IMG/VR virus record: IMGVR_UViG_2571042621_000026 | Strand: one strand, 5' to 3' | From: a virus | Lineage: Duplodnaviria; Heunggongvirae; Uroviricota; Caudoviricetes | DNA: 40,800 nucleotides | Shown here: piece by piece, positions 1 through 40,800 of the stretch | Layout of the letters: each line of letters opens with the position of its first letter | Numbering within the stretch: the first letter of the stretch is position 1 | The notes under the pieces: model-generated | Told to the model about the DNA's origin: nothing | The model's input: only the letters and a program-made list of their open reading frames with translations | Database searches by the model: none | Translations under genes and position numbers: made by a program

Positions 1-270
<270 letters not shown>

Positions 271-475
271 TTACCGTTAAATCATTTTAAAATCAGTAAG
301 TTGTATCGAGTTTGTATGCTTTACTGTCATTAACTTACTGTATGTTGATCCAGTGTATTTAACCTTGATAAACTCAGTCCAGCAACACAAAACCGCAACA
401 CATTGCATTTTGTCCCGTAGAAAAGACTTGTATGTGTGAGCTTGTTTTCTGCGCCTACGCAGATAAGGATTGAGA

Positions 476-1873
476 ATGCCGCGCACTGTAACACATAATC
501 CGGATAGCCCCAATAATGACGATGTTTTAGCCGCATCTGAAAAATGGGACGCCTGTAAACCCCCCTATACCAGCGCACACATGAAAATCTGTGTTGCTGC
601 CGCCAAAATCATCCTCGCTGCTTCCGGCGTGGCTCGCCGTTCCAAATACGAAAAAGAGAACTATCTCCGTATCGATTTCAGCAAAGCCGGTAAGGTTACA
701 TTTTACGCCGAGTTTCCAAAAAAGATGGGCCTCAAGGGTAAAAAGCTCGGCGAGTGGCCGGAGCTCGCTATCCAGCTGGCGCGCGAAAAAGCACTAGGTA
801 TGGCTGACGGTGGACTGCGGGCAGAGTCCGTACATGCAGCGCTGGAAATGTACCGGGATGACCTCAAAGCCAAAGTAGCCCGTCAGAAGCTGAGCCCGGA
901 CAGTTTCACAACCTACGGGGTGCGTATCGACCGGATTAAATCAACGTTCGGCGAGCGCGAGGTGTTCAGCGACGTAACATACAGTCGGCTGGTGGAAGTG
1001 CTGGACGAGTGGATCGCCACTCGCTCGAACAATAACGCCCTGGAGTTGTTTGCCGAGCTCCGTCGGTTCTGGAAGTTCTGCGCACCTACTCTTTGCAACG
1101 GCCGCAATGTTGCCGCCAGTCTGCCAGATGATTATGTTTCCTCCCGCGTACAGAAACCTACCCCCACACGGCTTTTTACCGATATTGAATCAATCGCCCG
1201 ACTCTGGCTCAATGTTGCTGCCTGCACCTCTGTACACCAGAAGAATGCTGTTCGCTTCATGATCATCACTGGTGTTCGTCCGATTAATGTCCATAACCTG
1301 CGCTGGGACTACGTTCACGAGGAGGCTGGTGAAATTGTTTATCCGGAAGGGGTTATCGGCATGCGAGGGGCTATGAAAACACAAAAGGCTTTCCGCCTGC
1401 CGATAACGCCTGAGATCCGGCGGATTATCGACGAGCAGAAAGCCTGGCGTGATTCAGTTCCTGAGTGCAACAGGGATTATGTATTTTTGCAGCCACGTGA
1501 TCCAATGCAGCCATTTTCAAAACGATCACTGGATAAGCTGGTGAAAACATACAGCCCGGACGGGGCTGTAAAAGGAATAAAACATGATGGGACTGTTAAA
1601 GGGAAAGACGGTGCATTTAATACGATGTGCCGTAAATTCCTTAAGAGCAATGTTATTGCCTTGATGAAGGAAAGAGGCTATTCCCGCTCAGACCGAAGGG
1701 AAATCAGCCTCCTTTGCCTTCACCACTCCAGCAAGTCAGATGACCCGATGGCAGAACATTACGACTTTTCTGATGAGATTTTACAGGAAGAGATTGCGTT
1801 GAAGCGCGAAGCTTTCGAGGCTCACGAGCGGAGCATACTTGCGCAGGTGGCATTGCTACGGCGGCGAGGTTAA
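476..1873 (+). CDS. int: Tyrosine-type site-specific integrase
   Basis: 466-aa ORF next to the host junction, with an N-terminal arm-binding-like region and a C-terminal region with His and Tyr residues consistent with a tyrosine recombinase. The six-frame ORF begins at a TTG at 470; the first ATG is at 476. The true start could be further downstream. Confidence 0.8.
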   Translation: MPRTVTHNPDSPNNDDVLAASEKWDACKPPYTSAHMKICVAAAKIILAASGVARRSKYEKENYLRIDFSKAGKVTFYAEFPKKMGLKGKKLGEWPELAIQLAREKALGMADGGLRAESVHAALEMYRDDLKAKVARQKLSPDSFTTYGVRIDRIKSTFGEREVFSDVTYSRLVEVLDEWIATRSNNNALELFAELRRFWKFCAPTLCNGRNVAASLPDDYVSSRVQKPTPTRLFTDIESIARLWLNVAACTSVHQKNAVRFMIITGVRPINVHNLRWDYVHEEAGEIVYPEGVIGMRGAMKTQKAFRLPITPEIRRIIDEQKAWRDSVPECNRDYVFLQPRDPMQPFSKRSLDKLVKTYSPDGAVKGIKHDGTVKGKDGAFNTMCRKFLKSNVIALMKERGYSRSDRREISLLCLHHSSKSDDPMAEHYDFSDEILQEEIALKREAFEAHERSILAQVALLRRRG

Positions 1874-2070
1874 TACTGGCTGCGACATTTTTGAATAAAA
1901 GCGTCGACATTTCGGCGCTCATAACGAACTACTTTTGCACTGAAACGAATTGGTGCCAGGATAGCCCGATGACGATGCTTAATATTCCACTCACATAGCG
2001 TTTTCTGTGTAATACCTAACTTTTGGCATACTTCATCCGGGGTGAGTAAATCGTCGGGTTTCTCGCTCAT
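1870..2070 (-). CDS. AlpA-family excisionase / prophage transcriptional regulator
   Basis: 66-aa ORF with an HTH-like segment (LTPDEVCQKLGITQKTL). Its ATG overlaps the stop of the upstream helicase gene (ATGA), and it converges on int. Confidence 0.65.
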   Translation of the reverse strand: MSEKPDDLLTPDEVCQKLGITQKTLCEWNIKHRHRAILAPIRFSAKVVRYERRNVDAFIQKCRSQY

Positions 2071-3458
2071 GCTATACCTCTCTTTTTCATGGCATCGAGC
2101 AGGATGTCCTGCACTGTTCGTTTTGAGTTGCGCCGCTCCATCACCATTTCGTCCATAGTGTCGGCAGCAATAATGTGGTGAATAAATACCGGACGATTGT
2201 GTCCGGCCTGTATCTGTCTGGTTGGGCCGATACGTTCAATAATTTGCTGATATTGCTCCAGGTCCCACCAGTGTGAGAAAAATACCAGTATATTTCCGCC
2301 GTCCTGCATGTTCAGACCGTGGCCCGCGCTGGCTGGGTGTGCAAAGAGAACAGGAATCTTTCCGGAATTCCAGTCACGTAGTGTCTGTGGATCCTGGTCG
2401 AGGTGACGACCGCGAGGAAATGCTTTAAGCAAGCGTTCAAGATCGTGTTTCCAGTGATAAGCAACCAGCACAGGTGCGCCAGCTGCTTCGGTCAGTATGC
2501 TGTCCAGCGCCTGTAGTTTGGTGTCATGCAGTTCTGACCAACTTCCGGTGTCATCTGTGTATACTGCGCCGCTGGCGATTTGCAGACACTTCAGTGTCTT
2601 TGCCGCGGCGTTCGGTGCTTCGATGCCTTCGCCATTCAGCTCGAGGTACATTTCCTTTTCCATTTCACGATACTGCTGACGGGCCTTCGGCGGCATATCC
2701 ACGCGGATTACGTTATGGATGGGGTCTTTGATATCGAACCAGTCGGCCGCATCCAGCGAGAGGGTCACATCGGCTAACGCTCGCTGTATTTCACCCTGTG
2801 AGTGAGCAAAAGGCTCCAGTTTGGTCCAGCTCTGCCCCGGAAACTGTATCGATTTGAACCAGCGTGAGGTAAACGCGCCGTAAGTGCGCCCGAGACGTTG
2901 CCCCTGGTCCACAAACCACGATTGTCCCCACAAATCTACCAGGCCGTTCGGTGCTGGCGTACCGGTGAGATTTATCCAGCGCCGGACATACTTGTGCGCC
3001 ACTTTGCCCAGCGCCGCCGCGCGCTTACCACCACCTCGCAGCCGGAAGGATTTTAGCCGGGTGCTTTCATCTGGAATGACAGTACCGAACGGCCATCGTT
3101 CTCCCAATTCTTCAACCAGCCAGACAAGGTTATCGTAGTTGATTGTGAACACGCTCGCGTTGCTGTTCGCCAGCGCTGTAGAGCGCGCTTTGGCGTTACC
3201 GATGATCGGCTGTACCTCAATATTACGCAGATGCCCCCATTTAACAGCTTCATCAGGCCAAGTGCTTGCTGCAACGCGTAGCGGCGCGAGGACCAGCGCG
3301 GGGCGTGTTTCTGCTCCAGCCATGAAAAGATCTTCCAGCGTGGTGAGTGTCGCTACGGTTTTACCCATCCCCATCCCTGCCCAGATGTTGCCGCGCAGGG
3401 GCTCGATTTGATGATTGATGATGAGATCTTGGTAGGGACGTGGTTTAAAAGTTATCAT
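2067..3458 (-). CDS. SNF2/DEAD-like superfamily II helicase (phage replication)
   Basis: 463 aa with Walker A (GMGKT) and a DExx box (VIPDESTRLKS), plus a C-terminal helicase domain. ATG at 3456-3458. Confidence 0.75.
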   Translation of the reverse strand: MITFKPRPYQDLIINHQIEPLRGNIWAGMGMGKTVATLTTLEDLFMAGAETRPALVLAPLRVAASTWPDEAVKWGHLRNIEVQPIIGNAKARSTALANSNASVFTINYDNLVWLVEELGERWPFGTVIPDESTRLKSFRLRGGGKRAAALGKVAHKYVRRWINLTGTPAPNGLVDLWGQSWFVDQGQRLGRTYGAFTSRWFKSIQFPGQSWTKLEPFAHSQGEIQRALADVTLSLDAADWFDIKDPIHNVIRVDMPPKARQQYREMEKEMYLELNGEGIEAPNAAAKTLKCLQIASGAVYTDDTGSWSELHDTKLQALDSILTEAAGAPVLVAYHWKHDLERLLKAFPRGRHLDQDPQTLRDWNSGKIPVLFAHPASAGHGLNMQDGGNILVFFSHWWDLEQYQQIIERIGPTRQIQAGHNRPVFIHHIIAADTMDEMVMERRNSKRTVQDILLDAMKKRGIA

Positions 3459-3481
3459 GAAGAAAATCCCTGATTAGAAAG

Positions 3482-4084
3482 GTGCTCTTGAACATCATGA
3501 ATGTAAAAGATTTATCAATTACAACGGTTCTCTTGGCCGCCCTTTATTTTATGGCTTTTTCTTTTTACAAAGGGTACAGCTCATTTTATGGATTCCCTGT
3601 AAGTTTTATTTCTATTGGGATTGAGGAAATAGTTAAATTTTCTGTTATTGCATTAGGACTTTTGTGCACCTTAGTCGCTTTGCTGCATATTGATACTGAA
3701 GAGAAGAATATTCCATGGTGGGTGTATTTATTTTTCTTCATTTTGGCCTCTTTGCTTTCATACTGGACAATGTATTTATATGGCGGTAGCTCATACCTTT
3801 ATGAAAAATCCATAAGGGATGTGGCTACCCAAGCAATACTGTTGGGATTTATTAGCCCTATCAGTGTCAGGGCAGTATCTGTTTTTATTAGGAATGAATT
3901 TAGAATAAAAAACAAAACTCATGGGGTTATGCTTTTTATATCTATAGCAATGCTTCCTTCAGTCCTTGGGTGGGCATGGGCATACTTATCAGATGAGCCT
4001 CTTTTTTATTCTAAAAAATATGATGCTTATATTATCGAAAGCTATAACGGAAAATTTGTCTTGGGGAACTGTAAAAAAAAATAG
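3482..4084 (+). CDS. Hypothetical polytopic membrane protein (moron, opposite strand to the operon)
   Basis: 200-aa ORF with about 5 hydrophobic helices and a lysine-rich C-terminus. Low GC by eye. It runs against the flanking minus-strand genes. The start is GTG at 3482 or ATG at 3497. Confidence 0.5.
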   Translation: MLLNIMNVKDLSITTVLLAALYFMAFSFYKGYSSFYGFPVSFISIGIEEIVKFSVIALGLLCTLVALLHIDTEEKNIPWWVYLFFFILASLLSYWTMYLYGGSSYLYEKSIRDVATQAILLGFISPISVRAVSVFIRNEFRIKNKTHGVMLFISIAMLPSVLGWAWAYLSDEPLFYSKKYDAYIIESYNGKFVLGNCKKK

Positions 4085-4213
4085 CTCTGAATTTATGAGT
4101 GTCGAAGGAATTGAGGGGAAATTAATTCCTGTAAGCATAAAAGAAACACAACAACTAAAAGTATGTTTTTTAAAAGCTTCTAAGCTCAAGAAAAATCGCT
4201 CAGAATGATTGTC

Positions 4214-4483
4214 TCACAATATCCCCTCTAAATTTTTGCTATCCAGTACTACCACGGTAAAGCCTAGCTTTCGCAGACGTTCATGCTCGCGCAACTGGTC
4301 AGGCCGTGGTGGCTTGCCGGGAGATTTACATTCAACGAAAACGAGACGGCCGCCGGGTAGCAGAACAATGCGATCTGGTACCGAGCGGCGACCAGGTGAT
4401 ATGAACTTAAAGGCGACCCCACCAGCCTTTTTCACTTCGGCGACGAGATGCTTCTCGATTAGGTTTTCACGTTCATAGGACAT
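4214..4483 (-). CDS. VRR-NUC domain nuclease
   Basis: About 89 aa with a PD-(D/E)XK-like core (GGRLVFVECKSPGKPPRPDQL). The ATG at 4483 is chosen; the ORF could extend to the ATG at 4510. Confidence 0.6.
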   Translation of the reverse strand: MSYERENLIEKHLVAEVKKAGGVAFKFISPGRRSVPDRIVLLPGGRLVFVECKSPGKPPRPDQLREHERLRKLGFTVVVLDSKNLEGIL

Positions 4484-4772
4484 CTGAATCCCACTCTTCA
4501 AAAAGCACATTCAATTCCAGTTTCTCTGCCAACGCGTTTTCTGCACGTGCGCCGGCAGAGTACTCCCACTCTTTGAGCATATAAATCGTATCGGCACAGC
4601 GAAGCATTGCGAGGCAGATGTCCATGTACTGAGCCTGTGTCAAACTATTGGGTAAAGTTGCGGGGTTAAGCACAACATATCCCTTGTCCGTTAGCCTCTT
4701 TGCTGCGGAATGAAAGGCCGGGCGGTTAAATTGCTCGTAACCGCTCATTGGCCCGGCAACGTAAACGATCAT
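4473..4772 (-). CDS. DUF4406-like protein (nucleoside 2-deoxyribosyltransferase-like fold)
   Basis: 99 aa with the N-terminal VYVAGPMSG motif characteristic of this family. ATGA overlap with the upstream gene. Confidence 0.5.
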   Translation of the reverse strand: MIVYVAGPMSGYEQFNRPAFHSAAKRLTDKGYVVLNPATLPNSLTQAQYMDICLAMLRCADTIYMLKEWEYSAGARAENALAEKLELNVLFEEWDSDVL

Positions 4773-4984
4773 TCTTCGACCGCCTTACGCTTTTCACGCA
4801 TATTCTGCATCAGGCAAAAATCAGATCTGCGTTCACTCCATTCCTGATTCAGTTCGTGATGTGATTCGCGGTTGGCTTTTGCCCAGACCTCCGCTGCCCG
4901 GTCATATTCGCCGGATTGTTCAAGTCGCAAAGCTTCCCTTGCAGCCCTGTAATAAAGTGGATTGTCCCGGTATTTAAATGACAT
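4769..4984 (-). CDS. Small hypothetical protein (possibly an ANR-like regulator)
   Basis: 71-aa ORF packed between the polymerase and the DUF4406 gene with overlapping start/stop. No recognisable catalytic motif. Confidence 0.4.
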   Translation of the reverse strand: MSFKYRDNPLYYRAAREALRLEQSGEYDRAAEVWAKANRESHHELNQEWSERRSDFCLMQNMREKRKAVEE

Positions 4985-4989
4985 AGGAG

Positions 4990-7053
4990 TTAATCCTTAC
5001 GGTAGTGGTACGCCTCAAAACCGCCAGCGTTCAGTGGGATATCGGGCGCCCATTCGGGGTTAGTGGAGAGAAGTGCGGAAAGCGCTTTATCGTTGAAATC
5101 TTCTGTGTCAGGTGCTTCGGTGATCACCTCGTCGTGTACCGTCAGCACAATGCTGTAACCGGCATCTTCGATAAGCGGCATGTTTCCGGCCAGAATGTCG
5201 CGGGCGGCCGCCTGGGTGATGTTCTCCACCAGCTTTCCGCCGTAGGTTTTGAGTCGTTGCCATTTACGCGAATAAGAGTTAACCCCCATGTAGGTGATAT
5301 TCCCTTTTTCGATAACCGGAGACGGGTAGCATACAGCGCGTCCGGATGGTAGCTGTATGCGCAGCCACGCGCCATCGCGGCGGATTTTAAGATAACCGCA
5401 ATACAATGTTTTTTGCGGTGTGGCGATTGCAGTGCGGACGGTGCGCTCCAGTTCGTACCAGAAATCACAGGTCGCGGGATGCGCCCGGCGCCAGAGACGT
5501 TTAAGTGAGTCGCAGGCGATAAATACCCGTTCAGAAAGCCCGTAGGTTGACTTGCGTTTAACCGATTCGTCGTACCAGCTTTTCGCCTCGCGGATAACAT
5601 CGCGGGGAATGTTTGGTAGTGCGGCGTTCGCCAGCTCGTCGAGATCGAGACCGTAAACCAGTGCAAAAGTGATGAAGGCCGACACACCACCACCATAACC
5701 CAGACCGAGTTCCATGACTTTACCGATCTGACGCATGTGTTTATCAACATCATCTGGTGCAATATCGAAAGCTTTTGCATACGCCAGTTTATATAAGTCC
5801 GGACCCGTTCCGGCGTCGTACTCTCTGAATGCATTCAGTTTCCATTCTTCTCCTGCCAGCCATGCCAGCATACGGCCTTCAATGTTCGACAAGTCACTTA
5901 CCACCAGTTTTTTGCCTGTTGGCGCGATAATGCAGCCACGTAACGCTGAACTGGTTAGTTCCATGATATTGTCAAACAGCAGGTCTGCACATCCGGCTTT
6001 CAGTGCTTCGATGCCTTCGTCTATTTGTTCCTGTTTTAGTGAAGGGCGGGGAAGATTCTGGGGCTGGAATAGCCGTCCGGCCCAACGACCGGTACGTGAC
6101 GCCCCGCAGAACTGTAGCGTACCGCGTAAGCGCCCGTCGTGGCTTACGCCTTTCATCAGTGCCTTGTATTTACTGGTGCTGGTAGTACTGGCCTGCAGTC
6201 GGATAGCCAGCAGTTCTTTCACGGCAGATGGTAAATCGGGGTCGGCAATACGACGTTCCAGAGTACTGCGTTGCATGTCTGGTAGCTCCACACCGTAGGA
6301 TTCAACAATGTGCTTAATCAACGCGTCTCGTTGTGTGGCTGCCTGCACTTCGCCATCAGTCATTTCCTGTGTACGCTTTGCTAGGCGCTTTTGTTCCTGG
6401 TCTACCGCTTCGATCGCAGCGCGTGCGAGTTGCATGTCCATGCAGACGCCCCGGTCATTGATCTGCTGATCACGATGCCAGAGCGCCAGTTCTGTCCCCT
6501 GATAATTCCACTTCGGCAGACGTTTATAGACTTCGCGCATTGCCTCGATATCCAGTCCGGCGTAAGCAACAAAGCGCCGCCATTCTTCCGGGTGGGTTTT
6601 ACTGGTGGCCCGACGCAGTTTGCTGTTTTTCGGGCGTGGCTTACAGAACAGCTGGATCAGCGCTTTACCTTCTTTGTCCTTCGCTTTGTCTTGCGGGACG
6701 CCTAGTACTTCGCAGAGTTCCCCCAGAGACCCCGGGAGACCGTGCGCCAGCGCCTGCACCATCGTGTCGCGCCAACGTTCGACTGGCGGTGCCAGTCGCG
6801 GCATTGCATAACGCAGAACGGTGCGGTCGAAGTGAGAGTTATGGAAATAAAGCAGGGTTTCAGGGTCTGCGATTGCTTCGTATAAGCCGTGTGGAATACC
6901 ACCACCGGCAGTGATATCCCACACGTTTACTGGCCCGTCGTTGATAGCCCATGCGAAAAGCATCACTTCAACGCCTTCGGCATACGCATGGGTACCGTTG
7001 TTGATCGGAATGTCACAATAGGTTTCCAGGTCGCCCCATAGTATATTGGACAT
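4990..7053 (-). CDS. Family A DNA polymerase (Pol I-like, with 3'-5' exonuclease domain)
   Basis: 687 aa with an N-terminal exonuclease-like region and a C-terminal polymerase region. Strong SD (GAGGA) 8 nt upstream of the ATG at 7053. Confidence 0.85.
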
Positions 7054-7114
7054 AAAATATCCTCATATGGTATATGGTTAAATGCTAGATATCATGAATT
7101 AAAGGAGACAACTA

Positions 7115-7804
7115 ATGACTGTGGGTAATAAGAGACAGCCTAATGGATTACCTGAATATTATTGTCACCGTGGTAACGACATAAAAGATGCGATAGTTCG
7201 GGATTTTATTATTCAGCCTGTTGCACACCTGAAACTTATTACTGGACAAACTAAAACCAGTTATTCCGGTTATCCGTTAACCGATCAGTACTATTGTTTT
7301 TCATTTAAAAAACGCTCTGATGAAAATTGTACAGGGGCTTTTTTCTGTGGTAGAGATGTTGCAAAGGATTTCATTCGGCGTATCGGTTGTACAGAGCTGC
7401 CGTTATTTAATCCTATGAAATCGGATACCAGTGCAGCAATAGAACGTTCCGGTTCTGGCTCAGGTAGTTCTGGTATTACTGTCAAGCCAAATGCTGACAA
7501 AAAGCTATTTATAGACGCAGCTCGTCTGTTAATGACGCTGTGGGATTCAACAAGTAAGGGACAAACCCCACTGGCGTCGGTTCTTAATGAAGCAATTTCT
7601 GGTGGTATAGATAAACCTCCAGAAATTAGACATGTAGTGGCGGTTAATACAATGTTGGGTAACACAAAAAATACTTTAACTGGTTTGCTGGATAAAGCAA
7701 GAGCGAAGTATCCTGATGTGTTATTCAGAGATTTTGATTTCACGCCTCTTAACGAGATTGTAAAACGTTCAAAATCATATAATAAGCATCCCCCTTGTTA
7801 TTGA
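7115..7804 (+). CDS. Hypothetical protein, two-domain, Cys-rich N-terminus (moron)
   Basis: 229-aa ORF with a strong SD (AAAGGAGA) 6-7 nt upstream of the ATG. Low GC by eye. Opposite strand to the early operon. An internal GSGSGSSG linker separates two domains. Confidence 0.6.
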   Translation: MTVGNKRQPNGLPEYYCHRGNDIKDAIVRDFIIQPVAHLKLITGQTKTSYSGYPLTDQYYCFSFKKRSDENCTGAFFCGRDVAKDFIRRIGCTELPLFNPMKSDTSAAIERSGSGSGSSGITVKPNADKKLFIDAARLLMTLWDSTSKGQTPLASVLNEAISGGIDKPPEIRHVVAVNTMLGNTKNTLTGLLDKARAKYPDVLFRDFDFTPLNEIVKRSKSYNKHPPCY

Positions 7805-8439
7805 GTATCAGACACTGTATTGGTAGGAAGGCCTATCATTTCATTTAATGTCTCTCGATGTACTGCTGGTGCTAAAGGGACTGGCGGTGCGTCTGTTGGA
7901 AGCAGTTCTTTAGCTTCGGGCCATACATCCAGTAATCGTTTTACTGTCCGAACTTTATTTAGAGCCGCGCTGACATTCTGTATGATTTCGGTTTCATCAC
8001 TTTTAATTTGTGTGTAGAGAGCATCAAAGCTATAAAACTCCGTTACCAGAGGATCTTCGCCAAGTAGAGTAAATTCTGCAGGTGCTATTTTATTAATATG
8101 CTCGGGGGCTCCTGATTCATAACCTCTGTAGTTGCCATTGAAATAAATGTTTGCTCTGGCTCCAGCCAGATTGAGATATATGCAGCAATCTTTTCGAATT
8201 AAAGAACTATTGGTTTTTAATGCTTCGGGTAATTTTGATACCAGTGTTTCTATTTTTTTTATATTTTTTAATATTTCAGCGTCTTTCTCTACGCCCCCGA
8301 TAGCTGCAAGCCGAACACGTTCGGCCCATTCAACACGAGCAGCTCGTAGTGCTGATTTACGTTTGGGGATACCCGCTTTCTCAAGTGCGTTATTGATGAT
8401 TTGAGTTTTAAGGTGATTAGTTAATACGGGCTGTGACAT
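7798..8439 (-). CDS. Hypothetical protein (low-GC accessory gene)
   Basis: 213 aa from the ATG at 8439, which has GAGGGA upstream; the ORF could extend to 8469. Its 3' end overlaps the convergent 7115..7804 gene by 7 bp. Confidence 0.55.
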   Translation of the reverse strand: MSQPVLTNHLKTQIINNALEKAGIPKRKSALRAARVEWAERVRLAAIGGVEKDAEILKNIKKIETLVSKLPEALKTNSSLIRKDCCIYLNLAGARANIYFNGNYRGYESGAPEHINKIAPAEFTLLGEDPLVTEFYSFDALYTQIKSDETEIIQNVSAALNKVRTVKRLLDVWPEAKELLPTDAPPVPLAPAVHRETLNEMIGLPTNTVSDTQ

Positions 8440-8490
8440 TATTCTTTCCCTCATGAGATACCCCAGCACGTAGCTGGGGGATGAATATTT

Positions 8491-9039
8491 TTAAATCAGT
8501 GCTTCAGCATCAGCACCTTCGCTGATATCGTCGAAATCGTCAGCGCTTGCCACTCCGCCGCCAGCGAATGCATCGCCGTCTCGCAGGAACTGGACTCCGC
8601 CGAGTGAGGCATTAATGCGTTTACCGAAATTATTGTCCTGTGCCCAGATATCGATAACGGCGTTTACATAGCACCCTGCATAGGGACGTCCATCAGCCTG
8701 AATTAGTGGCGAACGATCGCGATCAAGAACAGCTGGGCGCGCTTTGTTAGCAGCGTTCAGGAAGAAATTGCCGGGAAAGCCTTCATACTCTGCTTTTTCA
8801 TCACCATCATGCAGGCACAGATTGAGTTTTTTCTCCAGCTGGTTATAAATGGACTCCCACTTCTCCCCCCATTTTTCCTTCGCTACCTGCTTCATAGCTT
8901 TACGGATTTCTTCCAGTTGTGGGTGTTTGGGAGACATTAAAAATACTGCGGAGAAACGCGGATCGCCTTCGCCGTTTACAGTTTTAGCTTCAAACAGAGA
9001 CGGGAAGGCCAGACGAACATTGTTCAGCTTCAGTTTCAT
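8491..9039 (-). CDS. DUF2815-like phage single-stranded DNA-binding protein
   Basis: 182 aa with an acidic C-terminal tail (DDFDDISEGADAE) typical of SSB partner-binding tails. AAGGA SD. Sits in the replication operon beside the polymerase. Confidence 0.6.
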   Translation of the reverse strand: MKLKLNNVRLAFPSLFEAKTVNGEGDPRFSAVFLMSPKHPQLEEIRKAMKQVAKEKWGEKWESIYNQLEKKLNLCLHDGDEKAEYEGFPGNFFLNAANKARPAVLDRDRSPLIQADGRPYAGCYVNAVIDIWAQDNNFGKRINASLGGVQFLRDGDAFAGGGVASADDFDDISEGADAEALI

Positions 9040-9054
9040 GGGGATTTCCTTAAA

Positions 9055-10356
9055 TCAGATGAGGTCTGCGGTTAGCGTATCGTCGGATACGTCGTCGAAA
9101 TCATTTACAGGGTTGATATTGAGTGCGGGGCGTGGGTCTGACTCGGGAACGACGGTGGGTTTACCATCAGCTCGTGTTATCAGTGCCTCGACTTTTGACC
9201 AACGGCGCGGACTGGCCTTTTTGATAAGTTTTTCGGCTTTTGTGGGACTAATAAGTTTAAAGTCGAATACTTCTTCAGTTTTGTACCTGAACTGGTCCTT
9301 CAGAAGGGCGCGAGCTGCCTCTTCGTCACTCCAGGCCCGGTTACCTTGTTTTTCTGTTACCAGTTTAAACCCCGGTACCGGATGTCCGGCATTGAGTTCA
9401 TTGTGAACCCGGTCCCGTACTGCCTTTAGCCAGGATTCAATAAAGTCGGCCTGGCTATAGATCTCTGCAAGCTGCTCAATGGTTAACAGAGGTACACGTG
9501 CGCTGGCATTGGTGATTATTTCGCTGACAGGCTTTGTCAGATCTTCAAAATCGCTGGCCGCTGTTTGTAAATGCTGCATTTTCTGGGCAGTGCAAATAGC
9601 TTTTGCTTTACAGAAGCGGCACTGTTTTTCTCCAGGTATGAAGTTTTCCAGAGGTAGTGTCTCAATGACTTCGCATTCAGCAATATTGAGAACAAGGATC
9701 GCACTGGTTGCGGCCTTCTGTGCCCGTTCACCGAAAGACTGAAGTTCCTGTACGGTTAACGACCATTCTGAAACGTGGTTGAGCCTTGGCTGGTGAATAA
9801 ATAATCTTACAGTCTCAAAGTCATACAGCATGCTGAATTGTTCGAGCGCACCCAGAGCATACAGTTGTAGTTGCTCATTTTGTTCTGCATCAATGCGGAC
9901 GCCTTTGCCATATTTCAGGTCGTGGATTTGTAATTCGCTACCAGCAATGATTATTCCGTCGGCAGTTCCGAAAGATTCTTCCACACCCGTTATATGTGAG
10001 AAATCAACACGTTGTTCAACCAATAGTTCATTATTCTGTGCAAGAGTCCAGACCGTATCAACATACCGGCCAACGGCTTCGACCATTTCATCATCCACCT
10101 GTGGGCCAGATGTATCATCAGGATTTTCGCGAAGGGGGTATGAGCCGAGAAACATAGAAACATTGCATCCGGCGTAGTGTTCCGGGTGGCTTTGCCTGTT
10201 TCGTAGAACTTTTTCAGCAAGCGCGTGCGCTGCAGTGCCCTCGATTGCAAAAGTTGTTTCTTTATCCGGTTGTGTGGCCTCCAGCGCCAGACTTCCTGGG
10301 CAGCGCATCCATCGATGCGCTGATGATGGAGAAAGTTGTGCATGAACGTCTGGCAT
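9055..10356 (-). CDS. DUF2800-like PD-(D/E)XK nuclease (Cas4/RecB-like)
   Basis: 433 aa. The N-terminal motif [15 protein letters not shown] is typical of DUF2800 nucleases that accompany phage Pol A modules, and there is a C-terminal Cys cluster. GGAGGG SD. Confidence 0.65.
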
Positions 10357-10358
10357 GA

Positions 10359-11261
10359 TTAACCCTCCAGTGCTTTTTCAGCCAGGGTGATTACTTCAGC
10401 GAGATTTTCATCCGTTACTTCACCAAGTTTCCTGGCTCCCTGTTTTTCCAGAATTGCAATAGCTTCTGCCCGGTAACCCCCTTTTGCTAACTGGAGGATC
10501 AACCCTTCAGCTTGTTTGCGTAGTGCCGCGAAATCAATTGTATGGTCATCTTTGGCGTCATTATTCTGGCTGGAATTTGCTGCGTCTCTGCGTGCAAATT
10601 CTTCCTGCAGCTGAAGGTACTCAACACGGTTGATCTCGATATGGCCTTTTTTCAGCATCTCGTTCAACTTGCGTAAGGTGTGGAGTTCACTGGCTGCTGT
10701 GCCGGATACATTTTTGACGTAAAACGGCCCCGTGCGTTCTCCATCCTTGTTACTGGCCTTTTTCGGCTTAACTTCATCACGCCCATCCGCAGGTGCATCA
10801 AGTAGCTGCTCGGCAAAAGCACGTCGCTCGCCGATGGTTGGCAGGTCGTCCCAGAACTTAAGGATGTTACGGGACAGGTCCAGGAGAGCAGGTTTAAGCA
10901 GCGCCCTGGCTCGTTTGACGCCCTGCAATGCGCTGTCGAGAGCATCAATCTGAACAACTCGTTTATCGCCTTCAGCATCACGGTAGGCAACAGCACGTTG
11001 CAGCATGTCTTCTGTGATAGGGGTGGCTACCGGGTAGAAACCAGCCAGTGCGATAACGTCGCTGAACTCCAGATCATCCAGTGTCATTGCCGCTGACATA
11101 TTTTCAGTTTCAGTTGCTGTATCCCGACATTCCTGCACTCGTGAAATCGTGTCAGGATGCATAACAATGCCTGATGCCATTGTGCGGATAAGACGTTCAA
11201 GCAGCGCATTATGTTGTGCCAGAAGTTGATTATTAAGTTCTAGACTGGTTTCTAAACTCAT
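10359..11261 (-). CDS. Hypothetical phage early protein
   Basis: 300-aa ORF, predicted helical, no recognisable motif. ATGA overlap with the upstream gene. Confidence 0.5.
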
Positions 11262-11428
11262 ACTGTGGTCCTCGCTACAAGGAGAATGAAAGTGATGATC
11301 AGACCGAGCGCAGTGGCAACGGCCAGACCGGTCATCAAATCGAAGTTTTTACGGCGATAACGGAGAACATCGCGCCCCGTCAGTCGATGGATGTGTTCAG
11401 GTTTCATCGGTTGTATTCCTTTTTTCAT
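11258..11428 (-). CDS. Small membrane-anchored protein
   Basis: About 50-60 aa with a C-terminal hydrophobic helix. The start is ambiguous: GTG at 11440, or ATG at 11428 or 11407. Confidence 0.35.
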   Translation of the reverse strand: MKKGIQPMKPEHIHRLTGRDVLRYRRKNFDLMTGLAVATALGLIITFILLVARTTV

Positions 11429-11523
11429 ATCGGGGAGCACGCTGTTGCGAGTGCGCTTTCAGACATAAAAAAGCCCGTCACGTGAGGCGGGCAAAGACTA
11501 CACACAGCAATTACATGGATGAT

Positions 11524-11718
11524 TCAGTTGGTATTGTGCGTACGTGGTACCACAAGGTTGAAGCGGACACGCCAGTGCGTTGCAATGGTATGCAGGAAAG
11601 CACCACATCCAGGGCAGTGCTCATAACATTCGTTGATTTGGTATCGTTTTGGCTTTGGTGTCAGAAGCTGTGTTTGGCAAGCAGGGCATTCACCTTTGAG
11701 CGGTTTATACGTTTTCAC
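11524..11718 (-). CDS. Zinc-ribbon protein, first gene of the leftward early operon
   Basis: 64 aa with CPAC...CPGC. GTG start at 11716-11718 with a GAGGA SD 7 nt upstream. Confidence 0.45.
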   Translation of the reverse strand: MKTYKPLKGECPACQTQLLTPKPKRYQINECYEHCPGCGAFLHTIATHWRVRFNLVVPRTHNTN

Positions 11719-12002
11719 GCCGTTTCCTCATTCAGTTCACTTTGGTGGTTCGGCGGCTTCGACTTGTATCAGTAGACAGTGCTTCGCCGCACCCCAAAGG
11801 GAACTTACTGACCCGTATTGCCGACATCCTGTCCCGCCACGGTCCCGACGCATGGTTTAGAGTCGCGCCGTTCGACTTGTGGCTAAAGATACAATTTGAG
11901 TTGTATTGTGTAAACCACAAATGTAGTATTTTGTGGGGTGTGAATACTACTTTATTGATATTTAAGTGAATTTAATTTGTAAGACTTTACAAATGGGGTA
12001 AG

Positions 12003-12021
12003 GGAGGCTGTTACGCCTCCC
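12003..12021 (-). terminator. Hairpin just downstream of the CI-like gene, possible terminator
   Basis: GGGAGGC-tgtta-GCCTCCC stem-loop 20 nt after the repressor stop. The U-tract on the minus-strand RNA is weak. Confidence 0.3.
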
Positions 12022-12040
12022 GATATTTACGGTGGGAATA

Positions 12041-12664
12041 CTAACGTTTACGGCGGTAAATACGGTGTTCGATCATTACACCTATGATCTGTAAGTTCAT
12101 ATCTGCACTACGAAAAATAGGGTAATCAGGATTTAGGGGGATTAATTCAAAGTCGTCGATGCCGATTCCTAATGGACGGTATTTTTTAAATGTAGCTTCG
12201 TGACCGTCGTTTTTGGCGACAACAAACTCCCCTGGTGCAGGACATAGATCAGGATCGATGATAACAATGTCTCCTTCTTTAAACTCTGGTTGCATGCTGT
12301 CGCCATCGATACGTAATGCGAAGCATGTTTCTGGAATGTCAGAGTCTGCCAAAATATATTCAAATTCCCCTGTCAGATCTGTTATGTCTCTTGCTTCTGT
12401 AAGCTCTCCTGCCTGAACGTAACTTAATATAGGTATGCGTCTGGTACTTATCTCCGCGAGAGGCATAATATTTTTACCGTTCAGTAGCCAGTCTGGGCTA
12501 CATTTCAAGGCCTTAGCCAGATCCAGAAGATTGCGTGGCTTTCTGGTTCGTCCACTTTCGATGGATTCTATGGATTGTTGGCTAACCCCTGCAGAATTCG
12601 CTACTTCCACTTGAGTCATTCCTAATTCCAAACGACGTGCTTTAAAACGGGCTGCGAGAGACAT
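12041..12664 (-). CDS. CI-like repressor (HTH_XRE plus S24 LexA-like autopeptidase domain)
   Basis: N-terminal HTH (LGMTQVEVANSAGVSQQSIESIESG) and a C-terminal S24 domain with Ser (GDSM) and Lys. Start taken at the internal ATG at 12664, which has an AAGGA SD; the six-frame ORF extends to 12715. Confidence 0.85.
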   Translation of the reverse strand: MSLAARFKARRLELGMTQVEVANSAGVSQQSIESIESGRTRKPRNLLDLAKALKCSPDWLLNGKNIMPLAEISTRRIPILSYVQAGELTEARDITDLTGEFEYILADSDIPETCFALRIDGDSMQPEFKEGDIVIIDPDLCPAPGEFVVAKNDGHEATFKKYRPLGIGIDDFELIPLNPDYPIFRSADMNLQIIGVMIEHRIYRRKR

Positions 12665-12784
12665 GGGATTAGTCCTTCTGGGTTGTATTAATGTGTATCC
12701 CCACATTAAAAACAATTTTTGTTGTATTTGACAAACCTCGTTTGTTGTTGCTAAATACCACTAAAATTGTATGAGGTGAAAGCA
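12665..12784. promoter_or_regulatory. Divergent immunity promoter/operator region (OR-like) between the CI-like and Cro-like genes
   Basis: 120-bp AT-rich intergenic region containing the palindrome TTAATGTG-N6-CACATTAA (12688..12709) and further short dyads (TTGT..ACAA). Confidence 0.5.
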
Positions 12785-12997
12785 ATGACCTTAGCGACCC
12801 GAGTAAAAGAACGACGTAAAGAACTCAAAATGACGCAAGTTACGTTGGCTGAGCTCACAGGAGTGAGCCAGCAGGCAATAAACAGAATTGAAAGTGGTGT
12901 TATTGCTCGGCCACGTTATCTTCTTGAAATGTCTATAGCATTGGATTGCGACCCTAATTGGCTGTTGTATGGCTTACAAAACGATAAAAAGGCTTAA
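12785..12997 (+). CDS. Cro-like HTH_XRE regulator
   Basis: 70 aa from the ATG at 12785 with a GAGGTGA SD. HTH (LTGVSQQAINRIESG). Divergent from the repressor gene. Confidence 0.75.
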   Translation: MTLATRVKERRKELKMTQVTLAELTGVSQQAINRIESGVIARPRYLLEMSIALDCDPNWLLYGLQNDKKA

Positions 12998-13000
12998 CCC

Positions 13001-15193
13001 ATGTCCGATAGCAAACCATGGGGAGCTACGCCTGATGAGTGGTTTCATTTCGACCTGGTATTGGGGAGAACTGATCATCTTCTCCCAGTTGTATGTAACC
13101 CCAGTGCGACCATATCCCCTGATAGTAAACTGAAAGCGTTGGGTAAGACGCCGAGTCGCTATAACCGGGACCGCCAGGTCACCGGTATTGCTCAATGGAC
13201 CGGGCATGTTGTTACTGAGCATGATTTTGCCCGCTGGTCGAATGAACCGGATTATGGCATCTGCGTGCGTACAGGCCATGGCTGGCTGGCGCTGGACTGT
13301 GATAGCGAAGATGAAGACATTCAGGCAGATATTCGCAAAACGCTTGTGCAACTTCTGGGTGAGTTGCCGCCGCGACGCTGGCGAGCAAACAGTAATAAGT
13401 GTCTGTATCTGCTGGCCGTTGATGGTGATTTCCGTAAGCGTATCCATCGCCTGGCGGGGGATATGGGCATTATCGAGTTGCTGGCGAACGGGCAGCAGTT
13501 CGTTGCCTGCGGTACGCACAGCAGCGGCGCGCGTATTGAATGGGACGGCGGTTTGCCGGATGAACCTCCGGCTATTACTGGTGAGCAGCTTGAAACGCTG
13601 TGGCAGCGCCTGGCTGAACAACTCCCTGTGTCGGTAACCACCGAAGCGGGCAACACGAAGATGCGCGACCGATCAGCATTCACGCCCGGCGCGACGGATG
13701 ATACAGCTGAATATCTTGATGCCAATGGCTGGACGCTGCTGGATGGCGCAAATGGTGAACGATATATCCGCTGTCCGTTTGAAGACGGCCACAGTAGCGG
13801 GGGCGATCCAACAAGCACAGTTTATTTTCCTGCGGGAACCGCGGGCTTTGAGCAGGGGCATTTTAAATGCCTGCATGCCAGTTGTGCGCATCGTGATGAC
13901 GGAGATTTCCTTAATGCCATCGGGATCCGCAACGACGATTTCGAAGATCTGACCAGCACCGAAGTGGCGGAACCTTTACCGCTGCCTGCTTTCGAGCGTG
14001 ATAAATGGGGGCGTATCGAGGCAACCATCAGCAACGCAGCCAAAGCAGTAGTACGCCCTGATTTTGTGGACATCGATATTCGCTTTGACCAGTTCCGCGA
14101 CGAAATCATGTTTGCCCCTGCAGGATCCGGACAATGGCAGGCATTCACCGATGCGGATTATGCGCGCCTGCGCATCACGATGGAAAAGCGGGGATTTAAA
14201 CCTGTTGGTCGTGAACTTATTCGCGATGTGGTGTTACTTGCAGCCGATGAACAACCATTCGATTCAGCGATCACCTGGCTGAACGGACTGGAGTGGGATG
14301 GCGTGCCGCGCATCGAATGTTTCTACCATACGCACTTCGGTACCGCCGACACGCCTTATACCCGTGCGGTGTCTATGTACATGTGGACCGCGTTGGCGGG
14401 GCGAGTACTGGAGCCAGGCATCAAAGCGGATATGGTGCCTATCCTCGTTGGTCCGCAGGGCTGCGGTAAGTCTTCCGGAGTGGAGGCACTGAGCCCTGAT
14501 CCTGCGTTCTTTACTGAAATCTCTTTTGCCGAAAAAGACGATGATCTCGCTCGAAAAATGCGTGGTCGGCTGGTGGCAGAGATTGGTGAACTGCGCGGAC
14601 TTAATACCAAAGAGCTGGAGTCAATCAAAGCGTTTGTGACGCGTACTCACGAAAACTGGATCCCGAAATACCGGGAGTTCGCCACCCAGTTTCCTCGTCG
14701 CCTGGTGTTCGTTGGTACCACCAATGAGGACGAATTCCTTGCGGACAAGACTGGTAACCGTCGCTGGCTTCCCGTGGAAGTGTCGAAAGTCGACGTGAAA
14801 GCGATAAAAAGAGATCTCCTTTTACTTTGGGCTGAGGCTCGTGAGGTGTTTCAGCGTCTGGGGGGTATCCAGTTCCGTGAGGCTGAACAACTGGCAGCGA
14901 GTGTCCATGAACAGTACACCATCAAGGATGCTTGGCTTGAAACGGTAGAGAAATGGCTCGACACGCCAGACCTGATGACTAATGAACTTCCGCGAAATTG
15001 CGAATTTTTACGCGCAAGTGATGTTTTGCGTGATGCGATTGGGCTAAATCCTGACCGCATCGGAAAACGCGAAGAAATGCGAATTAGTAATGTTTTGCAA
15101 AATTGCGGGTATAAGCGTGCCCAAAGGCGAATTGGGGGGAAAATGACTCGAATTTTTGAGGCGGTGTCCCAACCTGTACCAACCTCAAAATAG
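13001..15193 (+). CDS. Primase/helicase (prim-pol N-terminal domain, zinc-binding region, P-loop NTPase; P4 alpha / VirE-like)
   Basis: 730 aa with an acidic LALDCDSEDED motif, a Cys/His cluster (CPFEDGH...CLHASCAH) and Walker A (GPQGCGKSS). Confidence 0.8.
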   Translation: MSDSKPWGATPDEWFHFDLVLGRTDHLLPVVCNPSATISPDSKLKALGKTPSRYNRDRQVTGIAQWTGHVVTEHDFARWSNEPDYGICVRTGHGWLALDCDSEDEDIQADIRKTLVQLLGELPPRRWRANSNKCLYLLAVDGDFRKRIHRLAGDMGIIELLANGQQFVACGTHSSGARIEWDGGLPDEPPAITGEQLETLWQRLAEQLPVSVTTEAGNTKMRDRSAFTPGATDDTAEYLDANGWTLLDGANGERYIRCPFEDGHSSGGDPTSTVYFPAGTAGFEQGHFKCLHASCAHRDDGDFLNAIGIRNDDFEDLTSTEVAEPLPLPAFERDKWGRIEATISNAAKAVVRPDFVDIDIRFDQFRDEIMFAPAGSGQWQAFTDADYARLRITMEKRGFKPVGRELIRDVVLLAADEQPFDSAITWLNGLEWDGVPRIECFYHTHFGTADTPYTRAVSMYMWTALAGRVLEPGIKADMVPILVGPQGCGKSSGVEALSPDPAFFTEISFAEKDDDLARKMRGRLVAEIGELRGLNTKELESIKAFVTRTHENWIPKYREFATQFPRRLVFVGTTNEDEFLADKTGNRRWLPVEVSKVDVKAIKRDLLLLWAEAREVFQRLGGIQFREAEQLAASVHEQYTIKDAWLETVEKWLDTPDLMTNELPRNCEFLRASDVLRDAIGLNPDRIGKREEMRISNVLQNCGYKRAQRRIGGKMTRIFEAVSQPVPTSK

Positions 15194-15421
15194 AGGTTGG
15201 TACATTTTAACTAATTGAATTTAAAGGCCAGTACCAACTGTACCATCTGTACCAACCTAATTACTAAGAACCCCATATATATATATAAGTCGCTTGGGGA
15301 AAAGGTTTGAAAAGAGCTGGTACAGGTGGGTACAGGTTGGTACAGGCCGAACAAGGAATTTTTTGCACATAACAGCGTGTAATAAGCGAATCGGAACTGC
15401 GTTATCCACACCCACGGATAA
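15175..15421. repeat. Iteron array, (TA)7 tract and DnaA-box-like sites: candidate replication origin
   Basis: Perfect inverted repeat TGTACCAACC-N10-GGTTGGTACA (15175..15204) spanning the primase stop. Three tandem GTACCAnCT units at 15231..15257. ATATATATATATAT at 15275..15288. Three tandem TGGTACAGG units in opposite orientation at 15317..15346. TTATCCACA at 15402..15410 and, inverted, CACGGATAA at 15413..15421. Confidence 0.6.
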
Positions 15422-15474
15422 ACAAACGTGGTTCTCAGAAAATTTTTTCGTAGCAAAACGTAGAGGTCAGAGCT

Positions 15475-15897
15475 ATGCGTAATATTCAACAGGTTTTAGA
15501 GCGCTGGGGTGGCTGGGCAGCGAGTGAAGGTGGTAGTGTCTACTTTCCTCCTGTTGCAGCAGGGTTTAAGAATCTGCTACCCGCGACGCAGTCTGGAAGG
15601 CTGAAATGCAGTGACAATGACGGTCTTATCATCAACTCCGCTATGAGCTGCCTGAAGAAAAAAGATCCGTATCTGTGCACGCTCCTTGAGTGGCATTACG
15701 TCCAGGCCATGCCCGTGCGGGCGATGGGTGAGAAGCTCGGCGTATCTCACACCCACGTTCTGAAGAGGCTTCAGGCGGCAGAGGGATTTATTGACGGTTG
15801 CTTAGCCATGCTGGATGTGGTGCTCGAAATGGATCAGTCGGTTCAGTCAAAGCCTCAGGCTATCAGGACTTTGCGTAGGAGCTGCTCGGCGGCATAA
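15475..15897 (+). CDS. Q-type late-gene antiterminator
   Basis: 140 aa. The N-terminal region (VLERWGGWAA..YFPP..AAGFK) and a central LEWHY motif resemble the small phage antitermination-Q family. AGAGGT SD. Positioned upstream of the lysis cassette. Confidence 0.65.
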   Translation: MRNIQQVLERWGGWAASEGGSVYFPPVAAGFKNLLPATQSGRLKCSDNDGLIINSAMSCLKKKDPYLCTLLEWHYVQAMPVRAMGEKLGVSHTHVLKRLQAAEGFIDGCLAMLDVVLEMDQSVQSKPQAIRTLRRSCSAA

Positions 15898-15899
15898 TA
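15871..15899 (+). promoter_or_regulatory. Candidate sigma70 promoter overlapping the Q stop codon
   Basis: TTGCGT, 17-bp spacer, ATAATA (or CATAAT with a 16-bp spacer). Reads into the 113-aa gene. Confidence 0.35.
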
Positions 15900-15928
15900 T
15901 CCAGCAATCAATCACGTAAGGGAACCAG

Positions 15929-16270
15929 ATGGCTCTGATCAGCGTTCGCAACAGATTTGAAAGCTTCATGGAACAGAGGTACCCAGACCTGTCGTTGCAG
16001 GTCAAAGGTAATATTAGCGCATCAATGAAGGCTCAACTTGGCATCAGGATTGAACGAGAATTGTACAGTGAAGATGTTACTTACTGTGATTCAGCAGTTC
16101 AGTTGATGTGGACACTCTTTCAGGCAGGTGTTCTGGCCGAACGAAGAGCTACCAGCGTTACGCTTCCTGCGCTGAAGGCAAAGCCGGATAGCTTCTACGA
16201 TGCGGGTTATAACGAAGGTATTCAGGACTGTCGTAAACATCTGACGGCATCAGGCATCAAGGTAAGATAA
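15929..16270 (+). CDS. Hypothetical protein between Q and the lysis cassette
   Basis: 113-aa ORF with ATG and an AAGGGA SD. Followed by an intrinsic terminator. Confidence 0.5.
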   Translation: MALISVRNRFESFMEQRYPDLSLQVKGNISASMKAQLGIRIERELYSEDVTYCDSAVQLMWTLFQAGVLAERRATSVTLPALKAKPDSFYDAGYNEGIQDCRKHLTASGIKVR

Positions 16271-16336
16271 AAAATAGTTGTGGAATTCCAAAAAGCCGAT
16301 TAGCCTGATATCCGTTGAAAACAGTTCATCACGAAG

Positions 16337-16364
16337 AGGCTTCCGCAAGGGGGCCTTTTTTATT
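16337..16364 (+). terminator. Rho-independent terminator
   Basis: Stem AGGCUUCC/GGGGGCCU (8 bp, 2 G-U pairs) with a GCAA tetraloop, followed by TTTTTTATT. Confidence 0.6.
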
Positions 16365-16588
16365 GCCCCATTCTGGGGAAAAGTTAATAAAACAGGGCTT
16401 TCGCTGCGAAAAAACGCTATGCAGTTTTTGCCCTTTTTTATGCACCTTTTATTCACTCGAATTTCGTCATTCTGGACCACTTAAGTTGATTAAATAGGCC
16501 TTTCATCGCAAATCTATTGCGAGCGGGGATCGTGTGGTTCCTATAACGTACATTATGTTAAATAACTTCCTTTTTTAACAAATTTAAC

Positions 16589-16617
16589 AAGGTTCGCTAT
16601 GGCGAACTTTTTTTGTA
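16589..16617 (+). terminator. Rho-independent terminator upstream of the holin (tR'-like)
   Basis: Perfect stem GGTTCGC/GCGAACC with a UAUG loop, followed by TTTTTTTGT. A possible promoter lies upstream: TTGCGA at 16517 and TATAAC at 16542. Confidence 0.65.
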
Positions 16618-16715
16618 TTCAGGGCCCACCGAAGGACGGCTCATAACCCAATCCTACGGGCGTATACGCAGGGCCCGCCTTTCAACAACACCCCGTAATG
16701 GCGGAGGTGGGAAGT

Positions 16716-17057
16716 ATGAAAATGCACAATGCTCCTCATTCCTGGCCTGACTTACTGGAACTCTTACAAAGTTGGTGGCGTGGAGATACGCCGTTGGGCG
16801 CAGTGGTTATGTCAATTGTTATGGCTGGCTTGCGCATTGCCTATTTTGGCGGTGGCGGCGGCTGGAAACGAAAAACGCTTGAGATTTTGCTCTGTGGTGC
16901 TCTGACGCTGACTTTTGCATCCGCTCTTGAGTATGTCGGATGGCCTAAATCGCTTTCTGTTGCCATTGGTGGTGGTGTTGGGCTGATCGGTGTCGATGCT
17001 ATTCGTGGGGCTGCAATGCGAGTAATCGGTAACAAGTTTGGTGGCTCTAAGGAGTAA
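16716..17057 (+). CDS. Holin with dual-start motif (three predicted TM helices)
   Basis: Begins MKM..., three hydrophobic segments, charged C-terminus. GGAGG SD 8 nt upstream of the ATG at 16716. Immediately precedes the endolysin. Confidence 0.75.
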   Translation: MKMHNAPHSWPDLLELLQSWWRGDTPLGAVVMSIVMAGLRIAYFGGGGGWKRKTLEILLCGALTLTFASALEYVGWPKSLSVAIGGGVGLIGVDAIRGAAMRVIGNKFGGSKE

Positions 17058-17060
17058 TTC

Positions 17061-17537
17061 ATGCAGACACTAAATTCCCAACGTAAAGCTTTCCTGGATA
17101 TGGTGGCATGGTCAGAAGGAACGGATAACGGGCGACAACCGACACGTAATCACGGTTATGACGTTATCGTCGGAGGTGAGTTGTTCACTGATTACTCCGA
17201 TCACCCTCGCAAACTTGTCACGCTAAACCCGAAGCTTAAATCAACAGCCGCAGGCCGGTATCAGCTTCTTTCACGCTGGTGGGATGCCTACCGCAAGCAG
17301 CTTGGCCTGAAAGATTTTTCGCCAGAAAGTCAGGACGCTGTGGCGCTGCAGCAGATTAAAGAGCGTGGCGCTTTACCGATGATTGACCGTGGCGATATTC
17401 GTCAGGCAATCGACCGTTGCAGCAATATCTGGGCGTCGTTACCTGGTGCAGGTTACGGTCAGTATGAACATAAAATCGGTGACCTGATTTCCAGGTTTAA
17501 AGATGCTGGTGGGGTGGTAAATGAAGCTGACTTATAA
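17061..17537 (+). CDS. R: Endolysin, lambda R-like lytic transglycosylase
   Basis: 158 aa, near-identical over most of its length to phage lambda R as I recall it (QRKAFLDM.AWSEGTDNGRQ.TRNHGYDVIVGGELFTDYSDHPRKLVTLNPKLKST...). Confidence 0.9.
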   Translation: MQTLNSQRKAFLDMVAWSEGTDNGRQPTRNHGYDVIVGGELFTDYSDHPRKLVTLNPKLKSTAAGRYQLLSRWWDAYRKQLGLKDFSPESQDAVALQQIKERGALPMIDRGDIRQAIDRCSNIWASLPGAGYGQYEHKIGDLISRFKDAGGVVNEADL

Positions 17538-18045
17538 GATTGTCATCGCGGCATTTTTCTTCTCTGTCTTTGGGGCGCTCGTCTGGTCTGCAAACCATTA
17601 CCACAGCAAGTATCAGGCAGAAAAGTTGCGGGCTGATAAAGCGGAAGGTGAAGCTGAATATCAAGGGAAAGTGATAGCTAATCAGGCATTAAACTTCAAT
17701 CGTTTTAACCAGATAGCAGAAAACGCAAGCCGATTAAATTCTCTGGTCGACATCGATCACGAGAAGACAGTCATCAAATACCGTGAGGTTCTGCTCCGTG
17801 AAAAGAACTGTGATTTCCCTGTTCCTGTTGATATTGCTGTCGGGTTGCTCAACTACGCGAACCGTTTACGCGCCAGCGCATTGCACGCCGATTCCGGGGA
17901 CATTGACTCAGCCGGTGATCGTGCCACTACCACCAGAACGTTGACATATTGCCAGGCTGTTCTGTGGATTAACCCATTGTTGGCAGCCATCGAGAAGGCG
18001 AATAACCAGTTGGCTGGTGTCCGACAAATAGAACAGTCCCGGTAA
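17521..18045 (+). CDS. Rz: Rz-like inner-membrane spanin
   Basis: 174 aa with an N-terminal TM helix and a predicted coiled-coil periplasmic domain. Overlaps the endolysin stop and contains the embedded Rz1 frame. Confidence 0.7.
   Translation: MKLTYKIVIAAFFFSVFGALVWSANHYHSKYQAEKLRADKAEGEAEYQGKVIANQALNFNRFNQIAENASRLNSLVDIDHEKTVIKYREVLLREKNCDFPVPVDIAVGLLNYANRLRASALHADSGDIDSAGDRATTTRTLTYCQAVLWINPLLAAIEKANNQLAGVRQIEQSR
17798..17944 (+). CDS. Rz1: Rz1-like outer-membrane lipoprotein spanin, embedded in Rz in the +1 frame
   Basis: 48-aa ORF not in the supplied track (below its size cutoff). GTG start with GAGG 9 nt upstream, lipobox LLSGC, proline-rich C-terminus (PVIVPLPPER). Confidence 0.65.
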   Translation: MKRTVISLFLLILLSGCSTTRTVYAPAHCTPIPGTLTQPVIVPLPPER

Positions 18046-18106
18046 TAGCATTACAGAAGCTCTTCCTGGAGGGGCTTCGATAATGACCTGATAACTGGAA
18101 AATAAA

Positions 18107-18679
18107 ATGACTAAGAAGCTGAAAGCAAAACACGAGGTGTTTTGTCGCGAGTTTCTTGTCGATCTGAATGCTACACAAGCAGCTATTCGCGCAGGCTACG
18201 CCTCCAGGCGAGCACATGTTACGGGGGCTGAACTATACGGTAAACCTGAGATACGCGCCCGTATTAACGAGCTAAAGCAGGAGCGTATTGATCAACTGGG
18301 CATTGATGCGAATTATGTGCTGATGCGACTGGTTGAGATCGACAGGCTCGATGTGGCTGACATCCTGGAGGACGATTTAAGTATTAAGCCTCTGTCTGCG
18401 TGGCCGGAATCGTGGCGTCGGTACCTGAGTGGATTTAACCTCGCTGAAATGTTTGAGGGGCGAGGAGATGACAGAGAAATGGTCGGGATCCTTAAAAAGA
18501 TTAAGTGGCCTGATAAGGTTAAAAACCTTGAGTTGCTTGGGCGTCATGTTTCTGTTCAGGCGTTTAAAGACAATGTCAAAAATGAAGTGACTGGCGCTGA
18601 TGGAGGACCAGTCAGAACAGAAATTACCAACTTAACGCCGGAGCAGGCTGCAGAGGCGTATAGAAAAATGATGGGCTAA
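18107..18679 (+). CDS. Terminase small subunit
   Basis: 190 aa with an N-terminal DNA-binding-like region ([22 protein letters not shown]). Directly upstream of the large terminase gene. Confidence 0.65.
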
Positions 18680-18681
18680 GT

Positions 18682-20304
18682 ATGCCGTTACCATTCCCCT
18701 TCGATTTTAAACATCCTGATTACCAGATGGTTTTTGAATGGCGGATGGAACGCTTACAGCGCATTCGCCAGAACCCTGAAATATTGCCAGCACTAAAACA
18801 GTTTTACCGAACCAACCCGGCTCAGTTCATCATCGACTGGGGCATGACAACGGACCCGCGTAATATTGATTATGGCCTGCCGGTGACCATTCCGTTTTTA
18901 CTCTTCCCTAAGCAGGAGGAGTGGATCCACTGGATTATGGAACGCTGGGGCAATAGGGAGAATGGTATTACCGAAAAATCCCGTGAAATGGGGCTCAGTT
19001 GGACCGCGATCGGACTGGCCTGCTCGCTTTGTCTCTTCAACAAAGAAATGGTTATCGGTTTCGGCTCCCGTAAAGAGGAATACGTCGACAGCACCGGTGA
19101 CCCGAAAGCATTGTTCTGGAAGGCACGCAAGTTCGTGGAAACGCTACCTGTAGAGTTTCGCGGTTCGTGGAGCGAGAAGAAGCACGCGCCATATATGCGT
19201 GTTGAGTTTCCTGAAACTGGTGCCGTTATCAAAGGCGAGGCTGGCGATAATATTGGTCGTGGTGACCGTACCACGCTTTATCTGGTTGATGAGGCTGCAT
19301 TCCTTCAGCGTCCTCTGCTGATTGATGCGGCGTTGTCACAAACGACGCGTTGCCGTATCGACCTGAGTTCAGTTAACGGCATGGCTAACCCGTTCGCTCA
19401 GAAGCGTCATGGCGGGAAGATACCGGTATTCACATTCCACTGGCGGGATGATCCTCGCAAGGATGAAGAGTGGTATCGCAGGGAATGCGAGAAAATCGAT
19501 AATCCGGTGGTGGTGGCACAGGAACTTGATCTGAACTACAGCGCATCAGCGGAAGGCGTTCTGATTCCATCCGAATGGGTACAGGCTGCCGTTGATGCGC
19601 ATATCAAACTGGGTATCCAGCCAACAGGCAAACGACTTGGCGCGATGGATGTCGCCGACGAAGGCAGGGACAAAAATGCCTTTTCCACCCGTCATGGCTT
19701 CCTCCTGGAAAATGTGCGGGAATGGTCCGGTGTGGGCAGCGACATTTATCAGTCCGTCGAGAAGGTTTTCGGCTTTTGCGAACAGGACAACCTCGAAGAG
19801 TTTCGCTTTGACGAGGACGGGCTGGGCGCTGGCGTTCGCGGCGATGCACGCGCTATCAACGAACTGCGTAACGCTGCGCGTCGACCGTCAATACTTGCCA
19901 CACCGTTTCGAGGTAGTGGCGCGGTATTTGATCCGGATGATGAAGCTGTTCGCGGGGACAACGGGCAAGCCGCGCGTCTGAACAAGGACTTCTTCGCTAA
20001 CGCCAAAGCCCAGAGCTGGTGGCGGTTACGTAAACTTTTTCAGAATACCTGGCGCGCCGTGGTTGAAGGTATGGCTTACAACCCGGACGAAATCATCTCA
20101 ATCAGCAGTAGCATGGCACTCAAAGATAAACTCATCATCGAGCTTTCGCAGCCGACCTATTCCATTAATGGTGTGGGAAAAATCGTTATTGATAAACAGC
20201 CTGATGGAACCCGATCTCCAAACCTTGCCGACTCGGTAATGATCAACTATGCCCCAATGAATTCAGCCCTGAACATCTGGGAGCAGCTAGGGAGACAGGC
20301 CTGA
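18682..20304 (+). CDS. Terminase large subunit
   Basis: 540-aa ORF with N-terminal ATPase-like and C-terminal nuclease-like regions. Stop overlaps the portal start. Confidence 0.8.
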
Positions 20305-21770
20305 TGGCACGAAACAAACAAGCCCTGCGGCGAACTGCGCAGGCCACAGCTGATGGTTATGAGAATTTTATTGCCCGCGTAGGGATGCAGACACCTAACC
20401 AGCACTCAGCATCCACCTACCGGGCTAATTTCACCAGTCGTAACCGCATGCTGGTGGAATGGTCCTATCGTTCATCCTGGATCATCGGCGAAGCAGTCGA
20501 TGCTATCCCGGATGATATGACCCGCAAAGGCATTCGCATCACTTCGGAAATTGATGCAAAAGATCGTGGCATTCTCGAATCACAACTGGATGAGTTGCAA
20601 ATCTGGGATGCGCTGAATGACGTGCTGAAATGGTCGCGCCTCTACGGCGGCGCGGTGGGTTTCATCATGATTGAGGGGCAGGCACCAATGACCCCGCTGC
20701 GACCCGAAACCATCGGTAAGGGCAAGTTTAAGGGGATTCTCCCGCTCGACCGCTGGATGATCGACCCGGTACTGACCCGCCGCATTAAAGAGATGGGGCC
20801 GGACCTGGGTAAACCTGAGTTTTACGATGTGGTGACCACAGCAACGGGAATTCCTGCCTGGCGCATTCATCACAGTCGCCTGATTCGCTTTGATGGCGTC
20901 ACGCTGCCATTTCAGCAGAAGATGACCGAGAACGAATGGGGAATGTCGGTTGTAGAGCGTATCTGGGATCGTCTTACCGCGTTCGACAGCGCTACTGTCG
21001 GCGCGGCGCAGCTGGTCTACAAAGCGCATTTGCGTACCTACAGCGTGGAGAAGCTACGCGAGCTTATCGCACTTGGTGGTCCTGCGTATGAAGCGTTGCT
21101 GAAGAATATCGACCTGATTCGACAGTTCCAGAGCAATGAAGGCATGACGCTCATGGACTCGCGGGATAAGTTTGAAACCCATCAGTACAGCTTCAGTGGT
21201 CTGGATGACATCCTTTCACAGTTTGCAGAACAGATTAGTGGCGCTGTTGGTATCCCACTGGTGCGGTTGTTCGGACAGTCCCCGAAGGGATTTTCTACCG
21301 GCGATGCAGACCTTGCCAACTATTACGACCGGGTAAGCTCGTTGCAGGAGAGGCGTTTACGTCTTCCGGTGCGGCGGATACTGGACATCATGCATCGTTC
21401 GGAACTTGGCAAGCCGCTCCCGGATGATTTCACGTTTGAGTTTAACCCGCTCTGGCAAATGTCTGATGTCGATCGCTCAACGGTGGCGTTAAATACCACC
21501 AACGCAATCAGTACAGCGCTGGGTGATGGTCTGATGACACTGAAAGCCGCTATGACTGATTTGCGCGAAAATTCTGACGTAACCGGCATCGGGGCATCCA
21601 TTACCGACGAGGACATAGAGAATGCCGAAGACGAAGCGCCGCCCGGCATCAGCGAACCTGATGACGAACCGCAGGAACCGTCAGGCGGAAATCCGGTATC
21701 GAACCAGCCTACGCAGGATAGCGCGGGCGGTCGGGGACATCGTAAATGGTCGCTACGATGGTTCAAATGA
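20304..21770 (+). CDS. Portal protein
   Basis: 488 aa following the terminase, with an acidic C-terminal tail. Confidence 0.75.
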   Translation: MARNKQALRRTAQATADGYENFIARVGMQTPNQHSASTYRANFTSRNRMLVEWSYRSSWIIGEAVDAIPDDMTRKGIRITSEIDAKDRGILESQLDELQIWDALNDVLKWSRLYGGAVGFIMIEGQAPMTPLRPETIGKGKFKGILPLDRWMIDPVLTRRIKEMGPDLGKPEFYDVVTTATGIPAWRIHHSRLIRFDGVTLPFQQKMTENEWGMSVVERIWDRLTAFDSATVGAAQLVYKAHLRTYSVEKLRELIALGGPAYEALLKNIDLIRQFQSNEGMTLMDSRDKFETHQYSFSGLDDILSQFAEQISGAVGIPLVRLFGQSPKGFSTGDADLANYYDRVSSLQERRLRLPVRRILDIMHRSELGKPLPDDFTFEFNPLWQMSDVDRSTVALNTTNAISTALGDGLMTLKAAMTDLRENSDVTGIGASITDEDIENAEDEAPPGISEPDDEPQEPSGGNPVSNQPTQDSAGGRGHRKWSLRWFK

Positions 21771-22395
21771 CAGTATCACGGAAATTATTGAGGCGCTGGA
21801 ACGCTACAGTGAAATCATAACCCCCTGGGCGACAAAGGTCGCGGAAAACTTTACTGCGGACCTAACCCGGCAGAACGAGAAAGTTTGGCGGCAACACAGC
21901 AAGAACATCAGTCGCGAGCTCCGCAATCTTGTGGAAAGCGCTCCTGTGGGCCAGGTGATGCAATCCATCATCGCCGAACAGGTCAAGTACATCAAATCGC
22001 TCCCCCTCGAGGCGGCTGACAGGGTGTACGACATCCAGAATCGGGCGACAGAAGCTGTTGTGACCGGTGGGAGAGCAGAACATTTTGCTAAAGAAATAGC
22101 CGCATCGGGTGATATAGCAAAGTCCAGAGCTGACCTGATTGCCCGTACTGAACTTGGACGTGCAACCGGCGCGCTGGATCAGGCGCGTGCGCTGTCAATT
22201 GGTTCGAATGGTTATATCTGGCGTACAGCCGAAGATGGTGACGTCAGGCATTCTCATCGGGAAATGGAAGGTAAATTTGTCGAATGGGGCAAACCTCCAA
22301 CGCTTGACGGCATGACAGGTCACGCTGGCGAGCTCCCGAATTGTCGCTGTTATAAAGAAATCGTTTTTCCCACCTCCCAATCTTACCCCGCCTGA
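21622..22395 (+). CDS. Head morphogenesis protein (Mu F-like)
   Basis: About 257 aa with a conserved C-terminal region (WRTAEDGDVRHSHREMEGK...CRC). ATG at 21622 has a GAGGA SD 8 nt upstream. The ORF overlaps the portal 3' end by 149 nt in another frame. Confidence 0.55.
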   Translation: MPKTKRRPASANLMTNRRNRQAEIRYRTSLRRIARAVGDIVNGRYDGSNDSITEIIEALERYSEIITPWATKVAENFTADLTRQNEKVWRQHSKNISRELRNLVESAPVGQVMQSIIAEQVKYIKSLPLEAADRVYDIQNRATEAVVTGGRAEHFAKEIAASGDIAKSRADLIARTELGRATGALDQARALSIGSNGYIWRTAEDGDVRHSHREMEGKFVEWGKPPTLDGMTGHAGELPNCRCYKEIVFPTSQSYPA

Positions 22396-22409
22396 ATCGC
22401 AGGTAACAC

Positions 22410-23630
22410 ATGAAATATTTTTTCAATACCCGGCTGGGGGAAACCCGCTATCAGCTGGCTGACGGCTCGTTGCTGTGCAAAGACGTGCCGATAGGACGAA
22501 CAGGTAAGCAGCTCTATGGTGCTGATGACCTGCCAAAACTGAAACCCGATAAGTTCGGTGAAATAGTCGTCACGCGTTCTCCTGAGCAGGTATTCCATCC
22601 CGCCACGCTTGCCTCATTCGAAGGAATGAGTATCACGGTGTTGCATCCCGAGGATGAAAACGGGGATGTGCGGCTGGTGAATCCAGAGAACTGGAAAGAG
22701 CTCGCGGTCGGGCATCTTCAGAATGTCCGGCGCGGGACGGGTATGCAGTCTGATTTGATGCTGGCTGACCTTATCGTCAAAGACGAAAACGCCATTCAGC
22801 TGATCGAAGATGGCCTGCGCGAAGTGTCGTGTGGCTATGACGCGGAATATAAGCAGACTGAGCCGGGTAAGGCTGAGCAGGTTGATATTACCGGAAACCA
22901 TGTGGCTCTTGTCCCTAAAGGCAGAGCCGGAAATCGTTGTGCAATTGGAGACAGAGACACAATGGCAAATCAAAAGAAAAGCTGGTGGACCCGCATGCGC
23001 ACGGCCATCAAAACGGGTGACGCTGACACCATGAACGAACTGGTGGAGTCGGCTCCCGCATCGGTTACAGGAGATGAGGGGGATTTGCCGCAGGGCGTTA
23101 ATCTCAACATCAACCTGTCCCCGCAGCAACCGCTACCGGACAAAGCACCAGAGATGGGCGGAGGTCCAACGGGCGACAGTGATGATGACCTCAAAACATT
23201 ACTGAAAGCCCTGCTGGCTAAGCTGGAAGGAAATGCGACGGGCGATAACGACAATAAGCCTGACGATACTCCGACCGGTGACGGCGAGGACGATGAAGAG
23301 GAAACCACGATTACTGGTGACTCAGCCTGGCGTGCCGAAGTTATCGTTCCGGGTATTGATCTGAGCCGTAAGATGAAACCGACCGCGTTCAAACGTGAGG
23401 TTCTGGCTTCTGCTGACAAAACGCTGGTTCGCCAGATAGTCGGTGATGCGGATATCCGCAAATTGCCGAAACAATCGGTCGACATGGCGTTTAATGCCGT
23501 GTCTGAGATTGCCAAAGGGCGAAACACCCGCGCCACCACCGGCGATGCACAGCGCCCAAATATGGGCATGACCAGTATCGCTTCCCTGAACAAACAAAAC
23601 GCTGAATTCTGGGCAAACCGTAAAGGGTAA
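22410..23630 (+). CDS. Putative capsid scaffold/protease-like protein
   Basis: 406 aa with a structured N-terminal domain, then an acidic, proline-rich low-complexity linker, then a C-terminal domain. Position between portal/F and capsid. Confidence 0.45.
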   Translation: MKYFFNTRLGETRYQLADGSLLCKDVPIGRTGKQLYGADDLPKLKPDKFGEIVVTRSPEQVFHPATLASFEGMSITVLHPEDENGDVRLVNPENWKELAVGHLQNVRRGTGMQSDLMLADLIVKDENAIQLIEDGLREVSCGYDAEYKQTEPGKAEQVDITGNHVALVPKGRAGNRCAIGDRDTMANQKKSWWTRMRTAIKTGDADTMNELVESAPASVTGDEGDLPQGVNLNINLSPQQPLPDKAPEMGGGPTGDSDDDLKTLLKALLAKLEGNATGDNDNKPDDTPTGDGEDDEEETTITGDSAWRAEVIVPGIDLSRKMKPTAFKREVLASADKTLVRQIVGDADIRKLPKQSVDMAFNAVSEIAKGRNTRATTGDAQRPNMGMTSIASLNKQNAEFWANRKG

Positions 23631-23633
23631 AAA

Positions 23634-24140
23634 ATGAATAATGTATTTCTGTACCGGATGCCTGTTGGCATTGCCGGGGCTGTCTCTCGCCCGCAGGACT
23701 TAACCGTCGAACCGGTGGTCCTTAAATCCGATAACGCCTTCGCTGCCTATGGCCTGGCTGGTAAATACGATGATGACGGTTTTTTCGTGCCGCTGGCAGA
23801 TGGTGATACCGCAGACAATGTGAAGGGGATCTACGTGCGCCCTTATCCGACCACGTCGCAGCCGGACATGGTTCGCCAGGTGGGAACAGGCAAGAACTTC
23901 CCGGGCGACGCCATGAAGCGTGGCTACGTGACTGTTAATCTCGGTTCTGATTTTGATGCCAGCACCATCAAAAAAGGCGACCCGGTATACGTTGTCGTCT
24001 CCACTGATGAATCCATCAAAGTGCCGCTGGGTGGATTCATGTCCACGTCAGTCAGTGGCAAAAATGTGGTGCTGACCAACGCTGAATTCACAGGTGCCGG
24101 TGATGCTGACGGCAATGCAGAAATTTCCTGGAAGATTTAA
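23634..24140 (+). CDS. Putative head structural/decoration protein
   Basis: 168-aa ORF with an AAAGGG SD. Position immediately upstream of the major capsid gene. Confidence 0.4.
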   Translation: MNNVFLYRMPVGIAGAVSRPQDLTVEPVVLKSDNAFAAYGLAGKYDDDGFFVPLADGDTADNVKGIYVRPYPTTSQPDMVRQVGTGKNFPGDAMKRGYVTVNLGSDFDASTIKKGDPVYVVVSTDESIKVPLGGFMSTSVSGKNVVLTNAEFTGAGDADGNAEISWKI

Positions 24141-24151
24141 GGAACAGACGA

Positions 24152-25093
24152 ATGATTACTTTTGATCAGGCAACCGTTGACAGCTCTGGTGCCTTTCTCA
24201 TCGGGGAGCTGGAGCGACTCGACCAGACGCTGAACCTGCCACTGGTGGGGTACACCTGGACCCGCGATATTCAGTTGCGTGAAGATGTCTCTATCGCAGA
24301 TGACATTTCCAGCTGGACGAATACCAGCTTCGCCGCTGCGGGTACTGGTGCAAATCCGAATGGCAAAAACTGGATAGGCAAAGACTCAACCGCTATTGCT
24401 GGCGTGAACGTGGATATCGGCAAATCCGGTAACCCGCTGAACCTGTGGGGGATGGAACTTGGCTGGACGGTCATAGAATTGAAGGCTGCTCAGCAGGTCG
24501 GACGCCCGATCGATACGCAGAAGTATGACGGGATGCAACTGAAATGGCAGATGGATAACGATGAACAGGTGTATGTTGGCGATTCCGCATTAAACCTGAA
24601 AGGTCTTGTTACCCTGGACGGTGTGCCTGTCAACAACGCTGCCAAAACGTGGGCAACCTCAACACCGGACGAAATCCGCGCAAGCATTAACCAGGTGCTG
24701 TCTGATGCGTGGGCCGCTTCCGGTTACTCTGTGGTTCCGCGTGATTTGCTGATCCCGCCTGAGCAGTTTGCTCTGTTGTCCAGCATCATCGTTTCATCTG
24801 CGGGTAACCAGTCCCTGTTGACGTACCTTCAGACCAACACCATCAGCTATCACCAGAACGGTGTTCCGCTGAATATCCGCGCGGTTAAATGGCTGAAAGG
24901 CCGTGGTGTGGGGAATAAGGATCGCATGGTTGCGTACACCAACGATAAAAAATACGTCCGCTACCCGCTGGTTCCGCTTCAGAGCGTGCCGGTGCAGTAT
25001 CGCGGTCTGTATCAGATCGTCACTTACTACGGCAAGCTGGGTGCAGTCGAGCCAGTGTACAAAGAAACCATTTCGTACGTTGATGGCATTTAA
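24152..25093 (+). CDS. Putative major capsid protein
   Basis: 313-aa ORF with an AAGGAA SD. Largest head-module ORF after the scaffold. Confidence 0.55.
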   Translation: MITFDQATVDSSGAFLIGELERLDQTLNLPLVGYTWTRDIQLREDVSIADDISSWTNTSFAAAGTGANPNGKNWIGKDSTAIAGVNVDIGKSGNPLNLWGMELGWTVIELKAAQQVGRPIDTQKYDGMQLKWQMDNDEQVYVGDSALNLKGLVTLDGVPVNNAAKTWATSTPDEIRASINQVLSDAWAASGYSVVPRDLLIPPEQFALLSSIIVSSAGNQSLLTYLQTNTISYHQNGVPLNIRAVKWLKGRGVGNKDRMVAYTNDKKYVRYPLVPLQSVPVQYRGLYQIVTYYGKLGAVEPVYKETISYVDGI

Positions 25094-25135
25094 CAGCCAC
25101 ATGGCCTCCTGGCGGGGGCCATTAAGGATGACCCG

Positions 25136-25357
25136 ATGGCAAAAAATAATGCAGTAATACACGTACATACCCCGTTTGTGCTCACGCTTCCCGACGGTTC
25201 ACGGCGCGAGTTTGTTAAAGGCCGTCATGCTGTGGAGGAAGAAGTTGCCACGCACTGGTTCACTCGTGCGCACGCGGAAGTATCCGTTGGCAAAGCCACA
25301 GACGCGCGTAACGAGGTAAAAAATGCCAAAGAATCAAAGTCTGCCAGCGGTAAGTGA
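25136..25357 (+). CDS. Small hypothetical head-module protein
   Basis: 73-aa ORF with an AAGGA SD 8 nt upstream. Confidence 0.35.
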
Positions 25358-25730
25358 TTTTCGCCGCGACTTCCCGCAGTTTGCTGACCCTGCCAAATAT
25401 CCCGAAGCGCAAATCCAGTTTCGTCTGAATCTGGCCGATGAACTGCTGAGCGAAAACGTCACCGGCAAAAAGTTGTTTCCGTACTTTGCCGGGTTGTTCG
25501 TTGCGCACTACATGACGCTCTGGGCGGCAGACAGCCGGGCGATGCTGGCTGGTGGTCCGGGTGGTTCAACCAATGGTGTTCAGTCCTCAAAGTCCGTGGA
25601 TAAGGTAAGCGTCAGTTATGACACCAGCGCGACGCTGAATCCTGATGCAGGTTTCTGGAATAACACCCGATATGGCGCTGAATTTTATCAGTTGATCACG
25701 ATGTTCGGTGCAGGCGGTCGCCAGCTATGA
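25323..25730 (+). CDS. Putative head-tail adaptor/connector protein
   Basis: 135 aa with a GAGGT SD. Overlapping gene boundaries typical of head-completion genes. Confidence 0.45.
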
Positions 25731-26281
25731 GTTTCAAAAGCGGTGTAACAACGAGGGTGGATAACGCTAAGGTCATTCTGGATGTGCTCAGGTCGTTAAC
25801 CAAAAAAGATGTGCTGGTCGGCATCCCTTCGGAAGACAGCGAGCGGGATGATGTTCCGTTTGGTAATGCGGGCATCGGTTACCTCAACGAATACGGCTCA
25901 CCAGAGCAGAACATCCCGCCACGACCTCACCTGGTCCCCGGCGTTAAATCGGCAGAAGAGCAGACGGTGCCGCAGCTCAAAGCCGCGGCGCAGGCTGCTC
26001 TTGATGGTAATGCTGCGGGAGCAGAACGCGCACTCAACCGTGCCGGAACGCTGGCCGTTAATGGCGTCAGGCGTTACATGACCATTACCGGCTTTACGCC
26101 GCTTGCTGACAGTACTGTTGAAGCCCGGGCTCGTCGGGGGCGCAAGGGGGCAACACTGGAACTTGCCCGGCGTGCTGCTGGCGAATCTCCGGGAACCGAA
26201 CTGGCGAAACCATTAATTGATACCGGGCAATATCGCAGAGCTATTACCCATGTTGTGAGGGATAAAAATGCCGACTCTTGA
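25727..26281 (+). CDS. Putative head completion / neck protein
   Basis: 184-aa ORF with ATGA overlap to the upstream gene. Confidence 0.45.
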
Positions 26282-26657
26282 TGTAACAGATGTGCTTTTT
26301 GACCCCGATTTTTGCGACTTCAATTTGTGGGTAACACGCCGTGTGCAAACGGTGGATGAGGACGGGATCGGCAGAGACAGCGAAGTTAAAAAGCAGTTTG
26401 CCGGAGTCGTAACTGTTGATCGCTCTCTGGAAAACCGTCGTATGCAGGCCGGGCAGGTAATCAGCGGTGCAATTCTGATTGTGACGACTGAGCGACTGAC
26501 GCAGGGACAGACTGGCCGTGATGCCGATATCGTGACGTATCAGGGCCGTGATTATCGTGTGACCTTCGTCGACCCGTATACAGCTTATGGGGCCGGATTC
26601 GTTCAGGCGCATTGTGAGTTGATGCCGTTTGATGGGGGAACTCCGGTTGAGCAATAA
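26268..26657 (+). CDS. Putative head-tail joining protein
   Basis: 129-aa ORF with a GAGGGA SD. Confidence 0.45.
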   Translation: MPTLDVTDVLFDPDFCDFNLWVTRRVQTVDEDGIGRDSEVKKQFAGVVTVDRSLENRRMQAGQVISGAILIVTTERLTQGQTGRDADIVTYQGRDYRVTFVDPYTAYGAGFVQAHCELMPFDGGTPVEQ

Positions 26658-27195
26658 CACCAGTACAGAGCGCGGATGGTTAATACCAACCAGTGGCGAT
26701 CCGGATTATGACGAAGCGCTCGACAGGCTGTTAAGCCAGTGGATGCGTAACGTTTCCGGCCTGTCTGCCGGGATGGTTCGCCCGCGCTGGCAGAAAGAGC
26801 AGCCGCCACTGCTACCGGTTGAAACGAACTGGTGTGCATTTGGGGTTATCGGATGGTCAGGTGATGACAGTCCGGCATTCACCAGACAGACCGATGATGG
26901 CTCTCAGCTCTGGCGGCATGAAACGATTGAGTGTATGGCTTCGTTTTATGGACCGGCGGGGATGGTGTATGCGTCCCGGTTTCGTGACGGTATATCTGTG
27001 CCGCAGAACAATGCAGCACTGAATGCGCTGGGGCTGTCTCTTGGCGATTACACAGGTCTGACTCCCTTCCCTGAACTTATTAATCAGCAATGGGTCCGCC
27101 GCTACGATATGACGGTGCGCCTGCGCCGGAAGGTTGTGCGCGAGTACGGTATTAAATCGCTGGTGGAAGCACCAGTCATCTTTTTCGGAGATTAA
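26632..27195 (+). CDS. Putative tail completion / sheath-terminator protein
   Basis: About 187 aa. Start uncertain: TTG at 26629 or ATG at 26632. Immediately upstream of the sheath gene. Confidence 0.4.
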   Translation: MGELRLSNNTSTERGWLIPTSGDPDYDEALDRLLSQWMRNVSGLSAGMVRPRWQKEQPPLLPVETNWCAFGVIGWSGDDSPAFTRQTDDGSQLWRHETIECMASFYGPAGMVYASRFRDGISVPQNNAALNALGLSLGDYTGLTPFPELINQQWVRRYDMTVRLRRKVVREYGIKSLVEAPVIFFGD

Positions 27196-27198
27196 GCT

Positions 27199-28344
27199 AT
27201 GGCACAGGGCTTGCCTGTATCAAACGTTGTTAATGTTGATGTGATCATGTCGCCGCGTGCAGCATCAGGGCGAAATTTTGGTGCATTACTCATTCTCGGC
27301 CCGTCCACAATCATTCCGGTAAGTGAGCGCATTCGCCGTTATTCTGCCGCGGAAGATATTGGAAAAGATTTTGGCGTGGAATCACCAGAATATAAGGCTG
27401 CGCAGGTGTTTTTCTCACAATCACCGAAACCTCAGGAGGTTTTTGTTGGTCGTTGGGTGAAAACGAAGGGAGACAGCGAACAGGCCACGCCTGAGACGCT
27501 GGAGCAGGCTGTGAATGCCATGCTCGATTATACTTCATGGTATGGGCTGGGGATTGCAGACGATGAAGATATTCCGGATGCAGACTGGCTGAAAGTGGCT
27601 GCGGCGATCGAATCCTCTTCTGTAAGCCGTATTCTGGCGATTACGACAAGCGATGAGAAATGCCTGCAGACTGCATCCAGCGATGATTTGGCATCAAAAC
27701 TGAAAACCGCCGGATATTCACGCAGTTTTATTCAATATTCATCGGGTAATAAATACGCTGCGTTATCTGCATTTGGCCGGGCATTCACGGTTAATTTCAA
27801 TGGCAGTAATACCGCGATTACGCTCAAGTTTAAGCAGGAGCCGGGTGTCGGGTATGAAACACTGACAGTCAGCCAGGCATCGGCACTTGATGCAAAAAAC
27901 TGCAATGTGTTCGTGTACTACCAGAATGATACAGCTATCCTCCAGCAGGGAGTGATGGCTAACGGCGATTTCTTTGATGAACGCCACGGCCTGGACTGGT
28001 TACAGAATTATGTGCAGACCAACCTCTATAACCTGCTTTATACCAGCACCACGAAAGTTCCCCAGACTGAAGCCGGTATTACCCGACTGTTATCAAATGT
28101 TGAAAAATCACTGGATCAGGCCGTTCAGAATGGACTGATTGCTCCGGGCGTATGGAACGGGGGCGACCTTGGCCAGTTGTCATCAGGTGACACGCTGCCC
28201 AAAGGTTATTACGTATACGCCCAGCCGCTGGATGAACAGGCACAATCAGAACGTGAAGCCCGTAAGGCTCCGGTGATTCAGGCTGCAATAAAACTTGCAG
28301 GCGCGGTTCATTACGCTGACGTACAGATTAACGTTGTTCGCTAA
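27199..28344 (+). CDS. Contractile tail sheath protein
   Basis: 381-aa ORF with a GGAG SD. Followed by the tube, chaperone and tape-measure genes in the canonical myovirus order. Confidence 0.7.
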
Positions 28345-28354
28345 GGGGAAGTGA

Positions 28355-28795
28355 ATGTCTACCTATTCTTTTATGGATGTCACTGCGACGCTGACCGGGC
28401 CGACCGGTTCGATTGACCTCGGGTACGGTTCTGCAAGTTCTGAAGAGGGGATTGTGGTTGCGATGGGCGGTCCTAAAAACACCATGACCATCGGTGCTGA
28501 TGGCGAAGTGATGCACAGTCTCCATGCAGATAAAAGCGGGACGATTACCGTTAACCTTCTGAAGACATCACCGACAAATAAAAAATTGTCGCTGGCGTAT
28601 AACGCACAGAGCCAGTCTTCTGCCACATGGGGGAATAACGTTATTGTGATCCGAAACAAGGTCAGCGGCGACATCATCACGGCACGTAGTGTTGCGTTCC
28701 AGAAACAACCGGATAATGCCAACGCTAAAACCGGTAATACGATGCCGTGGGTGTTTGACTGCGGCAAGATTGACCAGGTTCTCGGGAAGTTTTAA
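28355..28795 (+). CDS. Tail tube protein
   Basis: 146-aa ORF with an AAGGGGAAG SD, directly after the sheath gene. Confidence 0.65.
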   Translation: MSTYSFMDVTATLTGPTGSIDLGYGSASSEEGIVVAMGGPKNTMTIGADGEVMHSLHADKSGTITVNLLKTSPTNKKLSLAYNAQSQSSATWGNNVIVIRNKVSGDIITARSVAFQKQPDNANAKTGNTMPWVFDCGKIDQVLGKF

Positions 28796-28798
28796 TAC

Positions 28799-29251
28799 AT
28801 GGAATTCGAAATCAAAGGCGTGAAATATCGCGCGGCAAAACTCAGCGTTTTTGATCAGCTGAAAGTGACCCGCAAACTTCTGCCGGTGCTGGCAGGAATG
28901 ATGTCAGATTTCGGGAGCATTCGCTCCCGTTTGCCTGCTGATGGCAAAATCGACACCGTGAAATTAGAGCAGTTAAAACCGGTGTTTGAAACCATGCTCC
29001 CGCGTATCGCTGAGGAACTGTCTTCCCTGACCGAAGATGACACCGATGCGATTATTCATCCCTGTCTTGCGGTGGTATCGCGGCGTCATATGGACGGATG
29101 GGTGCCGGTATTTACCCAGGGCGAACTGATGTTTGATGATATTGACCTGCTGGTCATGCTGCAGCTGGTGGCGCGGGTGGTCGCCGATTCGCTGGGAAAT
29201 TTTTTGCCTACACCCCTTACCAGCACGACGCAGAGCCTGCAACAGGGCTGA
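28799..29251 (+). CDS. Tail assembly chaperone (short form)
   Basis: 150-aa ORF between the tube and tape-measure genes. Contains the slippery heptamer A_AAT_TTT at 29197..29203. Confidence 0.6.
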   Translation: MEFEIKGVKYRAAKLSVFDQLKVTRKLLPVLAGMMSDFGSIRSRLPADGKIDTVKLEQLKPVFETMLPRIAEELSSLTEDDTDAIIHPCLAVVSRRHMDGWVPVFTQGELMFDDIDLLVMLQLVARVVADSLGNFLPTPLTSTTQSLQQG

Positions 29252-29448
29252 CGTTTAACAGCCTGCCGGACGGGCTGTCCTACCTTCTCAATCCGGTTGA
29301 CGCCGGGTTAATTCCTTATACAGCACTTAAAGATGGCTCTGTCGATTTGTACGACATTGCTCTCTTGAATGACCATCTGGCGGTAAAAGCGGATAACCAG
29401 CGGCGCATTGAGAAATGGAGAGAGGATAATGAACGCCGAGACTATTAA
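28799..29448 (+). CDS. Tail assembly chaperone, predicted -1 frameshift-extended form
   Basis: The -1 frame is open from 29146 to the stop at 29446..29448. A -1 slip at AAATTTT (29197..29203) would fuse about 133 aa of the chaperone to about 81 aa of extension (…TFNSLPDGLSYLLNPVDAGLIPY...). Confidence 0.5.
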
Positions 29449-31417
29449 AGATTTCCTCGTCTCGCTTGGCTTCAGTGTGGATGATGCAGGAGCGAAAAAA
29501 TTCGGTTCTGTCCTCGCCGGTACAACTGCAAATGTCATCAAAATGGGGCTGGCCGTCGAAGGAGCTGCGCTGTCCGTGGTGGCCTTCACGGCTAAGATCG
29601 CCTCTGGTCTGGATAATCTTTACTGGGCGTCACAGCGCACCGGCGCGACAGTCCAGGGAATTCAGTCTATTGGCTATGCGGTTTCGCAGGTTGGCGGCAG
29701 CGTGGACGCTGCGCGATCTTCTCTGGAAAACTTCTCCCGGTTTATTCGTAATAATCCCGGGGCGGAGGGATTTCTGAATCGCCTGGGCGTACAGACCCGT
29801 GATGCCAGCGGTAACATGCGTGACATGGCCGCTATCTTTACGGGCGTTGGACAGAAACTCAGCAGCATGCCGTATTACCGGGCTAACCAGTATGCGCAGA
29901 TGCTGGGCATTGACGAAAATACCCTTATGGCGATGCGCCGGGGTGTGGGTGGCTTCTCCGGGCAGTACAGCGCAATGGCGAAAGCTATCGGCTTCAATGC
30001 TGACGAGGCGGCCAGAAGCTCCAACAAATTTATGACCTCCTTGCGTGAGTTTAGCGCGATGGCAGGCATGGCCCGTGACAAAATCGGCTCTAATCTTGCG
30101 GGTGGGCTTGCAGGTTCGCTGGACACCCTGCGCCGCCATATCCTGGACAACTTCCCTCGTATCGAGCAGACTCTGACGAAAGCCATAAAAGGCATTCTGG
30201 CGCTCGGGGATATTATCGGGCGGCTGTTCTTCAGACTGATTGAGGGGACATCAGGCCTTATCACCTGGTGGCAATCGCTGGATAAGCAAACGCGGGAGTT
30301 GATCTCGCTGTTTGGCGCACTGACGATTGCGCTGCGCATTCTGAACAGTACGTTCTGGATGTCGCCGGTTGGCCTCATTACCGCGATGGCGGCGGGGATT
30401 GCCCTCCTGTGGGAGGACTATCAGACCTGGAAGGAAGGCGGCGACAGCCTGATTGACTGGGGCAAGTGGAAACCGGAGGTCGATGCCGCGCTGAAGATGG
30501 TTCGTGACCTTAAAACGACCGTTAACGATCTGGCGAAAGCGCTGGCGAAACTACTCAATATTGACCCCAAATCATGGTCCCTGAAGTGGGATTTCAGCAA
30601 CTTCATCGACCAGATGGGCGAATTCAGCAAAATGCTGAACATGATCGCCGACCTGCTCAACGCTATCAAAGATGGACGCTGGGCTGATGCCGTCAGCATC
30701 GGCAAACAGATACTTAATCAGGGCAGCGAAAATCCGTCAGCGATGCCGATGGTTACAGACAGCGCTAACAGTACTGCCGACTGGATTAAAGAGCACTGGG
30801 GATTCGATCCCCGCAGTGTGGGCCGGACGGTACGCGGCTGGTTTGGTGATGATGAGCCGGAACAACATGCACAGGCTACGAAACGAGGAGAACGGAATAA
30901 CAATCCGGGAAACCTTAATTTTGCTGGTCAGGCGGGGGCTTCTCTTGAACACCCGGGCGGGCGATTTGCCAGATTTGAAACTGCCTTTGATGGATTACGG
31001 GCTCTTGCTCGTCAGTTAATGTTGTACGCCGGGCGAGGAATAAACAGTGTGGAAAAAATTATCTCTACCTGGGCACCTGCCTCTGATAATAACAACACAA
31101 CTGCGTATATCAGGGCTGTATCGCAACGACTGGGAGTGGATCCCCGGGCTGCCCTGAATATGAGCGATCCGAAAACCATGTCAGCATTGATGAGCAGCAT
31201 TATCCAGCATGAAAATGGAAGAAATATCTATTCTCGAGAGCTGATTAATAAGGCTGCCGTGGCGGGAATTAGTGGCAAAATGACAGAGGTTAACCAGCAA
31301 AATACCTACCACATTTACGGTGGCGGAGATCCGCACGCTGTCGGTAATGAGGTTGCACGTCGGCAACAGTCTGCAAATGCTCAGGTCATGCGAAGTAATC
31401 AGGTGAGGGTGGGTTAG
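29429..31417 (+). CDS. Tail tape measure protein
   Basis: 663 aa from the ATG at 29429 with a GGAGAGAGG SD; the six-frame ORF starts at a TTG at 29408. Long helical protein with central hydrophobic segments, following the chaperone. Confidence 0.75.
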   Translation: MNAETIKDFLVSLGFSVDDAGAKKFGSVLAGTTANVIKMGLAVEGAALSVVAFTAKIASGLDNLYWASQRTGATVQGIQSIGYAVSQVGGSVDAARSSLENFSRFIRNNPGAEGFLNRLGVQTRDASGNMRDMAAIFTGVGQKLSSMPYYRANQYAQMLGIDENTLMAMRRGVGGFSGQYSAMAKAIGFNADEAARSSNKFMTSLREFSAMAGMARDKIGSNLAGGLAGSLDTLRRHILDNFPRIEQTLTKAIKGILALGDIIGRLFFRLIEGTSGLITWWQSLDKQTRELISLFGALTIALRILNSTFWMSPVGLITAMAAGIALLWEDYQTWKEGGDSLIDWGKWKPEVDAALKMVRDLKTTVNDLAKALAKLLNIDPKSWSLKWDFSNFIDQMGEFSKMLNMIADLLNAIKDGRWADAVSIGKQILNQGSENPSAMPMVTDSANSTADWIKEHWGFDPRSVGRTVRGWFGDDEPEQHAQATKRGERNNNPGNLNFAGQAGASLEHPGGRFARFETAFDGLRALARQLMLYAGRGINSVEKIISTWAPASDNNNTTAYIRAVSQRLGVDPRAALNMSDPKTMSALMSSIIQHENGRNIYSRELINKAAVAGISGKMTEVNQQNTYHIYGGGDPHAVGNEVARRQQSANAQVMRSNQVRVG

Positions 31418-32004
31418 TGGATATTCTCTCTACACTTTTTCATCAGCAGAGCAGAAAAATAGGAATGATTGTTCCCAGTGTTGTTATTTCAGAGAAGCAT
31501 ACAGATATGCTTGAAATAACCGAGCATCCGGTAGAGGTCGGGGCTGCTGTCGCTGATCATGCCTATAAAAAACCGTCAGAAGTGGTGATGGAGGTTGGTT
31601 TCGCCGGTGGCGGCACATTGCTGGATTTTGCCAGTAACCTGACGGCTACCAGCCTGCTCGGCCTGAGTCCTCAGCAGACGTATCAGGAGCTACTGGATTT
31701 GCAGGAAAGCCGTATCCCCTTCGATGTGGTAACCGGTAAACGGCTGTACAGCAACATGTTGATCCGGGCGCTGGAAGTGACGACGGACAAGACAACCGAA
31801 AATGTCCTGTCCGCCGTCCTTACCCTGAGGGAGGTCCTTATCTCCCGGACACAGCAGATTACCGTCGCGGATAAAACCAACATGAAGGAAGGGGCCAGCA
31901 CGTCGGCGGTACAGAATAGCGGCAACAAAACCACAAAGCCTCCAGATACTTCACTGCTGAAAAGCATTACGGGTAACGTGGCGTCATTACTGGGAGGCGG
32001 CTAA
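31417..32004 (+). CDS. Putative tail/baseplate assembly protein
   Basis: 195 aa with a GTG start overlapping the tape-measure stop, and a GAGGG SD. Confidence 0.45.
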   Translation: MDILSTLFHQQSRKIGMIVPSVVISEKHTDMLEITEHPVEVGAAVADHAYKKPSEVVMEVGFAGGGTLLDFASNLTATSLLGLSPQQTYQELLDLQESRIPFDVVTGKRLYSNMLIRALEVTTDKTTENVLSAVLTLREVLISRTQQITVADKTNMKEGASTSAVQNSGNKTTKPPDTSLLKSITGNVASLLGGG

Positions 32005-32306
32005 TGACAATTCAGGAAATTCCGCTGACAGCGGACAACCAGCAGTTCAGCATCGTCCTGGGCGGTGTCACCTGGCGGATTAGCATCATATGGCGCGATC
32101 TGTACTGGATTATGGACCTGCAGAATGACAGAGGGGAGCCGGTAATCTCCGGTATTCCTCTCGTCACTGGCGCTGATCTGCTGGCGCAGTACGCCTGTAT
32201 GGGGCTTGGTTTTAAGCTGTTGGTGGTCTGCGATGACAACACACAGGATTATCCCACGAAAACTGACCTGGGCAGTTGCAGCCATTTACTGGTATCAACG
32301 GAGTAA
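32004..32306 (+). CDS. Putative small tail protein
   Basis: 100-aa ORF with a GGGAGG SD. Confidence 0.4.
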   Translation: MTIQEIPLTADNQQFSIVLGGVTWRISIIWRDLYWIMDLQNDRGEPVISGIPLVTGADLLAQYACMGLGFKLLVVCDDNTQDYPTKTDLGSCSHLLVSTE

Positions 32307-32308
32307 GC

Positions 32309-33370
32309 ATGTCACAGAACTGGATGAGACATTTCGAGCTGCAGCTTGTGGACGGGAACGGTCAGGGAATTGAGCTAAGTGATTTTAAAGTCACCTTTAC
32401 GATCGACTGGTTCAACATCAGCAGTGCGTCCCGGGTAGGGACTATCAAAATTTATAACCTCTCGGCAGATACTGTGAACCGAATCACCGGGCAGGAGTTT
32501 TCGAAAGTGCGTCTGATTGCGGGTTACGACGGTATCGCGCCGGAGGTGTCGGCAAGCGACGTCGGGATCGTGCGGGAGGTTGATGCGGCGGACGTGGGCC
32601 AGAGTGATGGCCGCAACTACGGACTAATTTTCAGCGGTGAAATTCGCTACTCGGTTACAGGAAAAGACAGTCCGGTTGATTCCTACGTCCTGATTCAGGC
32701 AGCAGATACTGATTTGGCTTTTGCCACCAGTATAACCTCACAGACGCTGGCTGCCGGTTACACGGTCGCTGATGTAAACCGTGCGCTGATGAAAGACTTC
32801 GAAGCCAAAGGCGCGACCGAAGGCCCGACGCCTGAAATGCCTGCTACTGTATTCCCCCGGGGGCGGGTACTCTTTGGCATGACGCGGCATCTAATGGATA
32901 ACGTAGCCGGGCAATGTGGCGCAACATGGCAATTCGTGGACGGTCAGCGCCAGATGGTGGCGAATAACGAATATGTTCATGAAGCGATTGTGCTCAACAG
33001 CGCTACCGGGCTTATTGGCATGCCGCAGCAGACTATCGGTAACGGCGTAAACGTCCGTGCGCTCATTAATCCGAACATCCGGGTTAACGGGCTCATTCAA
33101 CTGGATCAGGCTTCTGTATATCGCACCGCGTTGTCGAACAACGATATCGCTATGGCTGGTGGGCAGATCACCGACCAGAACACGGACGGAAATATTACGC
33201 TCAGCGGCACCACATCACAGCCTGCCAGCATCGCAACGGATGGCGTTTATATTGTGCGCGGGATTATGTACACTGGCGACACAAGGGGCCAGGCGTGGTA
33301 CATGGATATGATGTGCGAAGCGCGTGGCGCGGCGGATCTGTATACGCAATCGGCTTTGCAAAGGGGATGA
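32309..33370 (+). CDS. Putative baseplate hub protein (Mu P / P2 D-like position)
   Basis: 353 aa from the ATG at 32309 with a GGAG SD; the six-frame ORF starts at a TTG at 32276. Confidence 0.5.
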   Translation: MSQNWMRHFELQLVDGNGQGIELSDFKVTFTIDWFNISSASRVGTIKIYNLSADTVNRITGQEFSKVRLIAGYDGIAPEVSASDVGIVREVDAADVGQSDGRNYGLIFSGEIRYSVTGKDSPVDSYVLIQAADTDLAFATSITSQTLAAGYTVADVNRALMKDFEAKGATEGPTPEMPATVFPRGRVLFGMTRHLMDNVAGQCGATWQFVDGQRQMVANNEYVHEAIVLNSATGLIGMPQQTIGNGVNVRALINPNIRVNGLIQLDQASVYRTALSNNDIAMAGGQITDQNTDGNITLSGTTSQPASIATDGVYIVRGIMYTGDTRGQAWYMDMMCEARGAADLYTQSALQRG

Positions 33371-33373
33371 GCA

Positions 33374-33715
33374 ATGAGGGGTATCATTTTTCTGTTAGCT
33401 GTCTTTTCTGCGTGCAGCGCGTGGGCGGATGGCTTCACGGTTAAATGCGGTGGCTACACTATGGTTGCAAACCAGGGCGAGTTATCGACAATCAACGGTG
33501 AAAGAGTTACCTCTCAAAAAATCACCGAACTGGGTACCAATGGTTTGAAAGTAGACATGGGGATTATGCCTGCCAAAGACGGTAACAACTACGGCTTTGA
33601 ATACATTCGTCGCCCTGGTACCGAAACGCGATTTCTGAATGTGCAACTGCTGCAGAACAGCATGGATGCGCCGAAAATCATCGGTTCCTTTCCATGCAAA
33701 AAGATTGTTGATTAA
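33374..33715 (+). CDS. Exported (signal-peptide) protein of unknown function, moron in the baseplate cluster
   Basis: 113 aa. N-terminal signal peptide MRGIIFLLAVFSACSAWA, with a possible lipobox-like FSAC or a signal peptidase I site after AWA. Confidence 0.5.
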   Translation: MRGIIFLLAVFSACSAWADGFTVKCGGYTMVANQGELSTINGERVTSQKITELGTNGLKVDMGIMPAKDGNNYGFEYIRRPGTETRFLNVQLLQNSMDAPKIIGSFPCKKIVD

Positions 33716-33768
33716 TCACTCGTAATTATAATGTGATACTTCTACTTTCACGATAAGGAATTTGTCGC

Positions 33769-34008
33769 ATGTTCGGATTTGATAAATTAATAACTCCAAA
33801 AATCATCAACGTTCTGTATGGCATCACAATGTTACTTCTGGTTGTTGCCGCCATTATAGCGTTTGTTAATGGGAAGGCTGCTGGCGCTTTAGTGCTTTTG
33901 TTATGTGCTGTATTTTGCCGAATATTCTTTGAGTGCATCATGGTTTCATTTAAAAACAATGAGTATCTTCGCCGAATAGCTGAAGCGTTAGAAGCAAACA
34001 AGCAGTAA
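33769..34008 (+). CDS. Small two-helix membrane protein, moron
   Basis: 79 aa with two hydrophobic helices. TAAGGAA SD. AT-rich. Confidence 0.5.
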   Translation: MFGFDKLITPKIINVLYGITMLLLVVAAIIAFVNGKAAGALVLLLCAVFCRIFFECIMVSFKNNEYLRRIAEALEANKQ

Positions 34009-34026
34009 TGAAACTTCAATAATGAA

Positions 34027-34048
34027 CCCGCCACCCGGCGGGTTTTTT
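34027..34048 (+). terminator. Rho-independent terminator after the moron cassette
   Basis: CCCGCC-accc-GGCGGG stem-loop followed by TTTTTT. Confidence 0.7.
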
Positions 34049-34067
34049 GCTTTCTGGAGCCTACTAA

Positions 34068-34820
34068 ATGGCAGTATCTGACCAGACCCGCAGCGGCGAC
34101 CTTGCCGAAACATTCAAATCTGAACGGGAAACAACAAAGAACCAGATCCGTGTCGCCTTGCCTGGCATTGTTCAGTCATTCGAGCCCGACGCGGTGACGG
34201 CGGTTGTGCAGCCTGCTATTCGTTCGGTTGAAAAGGATAACGACGGTAACCGCATTACCAAAAATTACCCGTTGCTGGTGGATGTGCCAGTGGTATTTCC
34301 GCGCGGTGGAGGCTGTACGTTGACTTTTCCGGTTAAAGCCGGGGATGAGTGTCTTGTCGTTTTTGCCGATCGTTGTATTGATTTCTGGTGGCAGAGCGGT
34401 GGGATACAGGAGCCGGTCGATGACAGAATGCATGATTTATCGGATGCGTTTTGTATTGTCGGTCCCCAGTCGCAGGCGAGGAAGATTAGCGGTATTAATA
34501 CCAGTGCCACACAGTTGCGTAGTGACGACGGCAGCACCTATTTTGAGCTTAATCCTGATACCAGGAAAATTAAAATTGTCGCTCCGGGTGGTCTTGATGT
34601 GGTTGCCCCTCTGGCTGATTTTTCTGAGAAAGTAACCATTCATGGCCTGTTAACCTGGTTGGGGGGCATGGTGGGGTCTGTGGTTTCTGGTGTGGCTTCA
34701 AAAATCACTGGTGCTGTTGAGTTCTTGGGGAGCGTTAAGGCTAACGGCAAGCCAATCGATGATACGCACACTCATGGCGGTGTTCAGCGCGGTGGAAGCA
34801 ATACCGATGGGGTAAACTGA
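34068..34820 (+). CDS. Baseplate assembly protein V (spike)
   Basis: 250-aa ORF in the canonical position before the gp25-like and J-like genes. Confidence 0.65.
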   Translation: MAVSDQTRSGDLAETFKSERETTKNQIRVALPGIVQSFEPDAVTAVVQPAIRSVEKDNDGNRITKNYPLLVDVPVVFPRGGGCTLTFPVKAGDECLVVFADRCIDFWWQSGGIQEPVDDRMHDLSDAFCIVGPQSQARKISGINTSATQLRSDDGSTYFELNPDTRKIKIVAPGGLDVVAPLADFSEKVTIHGLLTWLGGMVGSVVSGVASKITGAVEFLGSVKANGKPIDDTHTHGGVQRGGSNTDGVN

Positions 34821-35173
34821 TGCGATACAGACGTGAAGACGCCGATGGTGATTACACCTTTGGCAGCGGTGATGACACCTGGCTGATTAACTCGCCTGAG
34901 GCCGTAGCACAGGCTGTGAAAACGCGATTCGAATTGTGGTATGGGCAATGGTTTCTCGACACCACCGAAGGGACTCCGTGGATCCAGTCCGTGCTCGGTA
35001 AGCAGAAGCCGGAAACCTACAACCTGGCGATCCGTAAGCGCATCCTCGAAACGCGGGGCGTTAAATCAATCCTCTCTTTCAATACGACAGTGGATACCAC
35101 GACCCGACGTGTCATGTTTTCCGCTGAAATCGACACTCTTTATGGAATAACGACTGTTACATCGGAGGCGTAA
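34820..35173 (+). CDS. Baseplate protein W (gp25-like)
   Basis: 117 aa with ATGA-type overlap to the upstream gene. Size and position typical of GPW/gp25. Confidence 0.65.
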   Translation: MRYRREDADGDYTFGSGDDTWLINSPEAVAQAVKTRFELWYGQWFLDTTEGTPWIQSVLGKQKPETYNLAIRKRILETRGVKSILSFNTTVDTTTRRVMFSAEIDTLYGITTVTSEA

Positions 35174-36372
35174 TGGCTCTGAACCTTGATTCTCTCGGTT
35201 TATCTGCAAAGGTAACCGCGGAGGGGATCAGTGCGCCTGATTATCAGACGATACTCAGCACCCTGATTAGCTATTTTCAGCAGATTTATGGCAGTGATGC
35301 CTACCTCGAACCGGACAGCAAAGACGGCCAGATGGTGGCTCTGATGGCGCTGGCGATTCATGATGCCAATAATATGGCGATAACTGTCTACAACTGTTTT
35401 TCACCGGCAACCGGCTATGGGGCTGCACTGACCAGTAACGTGAAAATAAATGGTATTTCACGTAAAGGCGCGACGAATTCTACGGTTGATTTGCTTCTTA
35501 CAGGAACTGCCGGAACAACCATCATTAATGGCAGCGTGAAAGACAGTAATAATGTGATATGGCGTTTGCCTGCTTCAGTGGTGGTAGGCGTGGATGGTAC
35601 AGTGATGGTGACCGCAACATGTTCCGTCAGTGGTGCAGTGGCGGCGCTGGCTGGAACTATCACTGAAATTAATACGCCAACCCGTGGCTGGGTTTCGGTA
35701 ACCAATCCTGCTGCAGCCACTGTGGGCACTCCGGCAGAAACTGACGCTGAGTTACGTATCCGCCAGTCGCAAAGTGTTGCGTTGCCATCAATAACCCCAT
35801 TTGAAGCACTGGATGGTGCTGTTTCTAATGTTACCGGTGTAACCCGCCACAAACTCTATGAAAACGATACTGGTTCGGAGGACGGTAACGGGTTACCGCC
35901 ACACTCTGTTGCTGTAATTGTGGATGGCGGTGATGTAACGGATATTGCTCAGGCTATCAGAGGGAATAAAGGCCAGGGGACAGCCACTCACGGTACAACA
36001 TCCGTTACGGTTCCGGATAAATACGGCAATCCCCATGTAATCAAATTCTCGCGTTCCAGTGATGTGCCTGTTTATGCCCTGATTAAATTAAAAGTTTTTA
36101 CGGGTTATACCTCACAGATAGGGCAGCAGATCCAGCAGGCTATTTCCGACTATATCAATAGTCTGATGATTGGTGATTCGGTCCTTTTAAGTCGCATTTA
36201 CTCACCGGCGAATCTTGGCGTGGTGAGTGGCGGGAATGCACGCTATTACGATATTCAGGAACTGACGATTGGGAAATCCCCGGGGGCTTTGTCGTCATCA
36301 AACATTGATATCAGATACAACGAATCTGCGTCCTGTACCCCGGAAAATATCGTTATAACGGTGGAGTCATGA
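35173..36372 (+). CDS. Baseplate J-like protein
   Basis: 399-aa ORF following the W-like gene. Confidence 0.7.
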   Translation: MALNLDSLGLSAKVTAEGISAPDYQTILSTLISYFQQIYGSDAYLEPDSKDGQMVALMALAIHDANNMAITVYNCFSPATGYGAALTSNVKINGISRKGATNSTVDLLLTGTAGTTIINGSVKDSNNVIWRLPASVVVGVDGTVMVTATCSVSGAVAALAGTITEINTPTRGWVSVTNPAAATVGTPAETDAELRIRQSQSVALPSITPFEALDGAVSNVTGVTRHKLYENDTGSEDGNGLPPHSVAVIVDGGDVTDIAQAIRGNKGQGTATHGTTSVTVPDKYGNPHVIKFSRSSDVPVYALIKLKVFTGYTSQIGQQIQQAISDYINSLMIGDSVLLSRIYSPANLGVVSGGNARYYDIQELTIGKSPGALSSSNIDIRYNESASCTPENIVITVES

Positions 36373-37049
36373 GCAAATACACCGAACTAATCACGAACTA
36401 CCACGCCACCAAACCTAAATTTCTTGCGCATGTTGATCTGATGACCCGGCCACTTATTGATGTTGCGGCTGCCACCAGAGGGCTGATTAGTGCATTTGAT
36501 ATTGACTCTGCGGTTGGTGTGCAACTTGACATCCTTGGATTGTGGATCGGACGTAGCCGTGTTGTCAGCCAGCCTATCTCAGGTGTCTATTTCAGCTGGG
36601 ATACCGACGGGCTTGGATATGATCAGGGTGTATGGCGGGGGCCATATGATCCTGATTCCGGATACATGTATCTCAGCGATGAAACTTATCGTGTCATTCT
36701 TAAAGCGAAGATTGCGATTAATAACTGGGACGGACGGAATGATTCGCTTCCGGTAATTCTTGACGCGGCAACAGCAGGATCCGGGCTGCGAATGCAGATA
36801 GTCGATAACCAGGACATGACGATATCGGTCTGGGTCTTTCCTGATACTGATATTTCAGATGTATCGCGTGAGTTAATTGCTGCAATTAAACAGGGATATC
36901 TCACAGTAAAAGCCGCCGGGGTGTGGGCGGGTGGCATTGAAACACCTTCGGTGGAAACCCCATCGGAAGGTTCAAAATTTTTTGGTTTTGATATGGATAA
37001 CGAATTCATCAGTGGTTTTGATGTAGGGGCATGGGGAGTATTACTCTGA
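36369..37049 (+). CDS. Tail protein I-like (baseplate wedge)
   Basis: 226 aa. Overlaps J and precedes the tail-fibre gene. Confidence 0.6.
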
Positions 37050-37897
37050 TGGCAAAAAATGACTTTAAAGCATTCGCAACGGGTAAAAATGCCAATGTTA
37101 TGTCGCAGGAGGAATGGGAAGCGTTGCCTGCGCTTTTATCCGGATTTACAGCAGGGAAAGCATCCAGTGCGCAAGTCAATAAGGTTATTCGGCAGGCCAG
37201 CTTTATTGCTGCAGCTCTGGCCCAGTTTGTAAGTGACAAAACGCAACGGGATGTGCTTGATAATGGTGATCTGCCCGGTTTTGTTGAATTGCTGGGATCG
37301 GGGTTTGCTGTTGAATACCTGAGCCGCAAGAATCCGTTTGGTGATATCAAATCGGATGGCACGGTGAAAACGGCTCTCGAAAACCTTGGTTTGGGAGAAG
37401 GCTCTGCATTACCTGTCGGTGTGCCTGTTCCGTGGCCTTCCGCTACTCCGCCGACAGGCTGGCTGAAATGCAATGGTGCGGCTTTTTCTGCTGAAGAATA
37501 CCCGGAACTGGCAAAGGCTTACCCGACAAATAAATTGCCTGATTTACGCGGTGAATTTATTCGTGGCTGGGATGATGGGCGTAGTGCGGATGCGGGGAGA
37601 ACAATATTATCCGCTCAGGGCGATGCCATACGTAATATCTATGGTGAGTTCAAGACTGTAAACACCGAAAATTATTCAATATGGGAATCAGTAGGCTCGT
37701 TTAAGGGGGCAGTGGTGCCTTTGAACCCCTCAACGAACAATAGTTATTTCTCCTTAGTCAGAAGTATGGTGACAGAAAGGTCCGAGGGCGGTGTTTACCC
37801 AAAAGTGATTGGCCTTGATGCTTCAAGAATTGTTCCAACTGCAAACGAAAATCGACCCCGTAACATTGCCTTTAATTATATCGTGAGGGCTGCCTGA
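37049..37897 (+). CDS. Tail fibre protein (constant N-terminus outside, variable C-terminus inside the invertible segment)
   Basis: 282 aa from the ATG at 37049; the six-frame ORF starts at 37031. A gix-like site lies at codons about 109-117 (LENLGLGE). The C-terminal region resembles a receptor-binding domain. Confidence 0.75.
37374..37399. repeat. Left gix-like recombination site of the tail-fibre invertible segment
   Basis: CTCTCGAAAACC-TT-GGTTTGGGAGAA. 15 bp (37386..37400) are an exact inverted copy of 38984..38998. Confidence 0.6.
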
Positions 37898-38502
37898 TGG
37901 ATAAAGCTATATTAAATAAGGAACTCATCGCCACAAAGGCGGGAGATATTACCGTTTATAATTATGATGGTGAAACACGAGAATATATTTCCACATCAAC
38001 CGAATATCTTGCTGTGGGTGTCGGTATCCCGGCATGTTCCTGTTTAGATGCTCCTGGCTCATATAAAGCTGGTTATGCAATTTGCCGTTCTGCAGATTTT
38101 AACTCATGGGAATATGTGCCAGACCATCGCGGTGAAATCGTCTATAGCACCGAAACAGGAGAATCAAAAGAAATCACAGCTCCGGGTGATTACCCTGAAA
38201 AGACAACCACTATCGCCCCGTTAACGCCATACGATAAATGGGATGGTGAGAAATGGGTGACGGATACCGAGGCACAGCATAGAGCAGCAGTAGACATGGC
38301 AGAAACACAGCGGCAGTCGCTGATTGATGCTGCAATGGTTTCCATTAGTCTGATTCAACTGAAATTGCAGGCCGGGCGGAAGCTGACGCAGGCAGAAAAC
38401 ACCCGACTTAACGCCGTGCTGGATTACACTGACGCGGTGATGGCAACAGATACCAGCACCGCGTCAGATGTCATCTGGCCAGTTCCTCCTGAGACGGTTT
38501 AA
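37897..38502 (+). CDS. Tail fibre assembly protein (Tfa / U-like)
   Basis: 201 aa immediately downstream of the tail fibre gene. Confidence 0.7.
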   Translation: MDKAILNKELIATKAGDITVYNYDGETREYISTSTEYLAVGVGIPACSCLDAPGSYKAGYAICRSADFNSWEYVPDHRGEIVYSTETGESKEITAPGDYPEKTTTIAPLTPYDKWDGEKWVTDTEAQHRAAVDMAETQRQSLIDAAMVSISLIQLKLQAGRKLTQAENTRLNAVLDYTDAVMATDTSTASDVIWPVPPETV

Positions 38503-38692
38503 TCTCAATCAGAATGGGTTCTCCCTTCTCGTTAACAGATATTTCCATTCCTTCAGGGATTTCAGATGCAGTAAAAAACCAGTTATCTTCTGGTAATTCA
38601 ACAGCCCCGGTCACGTCATGAAGACCGGGGATTACTTCAGTCAAAGTAACAGGATTAAACAGGCGCACAATAAACCCTCCAGGAAAAAGCAT
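38471..38692 (-). CDS. Alternative (inverted-orientation) tail fibre assembly/chaperone candidate (U'-like)
   Basis: 73-aa minus-strand ORF inside the invertible segment, downstream of the alternative fibre C-terminus. Unusually short. Confidence 0.35.
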   Translation of the reverse strand: MLFPGGFIVRLFNPVTLTEVIPGLHDVTGAVELPEDNWFFTASEIPEGMEISVNEKGEPILIEIKPSQEELAR

Positions 38693-38998
38693 TTATTGAT
38701 GGTGTTCCGTCGTACATCTGGCAGCGGACATAAAAACCGGTATTAGTGACCTGGTCATCCACGATCATTGAAACGTGAACGTTATTAGATGTGCCCCCAT
38801 AATCCGATCCTATTCTTTCCGCTATGCTGATAAAACGTGAAAGCTTAGGTAGCGCAATTGGATAAACGACTTTAGCCAGTCCATTATCATTAGAACCCCC
38901 CGTTCCAAAGACTTCTATTGCACCATCTGACCAGCGTATCCACGCACCATTGGCATTAGCTCCTCGCTGAATGACATATCTGGCTTCTCCCAAACCAA
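38655..38998 (-). other. Alternative tail-fibre variable C-terminal coding segment (S'v-like)
   Basis: Minus-strand reading frame that runs through the right gix site (...VGLGE|ARYVIQRG...). After inversion it would be fused to the constant part of the fibre gene. Confidence 0.5.
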
Positions 38999-39010
38999 CG
39001 TTTATGAAAA
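38985..39010. repeat. Right gix-like recombination site
   Basis: TTCTCCCAAACC-AA-CGTTTATGAAAA. Resembles the Gin/Hin/Cin/Pin crossover-site consensus as recalled, and is inverted relative to the left site. Confidence 0.6.
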
Positions 39011-39064
39011 TGAAGAAATAACAAGCAAATGGCATCATTCCTGCTTTTACTAGGGGGATCCACC

Positions 39065-39379
39065 ATGCTTATTGGCCACGTACGCGTATCAACAAATGAC
39101 CAGAACACCGATCTACAACGTAATGCGTTGAACTGTGCAGAATGCGACCGGATTTTTGAAGACAAGATAAGCGGTACAAAGTCCGAAAGGCCGGGACTGA
39201 AAAAACTGCTCAGGACATTATCGGCAGGTGACACTCTGGTTGTCTGGAAGCTGGATCGGCTGGGGCGCAGTGTGCGGCATCTTGTCGTGCTGGTGGAGGA
39301 GTTGTGCGAACAAGGTGTTAATTTTAGTAGTTATGTTATTACAGGTGGGGGATTTCTCCCCCTTATGCAGATTTTCTAG
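39065..39379 (+). pseudogene. Truncated Gin/Pin/Hin-family serine DNA invertase (catalytic N-terminus only)
   Basis: MLIGHVRVSTNDQNTDLQRNAL...DTLVVWKLDRLGRS... resembles invertase residues 1 to about 88. The similarity ends after GVNF and the ORF stops 17 codons later, so the C-terminal HTH DNA-binding domain is missing. Confidence 0.7.
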
Positions 39380-39383
39380 TTAA

Positions 39384-40232
39384 CTATTGGCGAAGTGGCC
39401 ATATTTTTCTGTTTTTTAAAAAACTATCTTCAACTATATAACTGCAACAATGTTCACTAAGGCCATAAAAACTAATTATTCCATATTTATGAGAAGCTAT
39501 ATCAGACAGTTCTGCTAATACTGTGGCAAGCCAACGAGCGATGCTAAGAGAATAGAATCTTCCCCACTTTTGAACAATGGTATTTTGTCCAGTACGGATG
39601 GAGGATGATATAAGGTCTTGCATAATGTTGGTACTTTCATTCATATACATGACCGTTGTATACGGTGAAAGAGTGGCATTGATAAACCTAGCATTTTCTT
39701 CAACACGTCTTTGTTCAACTGTATAATAATAATAATGTTTTTCAAGGATACTCTCGGCTACTTCTCCCCACCATTTATTAATAGGTTCATTATTGGTTAA
39801 ATTGGGGCTGCTTAATGAGGAGAAATTTGCGTAACGTCCCCGTCGGGCATCAGCAAAGGAATCTAAACATTCAAGTATTTTGTAGGTAATTTTATGTGTA
39901 GGACGTGAATATCTCAGAGATAGTTGCATTTTTTTAGAAATACTATCAACCTCGTTGGTTAATTCAATGAGCTTATGTCCAAATTTTCTTACAATATTCT
40001 CGTCAGGCATTTTCCCTTTGTGTTCAATGGAATAGTGTGCAACAAGTATTAGTTTAGCAAGTCTCTCAAAACCTACAGAAAGCCCAAAAAATGCTGTGTA
40101 ATATTCACCTATTTTGTCTGCATAATTGGCTTTACCTATGGCTGTTGCCCCAGAACCAATGAGCTGTGTAACTAAAGATGCTTCTCGGCCCAGAGCGTGC
40201 CATGCTGGAATATCCCAGGGATTTTTATTCAC
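39384..40232 (-). CDS. Hypothetical protein in the AT-rich cargo block
   Basis: 282-aa ORF. GTG start at 40232 with AAGGA 10 nt upstream. Low GC. No motif recognised. Confidence 0.5.
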   Translation of the reverse strand: MNKNPWDIPAWHALGREASLVTQLIGSGATAIGKANYADKIGEYYTAFFGLSVGFERLAKLILVAHYSIEHKGKMPDENIVRKFGHKLIELTNEVDSISKKMQLSLRYSRPTHKITYKILECLDSFADARRGRYANFSSLSSPNLTNNEPINKWWGEVAESILEKHYYYYTVEQRRVEENARFINATLSPYTTVMYMNESTNIMQDLISSSIRTGQNTIVQKWGRFYSLSIARWLATVLAELSDIASHKYGIISFYGLSEHCCSYIVEDSFLKNRKIWPLRQ

Positions 40233-40360
40233 TTTATTATTTTCCTTTGCTCATAAATTTAAATTGTTTGAGTATCTCATAAAATATAGGGAGGTGGTTA
40301 AGGTTGTTGATCGCATATAATAGCTATTGAAAGTCAAGAACTCGGTTTTATGTTCTACCA

Positions 40361-40399
40361 CTAATTAATATATTGTGAGTCTGACAATATATTAATTAG
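40361..40399. promoter_or_regulatory. Perfect 16-bp inverted repeat, candidate operator
   Basis: CTAATTAATATATTGT-gagtctg-ACAATATATTAATTAG in the intergenic region upstream of the 282-aa gene. Confidence 0.4.
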
Positions 40400-40533
40400 T
40401 ATGATCAAACCAGCCATCAACTGATTCCTTGTATCTTTCAGAGTCTCCAGAACAAAAGCCTTAACGAATTCCTTATTTGTGAGTGCCTTACCAAAAGCCC
40501 ATTGTTGCAGGGAACGAGTATAAAACTCGCCAG

Positions 40534-40800
40534 CTACTGGAGCAGGCTACCTGATTGTCGATCGATTCCTGCGTCCATATAGTCGATGGTCTTCTGGAGC
40601 TCTTCGATTAGGGCAATAGCTTTTGCTCGAGAAATGCATATTAGTTGATCCGGAAATTCTTGTAAGGGCCAGTTTGGTATACAGGCCATGTTATCAGTGA
40701 AGGATGCAGACAAGTAAACTTCATTGGTAACTAGGGAATAGCTTACCTCAAAATTGGTGAGTTCCGGCAAACTGCTAACGTTTGATTCTTTTCTGCGCAT
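40534..40800 (-). CDS. Hypothetical protein, possibly 5'-truncated by the window edge
   Basis: 88-aa minus-strand ORF whose ATG coincides with the last 3 bases of the window. AT-rich. Confidence 0.35.
   Translation of the reverse strand: MRRKESNVSSLPELTNFEVSYSLVTNEVYLSASFTDNMACIPNWPLQEFPDQLICISRAKAIALIEELQKTIDYMDAGIDRQSGSLLQ

What the first reader, a model, noticed from the sequence alone, without database searches (positions are those of the whole stretch)
7054..8480. Low-GC convergent gene pair inserted in the replication operon
Two ORFs with good ribosome-binding sites, 7115..7804 (+, 229 aa) and 7798..8439 (-, 213 aa), converge with stop codons overlapping by 7 bp. They sit between the DNA polymerase and SSB genes and look much lower in GC than the flanking replication genes. 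The plus-strand gene runs against the operon and has a Cys-rich N-terminal domain, a GSGSGSSG linker and a separate C-terminal domain. Neither protein matches a family I recognise. Early-operon morons of this kind often encode anti-defence or defence functions.
Basis: partly seen in the sequence, partly recalled or inferred. Interest (0 to 1): 0.6.

Follow-up and report, generated by a model that had tools for sequence, protein, structure and literature searches.

The report
Accessory gene inside prophage replication operon
An E. coli prophage carries, in the middle of its DNA-replication operon, a backwards-facing gene from an uncharacterised protein family. It sits next to a regular but fast-evolving operon gene (Nmad5) and is a reasonable but untested candidate for a host-protecting "moron".

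Summary
Two convergent ORFs, 7115..7804 (+) and 7798..8439 (-), overlap by 7 bp. Their GC is 0.39/0.41, against 0.48-0.54 in the flanks.

The minus-strand gene is Nmad5 (Pfam PF18757, E 1e-55). It lies in its usual in-line position between the Enc34-type SSB and PolA. Nmad5 is AT-richer than both flanks in 33/33 related loci, so its low GC does not mark an insertion.

Only the plus-strand gene (ORF A) is cargo. It belongs to the uncharacterised family UCP028583 (PF27729), sits in a hypervariable Nmad5|PolA slot, and has a conserved promoter-like element of its own. The family is basic and shows no conserved catalytic residues. It has no solved-structure match and is absent from 50,697 phage records. 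It recurs near SIR2, ToxN, type I R-M and GTPase conflict systems, and on plasmids and ICE-like elements.

In Dickeya, Enterobacter and a third, low-GC contig, ORF A is the only intact gene left between relics of PolA and Nmad5. These copies are under purifying selection (dN/dS about 0.13-0.16).

ORF A and Nmad5 travel together as one recombination cassette, but they are not an obligate pair. The best guess is a stand-alone, lysogen-expressed, host-protective protein. Its function is untested.

The parts
7115..7804 (+). ORF A. A 229-aa basic protein of the uncharacterised family UCP028583 (Pfam PF27729). It is counter-oriented accessory cargo in the Nmad5|PolA slot. The N-terminal a/b domain covers residues ~14-100, the disordered Ser/Gly linker 105-123, and the C-terminal helical bundle 125-217.
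   Evidence: ORF and RBS. Homologues carry the precomputed PF27729 assignment. The profile search found 429 clusters (50% identity) at E<=0.001. AF2 models have pLDDT 78 (full length) and 95 (N domain). ORF A is absent from sister phages with near-identical flanks.
7046..7082 (+). Promoter-like element conserved upstream of ORF A. It reads TTGGACA (-35-like, overlapping the PolA start codon on the other strand), about 17-18 nt, then TGgTATATGGTTAA (extended -10-like).
   Evidence: The element is conserved in six different contexts. These include the chromosomal orphan copies that no longer have PolA. The simple consensus scan did not call it. Part of it is also the PolA Shine-Dalgarno on the minus strand. 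Its function is inferred, not shown.
7821..7848 (+). Terminator-like hairpin plus T-rich tail, 17 nt after the ORF A stop codon and inside the 3' end of Nmad5.
   Evidence: Consensus scan only. The number of such sites in the region (4) is not clearly above the shuffled expectation (2.2 +/- 1.5).
7798..8439 (-). Nmad5 (Pfam PF18757, phrog_1965), 213 aa. It is an in-line gene of the replication operon in its canonical position downstream of the SSB. This allele is AT-rich and fast-evolving.
   Evidence: Pfam E 9.9e-56 and PHROG E 7.9e-58. RefSeq names it 'Nmad5 family putative nucleotide modification protein'. Its position is conserved in about 30 modules. Its GC is lower than the flanks in 33/33 loci.
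7054..8490 (.). Exchangeable low-GC interval, from the PolA start codon to the SSB stop codon. It recombines as one unit between related prophages.
   Evidence: The breakpoints against phage 689R2 fall exactly at the PolA ATG and the SSB stop. L023-26, L032 and L033 have 98-100% identical flanking proteins but an 80% Nmad5 allele and different cargo. In L109 the flanks are 92-93% identical, while ORF A and Nmad5 are both 73%.
8461..8479 (.). Perfect GC-rich hairpin (CCCCAGC-ACGTA-GCTGGGG) between the SSB stop and the Nmad5 start, at the right border of the exchangeable interval.
   Evidence: Read from the sequence. An analogous but different hairpin sits at the same place in phage 689R2. No T-run follows on the operon strand, so it is probably not an intrinsic terminator. 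Its role is unknown.
4990..7053 (-). Family A DNA polymerase (context). Its start codon lies head-to-head with ORF A, 61 bp away.
8491..9039 (-). Enc34-type ssDNA-binding protein (DUF2815) (context). It lies upstream of Nmad5 in the operon.
   Evidence: Pfam PF10991, E 2.4e-44.

Best explanation
SHOWN:
- The window is an E. coli prophage integrated next to yfhL.
- Its early replication operon runs on the minus strand in the order P300, DUF2800 nuclease, Enc34-type SSB, Nmad5, PolA, ANR, DUF4406, VRR-NUC, SNF2.
- Nmad5 (7798..8439) is a regular member of that operon. It evolves fast and is AT-rich.
- The junction between Nmad5 and PolA is about 100 bp in many relatives. In others it is a hotspot that holds varied cargo, mostly counter-oriented and low in GC.
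- In this prophage the cargo is ORF A (7115..7804). It is a single autonomous gene of family UCP028583.
- The whole SSB-stop to PolA-start interval, meaning this Nmad5 allele plus ORF A, is swapped between prophages by recombination in the conserved flanks. That explains why the two genes share low GC and equal divergence without depending on each other.

INFERRED:
- ORF A is transcribed from its own sigma-70-type promoter (7046..7082), independently of the repressed early operon and antisense to it. It would therefore be made in the lysogen.
- It is a non-enzymatic, basic, two-domain protein that binds nucleic acid or a protein.
- Its most likely role is to benefit the host by excluding or aborting other phages or mobile elements.
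- It may do so by binding a component of the invader's DNA replication or entry machinery stoichiometrically, as prophage proteins such as BstA or P2 Tin do.
- The target and mechanism are unknown.
For: Architecture:
- Nmad5 is identified by Pfam and PHROG hits.
- The gene order SSB-Nmad5-PolA is conserved on one strand in about 30 IMG/VR and genome loci. The Nmad5-PolA gap is about 100 bp in at least 11 of them and holds variable cargo in the others.
- Nmad5 GC is below both flanks in 33/33 loci.

ORF A is autonomous cargo:
- It is present in 26 of 158 E. coli genomes that carry this PolA.
- It is replaced by an unrelated transmembrane protein in 689R2-type phages whose aligned flanks are 97% identical.
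- Homologues at 56-57% identity occupy the same head-to-head position at PolA, but with DUF2303 instead of Nmad5 beside them (L015, L016, L099).

Own promoter: a 37-bp element is conserved upstream in six contexts, including copies without PolA.

Host benefit:
- In Dickeya zeae, Enterobacter hormaechei and a third contig, ORF A is the only intact gene.
- All three keep an upstream relic of the PolA N-terminus (translated for L003 and L097: SNLLWDELET / LSNILWDALE against [11 protein letters not shown]; read from the DNA for L108).
- A downstream relic of the Nmad5 C-terminus (RRETLDEMIGLRAD against HRETLNEMIGLPTN) is clear in L003, weaker in L097, and not evident in L108.
- The three share one unit of about 0.88 kb in three unrelated chromosomal sites.
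- They evolve with dN/dS 0.125-0.157.

Conflict-type neighbourhoods:
- Embedded in a type I R-M operon together with HigB.
- Next to SIR2 genes in two unrelated settings, with ToxN also present on the plasmids.
- Next to a GAP1/DO-GTPase system.
- In an integrase island that also carries a cytidine/dCMP-deaminase-family gene (PF00383).
- 5 kb from a gene with a Lamassu LmuB C-terminal domain (PF12532).

Other points:
- Another variable slot of the same operon in sister phages holds a TIR protein that matches the PADLOC candidate PDC-S35 at E 1e-108.
- The family has no hit in 50,697 phage records or in PHROGs. It is therefore not a typical lytic-phage gene.
- No polar residue is invariant over 36 diverse members, and the median pI is 8.9.
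Against: - There is no experimental or expression data.
- The promoter is inferred from conservation only. The consensus scan missed it, and part of the element doubles as the PolA ribosome-binding site.
- No PADLOC, Pfam or PHROG defence model matches ORF A.
- No effector domain, transmembrane segment or catalytic motif is present.
- Neighbourhood evidence comes from about 20 hand-inspected contexts out of 429 clusters. It is not a statistical enrichment test.
- Several contexts are co-directional with a methyltransferase, an ArdC-like zincin or a topoisomerase on ICE-like elements and plasmids. These fit an establishment or anti-defence role just as well.
- The three orphan copies share one truncated unit. 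They therefore represent one relic that spread, not three independent domestications.
Confidence: 0.42

Rival explanations
1. ORF A is an anti-defence or establishment factor. In this view it is a small non-enzymatic protein that mobile elements use to protect or establish their incoming DNA, for example by binding DNA or inhibiting a host immune protein.
For: - It is small and non-catalytic, with two domains and a flexible linker.
- On ICE-like contigs it is co-directional with a DUF4942 methyltransferase, UDG, Ros/MucR, HU and a RecD2-like helicase.
- On Pectobacterium and Hafnia plasmids it lies next to an ArdC-like zincin.
- On a C. perfringens conjugative plasmid it follows a topoisomerase.
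- On Vibrio pSEA2 it precedes a large methyltransferase and a helicase.
- Rare fusions to DUF5710 and to a cold-shock-like domain suggest nucleic-acid binding.
Against: - In the prophage it faces against the early operon, so it would not be co-expressed with early genes on infection or induction.
- It persists under purifying selection as the sole intact gene of prophage relics. An anti-defence gene has no phage left to serve there.
- It is absent from 50,697 phage records.
- It is basic, so it is not a DNA mimic.
Confidence: 0.2
2. ORF A and Nmad5 form a functional two-gene system. Examples would be an effector with its modulator, or a defence gene paired with a self-immunity gene.
For: - The stop codons overlap by 7 bp.
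- All 26 ORF A-bearing E. coli genomes have Nmad5 annotated beside it. The number carrying the matching low-GC Nmad5 allele is also 26.
- In prophage L109 both genes are 73% identical to the window while the flanks are 92-94% identical. The two genes therefore co-diverge, and they keep a 4-bp overlap.
- Their GC3 values are equal, 0.283 and 0.285.
- A point mutation in the nmad5 gene of Dhillonvirus phages lets them escape Tmn defence (PMC11846954). Nmad5 is thus itself involved in phage-host conflict.
Against: - Co-divergence follows simply from the two genes sharing one recombination interval bounded by the conserved SSB and PolA genes.
- Only 6 of the 80 retrieved Nmad5 loci carry ORF A. 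Nmad5 keeps the same position in all modules.
- ORF A homologues lack an intact Nmad5 in every other context. These include three prophages where DUF2303 replaces it, and relics where Nmad5 has decayed but ORF A is intact and under selection.
Confidence: 0.1
3. ORF A is a DNA-binding regulator or nucleoid-associated accessory protein of mobile elements. It might tune PolA or replication-operon expression, or silence foreign DNA. It would have no direct role in conflict with other elements.
For: - It is basic in both domains, with a median pI of 8.9.
- It sits head-to-head with PolA in four diverged prophage lineages. Its promoter region overlaps the PolA translation start.
- Its transcript would be antisense to operon read-through.
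- On an ICE-like contig it neighbours Ros/MucR and HU.
Against: - It is dispensable: absent from 84% of E. coli prophages with this PolA, and from sister phages.
- It is retained where PolA has been deleted.
Confidence: 0.18

Closest known systems
Nmad5 (Pfam PF18757, 'nucleotide modification associated domain 5'; phrog_1965)
   Same: The minus-strand ORF matches the whole Pfam model (residues 6-205 against positions 3-206 of 206, E 1e-55). It sits in a phage DNA-metabolism operon.
   Different: Nothing distinguishes it from the family. Its biochemical function is only a computational prediction. The one experimental report concerns longer Dhillonvirus homologues that lie near the capsid gene. 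In those phages a K-to-E change escapes Tmn defence, while deletion does not (PMC11846954).
UCP028583 (Pfam PF27729), an uncharacterised conserved protein family
   Same: ORF A and all its homologues carry this precomputed assignment. The same two-domain architecture of about 200-230 aa runs across 429 clusters.
   Different: The family has no described function, structure or literature. It is missing from the local Pfam copy, PHROGs, NCBIfam and PADLOC.
BstA, a prophage-encoded single-protein abortive-infection defence of Salmonella and E. coli prophages (PMC8585504)
   Same: BstA is a single cytoplasmic protein encoded by a prophage and expressed in the lysogen. According to that paper's abstract it acts at sites of invading-phage DNA replication. 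This is the functional model proposed here for ORF A.
   Different: No sequence or fold relation was found or tested. ORF A is smaller and has no recognisable DNA-binding domain. No self-immunity element was looked for. ORF A's activity is untested.
Classical prophage morons and cargo hotspots (lambda rexAB; P2 old, tin and fun; P2/P4 defence hotspots). This comparison comes from general knowledge, not from a tool.
   Same: The gene has atypical GC, is counter-oriented, and apparently has its own promoter and terminator. It occupies a fixed inter-gene slot whose content varies among otherwise near-identical prophages.
   Different: The slot lies inside the essential replication operon, between Nmad5 and PolA, rather than at a genome end or beside the immunity region. 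Operon transcripts must therefore read through the cargo in antisense.
PDC-S35, a PADLOC candidate single-gene TIR system
   Same: It occupies a neighbouring variable slot (ANR|PolA) of the same operon in sister phage vB_EcoM-689R2, with E 1e-108. This shows that the operon's slots can hold candidate defence genes.
   Different: It is unrelated to ORF A in sequence and is co-oriented with the operon. It is itself only a candidate system.
DUF151 / TM0160 bifunctional-nuclease fold (PDB 1sj5)

Membership tests
Nmad5 (PF18757) | Full-length match to the Pfam HMM above the gathering threshold | tested here: met
   189.5 bits against a cut-off of 27, E 9.9e-56, covering model positions 3-206 of 206. 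phrog_1965 matches at E 7.9e-58.
Nmad5 (PF18757) | Location in a phage or prophage DNA-metabolism gene neighbourhood | tested here: met
   It lies between the Enc34-type SSB and PolA, in the order DUF2800-SSB-Nmad5-PolA-VRR-NUC-SNF2. That order recurs in about 30 loci.
Nmad5 (PF18757) | A nucleotide- or DNA-modification activity | not testable with these tools
   This is only a computational prediction in the family description. No biochemical data were found.
UCP028583 (PF27729) | Match to the family HMM | tested here: met
   The identical protein P0001 and all 16 other homologues carry the precomputed PF27729 assignment. The local Pfam copy lacks the model, so I did not see the score itself.
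UCP028583 (PF27729) | Shared architecture: an N-terminal a/b domain ending in LPLFNP, a variable linker, and a C-terminal helical domain with a VNT motif | tested here: met
   Alignment of 36 diverse members. The profile search recovered 429 clusters, mostly 200-230 aa and matched end to end.
Prophage moron (autonomous accessory transcription unit) | Present or absent among otherwise near-identical prophages | tested here: met
   ORF A occurs in 26 of 158 E. coli genomes with this PolA. Sister phages have flanks 97% identical but hold a different gene.
Prophage moron (autonomous accessory transcription unit) | Base composition unlike the surrounding genes | tested here: met
   GC 0.393 and GC3 0.283, against 0.48-0.54 and 0.44-0.57 in the flanks.
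Prophage moron (autonomous accessory transcription unit) | Own promoter and terminator, with expression in the lysogen | tested here: inconclusive
   A conserved -35 / extended -10-like element travels with the gene in six contexts. A terminator-like hairpin follows the stop codon. The consensus scan did not call the promoter, and no expression data are available.
Known or candidate anti-phage defence systems (PADLOC-DB v2.0.0) | Match to a defence-protein HMM | tested here: not met
   The only hit is a chance-level match to IetA (E 0.032). No consistent hit appears across 36 family members.
Two-gene system (ORF A + Nmad5) | Co-occurrence of the two genes across relatives | tested here: not met
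   They co-occur only in the window lineage and in L109. Only 6 of the 80 retrieved Nmad5 loci carry ORF A, and the ORF A homologues in other contexts lack an intact Nmad5.
Zinc-finger / Cys-rich metal-binding domain | Conserved Cys/His ligands | tested here: not met
   The positions of C17, C61 and C78 vary across the family, and no Cys or His column is invariant.
DNA-mimic anti-restriction proteins (Ocr/ArdA type) | A strongly acidic protein | tested here: not met
   ORF A has pI 9.2 and the family median is 8.9.
DUF151 bifunctional nuclease | Same fold with a conserved active site | tested here: inconclusive

The most novel reading that the evidence does not exclude
UCP028583 would be a new, widespread family of single-gene, non-enzymatic anti-phage or anti-MGE immunity proteins with a fold not seen in the PDB. 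It would be carried as a self-contained cassette of about 0.9 kb (promoter plus gene). That cassette can sit inside a prophage replication operon, survive prophage decay, and spread between genera.
Probability: 0.3. Interest if true: 0.6.

Novelty: new member of a known kind. Interest (0 to 1): 0.4.

Why it matters
The analysis corrects the picture. The 'pair' is one ordinary, if poorly understood, operon gene (Nmad5) plus one true accessory gene.

The useful outcome is a concrete and cheap test object. It is a 229-aa protein from an uncharacterised family of about 430 clusters, with no solved-structure relative. It is mobile on prophages, plasmids and ICE-like elements, lies next to several immune systems, and is kept under purifying selection after its prophage has decayed.

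If it protects the host, it adds a new non-enzymatic immunity family. It would also show that even the interior of an essential phage replication operon serves as a cargo hotspot.

The finding that Nmad5 is consistently the fastest-evolving and most AT-rich gene of this replication module fits the report that nmad5 mutations let phages escape Tmn defence. That makes Nmad5 worth studying as a conflict interface in its own right.

Tried and rejected
Searches on ORF A that found nothing useful:
- Pfam, PHROGs, NCBIfam and PADLOC gave no hit.
- Repeating the Pfam, PADLOC and PHROG scans on 36 family members gave only single-member chance hits, apart from one true DUF5710 fusion.
- Foldseek against BFVD found nothing at E<=0.001.
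- HMM searches of the PDB with both family profiles found nothing.
- The AFDB library was not available.
- Literature searches found nothing for UCP028583, PIRSF028583, PF27729, WP_000215799 or the sister-phage names.
- The Iyer et al. 2013 paper that defined Nmad5 is not held.
- The search for related loci with the broad family alignment failed because no stretch was conserved enough.
- The genome-contig scan for Nmad5 gave only 3 loci.

Ideas considered and rejected:
- A zinc finger in the 'Cys-rich' domain: the ligands are not conserved.
- A DNA mimic: the protein is basic.
- Low GC of Nmad5 as evidence of insertion: it is a family trait.
- The two genes as an obligate pair: the co-occurrence test failed.
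- The orphan cassette as a transposon-like unit: no terminal direct or inverted repeats were found.
- The cargo of the same slot in other prophages as known defence genes: there were no PADLOC or Pfam hits except one HNH homing endonuclease and DUF2303.
Full report
OBSERVATION

The two ORFs exist as described. ORF A is 7115..7804 (+, 229 aa), with AGGAG 7 nt upstream of the ATG. The second ORF is 7798..8439 (-, 213 aa from the ATG at 8439). Their stop codons are TGA at 7802-7804 on the plus strand and TAA at 7798-7800 on the minus strand. The ORFs therefore overlap by 7 bp.

They lie between a family A DNA polymerase (4990..7053, -) and an Enc34-type ssDNA-binding protein (8491..9039, -; Pfam PF10991, E 2.4e-44).

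The GC drop is confirmed by calculation:

| Feature | GC | GC3 |
|---|---|---|
| ORF A | 0.393 | 0.283 |
| Minus-strand ORF (Nmad5) | 0.408 | 0.285 |
| Neighbouring replication genes | 0.48-0.54 | 0.44-0.57 |

The interval 7054-8490 has GC 0.398. Only 1.4% of equal-length windows in the 40.8 kb are as low.

WHERE THE WINDOW COMES FROM

The window is identical to a prophage integrated next to yfhL in E. coli 97-3250 (NZ_CP027599) and 25 other complete E. coli genomes.

The early operon runs on the minus strand. Its order is a 300-aa protein, a DUF2800 PD-(D/E)XK nuclease, the SSB, the 213-aa ORF, PolA, ANR, DUF4406, VRR-NUC and an SNF2 helicase.

THE MINUS-STRAND GENE IS Nmad5, A REGULAR OPERON MEMBER

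It matches Pfam PF18757 (Nmad5) over the whole model (E 9.9e-56) and phrog_1965 (E 7.9e-58). RefSeq already names it that way.

I fetched 80 IMG/VR loci that encode Nmad5 relatives and mapped the window's proteins onto them. In about 30 loci, with PolA 69-100% identical, the order P300-DUF2800-SSB-Nmad5-PolA-ANR-VRR-NUC-SNF2 is kept on one strand. Nmad5 always comes directly after the SSB.

In 33 of 33 distinct loci Nmad5 has lower GC than both the SSB and PolA, by 0.077 on average. In 32 of 33 it is more diverged from the window's copy than both flanks. Low GC and fast divergence are therefore traits of this gene family. They are not signs that the gene was inserted here.

Nmad5 is not universal, however. 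Among the 158 E. coli genomes with this PolA, megablast finds an Nmad5 in 58. Of these, 26 carry the window's allele and 32 carry an allele about 82% identical. The sister phages vB_EcoM-689R2, 606R2 and 611R5 lack it.

Its function is only a computational prediction. The single experimental paper I found concerns longer homologues in Dhillonvirus phages (PMC11846954):
- A K-to-E substitution in nmad5 lets the phage escape the Tmn defence system.
- Deleting the gene does not.
- Attempts to clone the gene failed, apparently because it is toxic.

That fits a gene at a phage-host conflict interface, and so does its rapid evolution.

THE PLUS-STRAND GENE IS CARGO IN A HOTSPOT

In at least 11 loci the gap between Nmad5 and PolA is only about 100 bp. 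In the others it holds varied content:
- Small transmembrane or secreted proteins of unknown family on the opposite strand, with gap GC 0.34-0.38 (L023, L006, L053, L055).
- An HNH/NUMOD4 homing endonuclease (L029).
- Multi-gene inserts of 2.6-2.9 kb (L038, L045, L046).

In the 689R2-type phages the aligned flanking DNA is 97% identical, with PolA 98% and SSB 99% identical at protein level. Homology to the window breaks exactly at the PolA start codon and at the SSB stop codon. The interval there holds one unrelated 209-aa membrane protein. ORF A is present in 26 of the 158 E. coli genomes with this PolA.

The whole interval behaves as one recombination cassette:
- Loci with 98-100% identical SSB and PolA proteins carry an 80% Nmad5 allele and different cargo (L023-26, L032, L033).
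- In prophage L109 the flanks are 92-94% identical to the window, but ORF A and Nmad5 are both 73% identical. They are again convergent, with a 4-bp overlap.

This accounts for the equal GC3 and the tight linkage of the two genes without any functional coupling.

THE TWO GENES ARE NOT AN OBLIGATE PAIR

ORF A homologues at 56-57% identity sit in the same head-to-head position at PolA in three further prophages (L015, L016, L099). There the neighbour is a DUF2303 protein plus a 125-aa protein, not Nmad5. All other ORF A relatives I inspected have no intact Nmad5 nearby. Conversely, only 6 of the 80 retrieved Nmad5 loci carry ORF A.

WHAT ORF A IS

The identical protein and all its homologues carry the precomputed Pfam assignment PF27729 'UCP028583'. 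That model is newer than the local Pfam copy, which gave no hit. PHROGs, NCBIfam and PADLOC gave no hit either.

A profile search of 1.84 billion representative proteins found 429 clusters at E<=0.001. Nearly all are 200-230 aa and match end to end.

The AlphaFold model has pLDDT 78 and pTM 0.76. The N domain alone reaches pLDDT 95. The model shows three parts:
- An N-terminal a/b domain of helix, three strands and helix, ending in the conserved LPLFNP motif.
- A disordered linker of 17-35 residues with variable composition.
- A five-helix C-terminal bundle.

Over 36 diverse members the only invariant residues are G79, F98 and N178. No polar residue that could be catalytic is conserved, and the cysteines are not conserved. 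The family is basic, with a median pI of 8.9. Rare members are fused to DUF5710 (E 9e-17) or to a weak cold-shock-like domain.

I read this as a non-enzymatic binding protein, possibly one that binds nucleic acid.

OWN EXPRESSION SIGNALS (INFERRED)

The 61-bp spacer between PolA and ORF A, together with the first PolA codons, contains the element TTGGACA-N17-18-TGgTATATGGTTAA (7046..7082). It is conserved upstream of ORF A homologues in six different contexts. These include chromosomal copies where PolA is gone.

The element looks like a -35 box plus an extended -10 box. The simple consensus scan did not call it. On the other strand, part of it is the PolA Shine-Dalgarno sequence. A terminator-like hairpin follows the ORF A stop codon at 7821-7848.

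If the promoter is real, ORF A is transcribed independently of the repressed early operon and antisense to it. Operon transcripts would have to read through ORF A in antisense to reach PolA.

ORPHAN COPIES

ORF A homologues 70-72% identical to the window occur alone in unrelated chromosomal sites in three assemblies: Dickeya zeae (L003), Enterobacter hormaechei (L097) and a third, low-GC contig (L108).

Upstream, all three keep a relic of the PolA N-terminus. The translated relics are SNLLWDELET in L003 and LSNILWDALE in L097, against [11 protein letters not shown] in the window. The L108 relic was read from the DNA.

Downstream, L003 keeps a clear relic of the Nmad5 C-terminus: RRETLDEMIGLRAD against HRETLNEMIGLPTN. 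L097 shows a weaker trace, and none is evident in L108.

The three copies share one unit of about 0.88 kb, running from about 155 bp upstream to about 35 bp downstream of the ORF. I found no terminal repeats. They are 87-90% identical to each other, with dN/dS 0.125-0.157 at unsaturated dS of 0.36-0.50.

ORF A therefore works without Nmad5 and without the phage, and it is maintained by selection in the host. Because the three copies share the same truncated unit, this is one relic that spread, not three independent domestications.

NEIGHBOURHOODS OF THE WIDER FAMILY

Contexts near immune or conflict genes:
- Inside a type I R-M operon, after a HigB/HTH pair.
- Next to SIR2 genes in two unrelated settings: the Dickeya chromosome, and Pectobacterium and Hafnia plasmids. 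On the plasmids ToxN and an ArdC-like zincin are also adjacent.
- Next to a GAP1/DO-GTPase conflict system.
- In an integrase island with DUF1848 and a cytidine/dCMP-deaminase-family (PF00383) gene.
- 5 kb from a gene with a Lamassu LmuB C-terminal domain (PF12532).

Contexts on other mobile elements:
- On ICE-like contigs with a DUF4942 methyltransferase, UDG, Ros/MucR, HU, a RecD2-like helicase and a lytic transglycosylase.
- On a C. perfringens conjugative plasmid after a topoisomerase.
- On Vibrio pSEA2 before a large methyltransferase and a helicase.

tblastn found 29 plasmids with a family member. It found no hit in 50,697 phage records.

In sister phage 689R2 another variable slot of the same operon holds a TIR protein that matches the PADLOC candidate PDC-S35 at E 1e-108.

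These are conflict-type and mobile-element accessory contexts. The sample is about 20 loci inspected by hand, not a statistical test. It does not separate defence from anti-defence.

MOST LIKELY EXPLANATION

Shown:
- Nmad5 is a canonical operon gene.
- ORF A is autonomous cargo in the Nmad5|PolA hotspot.
- The interval recombines as a unit.

Inferred, with about 0.4 confidence: ORF A is expressed in the lysogen from its own promoter and benefits the host. It would act as a non-enzymatic exclusion or abortive-infection protein that binds some component of an invading element. The functional model is prophage proteins such as BstA (PMC8585504).

Four points support this reading:
- The orientation against the operon.
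- The promoter that travels with the gene.
- Survival under purifying selection after prophage decay.
- Absence from sequenced phage genomes.

The rivals are listed below with their estimated confidence. Together with the best explanation these sum to 0.90. The remainder is for no function or something not considered here.

| Rival | Confidence | Main support or weakness |
|---|---|---|
| Anti-defence or establishment factor | 0.2 | Favoured by the ICE-like and plasmid contexts |
| DNA-binding regulator | 0.18 | Basic protein sitting head-to-head with PolA |
| True ORF A-Nmad5 two-gene system | 0.1 | Disfavoured by the co-occurrence test |

VERDICT

Half of the 'pair' is a known family in its normal place. 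The other half is a new member of a familiar kind, a prophage moron, drawn from an uncharacterised family with some attractive features. Interest is moderate at 0.4. The function is untested, and the tests are cheap.

Noticed in passing
window 3482..4084 (+): A second counter-oriented, very low-GC ORF (GC 0.347, 200 aa, several predicted transmembrane segments) lies between the SNF2 helicase and VRR-NUC genes of the same operon. It has no Pfam, PHROG or PADLOC hit. In sister phage 689R2 the same slot holds a different 304-aa protein with weak TIR similarity (PADLOC E 1e-6). This is a second cargo hotspot in the operon.
   Followed up: partly
L001 (phage vB_EcoM-689R2, ON470582) 3105..3866 (-): In the sister phage, the stretch between the PolA end and VRR-NUC (where the window has its ANR and DUF4406 genes) carries a TIR-like protein. 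It matches the PADLOC candidate single-gene system PDC-S35 at E 1e-108. This is a third variable slot of the replication operon.
   Followed up: partly
window 39384..40232 (-): A low-GC 282-aa ORF with no Pfam or PADLOC hit lies at the right end of the prophage. It sits just beyond a truncated serine invertase (39029..39379, Resolvase N-terminal domain) and an inverted tail-fibre C-terminal fragment (38655..39038). This is another moron candidate, beside a decayed tail-fibre inversion switch.
   Followed up: partly
window 8461..8479: A perfect 7-bp GC-rich hairpin (CCCCAGC ACGTA GCTGGGG) lies between the SSB stop and the Nmad5 start, exactly at the right border of the exchangeable interval. 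Phage 689R2 has a different hairpin at the same place. No T-run follows on the operon strand. Its role is unknown; it could be an RNA processing or stability element, or a recombination border.
   Followed up: no
L003 7846..8722; L097 6846..7722; L108 5863..6694: A unit of about 0.88 kb (PolA relic, promoter, ORF A homologue, and a short downstream stretch that in L003 preserves the Nmad5 C-terminus) is shared at 85-87% DNA identity by Dickeya zeae, Enterobacter hormaechei and a third contig. It lies in three unrelated chromosomal sites and has no terminal repeats. How it moved is unexplained.
   Followed up: partly
33 distinct Nmad5 loci among L002-L069: Nmad5 is the most diverged and most AT-rich gene of the DUF2800-SSB-Nmad5-PolA module. 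Its GC is below both flanks in 33/33 loci, and it is more diverged than both flanks in 32/33. This suggests diversifying pressure and fits the published escape from Tmn defence through an nmad5 point mutation in Dhillonvirus phages.
   Followed up: partly
L103 1116..1907; protein P0169: Rare UCP028583 members carry extra domains. One has a C-terminal DUF5710 (E 9e-17), in a locus next to a GAP1/DO-GTPase system. Another has an N-terminal cold-shock-like segment (weak, E 0.03). Both hint at nucleic-acid binding.
   Followed up: no
L015 6222..6998 (-), with L016 and L099: In three prophages a DUF2303 (YfdQ-like) protein plus a 125-aa protein take the place of Nmad5 between the SSB and the ORF A homologue. 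Nmad5 and DUF2303 may therefore be alternative occupants of the same operon position.
   Followed up: no

Follow-up and report, generated by a model that had tools for sequence, protein, structure and literature searches.

SaPI Reps are self-loading SF3 helicases. The C-terminal winged helix of these proteins binds 6–12 iterons immediately downstream of rep, and the SaPI ori has an AT-rich centre with at least two iterons per side, in opposite orientation (PMC9371898). The pri-rep-ori of the E. coli PICI EcCICFT073 is organized likewise and proved able to drive replication (PMC6092414). pRN1 and Bordetella phage BIP-1 also encode Prim-Pol/SF3/winged-helix proteins, with a small stem-loop at the stop codon and a large one downstream; the large stem-loop of pRN1, about 100 bp, is necessary and sufficient in cis for replication (PMC4234260). 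No iterons were found by the authors of the pRN1 work, who proposed that the stem-loop is recognized as a structure (PMC4234260). The alpha protein of P4 contains a Toprim/DnaG-type primase (PMC2777425).

The window analysed here is the whole 40.8-kb stretch of viral DNA. It carries a full temperate E. coli prophage of about 40 kb, which has genes for terminase, portal, capsid, tail and baseplate as well as PolA, SSB-like and nuclease genes of its own. Comparison with related loci suggests, with a probability of roughly 0.8, that nt 15166–15368 is the replication origin of this prophage, lying directly downstream of, and partly inside, its own initiator gene. The original prediction of an iteron-type origin with an AT-rich unwinding element, recognized by the adjacent primase/helicase, is thus supported as far as sequence comparison goes, because the layout is conserved, iterons and wing residues change in concert, the C-terminus is a predicted winged helix, and the protein is a homolog of the SaPI Reps. 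The putative origin is not a new kind of system; origins of this kind have been tested before in satellite islands of staphylococci and E. coli.

The likeness to the SaPI/PICI systems (SaPI1 Rep1, SaPI5 PriRep5, SaPIbov1 and EcCICFT073) is extensive. Both have a self-loading initiator, a putative one here, with a helicase domain homologous to that of SaPI1 Rep1; a C-terminal winged helix, predicted in the present protein; and short iterons in an origin immediately downstream of the rep ORF. The nine iterons found here fall within the 6–12 range, three plus and three minus copies flank an AT-rich centre of 45–55 bp, and the iteron sequence differs between elements in both systems. Primase and helicase are fused, as in PriRep5. 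However, the carrier is a complete phage with virion genes rather than a satellite island, and therefore the replicon type is shared with SaPI/PICI but the element is not a PICI. The iterons are 9–10 bp instead of 5–6 bp, a third, conserved ++− cluster spans the stop codon, and the boxes GGGAAAGGTT, in the centre, and AATTTTTTGCA are conserved across families with unrelated iterons. The locus would carry the SaPI/PICI rep-ori design beyond satellites, to full phages.

The protein also resembles pRN1 ORF904 and its BIP-1 (BPP-1) counterpart in combining Prim-Pol, SF3-type helicase and winged helix in one polypeptide. [quoted passage not shown] Unlike those of pRN1, the stems here are built from tandem repeats of a protein-specific unit, and the helicase is of the VapE family, not D5_N/COG3378 as in pRN1 and BIP-1. 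The link suggests that the stems of the putative pRN1 and BIP-1 origins may likewise be arrays of binding sites.

The origins P1 oriR, pSC101, RK2, F and lambda ori employ RepA/TrfA-type or lambda O initiators, which recruit host DnaB. Classical iteron origins consist of 17–22 bp direct repeats, and their DnaA boxes are conserved and functional. The present locus shares with them the repeated initiator sites adjoining an AT-rich unwinding element, but its putative initiator is the helicase and primase itself, its 9–10-bp repeats form opposed arrays, and its DnaA box is not conserved. No RepA/TrfA-type initiator gene was found in the early region. P4 requires a second repeat region (crr) kilobases from ori. 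All copies here are within 180 bp, and no second, crr-like motif cluster was found elsewhere in the 40.8-kb window. P4 alpha does resemble the present protein in joining a primase, an SF3-type helicase and a C-terminal winged helix in one polypeptide; in P4 alpha the last of these is an origin-binding domain specific for short repeats (PMC2777425, PMC4234260). In functional terms this matches the idea behind the original prediction. The enzyme had been described as a P4-type primase/helicase; it is not, because its primase domain is Prim-Pol (AEP) where that of P4 alpha is Toprim, and its helicase is VapE-type.

The putative initiator gene and its repeats

The gene, the segments of interest within it, and its downstream neighbour are as follows.

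13001–15193, plus strand: fused primase-helicase-initiator gene, 730 aa, comprising Prim-Pol (AEP) at about aa 53–185, a Cys/His cluster at about aa 258–297, a VapE-type P-loop helicase at aa 427–639, and a predicted C-terminal winged helix at about aa 644–721
15110–15163, plus strand: codons of the predicted wing beta-hairpin, aa 704–721
15140–15163, plus strand: wing strand 2, aa 714–721 (KMTRIFEA), the proposed specificity segment
15475–15897, plus strand: antiterminator Q gene (PF06530, E 5e-42), the downstream neighbour, outside the origin

The helicase matches PF05272 in Pfam (E 2e-60), and the N-terminal part, scanned alone, matches PF09250 (Prim-Pol, E 2e-10), a domain that is also precomputed for relatives. 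A phmmer search against the PDB gave 7pds_A, SaPI1 Rep1-DNA, with E 9.3e-34 over aa 394–657. RefSeq annotates the gene as encoding a VapE domain-containing protein. The C-terminal winged-helix fold is predicted by AF2 models, in which DSSP assigns the strands E704–711 and E714–721, or E70–77 and E80–87 in the 96-aa model. The wing codons overlap no iteron.

The 10-bp iteron unit, with the consensus GTACCAACCT, is present in nine copies within nt 15166–15343 (178 bp). They run in the order and orientation ++−, +++, −−−; the set starts 28 nt ahead of the primase stop codon and ends 150 nt past it.

15166–15203, both orientations: upstream iteron cluster across the stop codon, with copies at 15166–15175 (plus, GTCCCAACCT), 15176–15185 (plus, GTACCAACCT) and 15194–15203 (minus, GTACCAACCT)
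15204–15230, no strand: A/T-rich spacer ATTTTAACTAATTGAATTTAAAGGCCA, with a partly conserved TTGAnnTTTAA
15231–15258, plus strand: left array of three head-to-tail iterons, 9-nt period, with copies at 15231–15240 (GTACCAACTG), 15240–15249 (GTACCATCTG) and 15249–15258 (GTACCAACCT)
15259–15313, no strand: central region, the proposed unwinding element and conserved core, with AACCCC, the AT tract, AGTCG and the box GGGGAAAAGGTT (15296–15307)
15314–15343, minus strand: right array of three iterons oriented opposite to the left array, 10-nt period, with copies, in plus-strand coordinates and minus-strand sequence, at 15314–15323 (GTACCAGCTC), 15324–15333 (GTACCCACCT) and 15334–15343 (GTACCAACCT)
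15358–15368, plus strand: AATTTTTTGCA box on the right edge of the conserved module
15402–15421, no strand: DnaA-box-like pair, TTATCCACA at 15402–15410 and the inverted near-match CACGGATAA at 15413–15421

At least eight copies of a GTACCA/TGGTAC core had been noticed in about 175 bp. The cluster is real, and the count rises to nine with the degenerate copy GTCCCAACCT. Allowing at most one mismatch, CTGTACCA matches eight times in nt 15174–15345, and a single exact copy lies in the rest of the 40.8 kb. The 31 remaining loose matches in the window correspond to a background of about 0.13 per 172 bp, against which eight clustered copies have, by our arithmetic, a Poisson probability of about 2e-12. 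As a 10-mer, GTACCAACCT occurs in four exact and two one-mismatch copies in nt 15166–15343, and no exact 10-mer was found elsewhere in the window.

Two opposed triples on either side of a TA tract had also been noticed, and both are present, with periods of 9 nt on the left and 10 nt on the right. Together they form a long imperfect palindrome, with a stem of about 28 bp and a loop of about 60 nt; as single-stranded DNA it folds with z = −5.9. The GC-skew profile around the region mainly mirrors the orientation of the repeats, and for this reason it is not counted as evidence. The alternating AT tract between the triples, ATATATATATATA, occupies nt 15275–15287 and is thus 13 nt, not the 14 originally given.

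Copies 2 and 3 of the upstream cluster constitute a perfect inverted repeat (15175–15186 and 15193–15204), with the TAG stop codon (15191–15193) in the loop of the hairpin. The inverted repeat spanning the primase stop was therefore correctly noticed, and its length is 12 bp rather than 10 bp. The ++− cluster is found at identical offsets in relatives.

The full layout, ++−, +++, centre and −−−, at fixed offsets from the primase stop, is retained in 135 of the 137 loci with more than 70% primase identity, including those of E. coli, Enterobacter, Salmonella, Xenorhabdus, Yersinia phage YeP4 and others. The two exceptions are one deletion and one decayed gene, and neither is a chimera. The same layout is seen in 22 of 32 distant loci (Gilliamella, Burkholderiales), and 3+3+3 is the commonest pattern among the loci. 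The module follows the primase even at loci where other genes replace Q.

In the centre, GC drops to 0.33–0.38. Of 120 unique regions, 99 have a (TA) tract of at least four repeats. The core stays conserved where loci differ in their iterons, and the inner copies are 67 nt apart, start to start, in most Enterobacterales loci. In E. coli, Xenorhabdus/Photorhabdus, YeP4 and Burkholderiales loci, whose iterons are unrelated, the AATTTTTTGCA box keeps a similar distance from the last iteron. The spacer contains a weak IHF-consensus-like match on the minus strand. At this position WATCAANNNNTTR is matched with at most one mismatch in about 51 of 120 unique regions and exactly in 6 of 120. An IHF site in the spacer was rejected, since the exact consensus is this rare and one-mismatch matches are uninformative in A/T-rich DNA. 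No sigma-70 promoter was found within the region.

Of 5,426 complete E. coli genomes, 140 carry phages of this group, which were found in Enterobacter, Salmonella, Klebsiella, Citrobacter, Xenorhabdus, Yersinia and Gilliamella as well. The phage collection contained nothing closely related to the region; YeP4-6 alone matched the primase (72% nucleotide identity), and there were matches to the Q gene. Literature searches on VapE, iterons and an origin in phages found nothing, and the literature on ZF40/phiTE yielded nothing about an origin. The present analysis would place the origin for a widespread, unstudied group of enterobacterial temperate phages that encode their own Prim-Pol helicase and DNA polymerase.

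Iteron type and the predicted wing

Between lineages, the iteron sequence shifts in all copies together and the centre between the arrays is conserved. The lineage types include GTACCAAC, GGAACCAC, GTTACCAC, GTAACCAC, TAGACCAC, TAGACAAC, GTCCCAAC, GTCACCAC and others. E. coli primases with different iterons are 92–98% identical, with the divergence confined to the last 25 residues or so. The iteron type tracks seven residues, G-K-x-x-x-[VIAL]-[WFY], in wing strand 2 of the predicted winged helix. Comparing 24 wing variants with the iteron types at 135 loci gave zero discordance: F or Y accompanies CAACCT (49 loci) and W accompanies CCACCT (86 loci). The switch between F/Y and W recurs in four backgrounds of the 5′ half, GTAC, GTCC, TAGA and GTAA. 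The comparison supports a match between iteron specificity and the cognate initiator.

The wing codons are 60–200 bp from the iterons, and therefore inheritance as a single recombination block, instead of functional coupling, could account for part of the co-variation. A rival reading is that the region is an origin whose iterons are bound by another protein, a host factor or another phage product, and that the tail of the primase co-varies by physical linkage alone; adjoining segments would be co-inherited whatever their function. We consider this improbable. The pairing of F/Y with A and of W with C repeats in the four independent backgrounds and across genera. The 45–55-bp centre, conserved within Enterobacterales, is a recombination substrate between the arrays, yet no chimera was seen among the 137 close loci. 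Furthermore, the variable residues fall in the predicted DNA-binding wing, and homologous SaPI Reps bind iterons via the corresponding winged-helix domain (PMC9371898).

If the primase-helicase does bind the iterons, the natural variation may represent a readable recognition code, in which wing strand 2 and not the recognition helix sets the specificity of the origin. We give this code, with all its parts taken jointly, slightly less than an even chance. Alternate residues 715, 717 and 719 would be turned towards the DNA. One base would depend on the aromatic residue 719, F or Y specifying A and W specifying C, and residue 715 would set the 4-nt variable half: M or V for GTAC or GTAA, K for GGAA or GTCC, Q for TAGA, and L for GTTA. 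More than 12 mutually orthogonal origin–initiator pairs would then be circulating in one prophage family, probably because selection disfavours cross-talk among prophages in the same host and hijacking by satellites. If the code is true, one or two substitutions could suffice to re-engineer such a pair.

The table of wings and iterons predicts how the winged helix reads DNA; for example, F719W should shift the preference from CAACCT to CCACCT. It also provides a panel of candidate orthogonal origin–initiator pairs. If the origin reading is true, the C-terminal domain (aa ~640–730) or the full protein should prefer arrays of GTACCAACCT over those of GGAACCACCT.

Proposed course of initiation

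After induction, the rightward cro-primase-Q transcript would supply the initiator, as the gene order suggests, and the protein may form hexamers like the homologous SaPI1 Rep. Its C-terminal winged helix would bind the 9–10-bp iterons. Reading of the constant part, C(A/C)ACCT, probably falls to the conserved recognition helix, and wing strand 2 (G-K-M-T-R-I-F here) may read the 4-nt variable part and the A/C position, a division of labour suggested by the natural co-variation. The two opposed three-site arrays would hold two complexes flanking the 45–55-bp centre, where the (TA)6 tract would melt; the ++− cluster over the stop codon may be an accessory binding site. By analogy with SaPI/PICI Rep-ori and pRN1 ORF904, the helicase would load itself, the Prim-Pol domain would prime, the phage family-A DNA polymerase would extend, and replication would probably proceed in both directions.

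Other possible roles for the repeats

The region might instead be mainly a transcription signal, with the stop-codon hairpin and its T-run acting as an intrinsic terminator that delays Q and the late genes, and the large palindrome forming a second RNA structure. A terminator scan of the window returned one terminator-like site, consisting of this 12-bp stem, a 6-nt loop and TTTTAAC, and the small stem-loop after the stop codon of pRN1 was interpreted as a terminator (PMC4234260). The T-run is missing, however, in the relatives of the GGAACCAC and TAGACCAC types (L002 and L006); the hairpin is kept there because it is built from iterons. An RNA structure also leaves unaccounted for the occurrence of the same 10-mer in direct arrays and its co-variation with protein residues, and Rfam has no match to the region. 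A transcription signal as the main role is thus unlikely, although a secondary terminator role in this particular phage is possible.

Host DnaA had been named as a possible contributor, through paired boxes. Both sequences of the pair are present, but they are not part of the conserved element and probably lie outside the origin module that the comparison delimits. The box TTATCCACA is a perfect consensus and the only exact TTATNCACA in the 40.8-kb window, and the closest E. coli relatives share it. By our arithmetic, chance alone would give about 0.3 exact 9-mers in the window, and therefore a single match is weak evidence. Of the 120 unique origin regions, only 20 have an exact TTATNCACA. 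The box reads TTATTCACG, TTACCCACG or TTAACCACG in homologous flanks, and GGATAA becomes GGAGAG, with no compensatory change and with neighbouring bases conserved. The box is located 60 bp outside the iteron arrays and is missing where the downstream gene is not this Q (L006–L009). DnaA input is unsupported, since most relatives lack the box and it drifts in homologous flanks, and a host-DnaA-dependent origin, with TTATCCACA and CACGGATAA as functional boxes assisting opening, is very improbable.

That the repeats are operators for another regulator was the alternative offered with the original prediction. The regulator could be the CI-like S24 repressor, Cro, or another transcription factor controlling Q expression. 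The repeats do belong to the early rightward operon and directly precede Q, and in the first six loci inspected a change of immunity type happened to go with a change of iteron type, but identical Cro-like proteins accompany two to five iteron types (9 cases), a decoupling that refutes Cro/CI immunity operators and leaves the proposal as a whole scarcely credible. As many as 15 different Cro sequences are found alongside each common iteron type, and the module stays with the primase where Q is replaced. The cI-cro intergenic region has no iteron-like site and carries its own, unrelated 23-nt inverted repeat.

Repeat element, replication enzyme and early genes

The element at the 3' end of the primase gene is origin-like and is very probably the origin of this phage (probability roughly 0.8); its reader, we infer, is the winged-helix tail of the Prim-Pol helicase encoded next to it. 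The prophage resides in E. coli 97-3250, and its insertion site adjoins yfhL.

Features of the early region and the element
12041-12715, minus strand: CI-like S24/HTH repressor
12767-12997: Cro-like HTH protein
13001-15193: 730-aa primase-helicase protein
15475-15897: antiterminator Q, after a gap of 281 bp from the 730-aa protein gene
Stop-codon iteron group: two direct copies and one inverted copy
Left iteron array: three direct copies, period 9 nt
Centre between the arrays: 55 bp
15275-15287: alternating tract, 13 nt
Right iteron array: three inverted copies, period 10 nt
15402-15410: DnaA-like site TTATCCACA
15413-15421: DnaA-like site CACGGATAA

With one mismatch allowed, the stretch 15174-15345 contains eight matches to CTGTACCA; a single exact match lies elsewhere in the 40.8 kb. 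For the 10-mer GTACCAACCT, 15166-15343 contains four exact copies and two with one mismatch, and the rest of the window no exact copy. A ninth, degenerate copy at 15166 was recovered by a repeat finder and by a de novo search for 8-mers, and a search of the 40.8-kb window for a further iteron cluster found none. The original prediction described the element correctly save for small counts. Its two opposed sets of three tandem units around the TA tract and its paired DnaA-box-like sites were located, but the repeat copies, put at eight or more, number nine, the perfect inverted repeat spanning the primase TAG stop is 12 bp rather than 10, and the TA tract is one nucleotide shorter than the 14 proposed. 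The middle copy of the right triple (15324-15333) is the most degenerate throughout, reading GTACCCACCT here and GGTGGGGGCAGG in L002 and L005, two GGAACCAC-type loci (about 3227-3238). Constraint on this site may be weaker than on the other eight, or of a different kind.

Pfam assigns residues 427-639 to a VapE-like helicase domain (E 2e-60) and, with the N-terminal part scanned alone, residues 53-185 to Prim-Pol (E 2e-10). By sequence, the only homologue with a solved structure is that in the SaPI1 Rep1-DNA complex (7PDS, E 9e-34). AlphaFold models (pLDDT 70 for the full protein, 80 for the last 96 residues) place at the C-terminus three helices, the third being the conserved KREEMRISNVLQN, and then a beta-hairpin whose second strand is the variable segment KMTRIFEA. 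Therefore, the enzyme combines Prim-Pol, VapE helicase and winged helix in a single chain. It had been taken for a P4-type primase/helicase, which the Prim-Pol N-terminus contradicts; P4 alpha is analogous but of another type.

The leftward operon encodes a family-A DNA polymerase, DUF2800, DUF2815, a SNF2-like helicase and VRR-NUC, so the phage supplies much of its own replication machinery. This operon (minus strand, about 2070-11260; 7468-16662 in locus L001) also encodes DUF4406 and an Nmad5-family putative nucleotide-modification protein, and its helicase is of the SNF2-like DEAD/DEAH kind. A near-complete phage replication set is encoded by a temperate, Q-regulated, myovirus-like prophage.

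Conservation of the layout

By megablast, 140 of 5,426 complete E. coli genomes carry the region, with identities of 80-100%. Six loci inspected by eye agree in layout, and their centres (AACCCCATATATATATATAAGTCG...GGGAAAGGTTA) are nearly identical, while the repeat unit is GTACCAAC in the window and GGAACCAC, GTTACCAC or TAGACCACC in the others. Their primases are 92-98% identical, with divergence confined to the last ~25 residues.

The wider set covered species-representative genomes, viral contigs, metagenomes and Yersinia phage YeP4; each locus was searched, with no motif presumed, for the 8-mer that recurs most often around the stop of the primase gene. At least seven copies stand at the same offsets in 135 of the 137 loci with >70% identity, 3+3+3 being commonest. 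Of 32 loci further removed (Gilliamella, Orbaceae, Burkholderiales; protein identity about 50%), 22 show the layout too. The inner copies are 67 nt apart, start to start, in most Enterobacterales loci.

Two of the close loci depart from the layout: L157, with the core deleted between two inverted copies, and L022, with a decayed gene. L157 (metagenome contig OGEW01000088.1) has a primase tail identical to that of TAGACCACC-type phages and lacks left triple, TA centre and right triple, the affected zone lying about 0-40 nt past the primase stop. Its junction, TAGACCACCTCGGCGTTTTAGGTGGTCTAGCAATGAAC, fits a deletion between the stop-codon copy and the last right-hand copy, which share orientation, and the prophage is probably replication-defective. 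In L022 (Candidatus Sodalis endolongispinus, about 5046-5400) primase homology ends near residue 688 with no iterons after it; it looks like a decayed prophage of an endosymbiont genome. Arrays are enlarged to 12-13 copies in Photorhabdus caribbeanensis (L029) and two viral contigs (L107, L109), by added direct runs at the stop codon or further copies downstream.

Pairing of the primase wing with the repeat type

Repeat type corresponds strictly to a segment of seven residues in the primase tail, G-[KR]-x-x-x-[VIAL]-[WFY]; the 135 loci hold 24 wing variants, none discordant with repeat type. The clearest way to write the repeat unit is as 4 variable nucleotides and then C(A/C)ACCT. CAACCT is paired with F or Y in 49 loci and CCACCT with W in 86, and the switch of F/Y to W with A to C is seen in four different variable-part backgrounds.

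Wing residues by variable part (variable part; F/Y with CAACCT; W with CCACCT)
GTAC; MTRIF; MTRIW
GTCC; KMRIF; KQRIW
TAGA; QQRVF; QIRVW
GTAA; SQRVY; VQRVW

The residue following GK tracks the variable part: M or V goes with GTAC or GTAA, K with GGAA or GTCC, Q with TAGA, and L with GTTA. The wing codons overlap no repeat. Since they lie only 10-200 bp from the repeats, the association is partly co-inheritance. Judged from sequence comparison, linkage alone would not predict that one residue-base pairing recurs in several backgrounds, nor would it predict the lack of left/right array chimeras despite the conserved centre.

Published origins for comparison, and other signals in the region

This kind of origin is already known. 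SaPI Reps are self-loading SF3 helicases whose C-terminal winged helix binds 6-12 iterons directly 3' of rep; the iterons surround an AT-rich centre, at least two per side in opposite orientation, and a hexamer is thought to load on either side, two in all (PMC9371898). E. coli PICIs share this rep-ori layout; in EcCICFT073 the pri-rep-ori drives replication of a plasmid (PMC6092414). ORF904 of pRN1 (Prim-Pol, SF3, winged helix) requires a 100-bp stem-loop just 3' of its gene; a large stem-loop like it is present in Bordetella phage BIP-1, where the replication gene terminates in the loop of a small one (PMC4234260), an arrangement also seen in the window. In the literature searched, whose coverage is incomplete, no description of an origin for this phage group was found. 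The element would be a further member of the SaPI/PICI rep-ori and pRN1/BIP-1 kind, here carried by a full temperate phage, and the gain is a natural specificity table of unusual clarity.

The stop-codon hairpin scores as terminator-like in the window, but its T-run is absent in two other iteron types; termination is therefore at most a local side effect. Scans of the region found no promoter-like site and no Rfam family match.

Host DnaA input had been considered possible, with the DnaA-like pair serving as functional boxes of the origin. One box is perfect and occurs once in the window, yet ~0.3 such 9-mers are expected by chance, and only 20 of the 120 unique origin regions contain TTATNCACA exactly. 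Across 27 right flanks that are homologous, its diagnostic positions vary (TTATTCACG, TTACCCACG, TTAACCACG; GGATAA to GGAGAG) while adjoining bases are fixed, and no compensatory change preserves the palindrome. Nor does the box belong to the module that accompanies the primase (loci L006-L009). Being rare, drifting and outside that module, it leaves the DnaA reading unsupported, though it could still apply to this one phage. Comparison of 15366-15448 with hits H30-H37 and H4-H7 shows that homology to the Q genes of unrelated prophages begins only at about 15449. Thus the 80 bp with the DnaA-like box form a separate mosaic segment, specific to Q-linked variants of this phage group.

Cro and CI are ruled out as repeat readers, since in nine cases identical Cro-like proteins accompany two to five repeat types, as many as 15 different Cro sequences are seen alongside each of the common types, and the cI-cro intergenic region has its own inverted repeat, unrelated to the iterons. 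That repeat (12712-12770; 23 nt, imperfect, ACAATTTTTGTTGTATTTGACAA / TTGCTAAATACCACTAAAATTGT) is probably the immunity operator region.

The spacer between stop-codon cluster and left triple (15204-15230) keeps a TTGAnnTTTAA core in many relatives; of 120 unique regions, about 51 resemble the IHF consensus here when one mismatch is allowed, and only 6 match it exactly. Two further boxes, GGGAAAGGTT (15296-15307, some 10 nt to the right of the TA tract) and AATTTTTTGCA (15358-15368, right of the last iteron), are conserved from E. coli to Burkholderiales where the iterons are unrelated, and stand at the same positions in L015, L023, L032 and L164. One may speculate that a conserved portion of the enzyme reads them as a signal for priming or loading.

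Follow-up and report, generated by a model that had tools for sequence, protein, structure and literature searches.

The window analysed here, a stretch of 40,800 nucleotides, comes from a prophage of human and animal Escherichia coli, with identical copies in Shiga-toxin-producing strains, and its baseplate genes raise a simple question: what are two small genes doing between the gene for the baseplate hub and that for the central spike, and do they belong together? A sequence-only reading had taken these two open reading frames, here ORF1 and ORF2, as a single moron cassette closed by its own terminator, and its positions for them on the + strand (ORF1 33374-33715, ORF2 33769-34008) agree with ours. 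The features of the interval and its flanks are as follows.

32309..33370, + strand: baseplate hub gene, bordering the slot on the left (RefSeq CDS; match to PHROG 196, 'baseplate hub', at 9e-90; weak match to Pfam E217_GP41)
33233..33331, + strand: conserved nucleotide sequence close to the 3' terminus of the hub gene, the proposed left recombination arm (third-codon-position entropy)
33332..33373, + strand: hypervariable tail of the hub gene, which contains the ORF1 ribosome-binding site and moves with the ORF1 allele (high entropy; tails in the L058 locus)
33374..33427, + strand: ORF1 signal peptide MRGIIFLLAVFSACSAWA, with predicted cleavage after AWA (family-wide leader pattern; N-terminal helix of low confidence in the AF2 model)
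33374..33715, + strand: ORF1, 113 aa, predicted secreted periplasmic small beta-barrel protein, PHROG 3443 (family comparison, AF2)
33716..33768, + strand: AT-rich spacer, GC 0.34, with AAGGA as ribosome-binding site of ORF2 and, seen by eye, a promoter-like TTGTTG-16-TATAAT
33769..34008, + strand: ORF2, 79 aa, DUF4282 helical hairpin predicted for the inner membrane, a mobile moron (Pfam PF14110 at 1.6e-10; PHROG 12129; AF2; genomic contexts)
34024..34050, + strand: intrinsic terminator, hairpin and T-run, the conserved right boundary of the slot (hairpin energetics; locus comparison)
34051..34067, + strand: spacer with the spike gene's ribosome-binding site, GGAG (aligned loci retain it along with the terminator)
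34068..34820, + strand: central spike gene, bordering the slot on the right (N-terminal spike domain, Pfam 7e-44; Apex motif present)

Related loci share a common order, in which the hub gene is followed by a gene for an exported protein, 0-2 kb of variable cargo, the terminator and the spike gene. We conclude, with high confidence in both the architecture and the evolutionary picture, that this temperate myophage, whose tail module is SEN34-like, has a conserved slot for accessory genes in its hub-spike interval. Elsewhere the slot holds toxin-antitoxin pairs (YafO, Doc), PD-Lambda-1, PDC-S42 and many other exported proteins, and in 17 loci the spike gene follows the hub gene directly, ORF1 and cargo both being absent. 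The combination seen in the window, ORF1 with ORF2, is present in 40 E. coli genomes and 16 viral contigs. When the architecture is combined with a mechanism for ORF2 and a role for ORF1, the resulting overall explanation is the best we can offer, and we rate its chances as somewhat better than even.

ORF1 had been described as unexpected in a baseplate cluster, but in the SEN34-like tail lineage it is the rule, and its position is conserved across genera. Members of its family lie directly after the hub gene in 53 of 80 loci seeded with the spike gene, which span many genera, and in 78 of 80 viral contigs seeded with ORF1; in 78 of 80 loci, 3-10 nt separate the hub stop codon from the ORF1 start. 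Wherever the hub gene is closely related, ORF1 is present; its absences are confined to a diverged tail clade and to loci in which it has been replaced or degraded, and loci that lack it carry another signal-peptide protein or a lipoprotein in its place. Sporadic presence among close relatives, the mark of a moron, is thus not what ORF1 displays, with 53 of 80 loci occupied. The label of moron suits ORF2, in view of its foreign GC content, its presence in some and absence from other near-identical tail modules, its unrelated contexts and its terminator, but not ORF1, which is no sporadic insertion. The family is narrow, being confined to prophages of Enterobacterales, among them plant, insect and enteric species. 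Long matches (879-2470 aa) in the representative search are probably spurious; the two that were examined are repeat proteins.

The leader of ORF1 was scored by a heuristic pattern scan (K/R, hydrophobic 8-mer, small-x-small) over 136 unique family members. A small-x-small cleavage site is found in all 136, a hydrophobic 8-mer core in 134 and a K/R residue near the N-terminus in 132, so that the signal peptide noted earlier stands and ORF1 is predicted from its sequence to be a Sec-exported protein cleaved by signal peptidase I. The leader varies in sequence while keeping its canonical form, whereas the mature part is conserved. The possible lipobox is a different matter. The motif FSAC occurs at residues 11-14 in the allele group of the window, but a lipobox-like cysteine is present in the leader of only 10 of the 136 members and is missing from most aligned homologues. 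Since it is not conserved, we predict a soluble periplasmic protein, although in some variants ORF1 follows, as a fusion, a lipoprotein domain that has a lipobox.

A C-terminal cysteine is retained in 135 of the 136 members, and Cys25 and Cys108 are described as invariant. The AF2 model of ORF1 is a small up-and-down beta-barrel (pLDDT 82.7) whose N-terminal helix is of low confidence. Taken with the Sec signal and the two invariant cysteines, this model suggests that the protein should be periplasmic and is probably disulfide-bonded. The mature protein is under strong purifying selection, with a dN/dS of 0.03 as against 0.04-0.10 for the baseplate proteins; diversifying selection, which was considered for ORF1, is ruled out by this value. 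No Pfam family, MliC/PliC included, matches ORF1 at E <= 0.01, a search of a viral structure library gave no significant match, and sequence searches found no solved homologue. Neither ORF1 nor ORF2 has a match in NCBIfam or in PADLOC.

ORF2 is more readily placed. It matches Pfam DUF4282 (PF14110) with 41.9 bits against a cut-off of 27, over profile positions 2-85 of 86; the only other match in the Pfam scan at E <= 0.01 is a weak one to YbhQ, an inner-membrane protein family. The AF2 model comprises helices 10-33 and 37-78 (pLDDT 86.6), and the match and the model together bear out the proposal of a two-helix membrane protein. Conserved motifs lie at both predicted cytoplasmic ends, and the periplasmic loop between the helices is short and variable. 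Both ORFs had been called AT-rich. This holds for ORF2 and for the spacer before it (GC 0.34), ORF2 having a GC content of 0.379 (GC3 0.388) as compared with 0.542 (0.61) for the hub gene and 0.515 (0.514) for the spike gene, but ORF1, at 0.468, is only slightly low against the 0.515-0.54 of its neighbours. We found no literature on DUF4282, PF14110, STY1065 or STY2022 in a biological context.

Relatives of ORF2 are found inside tail-tip gene clusters in 69 of 79 viral loci, and in 38 of the 79 contigs they directly follow a tape-measure gene. These tape-measure genes belong to three deep families, with Pfam TMP_3 or SLT domains. A Klebsiella siphophage likewise has the gene after its tape-measure gene; in Pantoea prophages, the ORF2 relative lies just after the lysis cassette. 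A hairpin with a T-run follows ORF2 in 73 of the 79 loci, in all contexts.

The strong intrinsic terminator reported between ORF2 and the spike gene is present. The hairpin at 34024-34050 has nine base pairs, six of them G-C, with a folding energy of -18.6 kcal/mol and a z-score of -3.6, and one stem position displays a compensatory C-G to U-A change. Its attribution to the cassette, however, does not survive comparison, as 121 of 132 ORF1-bearing loci have a terminator ahead of the spike gene irrespective of cargo, and none of the 10 loci in which hub abuts spike has one. The terminator is a backbone feature of the slot, not of ORF2. Rfam gave a single chance match, below threshold. The promoter-like TTGTTG-16-TATAAT before ORF2, recognised by eye, was not called by the promoter scan because its -35 element fits only three of six positions. 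A sigma-70 promoter for ORF1 was also sought at the hub 3' end, where neither the scan nor the eye found a convincing -35/-10 pair. Since promoter-like matches occur at chance frequency in the slot and in homologous loci, expression from the repressed prophage is putative, and ORF1 may be a product of the late lytic cycle only. Among the genes of the prophage is one for a Q antiterminator (RefSeq), which during late transcription would carry RNA polymerase through the slot hairpin; in the lysogen, the hairpin would halt transcripts begun within the slot ahead of the spike gene.

Whether ORF1 and ORF2 belong together can be judged from how they assort. The same ORF1 allele is found with ORF2 or with alternative cargo: at 96-99% identity, it is followed by ORF2 in 16 viral contigs and by other cargo of ~1.1-1.4 kb in 23. 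Conversely, the same ORF2 is found behind ORF1 alleles of 26-100% identity, and copies of it that are 98-99% identical accompany ORF1 alleles that are 26-64% identical and hub proteins that are 47% identical. Of the 143 E. coli genomes with a match to any part of ORF2, 82 have it complete. The two genes thus assort independently among loci, which disposes of the idea of a co-inherited pair, and ORF2 is a classical moron that moves independently of ORF1.

ORF1, for its part, exists as discrete alleles exchanged between otherwise isogenic tails. In one group of loci (L139-L146) the other tail proteins are 95-99% identical to those of the window, whereas mature ORF1 is only 80% identical. Across genera, the identity of ORF1 correlates with that of the N-terminal spike domain (rho 0.76) and of the hub protein (rho 0.65), but among near-isogenic tails the allele varies without regard to any tail component within 4 kb (the tail-fibre gene lies outside most loci). 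Covariation of ORF1 with a tail partner was dropped as a candidate for this reason. The cross-genus correlation is best explained by linkage and phylogeny, and since the allele tracks no component within this range, covariation points to no target for ORF1.

These observations bear on two readings that differ from ours in what they take the genes to be. The sequence-only reading made ORF1 and ORF2 one co-inherited moron with its own terminator and ORF1 a receptor-blocking outer-membrane lipoprotein like Cor or Llp. It could point to the F-S-A-C at residues 11-14 of the window protein, to the joint occurrence of the two genes in 40 E. coli genomes and 16 viral contigs, and to the envelope targeting of both proteins. 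Against it are the independent assortment, the terminator common to all cargo variants, the lipobox cysteine in 10 of 136 members set against a universal signal-peptidase I site, and the lack of any Pfam match for ORF1 at E <= 0.01; we consider it decidedly improbable, the lipobox that would define a Cor/Llp-style protein not being conserved. At the other extreme, ORF1 could be part of the baseplate or serve in its assembly, and be kept because the tail requires it, its hydrophobic N-terminus being a membrane-active tail-tip segment and no signal peptide. Its conserved position beside the hub in most related clusters, a start 3-4 nt behind the hub stop codon that fits translational coupling, and strong purifying selection would all suit such a component. 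Homologues in all related tail clusters, as structural components, are what the sequence-only reading had named as refuting it; ORF1 homologues are in most related clusters, which goes half way, but the export signals argue against the structural half. The leader is variable yet canonical in front of a conserved mature part, the two invariant cysteines suggest a periplasmic disulfide, and fusions to lipoprotein domains with a lipobox exist; together, the conserved signal peptide, the cysteine pair and these fusions argue against a virion component; the paper on SEN34 has no virion proteomics. Moreover, the gene is missing from 17 related tails, unrelated exported proteins can substitute for it, and an exchanged allele of it can stand among tail proteins that are all 95-99% identical. 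A structural ORF1 is, in our view, highly improbable.

The most plausible reading of both genes, drawn from analogy and genomic context, is a role in exclusion at the level of the envelope. ORF1 and ORF2 would then be independent layers of superinfection exclusion and no single module. ORF2, in the inner membrane, would block the channel for DNA that the tape-measure protein of an incoming phage forms, in the manner of HK97 gp15 or T4 Imm, a proposal that we put at slightly under an even chance. HK97 gp15 is described, in the passage of PMC3594210 that summarises Cumby et al. 2012, as the product of a tail-operon moron beside the tape-measure gene that inserts in the inner membrane and blocks DNA entry. 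Like ORF2, for which this location is predicted, gp15 is a small inner-membrane protein encoded within a tail operon; ORF2 relatives in other phages adjoin the tape-measure gene, as gp15 does; and the same type of hairpin (ACCCGC-loop-GCGGG and a T-run) follows both genes, just before the next tail gene. The proteins themselves differ, gp15 having 62 aa, one hydrophobic helix and membership of the YebO family, as opposed to 79 aa, two helices and DUF4282, and BLASTP gives no alignment between them at E <= 100. The function of gp15 has been tested by experiment, whereas that of ORF2 is a proposal.

T4 Imm binds the tape-measure protein (bioRxiv 10.64898/2026.03.06.709160) and resembles ORF2 in being a helical inner-membrane protein of ~80 aa from a contractile-tailed phage. 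It is modelled, however, with a four-helix arrangement and a periplasmic N-terminus, in contrast to the two-helix hairpin of ORF2 with its conserved ends predicted to be cytoplasmic, and its gene is that of a virulent phage rather than a prophage moron; the Imm family in Pfam (superinfection immunity protein) gave no match to ORF2 at E <= 0.01. The siting of the conserved motifs at the predicted cytoplasmic ends, with a short variable loop, is unlike the description of Imm and speaks against the entry block. The adjacency of ORF2 to tape-measure genes could likewise reflect tolerance of insertion rather than function, tail operons and tape-measure-adjacent sites being generally permissive for morons. 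As a small hydrophobic hairpin, ORF2 might instead be a membrane toxin or abortive-infection effector, a modulator of lysis timing (holin or antiholin), or a regulator of a host membrane protein. The position of the Pantoea copies just past the lysis cassette, the motifs at the predicted cytoplasmic ends, the weak YbhQ match and the toxin-antitoxin systems that the slot also carries would fit such readings. With 69 of 79 occurrences in tail-tip clusters, 38 directly after tape-measure genes and not beside lysis genes, no consistently adjacent antitoxin gene and no PADLOC match, we regard these alternatives as unlikely, and prefer the entry block.

For ORF1, an exclusion role is more tentative than that proposed for ORF2, and we put it at distinctly less than an even chance; the protein would most likely act in the periplasm on the tail tip of the incoming phage or on a component of the host envelope. 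T4 Spackle (gp61.3) is a small, all-helical protein exported to the periplasm that inhibits the gp5 lysozyme and targets the hub-spike complex of incoming phages. Both proteins are small and exported to the periplasm (as predicted for ORF1), and the ORF1 gene lies in the hub-spike interval. ORF1, however, is modelled as a beta-barrel, the spike of the window has no lysozyme domain, and ORF1 is not tied to the tape-measure protein's muralytic domain. Phages that depend on FhuA are blocked by Cor (PMC3594210); Cor (phi80, N15, T1) and Llp (T5) share with ORF1 a small size, export, and a gene in or beside the tail genes. A Cor/Llp role needs a lipoprotein anchor, whereas the ORF1 family has no conserved lipobox; there is no sequence match to ORF1, and its allele tracks no baseplate gene within 4 kb, a range that leaves the tail-fibre gene outside in most loci.

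A variant of the periplasmic role would make ORF1 an inhibitor of peptidoglycan hydrolases, resembling PliC/MliC or functionally T4 Spackle, directed against the muralytic domain of an incoming tail tip or tape-measure protein. The predicted small periplasmic barrel, the RefSeq annotation of the phage's own tape-measure protein, encoded at 29429-31417, as a lytic transglycosylase, and a gene between hub and spike, with T4 Spackle targeting the hub-spike lysozyme, lend themselves to this idea. Yet the fold match is generic, with avidins and many other barrels scoring higher, no MliC or PliC Pfam family matches, and the presence of ORF1 is untied to the tape-measure C-terminal domain. In SEN34, YP3 and others, ORF1 coexists with a different C-terminal domain, and two loci (L016 and L066) have the window-type domain without ORF1. 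Inhibition of the tape-measure muralytic domain was dropped as a candidate once a test for co-occurrence gave none, and hydrolase inhibition as a whole we hold to be quite improbable. One or both genes could, finally, serve the host as fitness or virulence factors of lysogenic conversion, like lambda Bor or Lom, with no part in phage exclusion: the prophage is one of human and animal E. coli with identical copies in Shiga-toxin-producing strains, both products are envelope proteins, and morons often serve the host (PMC3594210). The spread of the ORF1 family over plant, insect and enteric Enterobacterales, however, points to a phage-centred rather than a niche-specific role, and the recurrence of ORF2 beside tape-measure genes suggests one linked to the tail, so that a pure host function seems improbable to us.

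In its boldest form, exclusion by ORF1 and ORF2 would make DUF4282 a widespread, unrecognised family of tape-measure-targeting exclusion proteins that moves between tail operons differing in architecture, and the ORF1 barrel a new, second factor in the periplasm. The two would form a two-layer barrier like that of T4 Spackle and Imm, housed in a slot that is ready for recombination and takes up cytoplasmic defence systems as well; this extended version is speculative, and its odds are long. If the inferred functions are true, PHROG 3443 and DUF4282 gain a testable role in blocking phage DNA entry, of which few mechanisms are understood; if they are false, these are an ordinary set of prophage accessory genes. 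The slot signature of hub, exported protein, cargo, terminator and spike is easy to spot, and could be mined for exclusion and defence genes in prophages of Enterobacterales, including those of Shiga-toxin-producing E. coli.

Rousset et al. 2022 are said to have described defence hotspots in P2-like phages and P4-like satellites, and the slot is like these in being a fixed site with conserved phage-gene flanks and interchangeable accessory or defence cargo (here PD-Lambda-1, PDC-S42, YafO and Doc). It differs in lying between hub and spike in the late baseplate operon of another phage lineage, in the fixed use of its first position for an exported protein, and in the conserved terminator at its right boundary. 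Its contents are probably exchanged by recombination between the hub 3' stretch and the terminator; cassettes would be swapped by homologous recombination, with crossing over in the conserved stretch on one side and at the junction of terminator and ribosome-binding site on the other. Among 70 unique sequences, the entropy at third codon positions is 0.14-0.48 bits at 33233-33331, compared with 0.65-0.97 bits upstream in the hub gene and 1.08-1.33 bits in its last ~13 codons. Low synonymous variation at the hub 3' end could also reflect an embedded signal, such as a promoter, rather than recombination. Homology with a locus carrying a different ORF1 allele stops at 33337, and the breakpoints of cargo homology fall at 33702-33718 and 34022-34036. 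The slot illustrates clearly that short conserved flanks can permit the exchange of cassettes within an essential late operon. In one locus (L058), the conserved hub fragment is repeated as an array, each copy with a different tail after the motif CEARGADDL.

The two ORFs lie in an E. coli prophage. An 821-bp query (33300-34120) matched, at 100% identity, a prophage in E. coli strain 97-3250 and in several other E. coli strains. The prophage encodes a lambda-type Q antiterminator and a lysis cassette, and its contractile-tail module is related to that of SEN34, a Salmonella phage of the genus Brunovirus with myovirus morphology (PMC5261728). The tail genes are ordered as follows.

29429-31417: tape-measure protein
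31417-32004: Dit-like protein
32004-32306: baseplate plug
32309-33370: hub
33374-33715 (+): ORF1, 113-aa exported protein
33769-34008 (+): ORF2, 79-aa membrane protein
34024-34050: hairpin plus T-run
34068-34820: spike
34820-35173: gp25-like protein
35173-36372: Baseplate J
36369-37049: DUF2612 protein
from 37031: tail fibre

The sequence-only reading had described the interval between hub and spike genes, here called the slot, as a moron cassette of two AT-rich ORFs with its own terminator and a possible role in superinfection exclusion. Both ORFs and the terminator are present where it placed them, and the observation is largely correct; its interpretation is supported in part. The base composition fits ORF2 (GC 0.379) and the spacer before it (0.34), both clearly AT-rich, whereas ORF1 is only slightly low (0.468, against 0.515-0.54 in its neighbours).

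Rather than a sporadic insertion, ORF1 is a secreted protein conserved within the lineage. Among 80 Enterobacterales genome loci fetched with the spike protein as seed, an ORF1 homologue (23-97% identity) directly follows the hub gene in 53; in a further 17 the hub abuts the spike, leaving the interval empty, and there the hub gene is more diverged. The gene starts 3-10 nt past the hub stop codon in 78 of 80 viral contigs from a search seeded with ORF1, and where the slot is occupied without ORF1 the first gene mostly encodes another signal-peptide protein or lipoprotein. The family is narrow, with 671 proteins in a profile search and only 75 cluster representatives among 1.84 billion proteins. 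It is PHROG 3443, which carries no assigned function, and its named members are all labelled hypothetical or secreted proteins. SEN34 carries ORF1 at 69% identity; its SEN34_20 (L002:3074-3415) is annotated from an internal start (3182-3415, 77 aa), which leaves out the signal peptide of an ORF that in full encodes 113 aa.

A small-x-small cleavage site precedes an invariant Cys in all 136 unique family members, with a basic N-terminus in 132 leaders, a hydrophobic core in 134, and a second Cys close to the C-terminus in 135. A lipobox-like Cys occurs in only 10 of the 136 leaders, among them those of the window's allele group; there are also fusion variants whose ORF1 domain follows a lipoprotein domain bearing a true lipobox. 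This leader pattern, the cysteines and the lipoprotein-fused variants are consistent with a periplasmic location, as predicted from sequence. No specifically related structure was found among solved or viral structures.

ORF1 is constrained yet exchanged as discrete alleles. Inside allele groups its dN/dS is 0.03, as low as or lower than that of the hub (0.04), the N-terminal spike domain (0.05), gp25 (0.07) and the plug (0.10), yet when the preceding hub genes are 93-99% identical, ORF1 identity still ranges from 53 to 100%. Compared with the window, the homologous loci L139-L146 have a mature ORF1 that is 80% identical, against 95-99% for all other tail proteins within 4 kb, and ORF1 therefore matches no structural partner in the vicinity. 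It showed no co-occurrence with a muralytic C-terminal tape-measure domain. Separately, a 5.8-kb contig of Pseudescherichia vulneris NBRC 102420 (L058:1-2900) contains four tandem units of ~625 bp, each comprising a hub 3' fragment and a different ORF1 paralogue, one of them truncated. The layout is reminiscent of orphan toxin-fragment/immunity arrays, and may be an assembly artefact since the contig is short.

The moron reading thus fails for ORF1, a conserved exported protein with swapped alleles, and holds for ORF2, which moves as cargo across ORF1 alleles and phage contexts and is a true moron. ORF2 matches DUF4282 and is modelled as a helical hairpin, with strongly conserved N- and C-terminal motifs and a variable first helix and loop. 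ORF1 and ORF2 do not form a pair: in viral contigs one ORF1 allele is followed either by ORF2 or by ~1.1-1.4 kb of other cargo, such as a YafO toxin pair, and copies of ORF2 that are 98-99% identical are found downstream of ORF1 alleles that are 26-64% identical and of hub proteins that are 47% identical. The 79 viral loci with a relative of ORF2 comprise 31 in which it lies in the hub-spike slot, 38 in which it directly follows a tape-measure gene and 10 in which it lies elsewhere; a terminator hairpin follows it in 73. Those 38 tape-measure genes fall into 24 clusters at 90% identity and three deep families, with TMP_3 or SLT domains (Pfam) in nine of ten representatives tested. A Klebsiella siphophage likewise has the relative after its tape-measure gene, and in Pantoea prophages it lies 3' of the lysis cassette. 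In E. coli DEF10 a 75-nt piece of a window-type ORF1 3' end (L170:2426-2500) accompanies the ORF2 cassette, and the ORF1 preceding that cassette belongs to a different subfamily (26% identity); the fragment is a footprint of the cassette's movement.

The terminator belongs to the slot and not, as had been proposed, to ORF1 and ORF2. The hairpin is found no more than 55 nt from the spike start in 121 of the 132 loci with ORF1, among them loci with ORF1 only, and is missing from all ten loci in which hub abuts spike. The junction reads ACCCGC-loop-GCGGG and a T-run, then the spike ribosome-binding site; the loop is variable, and a compensatory change has occurred in one stem pair. In every comparison with a locus carrying other cargo, homology to the window is regained at 34022-34036; on the left it is lost at 33702-33718 in a cargo swap and at 33337 in an ORF1 allele swap. 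We infer that the conserved flanks serve as arms for homologous cassette exchange. Upstream of the 33337 breakpoint, synonymous variation is strongly reduced in hub codons at 33233-33331, and such suppression could mark a recombination arm, an RNA element or an embedded promoter. The hub gene then ends in ~13 hypervariable codons, which contain the ORF1 ribosome-binding site. A near-identical junction closes morons in three tail types (window 34024-34067, myophage; L084:5245-5285, Klebsiella siphophage; L251:899-935, HK97 gp15), and may be a portable boundary sequence.

Elsewhere the occupants of the slot include a YafO-family toxin, Doc with Phd-like partners, PD-Lambda-1 (T5orf172), PDC-S42, a P22-type antirepressor and a bPH_2 membrane protein, and a crude hydropathy test assigns a hydrophobic leader or a membrane segment to 30 of the 51 cargo families. 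In sequenced phages, uncharacterised cargo of the slot includes a 266-aa protein in Yersinia phage YP3 (L001:3586-4386) and a 138-aa protein with an N-terminal membrane anchor in SEN34 (L002:3437-3853).

By analogy, ORF2 would act like its closest precedents, HK97 gp15 and T4 Imm. HK97 gp15 is a tail-operon moron adjoining the tape-measure gene; it goes into the inner membrane and prevents DNA from entering, a block that depends on the tail of the incoming phage (PMC3594210). It shares with ORF2 a terminator of the same style. T4 Imm binds the tape-measure protein (bioRxiv 10.64898/2026.03.06.709160). ORF2 is homologous to neither gp15 nor Imm, so the claim is that it works like them, not that it is a member of either family. 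For ORF1, a conserved periplasmic function accessory to the tail is supported, and exclusion, the leading guess for its role, is weakly supported. Promoter-like matches were at chance level in the window slot and the homologous loci; Q antiterminator would permit late read-through of the hairpin.

The C-terminal part of the spike (34532-34760) is itself mosaic, with two allele classes (~43% and ~98% identity) in otherwise near-identical tails. The tape-measure protein, a lytic transglycosylase according to RefSeq, has a C-terminal domain (~30880-31300; motif RNNNPGN) without a Pfam match, and SEN34, YP3 and other close relatives have a different domain instead. At 38471-39331, 3' of the tail-fibre assembly gene, inverted small ORFs, one weakly matching a tail-fibre C-terminal domain, precede a truncated serine recombinase (Resolvase N-terminal domain, 2.5e-27); the stretch resembles what is left of an invertible fibre-type-switching segment.

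Follow-up and report, generated by a model that had tools for sequence, protein, structure and literature searches.

Organization of the tail-fibre locus

The window, the whole 40.8-kb stretch of DNA that was analyzed, comes from an otherwise intact-looking myovirus-type prophage of about 41 kb, which resides between yfhL and yfhH in E. coli 97-3250. It contains a segment that is found in the exactly inverted form in sister genomes. A tail-fibre gene runs across one boundary of the segment, the 5' part of an invertase gene lies beyond the other, and a cargo gene follows (Table 1).

Table 1. Positions of the invertible segment, its genes and its crossover sites in the window
Feature	Position	Strand	Remarks
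Invertible P-type segment, ~1.61 kb	37387..38997		Exact inverted form seen in sister genomes
Tail-fibre gene, current fusion, 282 aa	37049..37897	+	Pfam Collar 2.3e-15; PHROG tail-fibre families
Fibre constant N-terminus	37049 to ~37386	+	Outside the segment
Variable fibre C-terminus A	inside the segment	+	Carries the Collar domain
Tail-fibre assembly protein of module A, 201 aa, TfaE type	37897..38502	+	Pfam Caudo_TAP 2.3e-29
Small gene of module B, 65 aa	38471..38668	-	Presumed accessory protein or chaperone; phrog_5400 9e-23
Alternative fibre C-terminus B	38655..38998	-	Without promoter or N-terminus in the present orientation
Left 26-bp crossover site, pixL type	37374..37399	-	26/26 to published pixL and to the K-12 e14 site
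Left site, outer half-site	37374-37385
Left site, central dinucleotide	37386-37387
Left site, inner half-site	37388-37399
Right 26-bp crossover site, pixR type	38985..39010	+	26/26 to pixR
Right site, inner half-site	38985-38996
Right site, central AA	38997-38998
Right site, outer half-site	38999-39010
Invertase stub	39065..39379	+	Codons 1-89 (39065-39331) Pin-homologous, then 15 unrelated codons and a stop
Cargo gene, 282 aa	39384..40232	-	Cassette took the place of the pin 3' half; not part of the switch

Crossover sites

The segment is bounded by inverted-repeat arms (37381-37400 and 38984-39003) that match at 19 of 20 positions. Their exact 15-bp core, TTGGTTTGGGAGAAG, is present twice in the window, once on each strand, and the number expected from 100 shuffles is zero. 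The left site, read as the reverse complement, is the 26-mer TTCTCCCAAACC AA GGTTTTCGAGAG, and the right site is TTCTCCCAAACC AA CGTTTATGAAAA. They agree at every one of their 26 positions with the published pixL and pixR of e14, respectively (PMC3241671 Table 3), and the e14 sites in the K-12 MG1655 genome have the same letters. The locus therefore has the paired, inverted 26-bp dix-type sites with matching AA centres that characterize the Din family. A C/G difference beside the central dinucleotide travels with the flank in either orientation of the segment, as seen at seven loci. The left site is in frame within the fibre ORF, at about codon 113.

Two opposed fibre modules

Module A closely resembles its counterpart in K-12. 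The fibre gene is 94.6% identical in nucleotide sequence to the stfE side of e14 across the junction, and the 201-aa assembly protein has 89% amino-acid identity to TfaE. C-terminus B has a weak Gp53-like_C match in addition to PHROG families of its own. Inversion fuses it to the constant part to give a 226-aa fibre, and this fused form is annotated in strain 8D. The 282-aa fibre of the window and the 226-aa fibre of 8D have residues 1 to ~113 in common; PHROG families within residues 1-122 are common to both fusion forms, whereas their C-terminal families differ. The segment thus holds opposed alternative C-termini, each with an accessory gene and each in frame to an N-terminus outside, which is the arrangement of a Din fibre switch.

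The 65-aa ORF of module B has 141 homologues across the Enterobacterales. Most of them are 57-65 aa long, with some longer calls of 72-90 aa, and it is because this family is itself short that the ORF is not regarded as a truncated Tfa. It does not resemble the 147-aa Tfa encoded at sister loci.

The truncated invertase

The invertase ORF starts with the ATG at 39065, and its homology to intact pinE stops at about 39325-39331. It comprises codons 1-89 of about 184. The half with the catalytic serine is kept, and helix E and the helix-turn-helix (HTH) domain are gone, so that the recombinase next to the segment has neither a complete catalytic domain nor the C-terminal part of a Din invertase. 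The Pfam search matched positions 2-98 of the 145 in Resolvase and found no HTH_7 in the stub. In the alignment with the Gin structure 4M6F (193 aa) the stub covers residues 1-91. Over its 89 homologous residues it has 90% amino-acid identity to K-12 PinE and 70% to a Gin-like protein encoded on the same chromosome (see below). RefSeq labels it 'incomplete; missing C-terminus', and EH2252 has at the same locus an intact relative with both Resolvase and HTH_7. To judge from the sequence, the prophage's own invertase is dead, with a stub that ends halfway through the catalytic domain.

The truncation is due to a cargo cassette that took the place of the 3' half of pin; the 282-aa product of the cargo gene is predicted to have a HEPN-like fold. 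Four other loci have a junction of identical sequence, and at least 40 complete E. coli genomes share this junction. Of pin, the 5' 267 bp survive, and the stretch that begins at the right site and ends with these 267 bp is 94% identical to e14. In Hin the proximal Fis site is about 100 bp from hixL (PMC3798978), and by analogy such a position would fall within the stub here. A crude scan of the stub for Fis-like 15-mers 48 bp apart gave no pair.

The first-pass annotation of this DNA had described inverted gix-like sites with a 15-bp exact core, the left one at the constant/variable junction of the fibre; two opposed fibre/chaperone modules between them; and an invertase that retains the catalytic serine region and lacks the DNA-binding C-terminus. 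The alignments and domain searches agree with this description throughout, with the refinement that the sites are pix.

Both orientations behind the same truncation

Comparison of complete sequences reveals both orientations of the segment in three lineages. All of their members carry the same stub, flanks are 99.8-100% identical within a lineage, and the inversion breakpoints fall precisely on the sites. The counts given here compare genomes with one another. In the first lineage, three sequences (two assemblies of 97-3250, and 10_253) are opposed to five. Among the latter, the O111:H11 strain 8D has the segment exactly inverted and 99.8% identical, with flanks of 99.8-99.9% identity, and the same exact inversion is found in 00_3230, 01_3327, 03_3013 and B1_2. 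In the second lineage MS20658 and M-17 have opposite orientations (1 vs 1), and their flanks are 100% and 99.8% identical. In the third, 18 ST38-type genomes are opposed to 22AR0747, MSB1_6C and 1296KP (18 vs 3); here the flanks, compared over 1290 and 4614 nt, are 100% identical. The occurrence of both orientations, as is typical of a Din inversion system, is thus established between genomes. Because they lie behind an identical truncation, inversion must have taken place repeatedly since the truncation.

The two assemblies of 97-3250, GCF_003018455.1 and CP074773, are independent and have one and the same orientation. The orientation of the window is the minority form of its lineage, where it is present only in genomes with two Gin-like copies.

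Different lineages have mosaic alleles of the stub, with up to 40 nt of difference in codons 5-65 and full identity in codons 66-89 and at the junction, so that recombination upstream of the junction does occur. Nevertheless, it is scarcely credible that the opposite orientations arose by homologous replacement, in which a related prophage whose invertase is intact would have donated its P region through crossovers in the constant part of the fibre gene and at the 5' end of pin, because an imported segment should bring differences with it, whereas within lineage pairs the flanks are 99.8-100% identical, the segments are 99.8-99.9% identical apart from their orientation, and the breakpoints are exactly at the sites.

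Possible helper invertases

As the cognate enzyme is gone, any inversion at this locus must come from outside. The first-pass annotation had allowed for complementation by a trans-acting invertase and proposed a search of the genome for an intact Gin/Pin/Hin homologue; such a gene is present on the window's own chromosome. It encodes a 186-aa Gin-like invertase (WP_000904930.1; NZ_CP027599.1 3342012-3342572) that has both Resolvase and HTH_7 domains, is 72% identical to PinE and sits in a Mu-like prophage. It was located with the Mu-like region of EH031 as the query. A second copy on the 97-3250 chromosome is very likely. By megablast, 97-3250 and 10_253 have two extra places matching the Gin-like gene, 00_3230 and B1_2 have one, and 8D, 01_3327 and 03_3013 have none; all of the last three carry the orientation opposite to that of the window.

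The same search found no Gin-like gene in the ST38-type genomes, MS20658 or M-17, and no pinE-like C-terminal half is present elsewhere in the chromosomes of at least 1296KP and MS20658. In 97-3250, a query consisting of the anchor and the C-terminal half of pinE, which is blind to the Gin-like gene, revealed no other pinE-like C-terminus on the chromosome. The ssrA region, the serX island, the wrbA region and the etk site of 97-3250 contain no Din invertase, and the first 50 kb of its 120-kb IncI1-type plasmid contain no small serine recombinase. In EH031 a Mu-like prophage occupies the etk site. The wrbA element does encode a 191-aa small serine recombinase, which was rejected as a helper, being only 34% identical to PinE and without any match to the stub by blastn.

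The sites of the Gin-like enzyme itself have GA at their core, and their half-sites are unlike those of pix. Cross-complementation between members is classical in the Din family, and on this basis the Gin-like enzyme may act on the pix sites. The e14 P segment is inverted in trans by PinQ of prophage Qin, the Hin segment by Fin of Fels-2, and the Mu G segment by PinE (PMC12529663). Deletion of pinE in K-12, however, locks the e14 P segment despite the chromosomal pinQ and pinR (PMC12529663), and trans-complementation at native expression levels can therefore be negligible.

A switch probably dependent on other prophages

By its sequence, the locus is a P/Pin (Din-family) tail-fibre host-range switch of the e14 type. 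A dimer of a Din invertase would bind each 26-bp site, cut at the central AA/TT dinucleotide and exchange the ends by strand rotation, joining the constant N-terminal part of the fibre to one of two ends: C-terminus A, which comes with TfaE, or C-terminus B, which has the 65-aa partner. The cargo cassette displaced pin codons 90-184, encoding helix E and the HTH. It left untouched the two crossover sites and the 5' 267 bp of pin, the region in which Din enhancers are located and an enhancer might still function. Since the switch's own invertase is dead and its sites and the 5' part of pin are intact, we consider it a non-autonomous e14-type switch that is rarely flipped in trans by a related invertase, and assign this reading a probability of about 0.7. 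The orientation would stay fixed unless a related enzyme were supplied in trans, which would have happened repeatedly in the history of the prophage lineage. The flips in the sister genomes were probably made by invertases of other prophages, and in the 97-3250 chromosome the likely donor would be the intact Gin-like invertase of the Mu-like prophage.

A more far-reaching version can be put forward only tentatively. The lineage, which is represented in at least 40 complete genomes of E. coli, may have outsourced its host-range switch permanently, having traded the 3' half of pin for defence-type cargo, with the pix sites and the enhancer-holding stub under selection and flipping performed by co-resident Din invertases (Gin-like, PinE-like). 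If so, host range would be set by other prophages in the cell, an inter-prophage dependency like that of a satellite on its helper.

It is unlikely that the switch is effectively frozen in 97-3250, and that the orientation differences are relics of rare events in ancestors or in hosts that carried a helper. The stub without helix E and the DNA-binding domain is consistent with this, as are the single orientation of both 97-3250 assemblies and 10_253, the locking of the e14 P segment by the K-12 pinE deletion (PMC12529663), and the orientation ratios within lineages, which are skewed (18:3 and 5:3) and not close to 1:1. On the other hand, at least three separate inversions followed a single truncation event, the 97-3250 genome encodes an intact Gin-like invertase, of which there are probably two copies, and the window has the minority orientation of its lineage, found only where there are two Gin-like copies. 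The first-pass annotation had called the switch 'probably frozen'. As a lasting state this does not hold, given both orientations behind the same junction in three lineages. On a laboratory time scale the switch may well be slow or locked, which is favored by the agreement of the two 97-3250 assemblies and by the effect of the pinE deletion in K-12.

General recombination between the short inverted repeats, either RecA-dependent or illegitimate, would need no site-specific invertase. The repeats of 15-20 bp match closely enough for homology to bring about such events on very rare occasions, and 1296KP and MS20658, which are opposite to their close relatives, have no recognisable chromosomal helper. 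However, helpers could have been plasmid-borne or lost since, and every breakpoint is inside a canonical 26-bp Din site that is fully conserved. The exact homology is just 15 bp, less than is usually needed for efficient RecA-mediated exchange. This mechanism is therefore highly improbable, and a switch flipped in trans is the preferred interpretation.

Significance

The locus represents a well-known kind of switch in a degraded state. Its mechanism and family were established long ago, and its general significance is modest. It is a clean natural case in which a phase-variable receptor-binding switch has lost its recombinase and kept its cis elements, and according to the comparative data its state still changes. 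In poly-lysogens such as O26 and O111 EHEC, one prophage may, through its invertase, determine the host range or the surface-blocking phenotype of another; PinQ and e14 are an experimental precedent for such an effect (PMC12529663). Local gene content alone is no basis for annotating switches of this kind as 'locked'. Two 'phage' records with the same stub, ON470579 and ON470588, are predicted prophages with host genes and not virion genomes, and for this reason lend no support to the inducibility of the prophage.

Comparison with known inversion systems

The closest known system is the P segment of e14 with its invertase PinE in K-12 (GenBank X01805), described by Plasterk and van de Putte in 1985 as cited in PMC4272514 and PMC12529663. 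The two loci have identical pixL and pixR (26/26 each), 94% identity over the stretch that runs from the right site to the end of the retained 267 bp of pin, 89-95% identity in module A (the StfE-type Collar C-terminus and TfaE), and the same gene order: fibre, tfa, opposed tfa, opposed fibre end, pin and cargo slot. They differ in their carriers, as e14 is defective and located at icd, whereas the prophage at yfhL/yfhH is of the myovirus type and complete-looking at 41 kb. Module B consists of another C-terminus and its 65-aa partner instead of the gp53-like end and TfaP of e14, and at 1.61 kb the segment is shorter than the 1.8-kb segment of e14. Furthermore, pin is cut after codon 89, and the downstream cargo is a predicted HEPN-like ORF in place of mcrA.

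The Mu G segment with Gin also combines a constant fibre N-terminus (S) with alternative C-termini that have their own assembly proteins (U/U') and an adjacent Din invertase gene. Its sites, however, have a GA core and other half-sites, and Mu keeps its own invertase.

The action of PinQ on e14 (PMC12529663) and that of Fin of Fels-2 on the Salmonella H segment (Kutsukake et al. 2006, as relayed in PMC4272514 and PMC12529663) resemble what is proposed here, in that the segment of one element is flipped by the invertase of a co-resident prophage. In those cases the second enzyme acts alongside a cognate PinE or Hin that is still intact, whereas in the present prophage the cognate enzyme is gone and inversion would depend entirely on its neighbors.

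Prophage and crossover sites

The window is 100% identical to the chromosome of E. coli 97-3250, an isolate from human stool in the USA (window position = NZ_CP027599.1 position - 1,373,297). It holds a prophage of ~41 kb, located between yfhL and yfhH, with the invertible segment at its right end. From left to right, the prophage consists of a tyrosine integrase, a replication module (DNA polymerase, helicase, VapE, DUF2800/2815), a module with a LexA-like repressor, a Q antiterminator and lysis genes, the terminase, portal and head genes, a contractile tail and baseplate (DUF3383, DUF3277, baseplate J, DUF2612), and the fibre region. The prophage annotation carries no pseudogene flags other than that of the invertase. 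A putative nucleotide-modification protein of the Nmad5 family, which may modify DNA, is annotated in the replication module (window ~8000-17000, record 1381095-1390000); its neighbours are a family A-type DNA polymerase, DUF2800, DUF2815, VRR-NUC and VapE. An AT-rich near-perfect palindrome (window 40360-40400; 20-nt arms, 95% complementary, 1-nt spacer) lies between the cargo gene and the right end of the prophage. It is kept in sister loci and could be att-related or regulatory.

The first-pass annotation described inverted gix-like sites with a 15-bp exact core, and these are real. The arms (37381-37400 and 38984-39003) match at 19 of 20 positions, and the core is found at only two places in the window, on opposite strands, where shuffled sequences give an expectation of 0. 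Written inner half first, both sites are base for base pixL and pixR of e14 as listed for the Din family (PMC3241671), and K-12 MG1655 has the same sequences. The e14 P-segment repeat, TTGGTTTGGGAGAAGG (PMC12529663), contains the same core. The comparison shows the two sites to be canonical pix sites in sequence.

Features of the fibre switch and related loci
Feature	Position	Strand	Remarks
Fibre gene, present fusion	37049-37897		282 aa; left site in frame within
Fibre constant part	residues 1 to ~113
Caudo_TAP assembly protein	directly after fibre gene		201 aa; 89% identical to K-12 TfaE
Left site, 26-mer	37374-37399		CTCTCGAAAACC-TT-GGTTTGGGAGAA
65-aa ORF	38471-38668	minus
Alternative fibre C-terminus	38655-38998	minus
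Right site, 26-mer	38985-39010		TTCTCCCAAACC-AA-CGTTTATGAAAA
Cargo slot, window	39384-40232	minus	HEPN-like ORF
Cargo slot, K-12 e14 locus (L025)	4172-5005		mcrA
Cargo slot, EH2252 locus (L003)	6801-7448		215-aa ORF
WP_000904930.1	NZ_CP027599.1 3,342,012-3,342,572		intact 186-aa recombinase in 97-3250

As first annotated, the left site falls at the junction of the constant and variable parts of the fibre ORF, and the segment carries two opposed fibre ends. The plus-strand C-terminus contains a Collar domain and is followed by the Tfa-type assembly protein (together module A), and the alternative C-terminus is accompanied by the short ORF (module B). The alternative fusion is known from the annotation of the O111:H11 strain 8D, where it is a protein of 226 aa. 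Across Enterobacterales, most relatives of the 65-aa ORF are 57-65 aa long. The ORF is thus a genuine small gene, and a truncated Tfa is ruled out.

Truncation of the invertase

Only codons 1-89 of the ORF that begins at 39065 can be matched to Pin-type invertases. The Pfam Resolvase match of the ORF spans profile positions 2-98 of 145, with no HTH_7; both domains are present in the intact relative that strain EH2252 carries at this locus. In the solved structures of Gin (4M6F, 3UJ3; 193 residues), the part that aligns with the stub is residues 1-91. It retains the catalytic serine region (VRVSTNDQ) and is devoid of helix E and the DNA-binding domain, in accord with the initial description. 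By what is established for serine recombinases, it can neither dimerise on DNA nor bind the sites. The resident invertase of the prophage is dead.

Homology to the EH2252 locus is absent over 39326-40518. In the window this interval contains the 282-aa minus-strand ORF; in EH2252 it is taken up by the remainder of pinE and by another ORF, of 215 aa. The truncation therefore came from exchange of a cargo cassette with one breakpoint within pin. The slot just downstream of pin is variable, being occupied by mcrA in K-12 e14, by the 215-aa ORF in EH2252 and by the HEPN-like ORF in the window. Just past the pin breakpoint, 3' of the 282-aa ORF, is an inverted repeat, GGGGGA-TTTC-TCCCCC (39345-39365), which may be a terminator brought in with the cassette.

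At least 40 complete genomes of E. coli carry the stub together with the 282-aa ORF, and the junction is identical wherever checked. When window 39065-39331 was compared with three other loci (L005, L006, L007), the stub alleles proved to be mosaic between lineages: codons 5-65 vary at up to 40 nucleotides (28 synonymous, 12 non-synonymous), and there is no difference in codons 66-89 or across the junction. This pattern points to a truncation that happened once, with later recombination further upstream. Relative to the ST38-type stub and to the intact PinE of EH2252, the 97-3250 stub has Y5H, G26E, E28D and L29R; the MS20658 stub has the first three substitutions but not L29R. These alleles suggest that the stub, once truncated, recombined with other pin alleles and came under relaxed constraint.

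Segment orientation behind the truncation

The first-pass annotation considered the switch to be probably frozen. The loss of the invertase stands, but the permanent lock does not, because three lineages with the same truncation junction hold both orientations. In the EHEC group, module A is fused in 97-3250 (two independent assemblies) and 10_253, and module B in 8D, 00_3230, 01_3327, 03_3013 and B1_2. The flanks of 8D, stub and cargo gene included, are 99.9% and 99.8% identical to those of the window, and 37381-39003 is inverted at 99.8% identity. MS20658 and M-17 have flanks that are 100% and 99.8% identical and a segment inverted at 99.9% identity. Among ST38-type genomes, one orientation is shared by 18 with 100% identity; in 22AR0747, MSB1_6C and 1296KP the segment is inverted between flanks (1290 and 4614 nt) of 100% identity. 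Assembly artefacts are unlikely, as the repeats are only 20 bp long. There have therefore been at least three inversions since the truncation and, judged from these genomes, the switch is not permanently locked. Ratios as skewed as 3:5 and 18:3 suggest that inversion is rare and not freely running. In cultures of intact e14, ~30% of cells are reported to be inverted, and 33% of 562 genomes carry inversions (PMC12529663).

Candidate invertases in trans

A search for an intact Gin/Pin/Hin homologue elsewhere in the genome had been proposed, and probing with the EH031 Mu-like prophage located one, WP_000904930.1, in the same chromosome. This recombinase, whose Resolvase and HTH_7 domains are both complete, shares 72% identity with PinE; its gene neighbours are com, mom and a G-like invertible fibre region. 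The surrounding Mu-like prophage (NZ_CP027599.1 3334689-3347573) has its own G-type region with 182-nt inverted arms at 79% identity and gix-like sites with a GA core. A small element at wrbA (NZ_CP027599.1 3752248-3762881; L012 7249-17882) encodes a 547-aa large serine recombinase and, separately, an intact 191-aa small one, which has 34% identity to PinE and is not Din-like in its DNA sequence.

Places resembling the invertase N-terminus, as found by blastn, number three in 97-3250, 97_3250 and 10_253, two in 00_3230 and B1_2, and one in 8D, 01_3327 and 03_3013. Megablast with the WP_000904930.1 gene gave the same 3/2/1 pattern, which makes a second Gin-like copy in 97-3250, besides the one placed, very probable. 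By these counts, the window's orientation in the EHEC group is found in exactly the genomes with two Gin-like genes, and the three genomes without one are all in the other orientation; among so few, related genomes the association is suggestive. Megablast found no Gin-like gene in the ST38-type genomes or the MS20658/M-17 pair. Some of these have a pinE-like gene elsewhere and in others none was seen in the chromosome. For plasmids, the stretch covered was the initial 50 kb of a 120-kb IncI1-type plasmid in 97-3250, which yielded no small serine recombinase. It is plausible that a trans-acting invertase for the switch is available in the 97-3250 chromosome.

Mechanism and comparison with e14

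The best-supported reading is that of a non-autonomous Din switch. In Din systems the enhancer reportedly sits within the 5' portion of the invertase gene (Kahmann 1985, Johnson & Simon 1985, Huber 1985). The window equivalent of the Hin enhancer region (~39110-39180) falls inside the kept stub, which is 94% identical to e14; the distance from hixL to the proximal Fis site is ~100 bp (PMC3798978). In a crude scan, the stub gave no two Fis-like 15-mers at a spacing of 48 bp. The pix sites would be cut at the central AA and the strands exchanged by subunit rotation under Fis/enhancer control, as known for Hin and Gin (PMC3798978). Experimental precedents for action in trans are inversion of e14 P by PinQ, of the H segment by Fin and of Mu G by PinE (PMC12529663). 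That the lineage depends stably on invertases of other prophages, the stub being kept for its enhancer, is a tentative extension that we would not favour at present.

The only serious rival, and only as a statement on rate, is that the switch is truly frozen in 97-3250, which is unlikely. Easy complementation is weakened by the K-12 pinE deletion, in which P stays locked though pinQ and pinR are present (PMC12529663), and by the Gin-like enzyme's own sites, which differ from pix in their GA core. In all loci, a lone C/G difference beside the central dinucleotide keeps with its flank, which fits exchange at the site centre. A rare RecA-type exchange across the 15-bp homology is improbable, and a replacement through homologous import still more so.

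Orphaned or cross-served invertible segments are already known in principle. The switch works like e14 P/Pin and is homologous to it, with identical sites, a stub 90% identical and module A 89-95% identical. It lacks, however, an intact adjacent invertase, which is among the defining features of e14 P/Pin, and its carrier phage, module B and cargo gene are different.

Follow-up and report, generated by a model that had tools for sequence, protein, structure and literature searches.

At the right end of an Escherichia coli prophage, similarity to the Pin/Gin-type serine invertases breaks off inside the gene and is followed by AT-rich DNA encoding a protein of 282 amino acids. This arrangement raises the questions of where the foreign DNA begins and ends, and of what its product might do. 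The window, meaning the whole 40,800-nucleotide stretch of DNA that was analysed (IMG/VR record IMGVR_UViG_2571042621_000026), was compared with related prophages, and the 282-residue protein was examined by profile searches, structure prediction and inspection of the loci in which its homologues reside. The features discussed are collected in Table 1.

Table 1. Positions of features in the window.
Feature	Position	Strand	Basis or remark
attL core TTCACACATATCACAATT	214..231	.	inside yfhL 5' end
Truncated Pin/Gin-type serine invertase gene	39065..39331	+	PF00239, phrog_125, PGAP, pinE comparison
Foreign cargo block, 1187 bp, 36.2% GC	39332..40518	.	comparison with sister prophages
GC-rich hairpin GGGGGAtttcTCCCCC, 6-bp stem, 4-nt loop	39347..39362	.	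sequence and folding
Cargo gene, 282-aa protein, GTG start	39384..40232	-	ORF list; HEPN-like fold predicted
(ATA)4 repeat	39723..39734	-	TAT (Tyr) codons on coding strand
AT-rich region upstream of cargo gene, 127 bp	40233..40359	-	consensus matches only
Near-perfect palindrome, 17-bp perfect arms, 7-nt spacer	40360..40400	.	
Frameshifted 3' remnant of dinI-like gene	40392..40516	-	nucleotide identity and translation
Conserved prophage right arm	40519..40800	-	sister-prophage identity
88-aa ORF	40534-40800	-	phrog_17793, E 5.8e-46

Boundaries and contents of the foreign block

The prophage in the window is one of E. coli and sits in the 5' end of yfhL. It belongs to a temperate myovirus that integrates in this gene, and a classification as Mu-like or P2-like was rejected. 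An 18-mer identical to the attL core lies 208 bp past the window end (strain 97-3250) and constitutes attR. Since att cores are found on both sides of the AT-rich block, the block lies within the prophage, and an origin as host DNA outside it was ruled out.

About 89 codons of the invertase gene remain, encoding the N-terminal catalytic domain only, after which the reading frame runs through foreign sequence to position 39379. Residues 3-89 of this frame matched the Pfam Resolvase profile (PF00239) over profile positions 2-98 of 145, phrog_125 (DNA invertase) was matched with an E value of 2e-44, and PGAP called a recombinase pseudogene with its C-terminus missing. Nucleotide homology to the intact pinE gene of the O55:H7 CB9615 prophage stops at 39331, which is pinE nucleotide 267. 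Members of the Pin/Gin group combine the catalytic domain with a C-terminal helix-turn-helix, and here the C-terminal half has been replaced; judged by its sequence, the gene is an invertase remnant and not a functional Pin/Gin member.

Homology to the sister prophages picks up again at 40519. Where those prophages, which share the integration site, carry the pinE 3' half and a gene for a 215-aa protein, this one has the cargo block in their place, the GC content of which compares with 50.2% for prophage positions 262-39331. Both junctions are identical in all 43 cargo-carrying complete E. coli genomes and in all near-identical copies from public assemblies. The 43 genomes, out of 5426, include O26 and O111 Shiga toxin-producing strains. 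Every near-identical copy of the cargo occupies this same slot, and another E. coli context was therefore rejected. In sister prophages the slot holds alternative cargo, namely an Acyl_transf_3 acyltransferase or a serine acetyltransferase. No Rfam match was obtained over positions 38900-40800. These comparisons support a horizontally acquired block that took the place of the invertase 3' half in a variable slot close to the right end of the prophage. A preliminary description of this DNA had likewise proposed that an abrupt AT-rich cargo replaces the invertase 3' half, with Gin/Pin similarity ending near 39330 after about 88 residues, and both points agree with the GC shift, the Pfam match and the mapped junctions. 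It had also extended the AT-rich block to the window end, which is incorrect, as alignment with prophages carrying an intact invertase confines the foreign DNA to the interval between the two junctions. Conserved phage backbone or a housekeeping protein had been named there as outcomes that would count against the proposal; the cargo is not backbone, and its protein has no housekeeping match.

The right arm that follows the block is 95.7% identical to CB9615 and 95.4% identical to IAI1. Roughly 124 complete E. coli genomes contain this stretch, as against the 43 with cargo, and about 80 of these 124 lack the cargo gene. The 88-aa ORF lies within it and belongs to the phage family phrog_17793. 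No 88-aa partner was found at the homologue loci examined elsewhere. The 88-aa ORF is conserved phage backbone and not cargo, so that the two-gene block of the preliminary description reduces to one gene, and the palindrome between the two frames does not accompany the cargo gene elsewhere.

The leader of the cargo gene, put earlier at 300 bp, measures 286 bp. It does contain the palindrome reported there as 16 bp long, although its perfect arms are longer, and some 120 bp of the leader are a remnant of a dinI-like gene, which at the nucleotide level is about 75% identical to the dinI genes of phage mEp460 and Stx phages. The frameshifted translations of this remnant, ...FVLETLKDT... and ...ESVDGWFDHTN-stop, compare with ...FVQETLKDTWESADEWFVH-stop in mEp460, and its stop codon (40394-40392) falls inside the right arm of the palindrome. 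A single palindrome of this kind occurs in the window and none in 100 shuffled sequences; its RNA fold has a predicted energy of -20.1 kcal/mol (z -5.6). Among IMG/VR viral contigs it is confined to this prophage lineage. A reading of it as a conserved regulatory feature of the cargo gene is contradicted by its absence near distant homologues of the gene and by its abutting the stop codon of the dinI-like remnant. Interpretations as the end of a transposon or as a further copy of an operator were also rejected, since it is present once, lacks flanking repeats and comes after the remnant. The signals in the 127 bp nearest the cargo gene, all of them consensus matches only, are an AGGA Shine-Dalgarno sequence and sigma-70-like hexamers such as TCAACA-16-TATATT (40310-40283).

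The hairpin noted earlier at the left junction is present, 21 nt past the stop codon of the cargo gene and 16 nt inside the block. The minus-strand RNA folds with a predicted -14.6 kcal/mol (z -2.9). A U-tract is missing on the minus strand, which is that of the gene; for this reason a clear intrinsic terminator was rejected, and a terminator role for the cargo gene is only plausible.

The 282-residue protein and its family

Searches of Pfam, NCBIfam and PADLOC with the 282-residue protein returned no match, and PHROGs gave a single chance-level match (phrog_8664, E 0.027), in keeping with the earlier remark that the protein has no recognisable motif; profile searches thus left it without a family while assigning the 88-aa protein to one. 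Nor does it match any model of PADLOC-DB v2.0.0, which covers the 145 embedded PDC candidates with the models of Payne et al. (10.1101/2024.01.29.577857). A literature search for the accessions WP_001039129 and WP_001039127 found no paper, and both are absent from the DefensePredictor supplements. Among strains the (ATA)4 repeat varies in length in frame, giving YYYY or YYY and proteins of 282 or 281 aa.

Homologues form 959 clusters at 50% identity (E<=1e-3), nearly all of 265-290 aa, and a search of 90%-identity clusters gave 513 matches, every one named 'hypothetical'. Identities of 45-73% extend across Proteobacteria, Mycobacterium, Nitrospinota, Fibrobacteraceae, Chloroflexota and Longimicrobiaceae. 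In an alignment of 110 cluster representatives, E56, K60, H86, Y134 and W154 are present in all 110, R133 in 109, and E17 and R57 in 108 each. The invariant polar set can be written E17, E56-R57-x-x-K60, [K/R]82-x3-4-H86, R133-Y134-x-N136 and W154. The basic residue before H86 is K in 54 of the 110 and R in 49, mostly at x3 spacing, and H86 itself lies at the N-terminal end of helix 88-101. When 39 and 55 family members were scanned against Pfam and PADLOC, only chance-level matches appeared. The family is very widespread, horizontally mobile and uncharacterised.

The predicted structure is all-helical (pTM 0.82) and includes a four-helix up-and-down bundle with HEPN topology. HEPN folds matched by the model include the toxins 7ae2, 5yep and 8xdj, as well as Csm6, AbiV (9bj5), sacsin and AbiA. 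Foldseek searches of the PDB and of BFVD (viral protein structures) returned nothing at E<0.4, and profiles built from three alignments found chance matches only among PDB sequences (E<=10). None of the curated HEPN profiles in Pfam, NCBIfam and PADLOC was significant for the protein. The best sub-threshold matches among family members were PF18728 HEPN_AbiV in Pfam (E 0.0087, one of 55 members) and CARF_HEPN_mCpol in PADLOC (E 0.014, two of 55). Catalytic HEPN RNases are metal-independent, with a composite active site formed by a dimer, and bear an Rx4-6H motif with a near-invariant Arg where their last core helix starts. In the cargo family this motif is replaced by [K/R]x3-4H, and the family is therefore called HEPN-like and not filed as a canonical HEPN RNase. 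On the strength of the model, the protein is predicted to have a HEPN-like fold.

Genomic neighbourhood and proposed function

At 10 of 54 species-representative loci, and at locus L020, the homologue lies within a Type I restriction operon in the order hsdM-hsdS-[gene]-hsdR, with a gap to hsdR of 4-19 nt. Embedding between hsdS and hsdR spans at least 10 genera, with operons of Nitratireductor and Robiginitomaculum as examples. The Hsd proteins of the ten embedded loci are related to one another (60-91% identity), so that these loci may go back to few independent events. The other 44 loci, the window copy among them, have no Hsd genes nearby; the prophage copy is linked to no hsd genes and no restriction-modification (R-M) system. 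In an integrase-bearing island of Enterobacter and Klebsiella the homologue immediately follows an unrelated hsdR (25% identity), and in a P2-like prophage of Serratia it occupies the gpA-portal slot beside a PvuII R-M system. Thoeris ThsA/ThsB genes lie 3.5 kb away at one locus, and Druantia, Fic and reverse-transcriptase genes are neighbours at others. Many homologues stand alone among housekeeping genes. The neighbours of 43 loci without hsd genes, surveyed without a control set, are only suggestive of an association with defence. No conserved partner gene was found at the homologue loci examined, which points to a self-sufficient gene.

A defence or abortive-infection reading is favoured because the HEPN-like fold is combined with repeated placement in or beside R-M and other defence loci. 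An undescribed defence or abortive-infection system had been suggested for this block before; a single-gene defence role is the best-supported form of that suggestion, and the two-gene, palindrome-regulated form did not survive. Specifically, the cargo product may be a stand-alone, nuclease-type HEPN-like abortive-infection effector, a reading whose chances are judged to be about even. Under this proposal, one illegitimate recombination event would have exchanged the pin 3' half and the 215-aa accessory gene for the 1187-bp AT-rich fragment. The fragment would derive from a lambdoid-type accessory region, with the dinI-like 3' remnant and the hairpin after it still in place, and would have brought one intact, self-contained gene. 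The product would be expressed from the lysogen and normally latent until infection by another phage switched it on to cleave RNA, most plausibly tRNA or another RNA of translation, stopping the infection at the cell's expense. Relatives between hsdS and hsdR would act as a PrrC-like back-up, firing once the Type I restriction enzyme has been neutralised. A bolder version, somewhat unlikely at present, is that the family is a new class of immune effector encoded by a single gene. On a HEPN-like scaffold it would carry a different active site (E17, E56-R57-x-x-K60, H86, R133-Y134-x-N136) and have a chemistry or substrate unlike those of classical HEPN RNases, serving as a Type I guard when embedded and autonomously in prophages.

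Alternatively, the gene could be mobile accessory cargo whose role is purely selfish or unrelated to defence, for example as an addiction-type toxin, as a modulator of superinfection or lysogeny, or as an anti-defence factor to the phage's advantage, and the neighbourhood pattern could reflect general dumping of cargo in variable slots. The acyltransferase and serine acetyltransferase cargo of the sister prophages, the many homologues among housekeeping genes and the lack of any PADLOC match are consistent with this explanation. Random dumping, however, would hardly produce embedding between hsdS and hsdR in at least 10 genera, a second link to an unrelated Type I system and the gpA-portal slot. 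An addiction toxin is further disfavoured by the absence of an antitoxin-like partner gene, and an anti-defence gene in its host's own R-M operon would be counter-selected. A role of this kind is accordingly considered unlikely.

A non-catalytic HEPN-like module that binds a ligand or protein could also account for the missing canonical Rx4-6H motif and for the tight coupling in the hsdS-[gene]-hsdR operons. Such a module might be a sensor or regulator of the Type I complex, acting for example in restriction alleviation, subunit assembly or the sensing of anti-restriction proteins, and the prophage copy would then be an orphan. Yet a function tied to a Type I enzyme is ruled out by the 44 of 54 loci devoid of Hsd genes, the invariant E/E-R-K/H/R-Y/W set resembles a catalytic or tight ligand-binding site, and broad horizontal spread as a single gene suits an autonomous function. 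This explanation is regarded as distinctly improbable. A two-gene system of the 282- and 88-aa proteins with the palindrome as operator, to which the shared minus strand, the spacing of about 300 bp and the intervening palindrome had lent some appeal, can be dismissed as very improbable, given the backbone status of everything from 40519 on, the genomes that carry this stretch without cargo, the phage family of the 88-aa ORF, its absence from the homologue loci examined, a palindrome that is missing at distant homologues and directly follows the dinI remnant, and a block without a repressor gene.

Relation to known systems

The nuclease domain of PrrC is classed as HEPN, and PrrC serves as a back-up when a phage inhibits the restriction enzyme. 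A study of 'guilt-by-embedding' cites PrrC as a system that occurs almost only inside Type I R-M operons (10.1101/2024.01.29.577857). Homologues of the cargo gene resemble PrrC in their location between hsdS and hsdR (10 of 54 loci and L020). PrrC and RloC, however, are larger proteins with an N-terminal ABC-type ATPase, whereas the 282-residue protein is predicted to be all-helical and has neither an NTPase motif nor a Pfam match; unlike them, the window copy also has no R-M linkage.

HepS (PDB 9OIK) of the Salmonella prophage Gifsy-1 is a solo prophage HEPN anticodon nuclease with a canonical R100-x4-H105 motif, for which cleavage of tRNA anticodons and a trigger, the tail-tip protein J, have been proven (PMC13043305). 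Compared with the published description of HepS, the cargo protein differs in its [K/R]x3-4H motif and its other invariant residues. The candidate STM2620 in Gifsy-1 of strain LT2 is not HEPN-like, and a HepS gene was not evident in that prophage. AbiV and other lactococcal or Abi-type HEPN proteins (PF18728 and relatives) are shorter by about 80-130 residues and lack the extra C-terminal helical half of the 282-residue protein, which itself has no PF18728 match. MNT-HEPN toxins (4nqf, 1ylm, 7ae2, 5yep) have 130-150 aa and are paired with a minimal nucleotidyltransferase antitoxin, whereas no nucleotidyltransferase partner stands beside any family member examined.

The insertion site resembles the P2 hotspots or 'moron' slots (PMC9122126) in being a variable slot beside conserved phage genes, with alternative cargo in sister prophages. 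It differs from them in its location, which in this yfhL-integrating myovirus is bounded by the tail-fibre invertase gene and attR, and in that the insertion destroyed a phage gene, pin, instead of falling between intact genes. The prophage has thus given up the enzyme that switches its tail fibres, together with a resident accessory gene, in return for the cargo, and the lineage is still widespread (43/5426).

The cargo family is a good candidate for anti-phage defence. If the abortive-infection reading is correct, a multi-phylum family now annotated 'hypothetical protein' would gain a function, HepS would be joined by a further solo prophage HEPN-type abortive-infection protein, and a second PrrC-like back-up effector would be found wired into Type I restriction operons. 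If the family proves to be a new effector class, the known defence families would be joined by a widespread new one, with about 960 clusters (50% identity) in at least six phyla. Its non-canonical invariant residues would provide a test of how far HEPN active sites can diverge.

Prophage setting and block boundaries

The window matches E. coli 97-3250 (NZ_CP027599.1) at 99.8% identity. It begins at the 3' end of yfhL, takes in a prophage of about 40.8 kb and stops about 300 bp before yfhH. The prophage encodes a tyrosine integrase, a LexA-like repressor, a DNA-polymerase/primase/helicase replication module, a lambda-type Q antiterminator, lysis genes and a myovirus tail with an invertible tail-fibre segment. 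The prophage is neither Mu-like nor P2-like. The 18-bp cores on both sides (see table) place the AT-rich block inside the prophage, near attR. Integration took place within the 5' end of yfhL (window 214-261 and positions 14106-14155 of L001, a compared locus); the prophage provides a replacement N-terminal coding segment and start codon, and the original start is left as an orphaned copy at attR. One GenBank 'complete phage genome' (ON470588.1, 'Escherichia phage vB_EcoM-611R5') runs past attR into host yfhH, pgpC and tadA; the record is therefore a prophage-region extraction and not a packaged genome, and its ends should not be read as phage termini.

Many E. coli strains have a related prophage at this yfhL site. 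That of O55:H7 CB9615 closes on the right with tail-fibre genes, an intact pinE (182 aa) and two minus-strand reading frames, a hypothetical gene of 215 aa and then the 88-aa ORF, followed by attR and yfhH. BLAST homology to CB9615 stops at window 39331, nucleotide 267 of pinE, and returns from 40519 at 95.7% identity, so the foreign block spans 39332-40518 (1187 bp) and not, as first proposed, everything to the window end. It displaced 1045 bp, comprising the 3' half of pinE and the 215-aa gene. The GC profile drops from about 0.45-0.55 to 0.34-0.39 at the block (36.2% overall, versus 50.2% for the rest of the prophage), in agreement with the AT-richness noted in the preliminary description. 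Identical junctions were found in all 43 complete E. coli carrier genomes, four IMG/VR contigs, three GenBank 'phage' records and every near-identical public-assembly copy, which points to one ancestral event behind all these sequences. The block, with these boundaries, is almost certainly acquired cargo.

Features of the prophage right end and attachment sites (cargo elements in minus-strand 5' to 3' order)
Feature	Position	Strand	Description
attL core	214-231		TTCACACATATCACAATT, 18 bp, inside yfhL 5' end
Second core (attR)	208 bp past window end		adjoins orphaned yfhL start copy
Truncated invertase ORF	start 39065		Resolvase N-terminal domain over residues 3-89 only
88-aa ORF	40534-40800	minus	phrog_17793 match, E 5.8e-46
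Right junction	40519/40518
dinI-like 3' remnant	~40516-40392	minus	frameshifted; ~75% nt identity to dinI of mEp460 and Stx phages
Palindrome	40360-40400		17-bp perfect arms, 7-nt spacer; right arm holds dinI-remnant stop codon
AT-rich DNA	between palindrome and 282-aa gene		127 bp, sigma-70-like hexamers
282-aa gene	39384-40232	minus	GTG start
GC hairpin	39347-39362		GGGGGA-tttc-TCCCCC, 21 nt past 282-aa gene stop codon
Left junction	39332/39331

The truncated invertase ORF matches the PHROG DNA-invertase family and is called by PGAP as a recombinase pseudogene without a C-terminus, consistent with the early observation that similarity ends after about 88 residues, around 39330. Its predicted product would retain only a portion of the catalytic domain, with the DNA-binding half gone, and so cannot be functional. 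The tail-fibre segment (~37377-38984) lies in either orientation among carriers of the identical truncation (the window, IMG/VR contigs L021 and L024, and loci L086-L089), so inversion occurred after the invertase was destroyed. This implies inversion by a Pin-family invertase acting in trans from another prophage, or inter-prophage recombination.

The protein family and its genomic company

Profile searches of the kind suggested in the preliminary description assigned the 282-aa protein to no known family. There was no match in Pfam, NCBIfam or PADLOC, the last including the PDC models of Payne et al., and PHROGs gave a single chance-level match (phrog_8664, E 0.027). In a clustered database 513 relatives were found, every one of about 280 aa and annotated 'hypothetical'. 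A profile search against 1.84 billion cluster representatives gave 959 clusters at E<=1e-3, of which 695 reached E<=1e-10; nearly all measure 265-290 aa and match over a single stretch. One scan of species-representative genomes found 54 loci (43-73% identity) in Gamma- and Alphaproteobacteria, Mycobacterium, Nitrospinota, Fibrobacteraceae, Chloroflexota, Longimicrobiaceae and a Desulfovibrionaceae relative. This pattern is characteristic of a strongly constrained gene that moves horizontally. Among 110 full-length cluster representatives, E56, K60, H86, Y134 and W154 are invariant, and E17 (108/110), R57 (108/110), R133 (109/110), N136 (102/110) and R233 (107/110) nearly so. Decaying junk is ruled out by this conservation. 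An (ATA)4 repeat inside the gene (window 39723-39734) underlies an in-frame Tyr-run polymorphism with two common alleles, 282 aa in the window and 281 aa in 97-3250 and most database copies. A literature search found no paper mentioning the protein accessions, which are also absent from the DefensePredictor supplements.

An AlphaFold2 model built from 39 homologues was confident and all-helical (mean pLDDT 80.9, pTM 0.82; weak at residues 1-10 and 135-146). Its fold resembles the HEPN-like C-terminal domains of ANT(6) (2pbe) and LinB (3jyy), YutE (1ylm), AF0298 (2hsb), TT1696 (1ufb), the HEPN toxins 7ae2, 5yep and 8xdj, and Csm6, AbiV (9bj5), sacsin, AbiA and Roquin. Speaking against this resemblance, Foldseek of the model against PDB and BFVD found nothing, and profile searches of PDB sequences reached no chain. 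Below threshold, the best Pfam match among family members was HEPN_AbiV (E 0.0087, 1/55) and the most frequent PADLOC match was CARF_HEPN_mCpol (E 0.014, 2/55), each of them a HEPN model. Invariant H86 stands at the N-terminus of helix 88-101, as the HEPN His does. The catalytic hallmark of HEPN RNases, Rx4-6H, is lacking in its canonical form, the basic residue before H86 being Lys as often as Arg and usually three residues off; the protein is therefore called HEPN-like and not filed as a canonical HEPN RNase. That it is an HEPN-type RNase can be proposed only tentatively.

No partner gene was conserved across the homologue loci. Ten of the 54 species loci, and likewise JGI contig L020, have the homologue placed with minimal spacing between hsdS and hsdR of a Type I restriction-modification operon (in Robiginitomaculum: hsdM 4341-6662, hsdS 6659-7984, the gene 7986-8840, hsdR from 8845), and an eleventh locus retains an hsdR fragment. 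This is the classical position of PrrC. Three of the ten embedded loci (L038, at 7380-7991, with L068 and L080 equivalent) carry an extra ORF of about 203 aa between hsdS and the HEPN-like gene, 57-58% identical among them and without a Pfam match, which may be a lineage-specific second embedded gene. PrrC is found almost exclusively embedded in Type I operons, and embedded genes are usually defence genes (Payne et al., 10.1101/2024.01.29.577857); TgvAB of Vibrio cholerae is a further example (PMC11411939). Elsewhere, the homologue directly follows a different hsdR (25% identical to that of the embedded loci) and precedes an integrase in Enterobacter/Klebsiella islands; a P2-like prophage of Serratia carries it in the interval from gpA to the portal gene, next to a PvuII restriction-modification system; in Chromohalobacter it lies 3.5 kb from Thoeris ThsA/ThsB genes; and in Klebsiella variicola, at a prophage end adjoining SRAP (YedK-family) and umuDC-like genes. 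The nearest ORFs at the other 43 loci included Druantia DruD/DruE, two Fic/SoFic proteins, a defence-type reverse transcriptase, AAA_21/AriA-like ATPases and IS110 transposases, intermixed with ordinary housekeeping genes; lacking a control set, this survey is no more than suggestive. Some homologues stand alone, surrounded by housekeeping genes.

Alternatively, the protein may serve Type I enzymes as a HEPN-like module for binding or regulation, without catalysis, a reading weakened by the many copies, the majority, without nearby hsd genes. The embedding pattern in Type I operons in turn weakens the reading of a non-defence or purely selfish accessory gene.

Leader, palindrome and the 88-aa ORF

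The 282-aa ORF and the GC hairpin are present as first described, the hairpin close to the left junction and not exactly at it. The palindrome, first reported as a perfect 16-bp one, is real and longer; it occurs once in the window and in 0 of 100 shuffles. Upstream, the remnant peptide fragments FVLETLKDT and ESVDGWFDHTN* match the DinI C-terminus, so the '300-bp leader' is partly a dead gene. Most simply, the palindrome is a hairpin that stood behind dinI in the donor DNA, an accessory region of lambdoid type. It was not found beside distant homologues of the cargo gene, it occurred in IMG/VR only in this prophage lineage, and an Rfam search of the region matched no family; a part in regulating the cargo gene, though possible, is without support. 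A five-codon uORF, ATG AGC AAA GGA AAA TAA (MSKGK*; window 40236-40253, minus strand), overlaps the cargo gene's Shine-Dalgarno region; 4 nt separate its end from that gene's GTG start.

The 88-aa ORF had no Pfam or PADLOC match; next to attR, it is conserved in this prophage lineage. Its stretch is present in about 124 complete E. coli genomes, of which only 43 carry the cargo, and this distribution, with its PHROG match, marks it as backbone sequence and not cargo. A two-gene system under palindrome control, as proposed in the preliminary description, is contradicted by the commoner 88-aa stretch, the dead dinI-like gene in the leader and the missing palindrome beside distant homologues.

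Proposed role

The cargo gene is a single, self-contained, strongly conserved gene with an HEPN-like fold that moves horizontally, and its family has repeatedly become established within or next to defence loci, restriction systems among them, and in the accessory slots of prophages. Defence context and fold thus uphold the candidacy for defence or abortive infection, for one gene in place of two, and a defence-related role is fairly probable. The protein would be made by the lysogen as a latent nuclease-type abortive-infection effector, triggered when another phage infects, by some component or consequence of that infection, and once activated would cleave RNA needed for translation. Relatives embedded in Type I operons might, by analogy with PrrC, act as guards that fire upon inhibition of the restriction enzyme. 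HepS of Gifsy-1 is the nearest precedent with a worked-out mechanism, a HEPN protein acting alone in a prophage that is constitutively made, inactive as a tetramer, and switched on by the tail-tip protein J of infecting siphoviruses to cut tRNA anticodon loops (PMC13043305). A solo HEPN-like defence candidate in a prophage accessory slot, embedded in restriction-modification operons elsewhere, is of an already known kind; new here is an unnamed family with non-canonical conserved residues. For a defence screen the cargo gene is a solid and well-delimited candidate, though not a surprising one.
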